DNA of 64,000 nucleotides from Trichoplax sp. H2 (GCA_003344405.1 NOWV01000017.1:310001-374000), one strand, 5' to 3'. Counted from the stretch's first letter, positions 1 through 64,000 are shown. Numbers and translations are program-made. The notes: generated by a model from the letters alone, not told the origin.

Positions 1-308
1 ACCATTAATTAATTTTACTGTACAGTTTATGTTATTTAAATATATCAAACGCTATCACTTTTAGTTGTGCAGTAGACTAATAATTTATTTTATTACTCAA
101 TATCATATCATCGAGGACATCTGAAATATAAAATTAATTATTTATTAAACTAAATCATTTCTTATACATCCCCATGTCAACATATAAATTCATGCCCAAT
201 GAATTACTTATTTAATAATAAATTTACCATAACTTTGCACATCCACTTCAGCTAGACTATTCGCTATAGTATAATAAATCAGTTAATGCAACTGCTTCAT
301 TCTGATAG

Positions 309-3300
309 CTTGTCAAGCGTCAAGGCTACGTTGTACATTGGACAAAATTGGAAGAAGTACATAAAAAGAAATTCGAGAGTGATGTAACATACGTTTTAGA
401 TCCTTTTTCTGGTCAATATTTTGAGCACTTGAAGCAAATTGGAGCCAGGTTAGCTTACTTGTTTGAGTATTATTTTTAAAACTGGTAAAATTAACTTTAA
501 AATAAATCATATTCTTATTTATAAGAGAAGATTCTGCTATGTCCATATCCACAACTACTAATTTTCTAATAATTTACACTAAAATTGTATCTATTGTTAA
601 AATTTTTTTCACGTGTTTAGAATTGTTGGCCCACAATGTCTGGAACACAGCATTACGAAAAAAGAGGTAAATTAGTTGTATTGGCAATACTATAGATGTT
701 GTTTAAAAAACGAACGACAACTAACGTTATTGATATTCAACTAAACTAGTCAATCAGTCTAATTCTAATAGTAAAATAATAGGTTCGTTGATTTTCTCCT
801 ATTTTCATCCTTAGCCACTGCTAGATTCTCCGTATCCTGTTTTCAATTTTGTTATGAAAGATCTAGTAATATGTTGTACCAACTTATCAAAGGATGACCG
901 GGTGAGCTATTGTATATAAGTCCATATACTACGCAATATCGCATAGAATTTTAAAAATAACCAAATACCTTTGTAGCAGAGATTGTAAATATCGTGAGCC
1001 ATCGATTGAAAACTGTTCTACAATATACGTAACTGTTGTTGCATTCCATAAATTTAGGATGAACTACATTCTCTTATTAAAATGATGGGTGGTAAAGTTA
1101 ATCCTCACTTAACAACAGATGTAAGTCTCATATACTAACAAAACTGCAAGTAGAACTCTTGCAAATATTTATTCTACGCTAGCTAATCATGCTGTGTTAT
1201 ATAAGAAGCGATGCATAATGAAACATAATTACACGTTCACCCAATATTGAATTTGCTAGGTAACACATCTAGTTGCTGGCGAGGTTGGATCAAAAAAATA
1301 TCAGGTTCCGACTTAATTGCGGTTACTATAGTGTTGTAATATTCTTTCGATTCCCATTCCTGACGAGTTATAATTATGTTATCACATACACTAGGTTGCA
1401 TTATCAATAGGCAAATCAATCGTTTCTCCAACATGGGTAACAGAAAGCTGGAAATTATCACAAGATCGGTAATTGAGCAATTAGTTGCGTGCAATCGACA
1501 TAACATATATTACACTGAAATTTTTTATTTGTCCACTCTATTACATCAGGCCAATAATACCAACAGATGAGAATTTTATGGTATAATTTTTTGTGATCAC
1601 TTAATAAATGTCATTTTCGATTTAATTCAACTATGTACTGTAAGACATTACCTAACTAAAATGATTGCAATTATTTCAGAACAAACATCTGTGTCCGATA
1701 TTTTCTGGATGTACAATCTGTGTAACTGGATTAGATAAAGAGGAAAGAGGAAATATTGATAAACTAATTACTGTAAATGGTACGATATTGTTAGATTCGA
1801 CGATAATAAGACATTATTAAAGATATTATTTTTCACGAAGCAATGCAAGGATATCTATCATATTCTAGAAAAACAATTGAGTTTCTAAACATGTAATATT
1901 TCATTCTTGATGATGTATTACTTTAGGCGGCAGTTATTCGCCGGAATTAGATCAGAGGTGCACACATCTATTGGTTAACGTACCGAAAGGTTGGTAATGA
2001 TAATCAATAACGATTACAGTATATAAAGTTAGTTTGCTAATATAATTACTCTTCCAACTTTAATAACTTTATCTATGTAAATAGGGGATAAATATGAATA
2101 TGCTTTACAATGGAATATTCATTGTGTATTAACTAAGGTATTTTAGCTGTAAAATTTCTTCGTATTAAAATCCTGCAATGAGAGTTATCTATTTGTGTTG
2201 TCCAATACGTTAATGTATAGCTACTGTTTGTAACAACTCTTAATTTTACGTTTTAGTGGTTCTATGACAGCTTGAAAGCTAAAGGTGCACTGAGTGAAAA
2301 TAAATATATTTGTGTTAATAAAAGCTCGAAAAGTAACGAACATGCAAAAAGTAAGTAGTTTAGAAGATTTAACCATGCGTAAGGCTGTTTAGTGTTTTAT
2401 ACTGTATTAAAATTAAGACATACGCATACGCTTGATTTTATAGGCCGAGAAGTTGCGCATTCATCTACAAATCGGCAATCACAGATAAGAAGTCTAGAGG
2501 AAATTAAGAAGAGCGAATCTAGAGAAACAAAGTTGGATATTACCATCCCCGAACACAGCTCATTCTTTCTTGATGGATGCAAGGTTTAATCTATTATATT
2601 AACATGCATTTATAACAGATCTTACGAACCTGCTTATATCTCTTTACGCTTAGATCTTATTAAGCGGTTTTAATGAAATTCAGCAAAGTCAACTACAAAG
2701 TGTGATTAATTCTGGTGGAGGCACAAGGTAATGCCATTTCTTGTTATGGGTAACTACAGTGTACATGCTTAAGTTGCCCTTGAAATTCTAAAATGAATAA
2801 AAAATGAACAAGTTATACAGATACAGTTTTAGGATCGTAACTTATTATTTCAATTGTATACAACTACGGCTACCAGATTTAATACTTTGGAAGATTCAGT
2901 TACTCACGTCGTAATATCGGAAGATAGCTTATGGAATCCTACTGATTTAAAAGCCTTAAAATCTCAGTAAGGCAATATATGCATGTACGCATAATTACTA
3001 TCAATATCTGGTATTATATATAAAATGAGGATACTTAATTTTTGCGAATAGACCGTTTGTTGTCTCTGTACGCTGGTTAATAGACTCATCTAAAAATGGG
3101 ATAAAGCTTCCGGAAGATGATTATCTAGTGAATGCAAAAGCGTGAGTATAGACTACAGTAATTGCTATAAAAGCGGTACTAGCGGAGTTTAAATTTTTTA
3201 CATCTCGTGTAGTACTGTACGTTGGGTTTACTTATCATCAATAATTTTCATCATGTAGAGAAAGAAACAGTAGCACTTCCTTGCAACCCTCCCGTAAGAG

Positions 3301-6300
3301 GAAAAATGTAGGCCTTAGTCTTGCCGAATCAGACTATGGAGATGTGGCTGAAATTATCAATCAATATGTACCTGTTGATGGTAAAGATTACTTTTATAAG
3401 ATAATGCTTCTCGAGTACATTAGCAAGAATTATCTTCCATTAAGCTCATTAACTTTTGAGTAGATTCTAAGAAAGCTCCAAGCGAATTATTTTGTGGAAA
3501 GAAACTTTATATTTGTGGATTCACAGAAGCTCACATCACCCAGTTACAGCTAATAATAGAAACCAATGGAGGTAAATAAGTTTTGTTAATTGTGAGGTAT
3601 TTAATTTTATACTATCGATATCAGTTTGAGGTTATCAATGCCACGTTTAAGGAGTGTCTTAAATCCTGAAGTAAAATTTACTTTGTAAATAAAAAATATG
3701 CGTAATTAAATTTTTAGGCCAAGTATTGACAAATTCTTTACAAGCCGATATGATAATCACTCCTCCATGTATATATGAATCTGAGGATGAAAATTCATCA
3801 TTAAGGAATTTACCCTGTGTAACTACTTATTATCTCGTACGTTTTGTAATCTTTGCTTAACAATAATACTAAAGTGCCTTGTAACGGAAATTAATCTCAG
3901 AATTTTAATTACGGTTAGGAGGATTGTCTTGAAGTGAAACAACTAAAAGATATTAGTGAGTCTGTTTTTTACAAGCCCTTTTATTTACCGGCTGGAGTCA
4001 ACCCACTAAAGGATTGTGTCCTATCTATTAGGTATGTAATCGTAGCTTCTAAAATTTTACTTATCTGACTAATAACTGGTATTTGATGAACCTATTTAGT
4101 CAATTTTCCGGATCTTTAAGAAATTATTTAATTGAATTGATACGATTCGTAGGAGGAAGGTAATGAAGTCTTTGTACAGTAGTTTCAAACATTATAAGAA
4201 ATTCAAGCTTGTTTTGAAGACTTAATGGAAATTGATTCTATATTAAATAGATTTCAGGAGCAGCTAGTAAGGTTGCCGCAAGGTAAACTTTATCCAAGTA
4301 CGCATTTACTGCTAATTAAACCATCAGGTTCGAAATATGGCGCCGCAAAGAAGTGGAAAATACCAACTGTCTCTGAGAAGTATGTATACTTAGAAATTTT
4401 TACTAACTGACTATGCTTTTGTAACAAAGTCATTTGATTTTTTAGGTGGTTGATAGCATCTTGCGAGGCAGCAGAGAGAGCCGTCGAAAATCAGTACATA
4501 GTCGACGAATTTGTATCCTCTGTAAAATCTACAGAAAATACCACAACCATGGATACTGTACAGCCGGTTCCTGATACAACCGAAAGATTAAAGCCAGTTG
4601 AAACTTCCGTGCCAGATGCAGTACGTTCGGTAAGATGTGTACAACATTGATACTTATATAGCGCTGCTTACGATTGCCGAGGTCCGCCTATACTGTACTC
4701 GTACTATAAGGACTATCGGCTTAAAGCGTTGTGGGCATAGGTATCCAAATCGTCTTAAATTTTTCAATTTATTTTTACAAGTTGAACTTAGTGTGATTGT
4801 GTTTCATATCCGATTTTTAGTTAGTAATTGATCCAGTAGAAGATAATTGCGAAGAGCCAACGATAGCGAACTCTGATAACAAAAAGGAGTTAACGGATGA
4901 CGATAAAGAAAATGGAAACCCCGTAGAAGTTTTTGAAAGTGAAGTAAGTCAGTTGGAATATACGATGCAATAATATTCAGCTCAAGTTATATTTGCTTTA
5001 TTCACAGTCGACAGTTCTGAAAGGTGTAACAATTTCTGCAAGTAAAAAACTAAGCTCAAGTCATCGTAAGTTCTGTGCTTTTATTCGGGAAACTCGACGA
5101 TTAACGTCTAATCGTGCTATATTATAACTCATTCAAGGTCAATTTGAAAGAGAAGCTTCACAACTAGGAGCCGACTGGCGTTGGACCTTTGAGGATTGCT
5201 GTACTCATTTTATCTATCAGGTAGCGATGTGACGCTAACTCGCGTCCAAATAGATAATGATAAATGTATCACACCATTACCAAATTTGTTTGAAAAAGTA
5301 CGCAGTACTGTATGTAATTAGTAGTTCAATTGATTGATACTGTGTTATATATGCATTGAGCACAGCCGTTGCACGCCTAAAATTAAGTGCTAATCAACTC
5401 TGTATCAAATGTAATAATGATAGGGAAAAGCGACCGAAAATAACAGAGAGTTGAAGGCAGCAAAGAAAGCAAAGGCTATTTTAGTATCACCTTCTTGGTT
5501 AAAAGCAGTAAATTTCGACAATCAGATTATAATATTATGACTTGTATTTATTACAAAATTAATTCTTACACATTTGAAGTCGTTAACAATGTTAAAATGT
5601 TCATTTTAAATTTTTTAGTGTTTAACAGAAAAACGCCGACTAGAAGAATCTAGTTATCCAATAACTTACAATCCTAAATTAAATTTGGTAAACAATATCA
5701 AATTTTTATTGCCCAATAGCGTTTCGTTCACAGAATATACAAAAATGATTCTACACGTAACCCAGAAATGTATTTATTGACTAGTTTTTAATACACTATT
5801 ATTTAACAATGACAGATTCGTATTTTGTTTCTGTAGTATATAATTGAAAACTAACCTAACTGCCTTATTAACTGTATATTATTATGACTATTGTATATAT
5901 ATATCATAATTATAATTTATATTGACTAGCTTTGATAGCAGTTTAACATTTGAAATTCATTTCTATGGTATATAATCGAAACTAATACCAATTTTTTTTA
6001 TTATTATTGTAAGTCCGTGTTATCCAGGACTGAGAAAGAACTAAAGGTATACTGAAACTATAAATTATCTAGTTTTATAATATATCATCGATTTGCAACA
6101 ATCTTCATCTCCTAATAAGGATGAGCCGGTCAGGAAAAGGCGAAGAACAAGGCGTAGCCTAAATCCGGAAAGTAATCAAGTTGAAAAAATTTTGGATGAT
6201 TCGGGTTTAGACCCAGAAATAGACAAAAATGACAATACCGGATTCGATAATTCAGGTAATAGATACCGGACCAAAATTTCTATCAATTGTAGTATTCAAC

Positions 6301-9300
6301 CTATAAAATAGATAGCAAAAAGTTAATAATCTATATATTTAATATCTGATTACTAGTAGGTCATATAAGTGAAATCGAAAATGAAGATAACAGGGTAAGA
6401 TATACATAGAGTACACAATTAAGATCTCATATCAATGCTACTACTAACCTGCTGCTGTAATTATCAGGAAGGAACGCTAGAATCACGTGAAGATTTTAAA
6501 AGACATGTAGACGAACTGATTGAAGTAACTAGGTAACGTATCCGGGATTTCTACTATTAACTTTAGGGATCCATAAATCTTTACTGTTAATCTTTCCCCA
6601 GGGTAACAAGAAGTAGTCGCAAGAAAAGTCGGAAATCTCTCTCCTGTAAGATATAACTGGATATTTTTTCTACCGTAGTGTTGAAAATTCGAGGCTACCT
6701 TCCCTTAGTACTTTTCCACGATTTGAATATGGTAACATTCTCTGTAACTATTCGTACGCATACGCTGCTTCTTCTCTAGGTACTCCGGATTCAAAGGATA
6801 TTCCTACTAGTGGAGAGGTACACACTTCTTGCTTTGTAAATTATACTCTTAAAAAGGCTGACTTACTTGACCCATTGAATAGTCAGGATGAATTGATAGT
6901 AATATTGTAGTACCGTGCTTGTTTTCCATAGGCAAGCAAAACTAATCAAACGACACATCGCATAACCAGAAAAATGGCGCAAAATTTGGCCAACAAGATT
7001 ACAGCAGGTAATTTAGTACATATAAGCGATACTACGGTATATTAGCCAAGGTGTAACTTTTTCTGTATCATAGTAAGATATTATTCAACGATAATTGTTA
7101 CTTGTATTCACTTGTCGACGCTACTATTAAGGTGAACCAGCGTCCGCATCCCTCGAATCTACTTCTGATTATTCTCAAACGGAGGCAATTACATATGATG
7201 ACCCTGCTGGAAGGTAAGAAATCTCTTCTCTTTGCGCTATTGTCCATTAGCTATATAGTGCCACTTACCAATACTCTTTTGAATGTAGTCAGCTTTATTT
7301 CATGTAATTCATAATTACTCAGTGTAGAAAAGGTATTGTGTCATTCTTGTCATTAGACATATTCTTAAACATATTGTCATCCTGTTTGTATTTGAATGAT
7401 GAAACTCAAAAAAAAACACAAAAAAATAACTTTCTAAGGCAGGAGCGGGAAAGGATAAAAGCGCGGCTAAGACGAAATCGCAGTGGTGAGAAAACAGATT
7501 CTGAACGTGATGACCTAAACGAAACTTGTGATAGCAAGGACAGGTACTCCTAACAATAAGGAATTGCAATTTTGGCGCAACAACAGTACTGTTGTGCTGG
7601 TTATGTGGCAAATATCAAATTCTAAACAACATACCGTAGGACTACTGCACTTACTTACTATAAAATCAGAAACACTACATTACAATACACTAACGTAATT
7701 ATGAAAAAAAATAAATACCTATTCTTTATCATACCCATGTCATTTAGTAGTTTAGAACGTAGAGACTTGTCAAGTTTGTGGAGTGGACCGAATAGCTTAT
7801 AGAATAAAGTTTATTATGTATTGCACTGTAGTCGTGTTGGAAGTGGGCTATGCGTCAAATGTTAGTACGACAATGGTTGATGCTAAAACGATCTTGAATT
7901 TTGATGCTTATTTTATCATTATTCATATGTATTCATATCTAGAGTAAAGATTAATACCGGACGGCAATCTCCTGCATCATTTGGTGTCCATTTATCCAGT
8001 ACGTGGTGTATGATCATTGATGAAAACGTTTTTAAAATATCGAATTCTACTGCTTGCTGAGATGCTTTGATAGTCTGTCTATCTATAACTGAAGAAACAG
8101 TTTCTTGTATTTGCTAAGAATGATAACGAACAATATCTTACTTTGACATCACTTTAGACACGAATTTAAAAGTACTCTCAATGGGTGTTGATGAAGCTGA
8201 AGGAATTTGTAGCCCTGTAAATACTCAATATAAACGGTTTTCGTCTAACAACTAAGCTGATTTACCAATAATAATACATAAATAGAGCAAGATATTTGTA
8301 ATAATAAGTATTTGTAGTAAATGATGATAAATGAACATTACTGAGATAAATGATCCTTTACTCTTCCTATGTAGTCGCCTGCCAAGGTACAATATCGATT
8401 TCTTCTATCTGCGATGAAACCACAAGTACGTCTGCATATACATATATAACACTGCATATACGAATACACGTATGATACATATACATATGTTGATTCATTA
8501 ACCGATACAATAAGTACTTGATAAAAAATTTTCTTACGACTGTCTTGAAGTTGTTCTAACCAAGCATATCTTAAAATGTATCTGATCGTTGATTGTATTT
8601 TTAAAATACGCGCATGTTTGCTGCCTTTTAGGAAAAGATAAATTACGCGGGCATTGTCGAAAATCTTGAAGGTGTATTCTATGATACGCAATACTTCACT
8701 CAAGCTTGCACACATGTAGTCGTCGGTGAGAACTTTCACTAATAGAATTTCTATCAATATGTTCTAAGTAGTCCTACCATTGACTTTTTTAAACAGCTTC
8801 AATTTTCTATCCTTTGAGTACACGCTGTGTAACTTCTCCTAGTCTCAAATATACCTATTCTAAATTTTTAAGCCTTGAGCATAATTGTATTCTAAATGTT
8901 CTATAGTCTTGAGTCTATGTATTTTAGATTTCTTAATCTTCTAGTATAATTATTCACACTTTCAAATTTTCTATCTTGGGGCGCACACGTTCTACATTTC
9001 TTCAAGTCTTCAATATAGGTTCTAAACTTCTTAGATTTCTGTACAGGGAGGTATTCAAAATTTCCTAGTCTTTTTGAGTTTACGTATTCTAAATTTTTCT
9101 AGTCTTGAGTAAACGCATTCTAAATTTGCTTCTGAGTATAGATATTCTAGATTTCTTAGCCTTGAGTATACACGCTTTAAACTTTCTAATCTTCTGGGTA
9201 AACCGTAGAAACGTATTCTAAATTTCTTAGCTTTGAGTACATGTACTCTAAAGTTCCCTACTCTTTGTTTTGTTATACATGTATCCTAAATTTTTCTATC

Positions 9301-11026
9301 TTGTACGTTCGTATATATATATACATATACATTTTAAAATTTCTTAGTCTTCAGTATAGGCATTCTAAAGGTCTTAGATTTCAGAACAGCAGCTAAAAAT
9401 TTTCTAGTTTCCTCTGAGTTTACGCGCTCGATAATTAATTCCTAGTCTTGAATATTCTTACGTATCCTAAATTTCATAGTCTTTTTACGGTCTCTCTAAA
9501 TTTTTAGTCTTCTGGCTATACATGTCCTAATTTTTCTAGCCTTGAGCATACGAATTCTAAATCTATGTTACAGGAACAAACTTGCTCGATTATTTGTTGA
9601 TGGTATCGTAATGAATTTGCATCTATGTCCATTCTTTTGTCTGCAATTAATAAATAATTATCGCACTAGGTGATATCAATAGAAATGAAAAATGCCTGGC
9701 TGCTATGGCATCAGGAAAATGGTTGCTTCGTAAATCGTTCTTAGACGAAAGTCAATTGGCTGGAAGATTTGTTTCGGTAATTATAATTACTTTTACAGAG
9801 ATAGCAGAGTAAAAAACTGGATCTGTGCACTTGGTTGCTGTAACTAGAAGTCGATTGATTGCATAATACAGACGGATGACGAAAGATGATGTAACTTACT
9901 ACAGCGTGTCGATTCAGTTAATGTTTTTTTTACGGCGCAGGAAGAAGAACACGAATGGGGCTCTGATCATGCTAATAATTCTTCGTTATCTAAATTGTCG
10001 ATCGCAGCTCGAAGATGGCGAAAAAAAGTTCAAGAGGAAAATCGCAACAGAAAATTACAGGTAAAACAATAACTAACATTACTTGATGCACTGCTACAGA
10101 CAGTTACTATTCTAAACTATAATAAATCTATAACCAAGAAAAAGTATACTTACTCATCTTTGAACGATCGATATGATAACTTTGCTCTTATATATTAGTC
10201 AGCGTTTTTACTGCTTGAGTAAAGTTGTTAGTCAGAAGAAGCAAGTAGTTTTCAAGTATAGATTAATTCAAAAATGTGATGCTTTATTTAGGGTATTATC
10301 GGTGATCCATATGGTGCTTTTAAAGGTTGGAAAGTCCTACTATCGGTTGACGTTACAAGACAATCTGGATTTAAACGCTTACTTGAAGCTGGTTGCGCAA
10401 CGGTAATGAAACTTAAACCTCCATTTCCTAATATTGAAGGTGTGACTCATGCCTTTATCGATACAAACAGAACAAAACCCGGTTCGGTATGCATATAAAT
10501 TACAGATATTTCAATTTACACAAGCTAGTGTTAAATTCATGAATTTAATAAAATACGATTGTAGTACAGATACTTGTCAACCAGTCAACTTGTGATCCAA
10601 TGTTTGCGGTTGTAGTAGTAATATTAAGACACAGCTATCGTGACTTCAGTTAAATGTGATTTCTTGTTTGTAACACGTAGATCGATCTGCAACAGCTTAT
10701 TAATGCAAATATTGTCTGCCTTAAACCCGATTACATTGCAGAATATCTAACCCATGTAAGTTTCTTTATGGTACATCTTCAATCGGTGTATTCCTGGCAT
10801 TTAGACCATGCCACTTGTACATACGGTAGTAGAAGAAAATAGATACAAAGCAACGACTAGTAAACTAAACATCTTTAAATTTGGTTTCCATCCTACTGCA
10901 TTTTTGTTATCTTCAAAGGTAATGTATACTGAACATTGATGATCTTCTATTTATGTTATTAAGGATCCACCGCCCAATCCCGATTCTTTCATACTCTCAG
11001 AAGTTCAAAATTTGATGAAATCCTAG
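309..11026 (+). CDS. TOPBP1: DNA topoisomerase 2-binding protein 1 (multi-BRCT checkpoint/replication scaffold), multi-exon; start lies upstream of the window
   Basis: Spliced exons give, in TOPBP1 order: YVLDPFSGQYFEHLKQIGAR/IVGP (309-448, ~621-667; BRCT0); VTHLVAGEVGSKKY (BRCT1); CPIFSGCTICVTGL (BRCT2); FLDGCK/IYLSGF..VINSGGGTR/FNTLEDSVTHVV (BRCT3); STHLLLIKPSGSKYGAAKKWKIPTV (BRCT5); CTHFIYQ/GK (BRCT6); SQTEAITYDDP (ATR-activation domain); CTHVVVG/DINRNEK (BRCT7). Last exon DPPPNPDSF...MKS, TAG at 11024-11026, with AATAAA shortly after. Confidence 0.95.
8755..9560. repeat. Degenerate ~30-bp minisatellite filling a TOPBP1 intron (intron ~8727-9669)
   Basis: Roughly 20 or more diverged copies of approximately TATTCTAAATTTCCTAGTCTTGAGTATACACG, e.g. 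at 8888, 9086, 9116 and 9216. Confidence 0.85.
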
Positions 11027-11689
11027 TAAACTTATTGATAATGATGTCTTCAATAAATAAATGTTCTATTATCTTCTATATCAAGATGACGTTTAAATTT
11101 GGATGACTCCATGATTTTCTATCTAAAAATTTAACGTACTACTGTAATATTGAATATTGTCTTACTGCAGGATACAATACAGAACAACGTATTCTATAAC
11201 CTACTGTGTATAGGCATTTTGTAGTACGACCATACTTATTAAGGTTTAATTAAAACATATAAATAAACATTTAATTAAATTGTACTGAACAGTGTACTTG
11301 TTTTTTCTGCTACAATAATTTTATGTGGTACATACCATAGGCGTCGGTGTTCGGTGCCAAAACATCTCTCTAATCCGATACAGTTCGCATTGTACAGTAC
11401 ATGGTACATTTTAGCTAGTGCTGATAGCAATCTAGCTTGACATCTTGGTATAGTAGTTGGCACATACTTTGTAGGGCCGTTTATCATGTTCAATCTGTGC
11501 GTAGAAATGTTATAGTATACTACGCTACTATCCAAAAAGGTAAGCTACATACCACTTCGTAAAACAGCTGCAACGGCAACAATTTTCATGATCAACTGTA
11601 ACAGATAGTTGTATTGTATGGCGAATTTTGCATGATTTTTAAGTCTTGTTACGCAATAGTAGTAGTAGTAGTAGTAGATCCTAGTTATA

Positions 11690-12830
11690 GCGGAAGAAGC
11701 AAAACGAATTCTCGCAGAAAAAAGATAAAGAAATTCTATGTCCAAACTACGGAAGTCACCCTTTCGTATTAACTAGGAGGCCAAGAAAAATTAATTGAAA
11801 CTCCAACGGTAGAGCTGCATTTTCGTGATAAATAGATGGCAACTGCATATTGAGTAAGTTTCTACTTTTCAGCGATCTGAAGTGGGCATAGTTCCTAATC
11901 ATGGCGAAGGAAACAAAACGAATTGTCTCGGAAAAAAAAAAACTGAAAAATTTATCATGTCCAAACTATGCAGGTCACCCTTTTGCATTGACTAGACTAG
12001 ACGCCAAGAAAAAGTAGTAGAAAACTGCCAATGGTAGAGCCGCATTTTCATGATTAAGTAGTAGGCAATTGTACATTGAGTGAATTTCTATTTTTTCAGA
12101 GATCTGAAGCGGTCACAAATCCTAATGATAGTGAAGGAAGCAAAGGAATTTTCTCGAACAAGACAGAAAAAATTCTATGTCCAAACGAGGCAAGTCACCC
12201 TTTTGCGCTAACTAGACGCCAAGAAAAGTAGTTGAAACTGCCAAACGGTAAAGCTGCATTTTCATGATTGTTTAAACACGAGGCAACTGTGTATTGAGTG
12301 AATTTCTACTTTTCAACGCTCTGAAGTGGTTGCAGTTCCTAGTCATAACGAATAGAGAAAAAGGAATTTTCTCGAACAAGATAAAAAAATGTCCAAACTG
12401 CGTAAGTCACCCTTTTGCTGTAACTAGACGCCAAGAAAAAGTAGTTGAGAAACTGCCAATGGTAAAAGCTGCATTTTCATGATAAAACACAAGGCAACTG
12501 TGTATTGAATGAAATTCTACTTTTCAACGCTCTGAAGCGGTCGCAGTTCCTAGTCATGGTGAATGAAGAAAAGGAATTTTCTCGAACAAGACAGAAAACA
12601 TTTCCAAACTACGCAAGTCACCCTTTTGCGTTAACTAGGCACCAAGAGAAAGTAGTTGCAACTGCCAAGGGCAGAGGAGAATTTTCATGATTAAACACAA
12701 GGCAACTGTCTATCGACTTTTTTCTACTTTTCAACGATTTGAAGCGGTCACCGTTCCTAATCATAGCGAAGGAATGGAAAGGAATTTTTCTCGAAAAACA
12801 CAAAAAAAATTACGTCCAAAGTACGGAAAT
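11690..12830. repeat. Tandem array of ~212-220-bp units (5 full copies plus partials)
   Basis: The anchor (G/T)TCCAAAC..GTCACCCTTT recurs at ~11740, 11959, 12179, 12391 and 12603, with a partial copy at 12815. The rest of each unit is collinear (AACTAG..CCAAGA..GGTA.AGCTGCATTTTCATGAT..GGCAACTG..CTGAAG..TTCCTA..TCTCG). Confidence 0.93.
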
Positions 12831-13756
12831 CGATTCAATGTCACCCCCAAAATTCGCAACAACGGTATGACGAGAACGAGATTACTTGAAATCCAATAAT
12901 AAACTCGAGGTTCACATTTTCTTTCTACTTGTATGTCATAATTTGAAATTCAACGAGTGCAAACCTATGCAGTGAAGAGAAAAAAAAATACGGCCACAAG
13001 AACAACTTGACGTTCAGACAGCGCTTTGCCTTCGCGAAAAAATTGTCCGAAGAGAGTTGTTTACGCCAAGGTTTATATAGCCTTCCGGCCACAGTCCTAC
13101 TTCTTGTACTGTACACTGTAGCAGGTTTTCTTTCTTTCTTTATCCAGTACAGTACAGTACAAAATAAAAAGAATGAAACGTTATGAACGTCACTAGGCAA
13201 AAATGATACCAAAAATAGTGACCAAGTGTTACAGTGCACTGTGGAAAACAATCGTTAGTGCTAAAAATATACTGTACAGTACCCGGTACAGTACTGTACA
13301 GTCCTATGGTAATTAGTCATGACTGTTCTATATAAACTAGTAAAACTGGTATGGTACGGCGGTATCGTATCGTACCATTGTATCGAACTAAGTCTTGCGT
13401 GTCTGGCTCTACGCTGACATACATAGCGGGGTGAAGTTTCAAACGTTACGCTCTTGCTGCACGTCAGTAACTAAAATACCTTACTACGAAAACACTCATC
13501 AATAGGGTTGTAACTATAACTACTGTACTGCACCATGTAACATAATGCATCTGAGTAGCCAATCATAAACGAGCGCTAAGCTATTATTACAAAGGTTTCC
13601 CTACAACGGGTTGAGGCAATATGCTGACGTTCATAAAACGTGCTACAAATGTACACCCCAGGTGTAAGCGACGTTCGACAAACGTTTATTTCACGATTAC
13701 GTAAGTACAGTAGAATACTGTACTGTACAGTACTATACTGTACTGTACTGTACTGT

Positions 13757-14597
13757 ATGTCAGCGACGATTAGTTTTGGATTTTGCCATGGACTTCTAGA
13801 AATTAGACCAGTCAATCGGGATTGCCCGATTGAATTTTCTAGTACAGTAGTCCATAATAAAACCCCAAATTCATTGCTAGTAGTTTATGGTTTTGCGAAC
13901 TAAAGCTGATGTTATTCATACTGTATATACTGTATGTATATGTCATATATGTACAGTATACTGTACAGTATATATTATTATTAGTATACTGTACTGTTAT
14001 ACAGGATATATTATTGGCTAAGACGTGACTTCATTTACTCTTGTACAACTATATGTCTACGACTATTAGTTTTGGATTTTGCCATGGACTTCTAGAAATT
14101 AGACCAGTCAATCGGGATTGCCCGATTGAATGTTCTAGTACTGTAGTCCATGACAAAACTCCAAATTCATTGCTAGTAGTTTATGGTTTTGCAAACTAAA
14201 GCTGATGTTATTCATACTGTACTGTACTGTATATATGTACAGTATATGTCATATATGTATACTGTATAGTACAGTATATATTATTGGCTAAGACGTGACT
14301 TCATTTACTCTTGTACAACTATATGTCTACGACTATTAATTTTGGATTTTGCCATGGACTACTAGAAATTAGACCAGTCAATCGGGATTGCCTGATTGAA
14401 TGTTCTAGCACTGTAGTCCATGACAAAACTCCAAATTCATTGCTAGTAGTTTATGGTTTTGCGAACTAAAGCTGATGTTATTCATACTGTATATACTATA
14501 TGTATACAGTATGTCATATATGTATACTGTACAGTATATATTATGGGTATACTGTATATAGGATATATTATTGGCTAAGACGTGACTTCATTTGCTC
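13757..14597. repeat. Three tandem ~270-295-bp near-identical units, each with a ~95-nt imperfect inverted repeat
   Basis: TTTTGGATTTTGCCATGGACT(T/A)CTAGAAATTAGACCAGTCAATCGGGATTGCC occurs at ~13774, 14070 and 14340. The units differ mainly in the number of TACTG/TACAG units. Confidence 0.95.
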
Positions 14598-16788
14598 TTA
14601 TTTGTCCACGGGGCAAATTAGTCATACCCATTATGTAATAATAGTTTTTGATTACTACACTAAGGCAGTGTTGGCAATGACGTTATAGAGCATCTTAATT
14701 TTAACACGTTTAACGCAGTCATCGATTATTACAATCTTACGTATCCAAATTTTTTGTCTACTACAGTACTAGAAGACTAAATAGCATTCACACCAGAAAG
14801 AAAATAGAACAGGAAACTACTCATTAAAAAGACTCTAAATTGGATAAAATAGGAAAATATAGTGGCATATCGTAATTTTCCCTTGGATTTAATTGAATTG
14901 ATTGCGGCCATGACTGTACTTGTATTGTAGTAATACTGTACCGAATGTAAAGTAAAAAGTGCAAGGACGGTATAGAGCCCGGGCTCCATCATGGACTACT
15001 GTACTGTTTCTGATAACAACAATGATGTATATGACACACTGTATACACTGTACTGTATAATTATTGGATGGAGCTTTTTTATCTAATACTGCGCAAGACT
15101 ATAACATCCACCGGAAAAGAAATTAGACAGGAAACTCCTTGCTAAAAGGACTACTAAATTAATTTATTACAACCATGATGTATACTGTACATCAGCTTCA
15201 GTCATAAATAGCTATAATACATCTGGAAGACTATTGAAATGTAAAATAGCTAGGCCGGTACTGTACTGTATAGTAATATTAGTAAGCAATGACCAGGAGC
15301 AGGGACTACGGTAAAAAAGAAAAACGAAAGCAGCTAAGCGGTCGTTGACTACATTAATAATTGGGAGGCTAATTATTTTACTACTCATTTCCAGCTATAT
15401 CATATATCCGAAATGGCACACTATACTGTCCAACAATTGACATCCAAAATTAGTTGCTATACACGGGCGATTTCATTGACACCGTTTAGTAGAATGACCA
15501 GGAAAATGACCAGCCTTTCAATACAGTATTATTTTGCACTGATGGCCGTTGGCTGTCTCGTTTCTTTTCTTTACGGTAGTGCCTGCCAGAAGCAACCTTC
15601 AACAGTAATCATTTAATGATCCTGATTAGGGACTACTGTAGTACCTGTCCTGGCGCATCGCAGTCTACGGCAATATAATTATTATTTCCTCTTTATATGA
15701 TGGCCCAGCTGTACACAATAGTACTACTGTCTTAATAAACTTTCACTACCCTATGCAGTACAGTAAATAACACTATTGCAATCTATCTTCGAAGACTCAT
15801 TGGTAGTGCAAGACGAATATACATGAATCATGCTACTGTACTATTCTCAATAATACACCTGCCATACAGCTATCGTCACCATAATACACTATACTTTTAC
15901 ATCAAAATTGGTCTAATATTTTAGGTATCATAGTTTCAATTTATTTGACTGTAGTCATCTTCACAAAATTGAATTCACATGAGTATCGGTTGAGATTTCA
16001 ATAAGTTATTTAAAATATCTTAATTAAATCTAAAACAACCAATACTGACTGACATAGTTCAATATGCTCGTACAATGACTTTTTTCTTTTACCTGTACCT
16101 TGATCATTAAAGCTTGCTACGTTGTATAACAACATTGTATGAGTATCTACTATATTATTATATAATACGAATAAAAATATTCGCAAATTGCATTCATCTT
16201 AGATATTTCAAGATTGACAGTATATACCGAACAAGTTGATGTTGCGATAAATTACATAAAATAATTAATGCTGACCACCATCTCTTGTCATCAAGCAATA
16301 TTTCATTCACTTATGGTAAATGAGCCATTTTTCAATGCATATGATATCAATTTGGCCAGTTACCTGCATCTACTAAATAATGCATGTACCAATCAATCTA
16401 CACAATTCACGAATAATTAATTAAACGCTAGATGATGTCAGATTTCACTTGAACGCAGTAAGTAATACTGCAGCTTGAGATACCACGAATATCCACGGGT
16501 CTACTAAATAATGTATATCATGTAGCAGCTATCAGGGTAAGCATCCCATAGTTCAAGTCAAATATAATGTCAAATATTTTAGTTTAGCATAGCAAAGTCT
16601 TGCAATATGGAAATATTTTTGTAATATTTCTATTCGCGTATACTTTAATACGGCATTATAAGAGGTATATTTATATGTATTGTTTTAAACATTCATTAAA
16701 AGTTGTTAATTATAATTATGAAGCCTGTTTAGCCACTACTTCAACCGTTACCAATCACATCGTCTTATCAACCCAATGCCTAAGATAA

Positions 16789-17691
16789 TCATTTACGAGC
16801 ATCTTTCAAATAAGAATAACAAACTCCAACCATGATAGCCCCAACAGTCACTCCTTGGGCTAGAACTCGAAACTTTAATATATATCGGGAAAGGTTCATT
16901 CCAGCAGGCCTATTCTTATACTGATGAATTCCATAAGCGACAGCACCAAAAGTTCCGAGCATCCCTAATTTAAAAATTTGTTCAATCACGTTCAATCTAG
17001 GATTATGAAATGTAGATGATAGCATTTATGTAGCAAAGTTTGGTAGTGTACATCCTGAATATGCCTACAGTATATGAAGGTTATTGGCAACTTGATGGCT
17101 ACGTTACAGTCCATGTCTGTATACGAGTGCACGTATAAGTATCATGCTTGACTGTGCCTTATGTACTGTACAGTATAGTGTGCAGCTGACATTACTGTAT
17201 TAGCAAGATCATGCACTAATTTAACCATAATAAACGACCTCTATTTCTTAATCTCTGCTAAGCTGGTAATACGTTTCATTTATCAATACTACCTATGCGC
17301 TGAATTATTGCATGTCAAGATCTGAAAGATTCGAACGTGAATCAATTCAATTTGACCTATGTAGTAATTTAATTATCATTCTAAATTATTAATGCTATCC
17401 ATTTTTCAATTTATACTAAGCTGGTAACGCCGTATATTTCATTTATCAACATTGGCTATATCGCGTATTACTACTGCACATCAAGTAAGGATAAATTTTA
17501 CCAATTCAAGGATAGCGAAGCGATGGATCACCATAGCTACGCTAAACCGGCATTACACAAGGCTAGGGAAACTCACCGAGAGGCACGAAAGGTTCATCCA
17601 GGAATTTCTTTTTCAATTTATTCTCACTAACGTCATCGTCTGGTCTCCATTGTGGCTTTTTAAAAGAATTAGTAGAATCACTGATAGGCAT
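16789..17691 (-). CDS. HIGD1A: HIG1 domain family member (HIGD1A-like mitochondrial inner-membrane protein), 2 coding exons: 17691-17577 and 16964-16789
   Basis: Spliced protein: MPISDSTNSFKKPQWRPDDDVSENKLKKKFLDEPFVPL/GMLGTFGAVAYGIHQYKNRPAGMNLSRYILKFRVLAQGVTVGAIMVGVCYSYLKDARK. It has the HIG1 hallmarks PFVPxG and RVxAQG, a GTGAGT donor and a phase-compatible AG acceptor. The HIGD1 versus HIGD2 assignment is inferred from the lack of a QRRQ-type motif. Confidence 0.88.
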
Positions 17692-18091
17692 TCTTGATGA
17701 ATTTTATCGACAGCTACTGTTTCCAATCGTTTACAGCGGATTTAAAGGTTTGAAGGAAGCTACGGTCAAAGTCAGCTATGTTCGTCCCTATAATAAATGA
17801 CGATCACAACGTTGTCGCACAAGTCTCACACTGGCCCTTCAGTTCAAGTACACCGGCAATAATACAACTGTACTGAGTGCTAACCGTCAGTGACCCTATG
17901 GCACGGTCACTCGGGCTGCGTCACGTACGTATTCGGTTCACGGTTATGACTGACACAGTGTACTGTACAGGACTGTACACTTAGTGTATTTCCTATGCCA
18001 GTCGCTGCAGAACCGAACCACGACCATGTGCATATGCAGCATGATGCAATCCAAGTTCATGCGGGTTCATTCAACCAATATCCGTACGTAC

Positions 18092-18329
18092 AGGCATCTG
18101 TAACCTAAGCGATGCAAACCAACTTGGCATGCGCATTGACATTCTATTTCCCCGAACAGGGCATCTGTAACCTACTGTATATTGTATAAGCGATGCAAGC
18201 CAGGAGCAAACCAACTTAGCATGCGCATTGACATTCTATTTGCCCGTACTGGGCATCTGTAATCTAAGCGATGCAAGCCAGGAGCAATCCAAGTTAGCAT
18301 GCGCATTGACTTTCTATTTCCCTCTTTGG
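18092..18329 (+). promoter_or_regulatory. Triplicated RPL23 proximal promoter unit ending in a TCT/5'TOP-like start motif (CCCTCTTT at ~18320-18327)
   Basis: The unit GGCATCTGTAA.CTA..AGCGATGCAA..CCAA.TT.GCATGCGCATTGAC.TTCTATTT starts at ~18092, 18159 and 18251. Only the last copy continues into CCCTCTTTGG, about 30 nt before the ATG. TCT initiators are typical of animal ribosomal-protein genes. Confidence 0.65.
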
Positions 18330-18354
18330 ATTTTTTAGACACGGTCAAGCAAAC

Positions 18355-19718
18355 ATGTCGAAGAGAGGTAAGTTATCCAACTATATTCATCGTGTATCGT
18401 CTCCATCCTTAAACCTTTCAACCATTTAACCTATTAGATAGCGATATTAAGACTTAATTTTATCATCTGTTCTTTAATTTATTCTTTTACGTCAATTTAA
18501 ATCATTTTAAATGCCAGTATATTTCTCGGTCTTATCCATGTGAATTCACAGACGCCATGACAGTAATAGTTTACCGTATACAATACAATACAGTAGGTTG
18601 TACATGGGATTATGGCAAATGGCGTGGCGTAAAAGGCGATCAAGATGGCAATTTTCATCTATTCTATTGCAGTATTCTCGACATGTACGGTGTATTTTTG
18701 CGTAAAATGATCAATTACTACCATACGACAGAAAAATGCAATAGTGAAAAATAGTGACAAATATGGCCTAGGCATTGGTGTTAAGATAGACCCACAAATC
18801 AATGATGATGATAGTGCGGAAGCTTGTGCAGCGAGGCCACAATGAACTGCCTAGTTTAGTCTAATATCCGTTTCATTCATACTGTAGATGAATCTCGACA
18901 ATACTTGAAAGTATAAAAACTCCAATGCATCACTATTACATAAGTTGCAATCATCTTGGGTAAGATAACATTATTACTGTTGATGCTCAATCTTTTCAAT
19001 ATTTTCACTCTAAATAGGTAGGGGTGGTTCGTCCGGTTCGAAATTTCGTATCTCCCTTGCTCTGCCAGTTGGTGCAGTAATGAACTGCGCGGACAACACT
19101 GGAGCCAAAAATTTGTATGTCATTTCCGTCAAAGGAATCAAAGGTAGATTGAATCGTATGCCATCAGCAGGTATCGGCGATCTTGTATTAGCAACAGTCA
19201 AAAAGGGAAAGCCTGAATTACGTAAAAAAGGTTAGTGACAAGATGAAAACGATGTTGTACGCAAGCATTGATAGAATAGAAATGATCGATTGAATGATCG
19301 TTCTCTTTTTCACCACTTTAATCTTGCTATGTTAAATTAGTAATGCCAGCGGTGGTTGTGCGGCAGCGGAAACCGTATAGAAGAAAGGATGGAGTTTTCA
19401 TATACTTCGAAGGTAATACGCAACTCCAATTGATGTTTCCTGAGATCTTATTATAATTCTATGACATCTATCGAATTCTATAGATAACGCAGGAGTGATA
19501 GTAAATAATAAAGGTGAAATGAAAGGTAAGCACTACTAATCTTTACAATTTCCTATGAAGAAGTGAACGGACTCGATATGTGTGTTTATTATGGATTATA
19601 CTTTCTTAAGGTATCATTTTGTATTTCATGAACAGGTTCAGCCATTACTGGCCCAGTTGCTAAAGAATGTGCTGATCTATGGCCAAGAATTGCTTCCAAC
19701 TCAGGCAGTATTGCTTAA
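18355..19718 (+). CDS. RPL23: 60S ribosomal protein L23 (uL14); exons 18355-18367, 19018-19230, 19341-19412, 19484-19525, 19636-19718
   Basis: Translates to [40 protein letters not shown]...[72 protein letters not shown]. All introns are GT-AG, and AATAAA lies at ~19757. Confidence 0.98.
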
Positions 19719-21096
19719 CTGCAAGATAACTTGTTGTAATTACAGTCTAAACTTGTAATAAAAATCTTTACATATCGACAGCAAACTGAGCGAATTTGAA
19801 ATTTTGTCGTATCATTTCTTCCGTTGCGGTTGCTTGATTAAATAAGAATGGTCGAGTCTGACTTATGATCTTCCATTGAACATAATGGATACAGAGCATA
19901 AGACTTTATTTTTAATGTATTATATAGGCATATTACTGGCAGTAATTGAATCGATGCCTATTTACAACGCTTGGAAACTAATTCACCTGTGACTAATTAA
20001 TTATAAGGTCTATCAAATATTTATCAGTTATCGTTCGGTAAGAAATACTGTATCATGAGTTGCATATCAAAAAAAGTTACCTGATCGCTTTGTCCGCCTC
20101 ACTTTCTAAGCACATTTACCTCTGGAAATGTGCTAACTTAGTTTTTGCTACCTCAGAGCTTCGTAAGGGGTAACTATGGTTTTTTCTTGAGTTAGGGTTA
20201 GGGATACGAATTTTATCTTTCGTAGTCCCTGATACTGTATGTACGTATGTCTATAGACCACTAGAAATTACTACTGCAGTAGTTTCTAGTAGTTTATGGT
20301 ATGTCCTTGATAGGAACTATAAATCCAGTGTTTTACAAAATTTCAATTCAGCATGAAATTTTAGTAAAAGTCTCCCCACAACCCATAGACTAAGCTATTT
20401 ACATTCATAAGCGTATCCAAAATGGAGCCTACACACCTCAAAGTGCATCTCGAATTTTGTTGGCTATACAGCACCGTAGTTGTAATGAATGCAGTTTACT
20501 GTAGATGCACCAACATCATTTTAAGCAATGCTGGTACAAAATGCGCTCGCTGTAATTGGAGTCTAGTTAGTCACTGTTAACATCATGACAGTTCTTCATC
20601 AATGACTATGATGAGAAGATATGTCTTTAACCCGATTTCCAAGCACTATCCAGTACATCTTATACATCAAAAACTTTTAACGACTGTGATACACATTTTA
20701 AAATTTAATTGTGTATGATTTTATTCTAAAAGAGAACCTTAAGAAATTTCTGAACAACACTTGAGTGATATACCATATGAAATTGCGATTGTCAATACTG
20801 CTAAGCTTTATTGCAATTACGAGTATTTTTAATTGATAGCATTCATTCGTCAAATATTAGAGCTTATAACGAAATCAAACATCGATATCTTTGATCCAGC
20901 AATCATAGCTATAGCCTGCTGAGTCACATTATATCTTTAAGCTAGCTAAGTAAACTCACTACTGACTCATTTACGTATGGCCTTTTAAAATAAATTAAAA
21001 TACGACTATTTCACTAGCATCACAGTTAATGACTACGCAGTTTTGATGCTATTAACTCTATGCTGCCAGAAATTGCATGCTTGACTAAATTCAAGT

Positions 21097-27292
<6,196 letters not shown>

Positions 27293-30039
27293 TTTGTAAT
27301 TTTGAGCTTCTTTATCGACAGAAACGGATTGGACTAATTCTCGACAGAATGGGTATAACTATTCTAAGATGAAAATGTCAGTATTGTAAGTGTCTATGAA
27401 TGGAGTAAGATAGTATTTAATACAAAATTTAATCGATAATATTGATTTCTTATCACATGATTGCTGCATGTGTATGACATATGGTGTTTTAATACAATAT
27501 GGCATAGCACATTTTCTATTATGGATATTTGAGCGTATGTCGCATATCCCCTTTTGGAATACCCGATTGTATATGATACATCTATGATTCATTCGCTATG
27601 ATTTCATGGTTGATTACCAATAAGAAACGATTGAAGATGAGATATTAATTAATGCCAACTTTAATGTTGCAACAATTTTTAATAGCATCTTCTCAACAAG
27701 TATACTACTGTATAATTAAGCCTAATAAATATTTATAATAAATGGTGAAATAATATGTTGTAGATGTATCATAGCCATATTGTAATCCTATGGTAACGGT
27801 AGATCATAGGATGTTATTGACATAAATACGTATTAATTACAATTAGCAGCGATTTTCTACTAAGAGTATTAATACTGTATCTTAATAACACAGACAGCAA
27901 AATTGTTACTAACTGATATTTAGATCGAAATAGAAATATACATGTAAATGGTATCGGAACATAGTCAGTGATTTTCAGTGAAATTCATGTTGTGATGGAC
28001 GTGGCTCTTATCGGCTATAGTGTTATGTTGACACAGTAATATATTCCTGATCAGGATAGGAATAGTTTTATTTTTTATTCTGCTATTCAATTCTCAATAT
28101 CCAGATTGCAGGCGCTCTGGAGTATGTGATTTTAATAAGGAGCTTGACGATGGTAAAGGCGGACGGTCTTCTAAGGTTGTTGTAATTATAATTATCACTT
28201 CGCGAATAATTAATAATAGATAACTCGAATAACTAGGTTCCGTCCCAATATGCAATCATACGTGTATGTACGTCCTTCTTCTTTAATTTCAATGATTACA
28301 TTACTCTCATATTATAATATCCATTAATAACAGGCTTATTGAACAAGTGCTTAAAAGGTATCATTATAGTAGTTACTCGTATACTTTCGATCAATCATTC
28401 AGGTTTTCTGCTGTTGCGGAGTAACAGCTTTACATATTTACGTATAGGTATTTCATGGGATAAGTTTAATAAGGGGAAGGAGAGGGAATACGCTTATCTT
28501 TTATATTTTTCGAGGTTATCAGAATATATCCCACTCATGGATTTTGTTCATGGATAAGTTACGGTCTAACTTAAGAGCATGTCATACAATTTTATTATGC
28601 AGTACATGATAATTTCATGATCTGACATCCGCCTAAAACTAAACAAGAAATGGTACTGTCATAGTACAATCATGAGCTATTGAGCGATGTCAAGTTATAA
28701 TCTTTCTTGGCTACTTGTGATTTCTGGAAGTACATTAGCCGATATATTGCATTACAGCCTGAATGAAGAGTATAACGCGTAATATTACTTAATTAATGCA
28801 TATATTACATGCATCGTTATTGTTCATCAGCGGATACTGTTACTGCTCTACTCGTAAAAGTTAAGATCCGCTTGCTATTATTGTGGTAAGGTGTCTTTAT
28901 TGCGCAAAATGTGTAATTTGCAGAGCTAGTGCTGCGATGATACATTCAATGACTTACAACTGTAATTATGTAATAAGTAATAATATTATTAGTGATTGAT
29001 TGCTTTATACTTGTATATATACGGTGTGGTATAATACGTAGCATTAAGTTTTCTTGAATGACTCTAGCAGATATAATAAAAATGGTTCATCGTCAGAAAT
29101 AATCTTTAAATAACAAAGCAGTCTAAAAGAGTATAGGTTACTTAAAAAAAAGCGCAACAAATCGCTGTGTAACTTTTCTATATCCGATGAAAGTGAAATC
29201 ATATGTAACAACGGATCATGCCTAAAAAATGTAATCTATGAGCATGTGGTAAGGTTATTGCTTCTTAGTTATTCTGACGTTGCTTTTGCCAATCCAGGAA
29301 ACAGTAAAAATCATGTGCAACACTGGATGATGATGATGTTCTAGAATTGTTGTAACTGACAAATGTAGTATAGGAGAACGAAATAAGGCAATTTACTATC
29401 TCTCGATTCTAATTACAAGCACTTGGTTCAGTAAATCTTTAATTTCGACTCTTCGAATGTTAATGCAGTACTAAAAATCACGTACGAATTATAATTTATT
29501 AATTCATAAACAGAACTTTATTTTTGGTTCAGATAAATTGCTCTTATTCTATATAATTTTACAATACGAAAGCAACACGGACTTGCAAGGTACAGTTTAA
29601 CCTATTTGTAGGGACTCTACTGTGTATCTCCGTGATTAATTCATTAATCAGATTGGATTGCCAGGATATTACAGTTACGACGGATATTAAAGCATCTTTA
29701 AAATAAAAATGACCAGGAAAATTTATCAATATGCATTACGTATAAAATAACTCTCGGTTTCAATCGTGACTTATCCGAACTGTTATAAGTAATAAAAATA
29801 GTAAACTACTTAATGTCTGCATTATCCATGTTAGAAGATCCAAAATTATACATACATTAATTTTTCTCGAATATCCTTCTTATATGAATATTAATACAGT
29901 AGAATAAAGTAGCTTCATCAATAGGGTCTCGGAGAGCCTTAACTAAAAATTAAGAATTTTAGTCAATAGCAAGGTGTTATGCAGCTTCAGTGTTTTCAGT
30001 GTGACAATATCAAAGCGAAATTGACATTTTATGTTCAAT

Positions 30040-31552
30040 TCATATTGGATATTGCCAAATTAAATCAGCATTTTCTCGTTCTTCCTTCGAGGGTTTTCTA
30101 TAATATTTACGATGACGACATATGTAATAGAATTCATTCGATTCAGAGCGACTAGCTGCAGGTTTGAATTCGTTAATTCTGTGATAATTCTGTTTTAGCA
30201 TATCTTTAAATAGTCCTTCATCAGAACCATGGAACATTTTGCATATAAAGGTTCCATTATAAACTAAGTTAGCAAATGTAAATTTTAATGCACATAGAGC
30301 CTGCGTCATAATTGCTTGATGATCGAATTTAGGTGATCCTGCCACATTAGGTGACATGTCGCTCATGATTACATCTGCTTTTGAGTTTACGAGCATGTTT
30401 TGGATGAAGGTATGCGTGCTAGGTACGCCAAAGTCCATATGATCGAAAATCATGGCTTCACCAACTGATTTCATGCCACGTATATCTACTGCCATGACAA
30501 GACCCCCTGTAATAAGTTGTATGCCAATGATTAGTATAATAATTTATAGCTTATCGATAATGGATGCATACATGAAGAGCAGTAAGATGGCTATCTGAGA
30601 CGAATATTAGCTATGTACAGTATATAACTTTGCAAAGTCTATTCTACATCGGTGCTGGCGTGCTGTACGTCTACGAAGATTTTTAACACTGTATCACTCA
30701 GAGTACTGAGTCAAATTATTATATGGCAATGGTTAGTATCATGATTTATGGTCTACAGGTAGCATCATATACAAAGAACACCAAGATGTTTATTAGAGAC
30801 GACTACTAGCTGTATACATAGCTTTAACTTTAACAAGTCTATTTTTTATTCTACTGCATATCAGCGTTGGTGTACTTCTGCGAAGATTTTGATTCTGCAT
30901 CACCAGTTCTACATGTATATGAGTACATGAATAATGAAAATTTATTTATTCTATGCCACAACCTTAGAGTCATATTTCATAAGTTTGTACAGCAACTTAT
31001 TGGTACTATACTATCATATGCAAAGAGCACCAAGGTGCTATCAGAGTACAGTATATCAGAGGTAAAATAAACACTACTAACGGTAGACATAATTTTACAA
31101 AGTCTATTTTTATTCTATATCAGTATTGGTATGTATCTGTGGACATTTGAACTTACTAATTCTACGCATAGAAGAGAGGATGAATAACGAAAGCTCAGTG
31201 AGGTATTATCACACTTACTCTTTCCAGTTTTATCTAAAGCAACTTGAGTCCATGATCCAGGGCTAGCTCCAATATCAATCACGATATCGCCTTTTTTAAA
31301 TATTTTAAATTTCTTGTCCATTTCTAATAATTTAAAAGCGCTGCGAGATCGGTAACCCAGTTCCATTGCCTTTTTAACGTAGGGATCGTCACGTTGTCGA
31401 CGAAGCCAACGACTGGAGGATGATTTTCTTCCTCTGGCATAGAATCGAGCAGACAAGATAGCTCGCCTACCTTGGTAATTCCATTTGTTCCAACATGTCA
31501 GATCAATCAACTGTGTTATCGAGGCACGAATTCCTTGCTGCATTACGTTCAT
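30040..31552 (-). CDS. MRM2: Mitochondrial rRNA 2'-O-methyltransferase of the FtsJ/RrmJ family; coding exons ~31552-31219 and ~30506-30040
   Basis: Contains [55 protein letters not shown] and [13 protein letters not shown], i.e. the K-D-K-E tetrad. The N-terminus is Arg-rich and presequence-like. A phase-1 GTAAGT..ACAG intron joins the two ORFs. Confidence 0.92.
30560..31170. repeat. Three diverged ~200-260-bp tandem units inside the MRM2 intron
   Basis: The block (AA)AGA(G/A)CA..AAG.TG...TTT..(A)AAGTCTATT..CTA..ATC.G..(T/C)TGG recurs at ~30570-30690, 30765-30910 and 31015-31165. Confidence 0.6.
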
Positions 31553-33186
31553 GATTTCCTTCTTTCCAATTATTATAACTACCTTGCAACAATTCGACCT
31601 AGAACTGATATCGCTAGCGATTCAACATCAATTTCAATAGTTTTGTTAGCCTAGCATCGACTTGGATACAGTCCAGTACAACAATTAAATAAAGTACAGA
31701 GAAATCGTACAAGGTCTATTCGCAGGCGTCCCTACTAGCTCCAATTACCAACTGGAGAGATTAGAGGATACTATCTAGCACAGATTAGGATTCCTAGCTC
31801 GAAAACACTTCTCTAATTTTGCGAGTGTTTTAAGGGATGAGCTATGCGTTTATGCCGCTGGTTAGATCTAAGATTTATTTCAATTGCGCATGTCCGTATA
31901 TCAGTCAAAATTTACTATGGCGAAGAAGTTACCTAAAGCTTCTCTCTTTCAATTGAATCAATTAATTTTTATACCGTACCTATCCATGTCAAAACTTCTA
32001 CTTAACGTACCATCAATATGGCCCTTTTTAAGATTGCATAGGCTAGATTTTCATACATGGCTCACGGAGTATGCAGTAAACATTAAAGACTTGCGCATTC
32101 ATATATGAGTACAGTACGCGTATAAACTACTAATAGGCTGTGGGTATTTGAATGGAGTCCGTTCGATCTGCATACCAGATTTATAAATATCAAAGACTTT
32201 TACCTAAGATACTGTACATTCGAGCTTTGTAAAAGGTATGTAAAATGTGCAATACGTCTTATAATGTGCATTCTTGATCAATATTCGAGTAGGAGTGCTA
32301 CTGATGGTAAATGTAGAATGATTTTCAGAGCAGCCTACGACGGTATTTAAAAAATAACAAAGTTACGATTACTGTACACCTGATGCGCTTCGTGTTTCCT
32401 ATAATTAACAAGAATGGCTTTTAATAAATAATTTATTTAAACAGCTGTATTAACAGCAAGTACCAATATATACTTAGTTCTTACTGTGTACGCTCCGCGT
32501 TTCGTACAGTAATGAAATATAATTATAATTGCAGAGAAGATCAAGTTCAGATCTTACATGTACATTGCGAGATAGGCATAGTATACAACTGTATATAATA
32601 TTCCTTATTTTGTTCATATAAAACATTCGTTTATACCGCAAAAGCATATGGTTCATGATTTAAGAGACTATACTAACTAAACAGAGTAACATAGGTATAC
32701 GCGTGTACCATATCATTTCCGTCACACGAAATTTAGAGATACAAGCAATATGAGTTCTTGTAAATATCAATTAATTTAAGGTATATATATATATATATAT
32801 TAATATACAATTACAATTTTCTTCTATTGCGAGTATATTCATTCAATTACTTATTAGAGATTACGCTTAAAAGCAGTCATATCGATATAAAATCAATTTC
32901 TATCATTCATTCATTCGGACGATTACATACATTTTTTTTATAGAAAATTTTATCAGTCAAGCTTAAAATATATTCAGTGCGAAAACTATAGATCTCAATT
33001 TCTAGTTAAATTAGCACAAGGTATATGCAGTTCCATAAGAATTTTACAGCAATAATCAGTTCGTGTACAGAACAGTTGTAATCTACAGCTTTAGTACATG
33101 AAACGAAATCTATATTAAAAGATTGTGCCGAAACCCATAATAAGCACTTTCGTTTTTGTAAACCACGCGGAGACGAGGTAGCATTA

Positions 33187-36100
33187 TTACTGTGGGCATG
33201 TCCAATCGCCACTTAAATTACCAAATTTATACCGTTGCGTTGCGGCTTCACTGAATACGGGAATGACTTCATTTGCATTGACTGAAAATCGCTACACAAT
33301 TTTTAAAAGATTATGTTAGAATGTACGCTACCGTAGAAATCTATGAAGTATTGAAATATACGTATAAAGACTAGACTGCAGTGTCGGATATGATGAATAT
33401 AGACAGTTGATTATCTATCCGCAGTTTACTTTAAAATTAGCTTTCTTTTTTTAAGACATTAGCCAAGTAATATTCTAAAGCTTACACTAAATATTGTATT
33501 ATACTCACCTTTAAGTATATATAAGCATCCATCCCATAACCTTCTAAAGGAGATAGTTTTAAATCACCGTTTAAATACCTAGCATAAAGCCGTGATAATG
33601 GCAGTCCATAACCATAACCCGCCTTTAGATAAATAATTAATTAAAAATTATAAATTTACATCATCTTCAACGATTCCAGTCTCATTTACAAAGAATTTAC
33701 ACAATTTTTAGTTACCATAGGAGAAATAGATTCACTGCGTTCGGCATCAAACAATGATTGCTGTATTGGGCATAAATATAAATATAAATATACAATCAGT
33801 TTACCGCTATTCTAAGATTTTAATATCAACATTATAAGGTTCGACTATAACAGCTTCGAATAAAGAAAATATTCATGAACAGTTAATTACCTGTGGATCT
33901 GGAGCCGTGGAATACATATAACTAAATACAACATCTAATTTATTTAATGGAACGCCACCACCTCTGTCAACAACCTAAAAGAATGCAATTTTACAGATGA
34001 AATATGTGCATGCCAATAGCTATCATCACAAATGCAAGAATAAAAACGCTGCAAACAGTTAGTTTTCTAATTTTACTTACTCTAATCACTATATCTTCTT
34101 TTCCTGCGGTAATAATAACTTTAATCGGAGGCAATTCAGAATAACCCTCAATATGTTTTTCAACCGTTGCTCTCATCGAATTCTGCAAAGAGAAATCAAA
34201 AATAAGAATTGTTCTTCACTACGAGAATAATAAGAAAATTTTATTATCTCGTATGATATCATACCTTTAATAACTCGAAAACCATATAATGTAGTTGAGA
34301 TGGTATATAGCATATGGTTACAGGTGATAAGTTCCCAGCAGCTATTAAAAAAGCATTAACTTAATTCATTTGTACTACACTATCAGTTAAATAGTAAAGA
34401 AATAAAATACGGATATCAATACCATTATGTTCTTCAATTTCGACTTTAGGAGCAGCCATATAATATTGATCGCATAATGAGCTCGCATCTTCAGCAGCAC
34501 CTATTGAAAGTTATAACATTAATTCCTGGTCCTGACTTTAAAGTATTGGAAAGTTTAAAAATAGAATAGTCAGTCTATGGACATACTTTCAACTATTTTC
34601 ATTACACTGCAGTTGGGATTAATGCATCCAATGTGCCTTTTAAAGGGCTCTTCATCTCCGAACAGCGTTAAATGTTGCGTAATTAACAGTCTCATACTTG
34701 TACGATTAATATAGAATCGATCTGTAACATGACATTATCAGTTCAAAATTAATTGGATAGCAATTCGTTTCAGATGTTATAGCAGTGTATTTAAGCAATA
34801 CCCAAGAAATATTGTAACGACGAGTGATCCAAACTATGATTCTTTACAACTGTCTTCAATTCCATAATACCCTATACGTATAGTACAAAGTAAATCAATG
34901 TGGGTAAGCAATCATTTAAATTTATTTACTGTCAATTTTTAAATTATTTTGAATCGACGTTGATAAAAGCTGTAGGCTACTTGTACATACTTTGGCCATG
35001 GTTTCTATAACAGTACTATGGCGTTGATTGATGTTATGGATTAAATCAGTAAACTTATCTACCATACAGTCGCTGTCATTATCTGCGTTTTTCTCTCGAA
35101 ATTCAATTAGTTCCGATAAGCTTTGAGAATACCTAATTGATCACAAATTGCAGCAACTATTAATAACTTGTAACAATGGAAGACGAACATGAAATAATTT
35201 GGAAATCAAAATTGCAACGTGATTATGTGAACCAAGTGGAAAGGTCAGTTTAAATACTACTGTATATAGGTAATTTATCGGAAAGGATTAGAATTAAGCT
35301 TGTTGCAATATGTGATGTAACTGAAGTAGGAAGCTGTACTGTTATGATAATCGTTCTAAAATTGTGTGGTTTTTATAGTACAAGAGGTGCAGAAGACTAA
35401 AAGTTGTGTATAACCTTATCCTAGGCACAGTAGATAACTACAAAAAATATACTCGTATGGCAGTACTTACCAGCCGTTTAAAGTTTGAACCGAAGGCATT
35501 TCCATAAGTATATTGGGCAAGTGGTGAAGCTCCTTCATAATGTGTGCAAGCCTAATAGGCAGCTCACATCTTAAATATCGATAGGAATCCTGACTTGTGG
35601 CCGTTCGACCTTTCATCATCATAATAAATAACAAAATTAGTCCTTCTGTAAGAACAGGTTCACACGAAGTCATTCAAGTTTAGTCTACAAACTATACAAT
35701 ACGTATATATTTGATATTAATACTAATAAGTATGGTCATTGTGCGGTGACAGTAACATAGTAAAGTAAAAAAGTATAAGTACACGAAGTTTAACGAGCGA
35801 GGGATGGACTATTTTTTGCGATCGATGAGAAAGAATATATTTATCGTTCAATTATACTCATATGTGCCATTAGTGTTATGCAAACGACGATATTGTAGTA
35901 TGGACAGTAATAAAGGTGGGTAATTGCGTATTTTACAGTTTCCTGTATAGCAAAATAAAAATCTTGCGACCAGCTAGTTTACCTTACTACAGTATTATAG
36001 CTATACAGTATTGTAAGTTGTACGCAACGTTGCATTCATCTTTCAAATTTTGAAATAATAACTCAGTGTGTTTCTAAGGGATAAAATAACTTTTCAGCGA

Positions 36101-37510
36101 ATGGAAAAAATGATGTTAATCTCAAGACACGTTGTTTGACGTCGATGTGTTTAATAAATTAGCGATACGAGGGTGATTAATTGATGATAAGGGCGATACG
36201 CTACGCGTATAGCGACCGATAGTTTTTTATGGGCATTTTGATCGAAAAATAGCCTTTAAACTATTCAAGATGCAGTACACGTATAGTATCCATAGTGGTG
36301 AGTTAAAATAGGCAATGCATTAACGTGTCGATCTTCAACCGAATTGTGCGTAGAGCCTTTTCGATATTTGCCTTTGCACTGTACTGTACAGTATTACACG
36401 GTAACAAATTTATTTATTTATCTATTTTTATGTAAACTTCTTCTCGTACGCTAAATTCACCTCTATCGTATCTATTGGATGACTAATTTCAAATATTTAA
36501 TCAAAGTATAGGAAAAAAAAAATTCTTTTACTTATACCGTTCTAGATTTTAAGTAAAGGGCAACCATCGGCTGATATAATTGAGCCAACCTAATTAACAT
36601 AACGACTGTGGTGATTTAACGTATTACGATCCAAAATAAAGCAAAGGAATAAAAATATTTTACAGGTAATTTTGAAGTTATTGGGTGAGAACGCTAGTGG
36701 CCAAACCTACCGTACGTTACGCTATACGAATACTTTAATACTGGATATTTTACTACCGTAAATGCTATTGGGCTGACCGTTTGAAATCATTTCATCGATC
36801 GGTTGGAAATTCTATCCGCTAATTTAATATACTGTAGATGTAAAAACGACAGGCATAACCACCTGATAATAGGCGTTGTGCAGGAGTCTAACTACTTGTA
36901 GGCGGATTTGAGTAAAATTCTTTCCTCAACTCACTGTCCACTTTTGTAAAACAATTGCAAAATAAGCAATCTTTTTCGATCTTACAGAATAACTTTTTAT
37001 TGATTGGCAAGAATATTGATGTAAAGTATTTTGACATTGGAGAAGTAACTACTATTTATTGGCAATAATTAATAATGTAACGTACAGTACTGTAGTTTAA
37101 GTGACGGATGCCGATCTGTAAGATGATATGTATCGAGCAAGACGTTCCTAAGCTAAAATCGTTGCTATTGATGTTGCTAGCAGGCTGAACGGGTATACTT
37201 GGTGTGGATAAGTAACTCTATTTGTAGTGTACAGAAGGATGCCTAGTGAAATAACTGGCTGACTACGAATTACGACTTGCAAAGCATGACTACATGTATC
37301 GCTGTAGCATGTTTAGTCAAGACTGAAGATGAGATCTCTGCATAGTATAGAGCTGAAGTTATTTCAAATTGAATCATGCTAGACGAAGATATTGAACTTA
37401 CCGAAATCCATCAATTGGCGAATGGATAAAGGCGAAGGTGAATATTTCCAGTAGCGATTAATATAGGTAGTAACTTCTTGAGAAGCCACTTTGAACGCTT
37501 GTTGAGCCAT
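33187..37510 (-). CDS. PDK: Pyruvate dehydrogenase kinase, mitochondrial, paralogue 1, multi-exon
   Basis: Starts [37 protein letters not shown], with an in-frame stop upstream of the ATG. Motifs: [46 protein letters not shown]. Ends with the C-terminal DW motif (SGDWTCPQ*). Confidence 0.95.
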
Positions 37511-38454
37511 GGTAGGTGTACTGGTGGGTGTTGTACTAATGAATAATTAGTACGGTAAAAGATTGGAGCAATTTCCTATCCAATTTCAACTATCTGAAGT
37601 CACTACTCGTCACGGATTAGCAATGGTAAGCTTGAATGAAGGCTTGAAAGTACCAGTAGTCGATTGGAGTGGATGTTTTGGGGCAAATTTGCTGATGATT
37701 GATTTGCAATTACTATTTCCAGCTTATCCTTGAATGATAAACTTACGTCAGTATGTCTGTAATATTGCACTACTTGAGCCTTGAGGTGGTTGATTGCGGG
37801 TGTTTTCCTATTCGTGTATTCAGTATAGACTTGCTTTGACGATGGATCTACTTCACATGCGCGATGGCAATAAAGAATGAATTGTACAGCGCCCACACCA
37901 ATATTTATAAAGTTGGTGGCCATCACGTGGTCTAGAAACTTCTGGTCCATTTGGAACTGAACTTGCGTAGTGTAGTGCACTTGCGCAATGTCAACCATGG
38001 TTATTGTTTGCAAAGATAAAAGAAAAGAACCTTTTATCTCTCCAGTGACCCTTCCATGTACGTCACAAAAACGAGGGTGAGACCAGGGTGGTGTGTTGGA
38101 GGTTTGCCCATCAATGATAAGCCGGCCAGAAAGGCGATTGGCAGACATTCAATTGACGTTCAATACCGCAGTACAATCAGAGTCCAGTCCAGTCCAATCA
38201 TGACGCAATACGTACAATACAATGATTTGGACTACTGGACTAGAAATTACCAGTAGCGTTGACGTCCAACGTGAGCACGTACATCTGAACGATTTTCGTC
38301 GTAGCCATGATCTATATTTAGTGCAATCAAGGTGTGCAGGTGTACTCGTTTTCTGGTTATTCTACTTTGTATAGCACGAAAAGTGCACAGTATAAAACCA
38401 ATCAATCAAGGGAGCAGCTATTGAGTAACTTGTAAGGAGAGACGAAACCTTTTA

Positions 38455-38705
38455 GTACTGTCTAAAAACTATAACTATACTGTACTGTACAGTACAGTAC
38501 AGTATACTGTACTGTAGTTATAGTTTGTACATGTACAGTACAGTACTGTACTGTAGACCTACAGTACTGTACTGTACATTGTACAGTAGAGGTCAATTTA
38601 TCTTAGTACTGTACTGTACTGTACAGACTGTACAAATAAGGAGATTACTGTACTGTATACTGTCCAGTGTCCAGCACAGTACAGACGTACAGTACAGTAG
38701 AACAT
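38455..38705. repeat. Dense tract of mixed CAGTA/CTGTA pentamers (putative stacked Tc1/mariner excision footprints)
   Basis: Example: TA CTGTA CTGTA CAGTA CAGTA CAGTA TA CTGTA CTGTA at 38478-38516. Similar tracts occur at ~13270, 13705-13757, 48140-49290 and 62310-62370. Confidence 0.85.
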
Positions 38706-39521
38706 TGTGAACTCCTAAAACTTTCGCACTTGTACAGTAGATCCCTTTATCAAAAGAATTTCACCATCTTTAAAATTAAAAATTATTGTCTGCAATCATC
38801 TCATCTACATTTTTATCAAGCTTCACTTCAACATCTTGAGGAAAACTATCTTTTATCTGACAATGTCTGCAAATGGCCAAGGACTTGTACAGTACAACTG
38901 CAGATCACTGTGGATTGTACAGTATTGTAGGATACGGTAGCGCCACACCTAAAACCAGCATCGAGTTTTGACCTTTTGTGGGTGACCTTACCAGACGGAC
39001 AGATTTCGGAATTCTACTTCCATGACGGGGTTTAGTCATTCAGAACGACTAACGACTAGGACAGAGCACGTTCGAGTATGCAGCACTATAGAACCAAACC
39101 TTCGACAGGTGTAAGTATAGTGAGTAGTGTCTAGGCTTGCGCTATTGCCTTGCCTACTGTCATCGTTCTCCTCTCTTGTTCTTCCTTCTTGCCCCCGATG
39201 TGTAAGGTAGTGGGAAAGAAGCTTTTACGTACAAGTAGGTTGCGATTGCGGTATTGATTATTCCGCGCATCGTCGATGATTCGACAATCCCTGGCATAAC
39301 CTTGTTAACTCTTTCGTGCAAACTTGAATTCGACTCTACTACAGTGATGTATGTGTCAGCAGTAGTCAAGCTTGAATGTTGTTGTTGTAGACGTGAAAAC
39401 AAAATTGTTACTAATTGCATCATCATTTTCCACACTGACAGCTCCAGTTGAATCCATTTCAAGTGGAACTGCATCGGCTTCCAATTCCAATTCATTGATA
39501 GGACGCTCAATTTATACATTG

Positions 39522-42500
39522 ATGGCTGCTCAAATTCGTCAACGAAGCGCTGATGTCATTAAATACATCAATCGCTACAGTCAGTATACACCGTTGTCGC
39601 TTTCCATTAAACAACTGATGGATTTTGGTAAGTTGATAGCAATCTATTTGAAATACTGTCATGATGATGGACTTGATCCTCATTGCATGCGTATACTAGT
39701 AATAGAGCATTGACAAAGCATCTACACTACTGGAAGATGATATTAGCATCACAACCCAAACAATATTTTACAGCCTAGGTCAATACAGGTAGTCCATCAT
39801 ACTGGATACTACGACAGTCACATATTTATTTATTCTACAATAGGCTTAGCGTTGCCTTATTATTTCTCCCAAATTATCACTACAGGATTAAATATATATC
39901 CTCACTGAGTCAAAGAATCAAATCGAATAAAAATGAAATGAATAAGATTGATTGGCATTGAGTAAAAAGTCAATAATCTGATAATGCACTGTTGAATAGC
40001 GACAGTACTCTACCATATACATTGTGCAGTATACATGCCGGGAAAGGCCAACAATATTGCCACCAATTACATTGACTGATGACTAGTAAATCCGTAACAT
40101 CACCTATATCGATTAGGTAATTAATTCATCAATCAGAATCAACTATCAACAGACAGGCTCAAGCTTGCTAGGCATAAGCACGAACGATAGTCTTTCCAAC
40201 CGTTGCACAGATTTGATTCCACACTACTCTGCAATTTTTAGCAATAGATATAGTGCAATTATCAATAAAGTCTAATAATCAATATATCATTCCTGTTTGA
40301 CTACAACTATGGTCCATGGGCGTCGTTGATTCATTTGGTTTGTCATATCGCATTGTAGTATTGGAAATCAATGGCGATGTCAATTCTTTTGCAACCATAG
40401 TACAGTATATTGTATTGTGGAGCAGCACACCGTATTGTCAACTTGTAGTAATTTTTGCACCTATTCTCGCCATGTTATTGTCGGATTCTATAGTATCTTA
40501 ACGCTAAATTTCAACCCATAAAATCAATATCCATCGATTCATCATTATTAAATGAAATAATCACTAAAAATATTGGTAACAGGTTGACGTGATGAATAGG
40601 ATGTCCTAAAACTTTCATTTTTTTTAATTTACGATAATTATCTTATCCTTGATGACGTAAAAGCACGCCTCATCAATTGAAAAATTGTTTTTGTATATGG
40701 CACCCGAGAGTAGGTTTTATTTAGAATCACTACCATTGGTAAATTGCTGTAGATGTATAGCATTATCCCTTACAATTCATGACTGACATCCACTTAGAAT
40801 AACTGTAATTATAACCATAAATTAGTGAATACTACTTTGTTGTCTAACGACGATATTTGTTATTTAATTATTGACCGTTGATTAAATGGTTCTATCAAAA
40901 ATAGTTTTGCCCAATGTAAACAAATAATTCTATCAGTACATCGGTAGATCGCAGATACAACTATCCTTATTTTCAAACACTATATTATTGAATTCAATGG
41001 ATTTGTTATTTACTAGATCCACAATATCGCTAATTGAAGATGTCATAAATTTAACCTCCAAGTAATCAATTGATATTTTCCAAATGGAGAGAAAATTCAA
41101 TTTTCGATAGCACTCTTAACTTAATCATAGTCTTTACTTTGATCGCGAGAGTAATCTAAATGAATAATTTTAGCATGCATACAAGAATCATAATTCAGCC
41201 TATAGGGGTTACAGCAAGTGCTGAAAATGATTTCCTACTTGACTGTACAGTTAATTTTTCTCAACAACCGCAGCTTCCGTTTTACTTTCCTTTATTTATT
41301 TCTATTTCATTGATAAATTTACTTTATTTTGTTACATGCGGTTACAAGCTATGAATACAGTCGAGAATTATAGTTACTGTATAATCACATCGATGAATTA
41401 CTCTATGATAGCGTTGTATTTGATCAGACACCATAGTCGCTTCTCATGTTGTAGTCGCATTTGTATACCGTATTGTATGTACACATTAGTGTACTGTATA
41501 TTCACGCATGACATGGAATATCCTCAGCCATATCAAATTATTCAATCCAAATACGCTAAAATGGGATTTAAAAGTAATTGAGGAGACGAAAAAGGATTAA
41601 TCAAATCACTGCACACGATAGCTGTCACAATTTAAGTATTGGTTTGTCATTGGAGTATGTAAAATAGCTTGCAGGCCATTTTTACTAACTGTAAATAAAA
41701 ATAAAACAATATTGAATGAAGATGAAAAGGATTAGACTCATTTCTGTATAAGATAGTTAATTCACATTTTCGAATAGCTATAGTCAGCATAAGTTGAATG
41801 TTGACTTGCCATTACGCAAAATAGGTTGTCAGTCACTTTTTCCGATAATTATAATCATTTAGTAACAATATCGCTAGCCAAAAGAGATCACTATCCCTTT
41901 CATTACAGTAAAAATAGGTTCTAATGCAATTGGAACGGTAACTTGGCATCATCCATGTATGAAAACTTATTTGCTAAAAACGTCCTTGCGTTGTAGTGTA
42001 TTTATTTTAACATTTCAATTTGAAGCCTGTGTAATATTTGGATCGTAACACTTTCATCCTACGGCTTTAATGGAATGGAATTATTCATCAAGTAATTAAA
42101 TTTACTACTTTTATATTTTATATTAATCAAATTTAAATATAACATAAACGAATTAGGTCGTCATGGCTCAATCCTTAATTCATATAAGTTCTTGAGTTCC
42201 GAACTCCCTATAAGGTTGGCGCATATTATGAAGGAATTGCGTTATTTGCCTGTTGGATTATTAGATATGCCGTCGGTGCAAAGAGTTGATAATTGGTAAT
42301 TAAATAAAAAAAGTTTCAATCATTGCTTCACGTGATTTAGAATTGTTGAGGTTTTACTTGTTAAGCAACTTAATCAACTTAACTATAGCTACAGTAGGGT
42401 TCAATATGATACCTACTCGTACAGAATTAGCTGATATGCAGAATGTAATCCTTGTGTGTGATATCAATGACGAGTACATGTTATTTTTTATAGGTACGCA

Positions 42501-44525
42501 ACTAGTTTAATCGAGTTAATCGATTTTAGAGACCAGCACAAAGGTAAATCCTGTGAAGTGACTGCTAAGAATTTTACGAATTTGGTAGCAAACATCAGAC
42601 AGCGCCATAATAGCGTAGTAGAAACAATGGCGCAGGTAAATATATCTACGTATACTGTAAACATATATCTAATTTTTTTCTTAATTGATTTTTACTATGA
42701 CGGTTACAGTTTACTGCATTAAGGAAATGTATAACAATCATTTACTTTAGGGCATTATAGAATTGAAGCTTGCTAAGAAAGACTATAATTTAGATCAACA
42801 TCGTTTACAATATTTTTTAGGTAAGTTTATTATACTCTGATCATTTTTTTGTATTGTTTTGTCGTCTCCTTGTACTTACGAGCTTTAATAGTAAATTTCT
42901 ATAATATCCTTATGTTGTAGACCGCTTTTATACCAACAGAATGAGTATTAGATTATTAATTACGCAACACAACATGCTATTCGGTGAAGAGAATGCAGAA
43001 AAAAAGCATATTGGCTGCATTGATCCGTCTTGTAATTTATCAGAAATTGTTGCAAGTAATATTTTGTTACAAATTATCCAATCAGACTATTTTAATAATT
43101 GAACGTATAGCTCGTTTATAAATCTAATAAGTATTGACTATTTGATTATTTTAAAATTGCAGGTGCAGTTAATAATGCTAGCGAATTATGCGATCAATAT
43201 TATATGGTTGTTCCACCAGTTGATATTAACGAAGCTAACGGTAATTAATTATAAATTATTGGCTAGTATTTTTTAAAGTGCATCATGCAGATTTCCATAA
43301 GTACGGATCACCAGCTCTATCGGTATCATTAACGCGCATAACCATACTATGAAAATCAAATATTTTCTTACTCTGTATATAGCCGTAGAACCTGGTAGTG
43401 GTGTTGATATATGTTACATTCCATCTCATTTGCATTACATGGTGTTTGAACTATTAAAGGTTTGAAATATATTAACGATTTTTTTACGTCTACTCTCACG
43501 TGTAAAAGTATGAGCGAATTCTAAAGGCTGCACTATCTTATATATTTGCGTAGAATTCTATGAGAGCAGTAGTTGAAAATCATCAAAATAATCTCAACTT
43601 ACCTCCAATTCAAGTTACTATCACCAAAGGCGAAGAAGACATTCTTATTAGGGTACTGTAGTGCTTAAAATTGAGTAATTAAGTTTGTAATTGTTTGATA
43701 TGCCAATACTCTATTAACTATAGTACTACCGGGATGGGATATGCGGACTTTATTTATGCTAAAAATTCAAATTTTTTCTTTAGATCTGTGATAGAGGAGG
43801 GGGTATCCCAATCTCAAAATTAGAAGACATTTACAGTTACATGTACTCAACCGCACCTCAAGTAAGACTTGAATAGTTCAGTAGTCTGATAATTAATTAT
43901 ACTGTATAATCAAAATAAATACTCAAATACTGCTGCATTAATCTTAAATTAGCCGCCATCACTGGATTTGGTTGCAAGGTCAGAAACAGTAACGCCGCTT
44001 GTAAGTTTGTTAATAACATGAACCACAATTAGATAATAAAATTGATGCTCTTCTGCAATCCCTAACCAATTTAATTTGCTAAGTATTCAAATAATAAACT
44101 ATCGTTTGTTTACTTATGGTATGTCCTTTAACTCGCTTAATTTAGGCTGGCTTTGGTGTTGGCCTGCCATTATCTCGCTTGTATGCTAGGTATTTAAACG
44201 GAGATTTAAAGCTTTCCCCCTTGGAAGGTTATGGTATGGATGCATATATTTATCTAAAGGTACTAATTATTTCTCTAACAAATGATTGTCAATCTACTGT
44301 AAAATCTAATCGGTATAGAATCTACGCATGTAGGACATTTCAGATAATATTCAGAAATTGATGATATCATATTTATAAAGTCAATTTAATTTGCAGCGAT
44401 TTTCTGTGAAAGCCAATGAAGTTCTACCGGTATTTGGCGAAGCAGCATCTCAGCAATATCGTGTTAGAGGATTGAGTGGAGATTGGACCGCATCAGCGAG
44501 TAATCGCAAAGACAAAAGTGGATAA
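39522..44525 (+). CDS. PDK: Pyruvate dehydrogenase kinase, mitochondrial, paralogue 2, multi-exon
   Basis: Starts [36 protein letters not shown]. Motifs: [50 protein letters not shown]. Ends [19 protein letters not shown] at 44523-44525. Intron positions match paralogue 1. Confidence 0.95.
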
Positions 44526-45053
44526 TCTTGAGAATCGTTAACTGCGTATAATCATCATCAATTTGGATGGTATAGTTAATATCATATGCAATTATTGTTC
44601 ATGCTGATAGCACACATTTTTGGGACTCGAAGGCTAATATTTTGATACACAGATTGAAAAAATGGCGCATATATAATAATTACGTAATAAATCTGCCATA
44701 TTTGATATATCAAACAAGGAAATGATTACATAATCTGATCACAGAAGCAGTAATTAATTAATTAATCATCGCATATACTTGATATTTAATTTATAATTTA
44801 AAACAATTTTCAAAAATGACACATTATCAATCGGCAGACTTGTATTTAAATTTTTATGTTATTAGCTGCTATAAATATCTGACTATTTTGTCATATTAAA
44901 TTCCTGATGAGTTCGCTAACATTGATTATTGCAATCTCTAGAGAATAGAGCGAAGGTGTATCTTTTAAAGGAGGTTATAAATTTGATATTTTTGAATTTT
45001 ATTTATATTACAATACTTTGAAATGCGGTGTTAAATAAGCTTCCTATGACTTT

Positions 45054-47779
45054 TTACGGCCTCGTTAAAATTTCGACGCCTTGTGAAGTGATAAGAACCG
45101 TATGTTCGCATTGTGCACTTCTGAAATAAAAATGTAATCGATCAGAGGAAAAATTTCGGACTTGTGACTTGTATATTACATCTAATTCAAGATTTCTTTT
45201 CAGCGCGTAGTAATACTGTATAAATCCTTATGAATGCAAGATTAATGAAATGCGAACATGTACATAAATCATCCTTTTAGCGGAAGTCGTTTAAAATCAA
45301 CAATACCTTTTATTGTCTGTTGATATTGCAGTCCATCCGTCTTCAAGAATTTCTGCGTCAGGTGTTCCTTCACAAATGACCGGCTCTAGTATGACCATCA
45401 ACGCAACTTGTTAAATAGCACATAAATACATTGATGGTATCAAATGTAAAGAGTAGTCTACTATTTTTTGGAAACCTATTGTAAAGGTCATTCCAGGTCG
45501 CATATGTCCTATTTGCCAATTACCTACGAACAAAGTGAATGGAAAAATAGTAATTTAAGTAAAAAGTTAGATTGATCATAGTAACTGCTAATTACGTTAG
45601 ATTTAATTACAAATTAGTAAAACGTACGATAATGATAGATATGAGGGGGTCCATGAAAATATGATCCAATTCCATGGCCAAGAAACATTTTATTCACAGT
45701 AAAGCCGGCCGCACGCGCCAAGTTGCTGATAAAAGTTTTACCGTAAAAACAACATTTATATATTTATAGAACGGACATTAATAACATGCAATCTGACCTA
45801 ATCGTTTTGCCAATATTGCGGAACGGTACATTCGGCCCACAAATATCAATTGCTTGTTGAAGGCAAAGTTTGGCAGTTTCAACGAGTTGTTGGCCTGTTT
45901 CATCTACGTTGCCTAATAAAAATGTATCAGAGGTATCGCCGTGATAACCATTATAATAGACCTATGTGATTAAAAGGAACAATAAAAGTTATTCAACTAT
46001 TAGAATTTATTAATACTAGAGTAAGTTGCTTTTGTAAAAATTTGATATTATACTACTAGCAGAAAGCAGTCAGGAGTTATAGAAATTGATGTTATGATCG
46101 TGACTTACAGAAATATCAACGTTGATGATGTCTCCATCTTCCAGTGGACGGCTAAATGAGCGAAAAGAGGATTACATACAATGAATAAGCAATATTGAAA
46201 TGGATATAGTTTTATAGATGTAATTTTATAATTTTTCTTATCTATAAACGTATCGTATGTACGAAGGATATTTTATGAGGCTACACTGTCTACCGTTAGT
46301 AACTTTTATAGATATTTGAATAGTTGGTAGAGTTTAACAGCAATACAATATCAAATGTTTGATCGAATATGATCATCTGTATTAACCTAACCTATCGGGA
46401 ATTCCATGACAAGCAACGTTGTTGACTGAAGTGCATACTGATTTTGGGTAACCATTGTAGTTGAGAGGTGATGGATAAGCACCATGTTGGATTATGTTAT
46501 CGTGAACGAACTGATCAATATCTTCGGTTGTCATCCCAACCTAAAATTGTAGTGTAAAGATCGAAATCAGGCAATATTTATTGTTTACGTTTTTGTACAT
46601 AGTACAGTATACTCGTTGTTGTATAGAGTATTTATCGCATCATCAATTAATAAACAGAATTAATGGCAAGGTGGATAACGTTGTATTATACTTTACATCT
46701 CAATTAGCGTCGGACTTAATGCATATGCGTACGAATGTTTTATTTTGATAATTTACGTTTCTTAGGTAGATATTCAAATCGCAGTGAAGTTGGTGTTGGC
46801 AATAATTAATCATTGTAATGCCATATTTACAGTCTATGTCGATATACAGTAAACGTGAATATTCATTATATGCGCGTACATGGATTATCAAGGGCTGAAA
46901 TTTTCTATGAGCTAATATTGATGCTCTAAACTAAAATTATATTGCCATGTCGTTTTTCAGTGTACCTTAATGTAGTTTTTAACAGAATCTAATATTCGGT
47001 ATGCCAATTGACAAGATCTCTTCATGGCGTCAATCTGGTCTTCATTTTTAATTTCAATAGTGATAGGTGACGGAGGGACTACGCCTGTTAAAGCGTATGG
47101 AGGCAACGGTATACCTTGTGGGACAGGCTGAGCTGGAGATACTTGTTTAGGTTGTACCAAACTAAATGAAGACCAAGATCTATACGAATACAAGGAATAG
47201 ACGTGGTTGTATTTTGTCACTAATTATAATTATAATTATAATTGAATGGTTACATAGCAGTGCTTTAAGTTAAGAGCTAGTTGTACCTAAAAATCTGCCT
47301 ATATCGGCTGGAGAATAGCATAGATGGCGAATAGTAATTGCCTATTCGTAGCTTTCCTAATAAAATCAATAGTTTCAATTGCATTTCTTGAACTGTTTGC
47401 ATACGTACGTATCTCTGTCTAGCTCTGGACAACTGGCTGCGTTGTACAGTCGATAGCGTATTCTGCATCATTCAATTCAATTAATGATACTTGATAATAC
47501 GAATAATCTGCACTTATACCTATGCTAGTTTAGTTATGTGCATAGTATTATGGTTAATTATTGGTTATGGTTGTGTTTTACAGGTCAGAAATCTGATCCA
47601 CTAGATTGCATCAGATTGCATTTATCCTTTTATTGACAGTCGTTATTACGCGTATGGGCATATCGGTTATTTGCACGAGTAATGATCAACTGCTGTTGCA
47701 TTGATCTGCTCTGTCTCTAACCTGCTATTTTAAGCATACGGCAACAAGTTGTCAGCCTATTGATTCCTTGTAAAACCAT
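45054..47779 (-). CDS. METAP1D: Methionine aminopeptidase 1D, mitochondrial, multi-exon
   Basis: Phase-compatible 5' exons give a presequence-like [45 protein letters not shown]. Catalytic motifs follow: [65 protein letters not shown] and SAQCEHT. TAA at 45056-45054. Confidence 0.92.
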
Positions 47780-48136
47780 TCTACCGCATCCAAATTTACG
47801 ACAGTATCTAGCATGTGTCAATAGGGTAGTCGATGTAGATCAAATAGCTGGCGAAATTGGATGCTGACATTAAATTGCAAGTTGAAACGATCAGGATGAG
47901 TTGCAACGAGCTGCAAGAGGTCCAGCTAACGACACTTTGAGCTAGCGTCAGTCAGCAAGTGTCGCAGGTCAAAATGAGAAGGCTGACTTTTCTTTTGCTA
48001 TTTTGTTGGGTTATTTGACTGTCTCGGAAGACTGGAACCGTACACCGTACTATGATCAACTTCGATACCGATGTACAGAAGTACAGACTAGGGAAATGGT
48101 CAGCCTACAGTACATATTTTCGACGAGGGTTACAGT

Positions 48137-48905
48137 ATACAGTACAGTATAAGGGTTCATTGACTATCCCTAGCACCTACAGTACAGTACCGTGTACAAT
48201 ACTGTACTGTACTGTAGTTATTACGGCAAGATTTTTGGTACAGTGTACAGTTTACAGTACAGCGATGTGCATCGAATTACAGTACTGTAGATCTCTTCCA
48301 TTTTCTCTACAGTACTGTACTGTACAGTATAGTTCAAGCTGTTCAAAAGGAAATTTCTTATATACAGTACAATACTGTGGAGAAAATTGAAGGGATCTAA
48401 TTCAATGCACACCACTGTACAGTACTGTACTTCAGATTTTTTTAGTAATTAGCACCGTAGCCTCACAACGATGAAGATTAGCTTACATATATTATTAATA
48501 TTTTATTTAAATCTTTACAGTTTTACACATTGTAAATTTATTTTAATTCAATGTCATCTTAGAACTCCTCAAATTGAAATTTAGAAGATGTTGCCATTAC
48601 TCAAGAAGAAAATACATAAATGATAATTATCGTGATTTAATGTTGTAGTTTTGTACTGTACAGTACAGTACAGTATAAGGGTTCATTGAATATCCCTAGC
48701 ACCTACAGTACCGTGTACAATATTGTACTGTAGTTATTACGGCAAGATTTTTGGTACAGTGTACAGTTTACAGTACAGTGATGTGCATTGAATTAGATCC
48801 CTTCCATTTTCTCTATAGTTCAAGCTGTTCAAAAGGAAACTTCTTATATGCAGTACTGTTGAGAAAATTGAAGGGACCTAATTCAATGCACACCACTGTA
48901 CTGTA
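48137..48905. repeat. Direct duplication of a ~250-290-bp block (copies ~48137-48420 and ~48660-48905)
   Basis: TATAAGGGTTCATTGA.TATCCCTAGCACCTACAGTA..GTTATTACGGCAAGATTTTTGGTACAGTG.. is present twice, about 525 bp apart. Confidence 0.93.
48776..48898. mobile_element. Tc1/mariner-type MITE (123 bp) flanked by TA; a second, footprint-interrupted copy lies at 48260-48417
   Basis: TA|CAGTGATGTGCATTGAATTAGATCCCTTCCATTTTCTC ... GAGAAAATTGAAGGGACCTAATTCAATGCACACCACTG|TA: 38-bp terminal inverted repeats with 3 mismatches, CAGTG termini and TA on both sides. Confidence 0.8.
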
Positions 48906-49752
48906 CAGTACTGTACACTAAAAAAATCTGAAGTACTGTACAGTACTGTACTTCGGATTTTTATTTTACTGTCCTTCAGATAAGATTTAAGATTGAGAAG
49001 TCCCTGAAGTACAGTACAGTACTGTACAGTACTGTACATTGTACAATACTTGATGGTCTAGTACAGACGTCAGGACCACTGGACCGGACCGATTCAGTAC
49101 TGTAGCGTCCTTTACGTACAGTTTCGTAGATGATAGACAGACAGACTCTCTCATTGTACATTATAGGGTACACACCAGTACTAGAAAAAGAAGAGGGACA
49201 GCAGCAAGACGGACATGGTGATGGCTCCGGCTGTACAGTGTACAGTGTACAGTACCGTCGTGGACAGTACAGTGGACAGTACTGTACAAGTCACGGGTTG
49301 CTGGTAGAGTTCCTCGAAAGCTTGTTGTGATCGTCACATGATGTTTGCGTCATTTTAACATCACATGCTGCGCCTGTTGAAGTGTTGATGAACGTCATCA
49401 TGTCCAACCTGGTCTATAGTAACAGTATGGGCGACACCAGAGTCGGTGTTGTTCATCAGCCAAGTTCATCAGTGAATTTAATGAAGCCGTCATGGCCACT
49501 CCATTGTACTGTACAGTACTATCGACTGAACCGTACCGTACCGTACCGGTCTAATGTACAGTACAAGACAGCAATAAATTATTATTCTGTTACTTCACTC
49601 AGACCATCCAGATATTTTTTTAATTTTCACTGGCGGTGCACCAAGCTTTTGCATTGCCTCTTAGCACAAATTAACCAGTTTTTCCTCATATTGGAGGTTA
49701 TTCTTTTGATGACATACCCATTACTTTAAGGGAAAGACTTGGATTCATCAAG

Positions 49753-52700
49753 ATGGTTTCGTTATTTCGTTCGGAAGAGATGACGCTCGCTCAGCTCTTT
49801 TTACAGTCCGATTCTGCTTATGCTTGTGTTCGAGAATTGGGAGAATTGGTAAGAATTTTTTTGTTGGCCACTGCTGTTCAAAAGACAATCTAGTCGTCTC
49901 ATAGTTGAGAGAGATATTCTACAATGTTGTAATGACCATCAGTTTGCCTACTTTCCAATCCATATTTCAACATGGATTCCTATTGCTGCTATCCGATATG
50001 TCAGAGTAGAGAGTACAATTGGGTCGTACAATACAGGACAGCGGCAAAAGTGCACATCCACTTCCAAACAAATTTCTCATTGAAAACTTGACTTTACTCG
50101 TATATATACAGTAGACACCACTCATGTCAATCCTACCGCTTTCTTGATTTTCCCTTTTTAGTCTTAATTTCTTTTTTTTCGCTTGCAATACTTTCAGTTC
50201 TATTGAAAATGATCGATAGTAATAGTCAGTCATGGCGGTTGGACTGCTAACTATCTTGTCGATAATTAATAATATACAGTACTGTATATATATATATATA
50301 TATACTATACAATGTACATGGGATCGCCATTTCCATAACAACTTATGCAAAGGGTGAAGTCATGGTGCAAGTTCTGTAGACTCTACTTCTCGCGACAAGT
50401 ACTGTATACTTAAAGGTTAATAAAGTAAATCAATCAGTAGTATGACAATGTCTTAACGAGTAGTAACTTGACTTGCTGGAGAACAACTCCGAAACGAACA
50501 GGCCAAAAAATCATGTACTTTTACAGAATACAATATCGGATGGCGACAACATCGCTAATCCTGCACAAGTAGTTTTTTACTCTCATCAACAGTAAAATGT
50601 ATCGGCCTTGGGCGCAAAAATAGATTCATAACTACACTACAAAGTGGCTAATCTATCATACCTTGTAGCGAGGCTATACTAAAGTATCGACATTTCTGTC
50701 TTTAAACAACCAAAGATTACTGTAAATTGTTAACTAATTTTGACCAGCTTTATTAATCAAGTGCTACTAATTAGCATACTAATAATGGGCTTTTTCTTAA
50801 CCATTCTTTTAGGGCAAGGTGCTATTTCGTGATGTAAGTTGATTAACTAGCGTTAATTATTATTCTTAAATACTCAGCAGATGAACTGTGTTCATTGAAA
50901 CGTCAATTTATAAAAAATATGTTTTTACAACTGGATTTAATAATCCAAAGTGAAATAAATTATCTCATACGATGATAACATTGTGCTTTTTTTGATCTTA
51001 TACAGCTGAATCCTGATGTTAATGCTTTTCAAAGAAAATTTGTCTCGGAAGTAAGACGATGTGATGAGCTAGAACGAAAACTTCGTAAGTAGCGCTTATG
51101 TTACATCGTCATAGTTTAGAAGAAACAGTGTCTAGTTTCACTGTACAGTATTGTTTAAAATGCATACACTACGCTCTGTACCTGTTGTACTAATAGAATC
51201 CTGTAGAAGAAGCAAGTACTTGAAGAGAAATTTCCCATTTGTTATTACCTAGAACTATGTATGCCCTTGATTATTATTTTAATTTCATGTCCAACAATTA
51301 CGATTGTCAAAGGTTTTCTTAAAGCTGAAATGGAAAAGGAATCCATTCCCATTAAAATGGTGGAGACTGACTACACTGCTCCATTGCCAAGAGAAATGAT
51401 CGATTTAGAGGTCAACAAATGCTCTTTTAGTAACCGACAAAAATTTATGCAACAAATACTTTGATCGATATGATAGATAGTATTAACCGATAGATTATAA
51501 TTATAAGTACTGTACAGTACATTGTAATCCTGTACAACCTTAGAATCGTGATAAAAATACAGTACTATAATTTAACGAATACACGTTATCGCTGTACATT
51601 GTGTACAATAGATATGTTATCCAAATTCTTAAAGCTTTAAAGATGATAATATTGATTATTACATAAATATGTATAAACATTTTAGGCTAGATTGGATCAT
51701 TTTGAGACTGATATTAGGGAAATCAATAAGCATCAGATGGCTTTGAAAAAAAATCTACTTGATTTGATCGAGTTTAGAGCTATTTTGTCAAAAGCAAGCC
51801 ATTTCTTCATCGAGGTAAATTAACGCAAGACTTTATTTTTACAAATTTTTAGTTTATGGTAGATTTTTAACAATACAATAAGATCAGTTTCGACCAATGG
51901 AATTGCTCCTATAAAAAAAGTTGTCGCTTTTATCTGAAAGCAATCATGAATTATTGATGGATATCATCCATTATTTGATAATATTTTTCTGTACCATAGG
52001 CAGAAGATGCTGTATTTCATCAAGCACAAGAAGTAGTACCTGATGAAGGAAGCAAATCTCTTTTAATTGAAGATGGAATGCCAGAAAAATCGATTCAGTC
52101 ATCACGACCAATGAGGTTAGAAATCGCATTATAGCGATTCATTCTGTAGAATTTTCTATCGTCCAATACTAATTATACAATTGTTGTTCTTCAACAAATT
52201 TCATAGCTTCTTATCTGGTGTAATTAACCGAGATCATCTCGCCGCGTTTGAACGAGTTATTTGGCGGACTTCTCGTGGTAACGCTTTCTTTCGCCATGTA
52301 GAAATCGAGACACCGTTAGAAGATCCCAAAACGGTTATTATAATTATTGCATATACAGTATTGAAAAAGTATTGAAGTAATTAAAGTACTTAGCTAGTAA
52401 TGGTATACTGTACAGTACGTACGAGTATAAATATATATATATATATATATACAGTATATTGACATATATATATATACTTCAAGTCATGAGATATTCTTAT
52501 AACCTCTAAACAATAAAATTCAGGGTGATATGATTAGCAAGTGTGCTTTCATGATATTTCTACAAGGCAATCACTTAAGATCACGTATGATGAAAATCTG
52601 TGAAGGGTATGTACCATTTTGTTTGGTTCATTTTAGTCCCTACGTCACTTGTGGTACTAATAAAAGTAACTTGTATTAAGATACAGAGCTAGCGATACAT

Positions 52701-55700
52701 GATATGCTTGCTATAACCTAATAGTCTAAACACATTACGTTGAAAGATTTTCCGCAACGGTTTATCCGTGTTCTGATAATGCTGAGGTAAGACGCGATGC
52801 CTACGCGCAAGTAGAAACTAGAATACAAGATCTAAAATCGGTAAGAAAAAACGACGTTGAAAACAAAATTTACAGATTTATTGGATAGAACTTTATTACG
52901 AATGACGTGTTGTTTATTCTCCTATTTAGGTTATAAATGAGACGGAGGATCATCGCTATCGCGTCTTAAATGGAACGTCAAATGATCTTGTCATGTGGAT
53001 GATTCAGGTATTAGATATTCATCTTGATGCAATCACGAAATTCGTTATCCTAACAAGGTATATACCTTTACAATCGAATCAGACGAAAAAGATGAAAGCA
53101 ATTTACCACACCTTAAATATGTTCAACGTTGATATTACCCAAAAATGTTTAATTGCTGAGTGTTGGTGCCCTGTACAAGAACTGGATAACATTCAGTGTG
53201 CGTTGAAACGCGGAACTGTAAGTATAAGTAAACGTGACCAACAAGATAAAAATTGTTGGCTTCACCTGAAATTAACAACGCCAATTTTTTTCATTGGTAT
53301 TAACGACTAATGTACTACTGTCTTACCTCCAGGACTTGAGTGGATCGTCAGTACCTTCAATATTAAATCGTATGATAACGAAACTTGAACCCCCTACGTA
53401 TTACCAATTAAATAAGTTCACATCTGCTTTCCAAAATATTGTTGATGCTTACGGTGTAGCAACCTATAGAGAAGCTAATCCAGGTAACAACTGAAGCTAA
53501 AGTGTTTTATGTACCCCTTTGATAAATATCTTGAAAATGTAGACATAAACTTTTTGATATGAGAAACTAACTAGATAGTTTTATTTTAGCTTTATTTACC
53601 GTCATTACATTTCCATTCCTATTTGCGGTGATGTTTGGCGATTCTGGCCACGGATTGTTAATGTTTTTATTCGGATTATGGTTGGTACTCAACGAAAAGA
53701 AATTCACTCGGCAAAAGAATATGGGAGAGGTGCTATATTTGAGCTAGAGGCAATTTAGATAGATATTTTTCTTTCTTATCTGACATGCTGCCACCTTGTG
53801 CGACAGATTTTTAATACCATCTTTGGTGGAAGATACGTTGTACTGTTGATGGGTATATTTGCAGTCTATACCGGACTTATATACAATGACTGTTTCTCGC
53901 TTTCGTTCAATATTTTTGGTACCAGTTGGACTTTTCCAAATATTAGGTAATAGTATTTATAATTTTTATGTTAACTGTTGCATTTCTACTTATATTAACT
54001 TGTTATATCTACCAATATTAATTTTATTCTTTAAATCATTCCAATGCAGTGAGGGTTTTCTCCATGATCATCCTACTTATCAACTGGATCCGAATGTTTC
54101 GTTTCCTGGTGGTCCTTATGTATTTGGAATAGATCCAGTAGGTTTTAGTTGGTGCATTATTCGTAGCCAGCTAAATTATCTTATGTGTAACATATATGGT
54201 AATATTTTCCTTTTCCCCAGATTTGGCAGACTGCAATCAATAAGCTTACATTCTTAAATTCTTATAAAATGAAGTTATCAGTCATATTTGGTGTATTCCA
54301 GATGCTTTTTGGTGTGATTTTAAGTCTTTATAACAGCTTGTAAGAAAGAATTTATATTTCCTATTAAAATAGTATTTGCAAATCTACTTATTGTACTAGC
54401 ATCAATGTAACTATTGATAAACTACGTTGCAGGTATTTCAAGAAATATAGCAACATATTTTGTGAATTTATTCCTCAAGTATGTAAATTTTGATCATATT
54501 ATTTCGTAAACATCGCCTTGTTCGTGCAATTGATACGTTATCATTGGTTCATTGGACTAGGTATTATTTTTGAATGCTCTTTTCGGATATCTTGTTGCAC
54601 TAATTTTTTATAAATGGATAGTTGTTGACGTACGAACAGAACCGGTAAGTTTCTATCTTCAGATCCATCGCCAGTAGAATTAACTAATTTTCCACATTTA
54701 TTCAATAATTTTATGCTACATATGTTTCAACATTAAATCTGATTTATGTATTATAAAATATGTAGTCAATTATTAAATCTTAAATTGATATACCGTATTT
54801 TGTTGCAACTCTAATAGCAACCTAGGTTATTGATTCTGATGATCAACATGTTTATAAAATTCGCGCAAAAGCTTCAACCCAGTGAGATTTTATATCATGG
54901 ACAGGTATAGCAGTATAATATGTTATAAGCTAAAGGAAAAGCAGTATTTATTAGCTCACAGAAAAGACTAATGAATTATTTCTATTCTTGATAGGAAACT
55001 GTTAATTTAGTTTTAGTTGTGGTAGCAGTTCTTTGTGTACCGTGGATGCTTCTCATAAAGCCATTTTATTTAAGATGGAAACATAAGAGAAAATTGCGTA
55101 GCTACAGGCCGGTATGTTGTTGACTTTGTGATGTATTCAATTTACCTTGTAATGATGGTTCTTTAACTTCCTCTCTTCATATATGTGAGTTTAGATAACA
55201 ATTGTATGTAACAGATGCAGAAATGGGATTGAAACTAACATGCCATAATGATTATATTTCAGAAAACGAGGAAAGGCGGTAATGTTTACGTACAACTATC
55301 TGATGACGATGGCATGAATGATGAGTATACCACTTATCACAATGATGAAAGTCAACTATCTGAGAATTCATATGACGAAGAGGAAGAGGTATTAAACAGA
55401 AATTTTTGTACACTTATGTTGTTATCATCAAGATAACTAAGAGAGCACTGCCCAAATGATTCAAATTAATAATCATTTTTAGTTTGACTTTGGCAACATT
55501 ATGGTCCTACAAGCAATTCATACAATCGAATTTTGCTTGGGATGTATCTCTAACACGGCGTCGTACCTACGATTGTGGGCATTGAGTTTAGCACATGCAG
55601 GTAACTTAACCTACGTAGCTCTTTTAGCACAATACTTTTCTATCGTGACGTACGTAAATTGCTTAAAGTCAAAACATTTCTTGATTTGCCTATTATTTAC

Positions 55701-56061
55701 TGTTTTAGAGTTGTCCGAAGTACTTTGGAATATGGTCCTTCACATTGGTTTATCTTTCAAGGGTTATGTTGGTTCTCTGTTGATTTTTGCTACTTTCTGT
55801 GGTTGGGCTGGCTTAACTATCGCAATTTTGCTCGTAATGGAGGGATTATCAGCTTTCTTACACGCTTTGCGACTTCACTGGTAAAGTCATAACTATGCCT
55901 ATAGTGTTGTGTATGTAGACTGAGGAAAATCTTAAATCAATTTATTTCGAAATAGGGTCGAGTTTCAGAACAAATTTTATTCTGGTGAAGGGTATCTTTT
56001 CGACCCTTTCTCTTTCGAAAAAATGCTTAAAGAGGATGAAGATTTAGAAGATATACTATAA
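49753..56061 (+). CDS. ATP6V0A: V-type proton ATPase V0 subunit a (116 kDa), paralogue 2, multi-exon
   Basis: Starts [33 protein letters not shown]. Motifs: [63 protein letters not shown] and [22 protein letters not shown]. Ends [12 protein letters not shown] at 56059-56061. Confidence 0.96.
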
Positions 56062-57396
56062 ATATGGAGTAACTTAATCAATTTGATTGCTGTATTGTGA
56101 CGTTCAATGTTTGTTTCACAATATAAACTCTTTCATTAATGTGTAAAAATGGTTCATGCTTGAAATTGATATAACTATAAAATAGAATCATTTATGATAA
56201 AAATTGTGAAAGTTTTGAGTTAGTTTTGAATTAATATCGGTAATTAAACGTAAGAAGAAATTATGAAATAAATTGATGACGTCATTATTCTATATACGTA
56301 TCTTTAGATCATTCTACGTGGCAAAATTTTCTTGTTGGGTTATTGAGAGTAAATTAATACAGTACGATATAATCAATTAGTTGATTGAATATTAAGAGTT
56401 GAATAGTAACGTGTTAATTCACCGTTGGCTGAGGCTATAGTTAGATGATATGGTCCTGTTTCTAAAATTAGACTGCATGGTATGGTGATTACAAATGTAG
56501 AATACATGTATACGAATGTATTGCTCGTGAGCTACGGTAACGAAAGGAGGATTATAGGTGTACACTGTACTGTATATATACCGTAGAAGCCATTTTACTA
56601 TTTCAGTTGCGAAGGCACGATTAGAGCTGTTGTAAACAATTGACAATTAGTTGATACTGAATATGCGTAAAATTCATTACGATCGTAATCTCATTTCAAC
56701 TGCAATCACCGTTCCTACCATATCTTGACATAATTAATGAAACAAGAATCAACGCCTGTGTTAACATTTTCTTTATTAAGCACATCTATCTATATTCACG
56801 TAATACATCAAATAAAGTATATTCCGCGCCGTCTTATTACAGTTCTGTGAGAATTTACGGAATAGCTTGCACAATGTACACTGTACATCGCTGCAGCATT
56901 GCAATGACTACCGGTAGCTCGAACGCATGCAGCAACTAATCTGTTAATTATTTAATTTTTTAGAATATTATAATAATGACAAGAAATAGTTATCTAAAGT
57001 CATACATAACATGGTCACTAAAACGTATATGTTTTTCAACTTGTATATTGTAGAATAAATGTATTGATATTGATTTTACATGCTTTACAAACCAAGAAAA
57101 GTCAACGATGATAATATATAATTGAGAGTTATCATTACATATGTTCAATGGCTGCTGTAAAGATTTGTTAACTTAAAACTAAATTAAATACCGATGAGCT
57201 CTTTAAAAGACAGAATTTTGAATGTAATTACTGCATAAGAAATTATATTCAAGTTATTATCAGTTATAAAACATGTAAATGCATTAGATAGATAGGATAC
57301 GTTAATACAAAAGCTATTGCAATTTTAATACTATCATCGAGACTAAGTCGCTAGCTACAAGATATTCATACAATTAGTACAATAACACAGCATTTA

Positions 57397-59502
57397 TCAT
57401 CGACTACTATCGATACAAAAGTTTACATGGTGTTCAAATGCATCGTAACCGTTCACTATGGGGAATTCACTGCTACAAACAGGGCAGACGTAATTATCGC
57501 TGTGCGATTGGCGATCATCACTAGGTGGCTGCGGAGTTGTACTTGTTGGTGGTGGATATGTGAATGTGAATTCACCAGTACTTTGTCCTGGACGAGACGT
57601 AGGTTGTGGCGGAGGAGGATGTGAGGATGGAGCGGGATTTCTAAGTGCGGCTGGCTGCGTCTCATAATTGTTTTGCCAACCTGTTGTAAATTCAGATGAC
57701 AAATTAGGAGTGTTACGAGGAGCATTACGGTTAGTGCCATAAATGTCTGTGCCCATGCTAGCAGGTGCATAAAAACTTTCTGAGTAGACGTTTCCAGTAA
57801 TAGCTGGATTATTTGCTATATTTCCACTTGTAGCAATAGCAGTTGTAATTAGATGTGTCCCATCAGTGCTAGATTGTTCTGTTGTATTTGATGCAACTCT
57901 TTCGTTACCTTGGTTTTCGCTTGATGACGATGTCGATATTGTCGGTTGGGTTTTACTGACTGGTATTTTATCCATCTTTTCCAGAAGTATTCTCATCTGC
58001 AGTTGCATAGCCTGTAAACATTCATGATCCTTTTTCCTTTCCTCCGATTCCGCATTTTTTAACTGAAGGATTTGATCTTTAGCTGAATCTAATTGTCTTG
58101 TTAAATTGAGGATATCGTCTTTTAATTGGCTGTTTTCATTTTGTAATTCCTTTTGTTTTTCGAGGGAAGCATTTTTTCCCTGCAACTGCTGATTTAACTG
58201 ATTAACCCTGGAAAGAAGATCTTCTGTAACACGTTTACGTGCTGTTAAATTTTCTAAGCAAACGTTAACAGCACGCCGTGCTTTTTCGCTGTGCATAGCC
58301 TGAATATCATTCTCTCGTAGGATGTCAAATAATTGCGGGCAACCATCGGAAATGTAATTGATTAAGGGCCAAATAAGTTCTAGTTTAGCATTGATTACGC
58401 CATGAGTTACTTGTTGATTTGGCCTAGGGTAAGAGCTAGCATTATCATTGACAGAAGTTTTGGATGAAGAGATAGTATCTAAATTAGAAGTAATAAGATG
58501 TTGCAATTTTTGATCGTCCAATTTATCATTACGCATTTTATTAAGCTGCTCCATTGGCATGCTTGTAGAGACCTTCTCCGTATTGATATTAGGCAAATTT
58601 GAATTGTTTAAGGAATGAGAAGGCGTAAGCCTTCTATCCTGGCTGAAAGTATCGGCTTTGCCAACCAATGTCGATGTCGTCGTGGCGACTTCTGCCTGAC
58701 CATTATGGTTGGATTGGTCTAGTTTCGAGTTGTTATTGGAAGTTGGTGCATTGTCATGTTGTATCTGGCCTACTGAAGGCATGGTATATGGATGTACTTG
58801 TCCGTTATTAGTCTGTTTCACAAGTTCTGGAGTAGTAGATCGAGAGCTATTGGTAGATTGCGTCGCCTGCGATTGTTGAACGTGAACAAGTGTTCGACTG
58901 TTTGAAGAAGAGTCTTTCTGTTGGATATTGAGTGGGTTAGAATTGGTGCCTTGGCCAGGCTGATTTGGAGTGGAAGAATTGGTTGGTTGCGTTGTATTAT
59001 TGACAGAAATTATTCCTTGCATGTTAACGTTATTATTACTACTATTGGTCATGAGTGGAACGTTACTATTACTGGTGGTCGTACTACGTTGAAGGTCGAC
59101 AAAGAGCATGGATTCACTTTCAGTGACATTGGCAGGAACAGTAGGAGAAATTTTAAATTGGCGACTTCTACCTCGAACCAGTGTTCCTTTTGATATATAA
59201 CATAGCTGATATTCATCCTCCACATCTTTGGGCAGAGTACTGGCTGGAAAGAGTAAAGTATGATCATCTTGATTATTGGAAGCTCGAATCCAATGAAATC
59301 CTAAATACTCTCTCAGTGATCTCCATCCGATCTTATAAAGACCAACCCAATCATCTGCCGATGGTGTATCATGGCCACGATGGCGATACTGGCAGACAAT
59401 ATCTTCACCCGGTACATAACAAGCTCTTACACCTGTAAATTCGACCTCTTCTGTATCCGCTAATTGTCTTGCAGATGATCCAAGCGACATTCCAGAAAAC
59501 AT
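57397..59502 (-). CDS. TAX1BP1: SKICH-domain / coiled-coil / C-terminal UBZ zinc-finger protein (TAX1BP1/CALCOCO2 selective-autophagy receptor family), single coding exon, 701 aa
   Basis: N-terminal SKICH domain (VEFTGV..Y..DWVGLYKIGWRSLREY..LFPASTLP..YQLCY..G.VRGRS..F), followed by SMLFV at the position of the non-canonical LIR. A heptad-rich coiled coil (LLSRVNQLNQQLQ..LKDDILNLTRQL) precedes a terminal CPVC..F......FEHHVNFC finger. The gene symbol is a family-level assignment only. Confidence 0.85.
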   Translation of the reverse strand: MFSGMSLGSSARQLADTEEVEFTGVRACYVPGEDIVCQYRHRGHDTPSADDWVGLYKIGWRSLREYLGFHWIRASNNQDDHTLLFPASTLPKDVEDEYQLCYISKGTLVRGRSRQFKISPTVPANVTESESMLFVDLQRSTTTSNSNVPLMTNSSNNNVNMQGIISVNNTTQPTNSSTPNQPGQGTNSNPLNIQQKDSSSNSRTLVHVQQSQATQSTNSSRSTTPELVKQTNNGQVHPYTMPSVGQIQHDNAPTSNNNSKLDQSNHNGQAEVATTTSTLVGKADTFSQDRRLTPSHSLNNSNLPNINTEKVSTSMPMEQLNKMRNDKLDDQKLQHLITSNLDTISSSKTSVNDNASSYPRPNQQVTHGVINAKLELIWPLINYISDGCPQLFDILRENDIQAMHSEKARRAVNVCLENLTARKRVTEDLLSRVNQLNQQLQGKNASLEKQKELQNENSQLKDDILNLTRQLDSAKDQILQLKNAESEERKKDHECLQAMQLQMRILLEKMDKIPVSKTQPTISTSSSSENQGNERVASNTTEQSSTDGTHLITTAIATSGNIANNPAITGNVYSESFYAPASMGTDIYGTNRNAPRNTPNLSSEFTTGWQNNYETQPAALRNPAPSSHPPPPQPTSRPGQSTGEFTFTYPPPTSTTPQPPSDDRQSHSDNYVCPVCSSEFPIVNGYDAFEHHVNFCIDSSR

Positions 59503-62500
59503 GGTTACAGCTCGCTGTTCGTTCTTCTTTTTTCTCCCTTGTTAATTAATTTCGATCGTTATCTAATTAATGGCTACAGGTCGATCACTCTAGCCTAGTA
59601 ATAATCGCCAAGCTGAAGCGAGATAAAATAAGGAGAGAGAATCAATTGCACTTCACACCCTTCAAGTTAAATTTGGCAATAGCACTGTGCGCACTTTCCA
59701 GTCTAATAGCTTCAAAATAAATAACAACAACGCCGTTAGGGGTTCAATTTAAGGCAATTCTTGCTCAAGCCAACACGATTTTGCGTTGAACCGTGTGGTC
59801 TAAAAGGTCTCTAGTCGACAGTATCTGTCCGGTAATGGTGTTGTTACCACAGTACTGTACCCATACGGTAGTATCACCCCCGGTTGACAGGATGCCATAG
59901 GATGGTTCTCGGTGATACTAGAATCCTTATTTGGGACGCTGTGTACAGTACCGGGTAAAAAACATTACGTCATGATGATCCGATTGGCTACTCAAAACGA
60001 TTACTGACAACATTGTTTATATTAGGAAAGGAACTATTGACCAGCAGTAGAAGACGAATTAATAATGGTTTGACAACAAGAGAAATGGCCAGACATGGAA
60101 GATTCTCGTATTACTTTTGATAATAGAATTCCTTTCCTGTTTATTGATAGTCTAAAAGCAGTATAATATGGAGAGGGATATGCATTTGACGGATTTGCAG
60201 GTATCAATCACTGGAATAAAACCCTCTCCAGTAAAAGATACTCGTTCGATGCTCAGTCTTGAGGATAATATTACTTTTCCTATTTGATACCCATACTACT
60301 CATTTTATAAATAAATAAGCGATCCCGGTATGCCACAGAGATTGATTAGTAATTGGTTAACGCCAATAACATGTTTAGCTTAAATCATCATCCTATAGCT
60401 ATTTTTAGGATCATCAATTCTGATAACAAGTCCCTTTAAATCACTTCGTAGTGAATATGGATAAATTTAGATATGACGTTGCTATCGTACAGTAGTATAC
60501 TCGTCTTAGCTTTACGATTGTAGAAGAAAAGCTCTGTTGTACTGTACATGACAAAGGTAGAAGAAAGCTTGATTTCATGCAGAAAAGGTTTTGCACGATT
60601 GACAGGTATACAGTAATTAGAGCGATATTAGAGAGAAATGGACTCATGATAGATAGCCTGTGAACACTTACTCGTATACTTTATAAAGTAGATATTGGTA
60701 TTGTACCCTTTCACGGTGCTGTCTGATTATTTCATTACTCTATACAGTATATACCTTAGTTGGACCGTGATATATATATATACAGTATACCATACTGTTT
60801 TGGAAGGGACTAATCCCTGGACTGGTAGATATGAGCATTGAATATTGACATCATATTCAATTTTTTAATTTTCGATTATGAGCAGTTTTTATAACGGCTA
60901 CTATCATTATAGAGCTCGTTATCAATCATTTTTCCAAACTGAATCACACTACTGTTTCAAATTCAAATATTAATTTGCGTTATCAGTGTATAAAGCAATC
61001 ATCGATCTTGTCAAACAGTCTACATGGACTTCTGGACATATCAGTGCATATAAAAGTCCATGACTACACAGTATCAGTAATCACAAGTCAGTGCAGCTAA
61101 ATAATCAAAACGTAGTGTTTTTTTTATTATTACAACCCAAATTTTCGACGCTAAATAGGTAGCTAAGTTAATTATTTCTAAACGCTGGGCTATCAAGGAT
61201 AGGCTAAAAGTTTCAAACCGTAGGAATGAGTAAAGTAATTATAAGTCTAGACAATTTTGATCAGGGTTGTTATTTTAAAAGGTAAAGGGCCTAGGGAAAA
61301 TAGCAAGATTCCGCGATGGGGTAGGGGAAAAAATCTTTCCTCTTGAAGGATATCTCTAATACGATTGGTATTTAGCGTGTATTCATTGTAAGTGGTCGAG
61401 AAACATAACCAATGTCGTAGTATGTGGATTAAAACGGTTCGAAATTGTCACTAAGAATCGTGCAAAATTTCGTTATTATGGGCGTTACTCCTTGTTAACT
61501 GGACTTAAGTTAAAGTAGTAGTCAGTATCAGTACAGTATTCAAACAGATATCCAATGCTCTCTGTCATACTATATACTCCATGCAGTCAAGGACTACTAG
61601 AAAAAAAAGGAATCCTTTTTCTAGTCTGCCAAATCAATATCATAGATCATATCACGTCACGATTTAAGAAATTATAAATAATTCCCTATAAATAAAGATC
61701 CCTGCTTCATAACTAGTACATTAAATTACGACCAGCACAATATTGTCAGCGTAGGGTCATTTGTGGTCAGGCAACGACAGCTTGACCCATAGAGATCGAA
61801 GAAAATCATGTTCTTCTCTATAATCTATAAGTCAAGCTGTTCCATGGGCCTACTCGATGTAATTTCTAGTTTATCGTAGTCCATGGCTGTTTACCATCAT
61901 CATGGCGCACAGTGAGTACCAGGGATATTTTAACACGAAAAATGATGTCATAGTTTTAATTAATTAATTGATTCATCTAATACTATTACAGTAGTATCGC
62001 ATTCAACGTTTGAAGACGGCGGACAGATGAAGGACGCATGTCGACGATTGTACAATACAACTGGACTACAGAAATCGACTACAGCAGTAAGTTAGTTTCT
62101 ACTAAAGGAATCGACTTTTCATTGACAAAAATGCCAGGCCAACCTTTTTACTGTTCATTTTACTATAGCTGAAGACTAGAACCGTATAACCTACTGTAGC
62201 TAACCCATTTGGAGGCTACTTTTCCATTTATGATATTGAAAAATCGTTTCCTATCCCCCTCTCTCTTCTAATCGTGTCGAAGTTGCTGACCTTGTCAAGT
62301 TGAGTGGCCGAGTGTACAGTGTACAGTCCACAATACTGTACACATTCTCATACTGTACACTGTACAGTACACCAATGTCCAATCGCCACAACAGGACACT
62401 CACTACTAGACTAACTCCTGTTCTTGTACGCAAGCACAAGCCTCAAAACCTCATTACAAGTAAACGTTGCACTACGATCTGCGATCCCTTTTTCAAGGCT

Positions 62501-62569
62501 TGAGCAATAATTGAAAATAATAATCGTGGTAATCGATCCACTTGCACTCTCTTGAATAGTAAAAAAGAA

Positions 62570-63179
62570 ATGGCTGCTGCTAATTTATTAGCTACACTGA
62601 CTGCTCCGTCGGAGATCAACAGTCTAAGTTTCTCACCTGTACGTAACTTATTAGCTATTGCTTATGGGAATAAAACAGTTGGCATTTACGATGTCAATGG
62701 CAAGGAGATCGGAGAAAATCCCATCTCTCCCTTAATTGGCCATACTTATGCGGTCAATACATGTTGTTTTTCATCCTTTGGTACCATGTTAGCGTCGGGC
62801 GCTACAGATTATGCCGTCTGTTTATGGGATATTAAATCGGGTGGTAATATCGCTTCATTTGAAAATCATACCAATGCCATACGTAAAGTGGTCTTTTCAC
62901 CCAATTCCTCCTTGTTAGCATCAGCATCAGGCGATCAAACCATCAAAGTTTGGGAAATGTCACGAAGAAAATTACTACGATCATTACAAGGCCATGATAC
63001 AACCGTTAATACGTGTTGCTTTACACCGGATAGTAATTATATTGTATCAGGTGCATTTGATGGCCATATTAAATTATGGCAAGCCTCCTCTGGCCGTTGT
63101 TTACAGACTGAGTTTGATTGCCACGATTTAGGCGTTAATGATTGCCAGTTCTCTCCTACTTTTGGATCAGCATCTGAAG
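62570..63179 (+). CDS. WDSUB1: WD repeat, SAM and U-box domain protein 1, first coding exon; the gene continues beyond this exon, probably past the window end
   Basis: WD40 repeats carrying the WDSUB1-like strings SPLIGHTYAVNTCCFS and HDLGVNDCQFS. Donor GAAG|GTAAC at 63179/63180. The SAM and U-box domains are not visible in the window. Confidence 0.8.
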
Positions 63180-64000
63180 GTAACTTAGACACCAATAACC
63201 TGGAACAACAGGATCAACTCGGTACAGCATAAAATTAGCTATAGTTTAGTCGCTATCTACACATACACTTCAATTCCAGTTGCTATCATAACACGATCAT
63301 TTTTGTCGATACAGACAACATCCGATAGCAGTAGAAATCCTAAAAACATGTACAGTGCGGCGGTACAATAATTGCCCAATCATTAATTTATATTGATTAA
63401 CGGATCGACCAACTTGATACGCCCATATTACTCTAAATTGATTATACTACTTTATACCCGTTTATTAATGGCATAATCTTCTTTTTAGTACAGTACAACA
63501 AAGTACTACAGTACCGGAAAAAAAATGACACAACGTTGTTGTTCGTCCTAACCCTAAATACGAAGCATAGTAATTGTGTGATGGCCATCGTCAATGAATT
63601 CATTCTCATATAAATGAAAGTTGGCAAATATGCCTACGATAGACGAATACATTGCTCGATGATCCATCAATCAATCAAATACAATACAGTATACTACTCA
63701 CTGTGTACTACGGCATATCCAAGTAGATTACATATGTAGAAATTCGACTTAAAGAGCAGCTAGAAAGTGTAGTAAAATTTCTATTCATCAACGATACATT
63801 AAATCCTACGTACTCTAAACTATCTTATATTATATTCCATTTTAAGAGCCATAATACGTAATCAATATACTCTTGACAAACAATTGCGTTATATTATTGA
63901 TGGATTCGTGTTTGTTTTGATTTAATGATGGAATAGCAGCCAGTATTACAAGATCAATCTCTTTAATAGTAACTTGAAGTTGTCTACCATTCCTTATTCA

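Follow-up and report, generated by a model that had tools for sequence, protein, structure and literature searches.

Insertion of the Tc1/mariner element Sleeping Beauty (SB) duplicates a TA dinucleotide, and excision with 3-nt overhangs, once repaired, leaves TA-CAG-TA or TA-CTG-TA behind; CAGTG ends and TA target duplication are typical of Tc1, Tc3 and Tc7. The available part of a study of SB gives TACAGTA and TACTGTA as the canonical footprints and reports that over half the footprints recovered from human cells were non-canonical (bioRxiv 10.1101/659086). A second precedent comes from the placozoans. According to the accessible portion of Wang 2010 (PMC2871265), (ACAGT)n repeats are abundant throughout the genome of Trichoplax adhaerens, 54% of them lie within 1 kb upstream of genes, with an enrichment at translation and kinase genes, and a transcription-factor site was proposed. 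That study counted perfect repeats only; in the same portion the origin of the repeat is not addressed (the words “footprint”, “excision” and “slippage” are absent), while a MITE family of ~20 copies is described, five Repbase elements are cited and T. adhaerens is reported to have yielded no intact TIR-flanked transposase. Finally, the part of Kim 2025 (PMC12221973) at hand describes a transposon-linked motif at active placozoan promoters, assigned to Mutator TIRs via EDTA annotation, with targeted integration offered as one explanation.

Here we analyse tracts of TACAGTA and TACTGTA in a 64,000-nt stretch of Trichoplax sp. H2 DNA (the window). These tracts are the known Trichoplax (ACAGT)n repeat of Wang 2010: the repeat and its promoter bias were already published, and footprint chemistry is textbook. 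New here is that the duplicates at 48.3 and 48.8 kb contain a 123-nt, TA-flanked CAGTG...CACTG element. A search of the literature within our reach (most subscription papers lay outside it) turned up no proposal that the ACAGT repeat originated as footprints. We consider it probable, at about 0.6, that the units are Tc1/mariner-type excision footprints, lengthened later by slippage.

Abundance, placement and orientation of the units

The two heptamers stand ~10-fold above expectation in both the window and a 664-kb genome sample. The window holds 203 matches to TAC[A/T]GTA against Markov expectations of 15.7, 31.5 and 58.4 (first, second and third order), bearing out the pervasive tracts noted in the initial annotation of this DNA and placing the pattern first or second among all window heptamers; the ACAGT pentamer is the dominant short repeat and the top-enriched word in window and sample alike. 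Extrapolation from the 664-kb sample to the genome gives ~2x10^5 excess units. Most tracts are short, with 985 of the 1186 in the sample (83%) consisting of a single unit.

Most of the interval 38455-49560 is ordinary gene body (Table 1). The two intergenic regions, which lie between divergent gene starts, carry 12.7 and 17.0 units per kb (25 heptamers in 37550-39520) and the two intervening genes 1.8 and 1.4, so that within this window the units are concentrated upstream of genes. The earlier claim that the tracts pile up in intergenic, promoter-proximal DNA accordingly stands for these regions, while the tract it also listed at 62.3 kb is weak (4 exact heptamers in 62001-63000). For the V-ATPase a-subunit-like gene, PF01496 gave a weak match that falls short of the curated cut-off and lies on a later exon; the first exon is presumably the one near 49760.

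Table 1. Positions of tract fields, genes, duplicated copies and inverted-repeat elements, counted from the first base of the window
Feature	Position	Strand	Basis or context
Mixed-orientation TA(C[A/T]GTA)n tract field	38478..38740		Between two divergently oriented pyruvate-dehydrogenase-kinase-like genes
Pyruvate/branched-chain dehydrogenase kinase-like gene, few units	39522..44520 (ends approximate, from ORFs)	+	PF10436 on two exons
Inverted paralogue of the dehydrogenase kinase-like gene	below ~37550	-	Inverted homology, 33.5-34.5 kb vs 43.2-44.3 kb
Methionine-aminopeptidase-like (M24) gene, few units	45054..47223 (approximate)	-	PF00557 on two exons
Local duplication, copy 1	48138..48431	+	Alignment to copy 2
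MITE-like inverted-repeat element, copy 1, TA each side, 35 extra bases of units inside	48260..48417		Inverted-repeat search and alignment
CAGTA CTGTA insertion at TA, no neighbouring unit, left arm of element	48280..48289	+	Absent from opposite arm and copy 2
CAGTA CTGTA CTGTA CAGTA insertion at TA, no neighbouring unit	48310..48329	+	Absent from family members
Local duplication, copy 2, shorter, ancestral-like	48664..48912	+	Alignment to copy 1
MITE-like inverted-repeat element, copy 2, 123 nt	48776..48898		TA at 48774-48775 and 48899-48900
Further tract field	48899..49560		Extends up to V-ATPase a-subunit-like gene start near 49760
Triplicated 270-296-nt unit, internal hairpin, unit indels	13704..14600		Outside 38455-49560

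Within the tracts the two orientations are thoroughly mixed. Adjacent units in the window share their orientation 27 times and oppose it 27 times, and the two-unit tracts of the 664-kb sample are similarly balanced (71 same, 61 opposite, p=0.43); units added beside an existing one behave likewise (8 duplications and 6 non-duplications), indicating that orientation is independent of the neighbouring unit. Genome-wide, 4438 perfect ACAGT triplets are accompanied by 2122 alternating triplets (T at the centre) and 249 with C or G at the centre, which puts a flip to T, per base, at ~17 times the frequency of changes to C or G. The mixing is therefore far beyond what point mutation produces, and the earlier view that simple slippage does not readily account for it is upheld. 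All adjacent pairs together comprise 179 same and 130 opposite (p=0.006). A mild same-orientation excess appears in the longer tracts and, because pure triplets outnumber alternating ones 2.1:1, slippage is indicated as a contributor there.

A CAG-ended element and five-base gains at TA

The element in copy 2 of the local duplication runs from CAGTG to CACTG, with arms ~90% complementary over ~45 nt; it is short and non-coding, has TIRs and is bounded by TA on both sides, the features expected of a Tc1/mariner-type MITE. It belongs to a family of dispersed copies at 19 places in the genome, with CAGTG as the boundary of homology where arms are best preserved and truncation in many others. TA followed by CAGTG is retained at 4 independent loci and CAGTGG without the TA at 2 more; as far as arms were examined, TA-CAG at both ends survives in the two window copies only. 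A terminal TA-CAG of this kind may be mimicked by an adjoining unit. The family lies in unit-rich DNA: the median across 17 loci is 14 units per 1.2 kb, that of 551 background bins 1. It could be, but need not be, identical with the ~20-copy family of Wang 2010 or with one of the five Repbase elements which that paper cites. A de novo search for TA-CAG...CTG-TA TIR pairs in the 664-kb sample and 16 loci returned 28 pairs, of which only those on the window element looked real; mixed-orientation tracts create spurious inverted repeats, and the remaining pairs are made of them. A search by terminus pattern gave 52 matches (control 4), and 7 new ones checked by eye included no further family member.

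Copies 1 and 2 of the local duplication align over 249 bases with 11 substitutions and 5 gaps. All 45 extra bases lie in copy 1, as five 5n blocks after TA (5, 5, 10, 20 and one CAATA variant), and nine units in one copy vs 11 substitutions imply a very high rate. Both differences quoted in the initial annotation are exact indels relative to the 48.8-kb copy: GAATTA[CAGTACTGTA]GATC at 48278-48289 and TTCTCTA[CAGTACTGTACTGTACAGTA]TAGTTC at 48308-48329. The former can be polarised as an insertion, since neither the opposite arm nor copy 2 has it. Similar events were correctly noted in the 14-kb triplicate, where single CAGTA indels occur at TAs near 13951 and 14505.

We scored 158 indel clusters between duplicated copies, and 43 were five bases long; four-base clusters number 5 and six-base clusters 4. 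The initial annotation had expected +5n at TA between haplotypes. Thirty of the 43 are exactly C[A/T]GTA after TA, a match that random 5-nt windows drawn from this duplicated DNA show in 3.2% of cases. A third of these single-unit indels (10/30) duplicate an adjacent unit; the other 20 do not, and 14 have no adjacent unit at all. Unit indels at such naive TAs number 17 once 3 multi-unit blocks are included; by copy majority 5 are insertions, 1 is a deletion and 11 are unpolarised, three of the latter lying inside MITE arms where comparison with the family makes them insertions. Isolated units favour G at -1 and C at +1, a bias that is strand-symmetric at these positions and the same as that at the indel sites.

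Shorter SB-type scars are not enriched. In the 664-kb sample TACATA (806 vs 976) and TATATA fall below expectation, TACTA and TACGTA reach 1.2x and 1.4x, and the full fill-in footprint TACAGCTGTA is not enriched (1 site); no TA[C]TA or TA[CA]TA indel occurs among those scored between duplicated copies, and 4 of 19 two-base indels are TA duplications. The footprint spectrum may differ by host and element. Four public DNA runs searched over 33600-53500 returned ~1300-5000 contigs per run, mostly on repeats; their indel table held only tract noise, and amid the repeat matches no filled/empty/footprint trio was seen. The MITE was covered by ~11-20 contigs, and the runs confirm that the repeat is abundant genome-wide.

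Search for a transposase

Among the loci read, profile searches with PF13358, PF01498 and PF03184, together with two protein searches, found no intact transposase between matching TIRs, only broken or TIR-less genes; the yields of these searches are lower bounds. Tc1 DD34E and DD43D transposase genes are present in broken form, which indicates that the superfamily once resided in this genome. The MITE TIR (CAGTGGTGTG-type) has no match at any transposase locus read, a comparison of the TIR and internal sequence with 12 transposase loci, extended to 56 kb of wider flanks, gave no significant match, and a genome search with the internal sequence returned short relatives only and no autonomous partner. 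The CAG-ended copies that we find inside the tract are MITE-like, where the initial annotation had suggested looking for autonomous CAG-terminal ones. A weak search of the protein collection with the N-terminal half of Tc1 gave no full-length relative at E<=1e-20. Intact DDE_1 ORFs without TIRs do exist (open frames of 549, 419 and 426 aa; single-copy pogo-like ones are among the intact ORFs), with counterparts listed for T. adhaerens, and the first catalytic aspartate seems, on inspection by eye, to be missing from the two intact Tc1-like ORFs (L030 and L032).

Origin of the units and comparison with known systems

If the units are excision footprints, a TA-targeting, CAG-ended transposon would insert with duplication of the TA and excise, and repair would leave TA-CAG-TA or TA-CTG-TA. 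The product expected of this step, +5 nt at TA, is what the duplicated copies display, and TAs of these regions have gained precise C[A/T]GTA units in both orientations even where no unit adjoined. Each unit would then supply two further TAs with favoured flanks (G before, C after), so that hits stack; the flank bias of isolated units fits this self-reinforcing step, a proposal of the initial annotation that holds in part, slippage also lengthening the tracts. Where two or more units adjoin, slippage would extend same-orientation runs. Insertion might moreover prefer promoter DNA, the elements being lost or selected against while the 5-nt scars stay. The CAGTG-ended MITE may be left over from this traffic and is a candidate substrate; the transposase that moved it would be dead, lost, unassembled or unrecognised in the assembly. 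The initial annotation had named three outcomes as contrary to a footprint origin, namely indels nearly all duplicating the adjacent same-orientation unit, no single units at naive TAs and a genome devoid of CAG-terminal elements; none was observed, the last because the TA-flanked TIR family has copies inside this very tract. Weighing against footprints are the tiny size of a 19-place family next to the extrapolated number of units, the failure to find an intact TIR-flanked transposase, the very high rate of gain, the lack of enrichment of SB-type non-canonical scars, and the multi-unit naive-site events (3/17), of which the 10-nt ones have exact templates nearby.

This last point touches on a transposase-free alternative that we regard as unlikely, in which a nascent or broken strand with a TA end switches to a tract close by, is extended there up to the following TA and goes back (by template switching or polymerase-theta-type repair). 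Such templated insertion would deliver in-register 5n blocks in either orientation, and it is similarly doubtful that the arrays propagate themselves from an old seed in this way. The scheme accounts for multi-unit gains at naive sites without invoking a missing enzyme, each of the 10-nt naive insertions is matched exactly at a distance of 30-150 nt, and the scored events lie mostly in tract-rich DNA, partly since loci were retrieved through the MITE; yet the 22-mer at 48308 has no second copy within 1.5 kb, 14 of the 17 naive events are single units, a microhomology of two bases is short, no similar rate of gain is seen for other common TA-bounded words, and the seed is left unexplained. An ordinary (ACAGT)n microsatellite, growing by slippage and flipped by point mutation or by strand-switch correction of the quasi-palindrome TAC-W-GTA, would explain the predominance of pure triplets, the same-orientation excess among adjacent pairs and the adjacent duplications among the indels, but hardly the ~17-fold preference for T at the centre, the two-thirds of single-unit indels that are not duplications or the large share of single-unit tracts. 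The naive-site insertions largely refute slippage as sole cause, leaving it as a contributor, and we rate this explanation very improbable.

It is also very improbable that the abundance near gene starts reflects selection on the heptamer as a binding site for a promoter or loop-anchor factor and not a mutational source; such a role could also have been acquired secondarily by units of footprint origin. The upstream bias and gene-class enrichment in the accessible portion of Wang 2010, and the conserved motif at placozoan promoter-loop anchors in that of Kim 2025, speak for it, but selection creates no 5-nt insertion spike, and units have also landed in MITE arms and in tandem repeats, with young duplicates varying freely in the units they carry. 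There is an equally slim chance that a domesticated, TIR-less host transposase (e.g. an intact single-copy pogo-like ORF) moves short CAG-ended elements or cuts at TA, leaving the same scar. This would reconcile the high recent rate with the absent autonomous element, and long intact DDE_1 ORFs are at hand; on the other hand, both intact Tc1-like ORFs appear to lack a catalytic residue, and CENP-B-like genes are usually catalytically inactive. Hairpin-type (hAT/RAG) footprints were set aside by reasoning, as their added bases copy the flank and here CAG or CTG appears whatever the flank.

An excision origin offers a concrete, testable source for an odd repeat, the first pentamer to be reported as the dominant microsatellite of a genome. 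Should it hold, a genome described as almost free of transposons would be a dense fossil map of past cut-and-paste traffic, and footprints could rank as a major origin of promoter sequence and of new microsatellites. It likewise has a bearing on the interpretation of the transposon-linked motif at placozoan chromatin-loop anchors. More speculatively, and with low probability, placozoan promoters could be paved with ~10^5 Tc1/mariner scars that are the loop-anchor motif annotated as Mutator TIRs, in which case footprints, rather than transposon bodies, would have been co-opted as binding sites for an architectural protein.

The units share with SB (Tc1 DD34E) footprints, as given in the available part of that study, the sequences TACAGTA and TACTGTA, the +5 nt at TA and both orientations; SB, however, produces numerous shorter footprints as well, of kinds that show no enrichment here, and its footprints are single events of a known transposase, whereas these are stacked, genome-wide and have no identified enzyme. 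Like Tc1/mariner-type MITEs, the window element is short, has no ORF, carries TIRs of ~45-70 nt with CAGTG ends and TA flanks, and has dispersed copies with unrelated flanks; unlike them, its family has few copies, ends that are damaged for the most part, one arm in two tandem arrays and no autonomous partner found. The (ACAGT)n of Wang 2010 agrees in pentamer, genome-wide abundance, upstream-of-gene bias and genus, but where perfect repeats were counted there, we find mostly single TA-bounded units that occur in both orientations and originate as insertions at TA. The motif of Kim 2025, compared by its description in the accessible text only, resembles the ACAGT arrays in being transposon-linked and concentrated at placozoan promoters; it is ascribed to Mutator TIRs, whereas Tc1/mariner-type scars are proposed here.

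Abundance and setting of the ACAGT tracts

The heptamers TACAGTA and TACTGTA, in which a C[A/T]GTA unit follows a TA, number 203 in the window, where 16-58 would be expected, and 1495 in 664 kb, where the expectation is 154, in line with the pervasive tracts noted in the initial annotation (the larger sample comprises the window and six 100-kb blocks, five taken from contigs known to carry the inverted-repeat element described below and the sixth adjoining the window). Enrichment of single-mismatch neighbours in the 664 kb does not exceed 3.8-fold, and the units are clustered, with 5% of 500-nt bins containing 45% of them. Runs of units in either orientation, here called tracts, are an already known repeat: in T. 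adhaerens, ACAGT makes up 78% of pentanucleotide repeats, 54% of ACAGT repeats fall in the 1 kb preceding genes, and a transcription-factor site has been proposed for them (Wang et al. 2010, PMC2871265). That paper discusses neither footprints nor slippage, and reports no active transposon and a single MITE family of ~20 copies.

The window has a G+C content of 34% and short introns, within a genome of 94.9 Mb. Two dense tract fields are intergenic, flank the two genes of 38455-49560 and each lie between divergent gene starts; the one at 38.5 kb separates two head-to-head pyruvate-dehydrogenase-kinase-like paralogues. Variant pentamers (such as CAGTC, GGACT and GGACAG) are mixed among standard units at 38180-38250, 38660-38690 and 49260-49290. 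At 11667-12831, some five 211-nt units repeated in tandem are free of ACAGT units. Inverted homology pairs 27183-27296 with 49749-49862 and 25237-25327 with 52522-52612, pointing to another V-ATPase a-subunit-like gene on the minus strand near 25-27 kb; all of 25-53 kb may thus have arisen by an old inverted duplication.

Features of the window and of fetched Trichoplax sp. H2 loci (L numbers, local coordinates)
Feature	Location	Strand	Remarks
Pyruvate-dehydrogenase-kinase-like paralogue	window 33500-37550	-	inverted exon homology, similar first exons
Pyruvate-dehydrogenase-kinase-like gene	window 39522-44520	+	member of head-to-head paralogue pair; within 38455-49560
Methionine-aminopeptidase-like gene	within 38455-49560	-	
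Inverted-repeat element, TA-flanked CAGTG...CACTG	window 48260-48417		158 nt
Inverted-repeat element, TA-flanked CAGTG...CACTG	window 48776-48898		123 nt
Pogo/CENP-B-like ORF	L124 1042-2688	-	549 aa open frame, single-copy, TIR-less
Pogo/CENP-B-like ORFs	L125, L126		419 and 426 aa open frame, single-copy, TIR-less

Five-nucleotide insertions at TA

Alignment of segments 48138-48431 and 48664-48912 shows 11 substitutions in 249 aligned bases, together with five gaps. Each gap is a multiple of 5 after a TA, and it is always the first copy that is longer. The two indels quoted in the initial annotation are exact in this alignment, and comparison with the element family polarises both as insertions. 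Each unit of the 14-kb triplicate (13770-13870 and two repeats to 14440) carries a ~100-nt imperfect hairpin with a 5-nt unit in its right arm that is absent from the left, reading CAG in a single copy and CTG in both others; the 799 kb described next contain no further copies of this hairpin.

To obtain an indel spectrum, we self-aligned 799 kb, consisting of the 664 kb and 44 loci, many of which were fetched via the element and are hence tract-rich. Alignments with enough non-repeat identity were retained (507 of 1015), gaps were scored only with clean 12-base flanks, and merging yielded 158 clusters: 42 of 1 nt, 19 of 2, 8 of 3, 5 of 4, 43 of 5, 4 of 6 and 8 of 10. Of the 43 five-nucleotide clusters, 30 are exact C[A/T]GTA after TA, a score that 3.2% of 5-nt windows drawn at random from this DNA would reach (the events are not fully independent); the other 13 include several near-units. 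Counting multiples, units account for 38 of 97 indels of at least 3 nt, and a preliminary pass with less strict criteria showed this spike as well (42 of 173). Unit indels also occur at TAs lacking an adjacent unit: 17 of them were found (14 single, 2 double, 1 quadruple), none of them duplications, and copy majority polarised five as insertions and one as a deletion, leaving 11 unpolarised.

Isolated units (n=739) show an excess of G at -1 (0.27 vs 0.17), an excess of C at +1 (0.24 vs 0.16) and a deficit of T and A at the respective positions, a bias that decayed units could inflate; it is symmetric at ±1 (difference p=0.27) and less so at some farther positions. At the 17 sites, too, these last two bases are scarce (2/34). 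Each unit yields one TA after G and one before C, favoured flanks on which new hits would stack. TACAGTGTA/TACACTGTA is also enriched in the 664-kb sample (109 vs 9 expected), half of the occurrences adjoining a unit; it may represent a less common product of repair at the same ends, with a one-base overlap, or five bases from the CAGTG end.

A CAG-ended element and transposase genes

Both 48-kb duplicates contain an element, overlooked in the initial annotation, that begins with CAGTG, a typical Tc1/Tc3 end. Relatives of ~120-310 nt occur at 19 places in the genome, at two of which a single arm is repeated in tandem, and family homology stops at CAGTG. TA followed by CAGTG is retained at four independent loci, one without a tract beside it, and CAGTGG minus the TA at two more; the remaining arms are damaged, and among the arms examined both ends are kept in the window's copies only. 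Element loci are tract-rich, with a median of 14 units per 1.2 kb (17 loci) against 1 in background. The one-arm arrays, of ~65-70-nt units (L012 850-1570, contig C552; L009 1700-2600, contig C475), subsequently acquired ACAGT units one by one. Independent short insertions at L011 1553 (C204) and L025 1490 (C161), without perfect TA on both sides, share the arm position of the window's 48280 insertion, possibly a hotspot with later mutation.

The genome was searched with PF13358 (2 matches), PF01498 (4), PF03184 (3) and two proteins, which gave 4 and 11 matches; in one of the searches, the matches at three places were examined. Among these loci are a DD34E Tc1 gene interrupted by one in-frame stop, DD43D copies disrupted by a frameshift or stops, DNA-binding-only remnants, three long pogo-like ORFs and two intact Tc1-like ORFs, in which a catalytic residue seems to be missing. 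TIRs, or a match to the element's ends, were seen at none of the loci examined. A TA-flanked, CAG-ended family is thus present inside a tract of the window, and no intact, TIR-flanked transposase was found among the loci examined. For one DD43D copy the published T. adhaerens counterpart is in frame where the H2 copy is shifted (first 400 letters compared), so some transposase genes broke recently. At L172 5570-6500 (contig C1), an intact ORF that encodes solely a Tc1 transposase's DNA-binding half adjoins a ~300-nt inverted-repeat element containing an ACAGT tract, all inside a larger inverted duplication.

Orientation and origin of the units

Most tracts are single units (985 of 1186). Two-unit tracts are of same and opposite orientation in 71 and 61 cases (p=0.43), and all adjacent pairs in 179 and 130 (p=0.006). 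Genome-wide, 4438 triplets are pure, 2122 alternate and 249 carry C or G at the middle unit's centre, a T excess that point mutation of a slippage repeat could not produce. A modest same-orientation bias of ~0.59 is left, which we read as slippage acting on top; slippage as the whole explanation is very improbable.

We consider the units to be excision footprints, products of an insertion-excision cycle, with a probability of about 0.6. The +5 insertions, the mixed orientation and a compatible element are observed here; the units are probably footprints of a still putative agent. To our knowledge, no other process places an invariant CAG or CTG at arbitrary TAs while duplicating the TA. Excision would have written the units, promoters would be the preferred insertion target, and some source would have supplied the enzyme. 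The number of scars against a handful of elements and the high local rate are strains on this reading. The main rival, templated copying from nearby tracts, is unlikely; selection as the origin of the units is a long shot, and so is a domesticated enzyme. The pogo/CENP-B-like ORFs are likely domesticated transposases.

Spurious TIR pairs form easily from mixed-orientation tracts, and the motif at placozoan promoter-loop anchors, which resembles EDTA-annotated Mutator TIRs (Kim et al. 2025, PMC12221973), may therefore be ACAGT arrays; we offer this as a lead only. Both the repeat and the footprint chemistry are known, and in the literature searched we found no paper joining the two. To this the window contributes a CAG-ended candidate element in a tract, genome-wide orientation controls and an indel set. 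The footprint spectrum of Sleeping Beauty is less clean than that of the Trichoplax units, which counts against the footprint reading. Its canonical footprints (bioRxiv 10.1101/659086) are exactly the same two heptamers.
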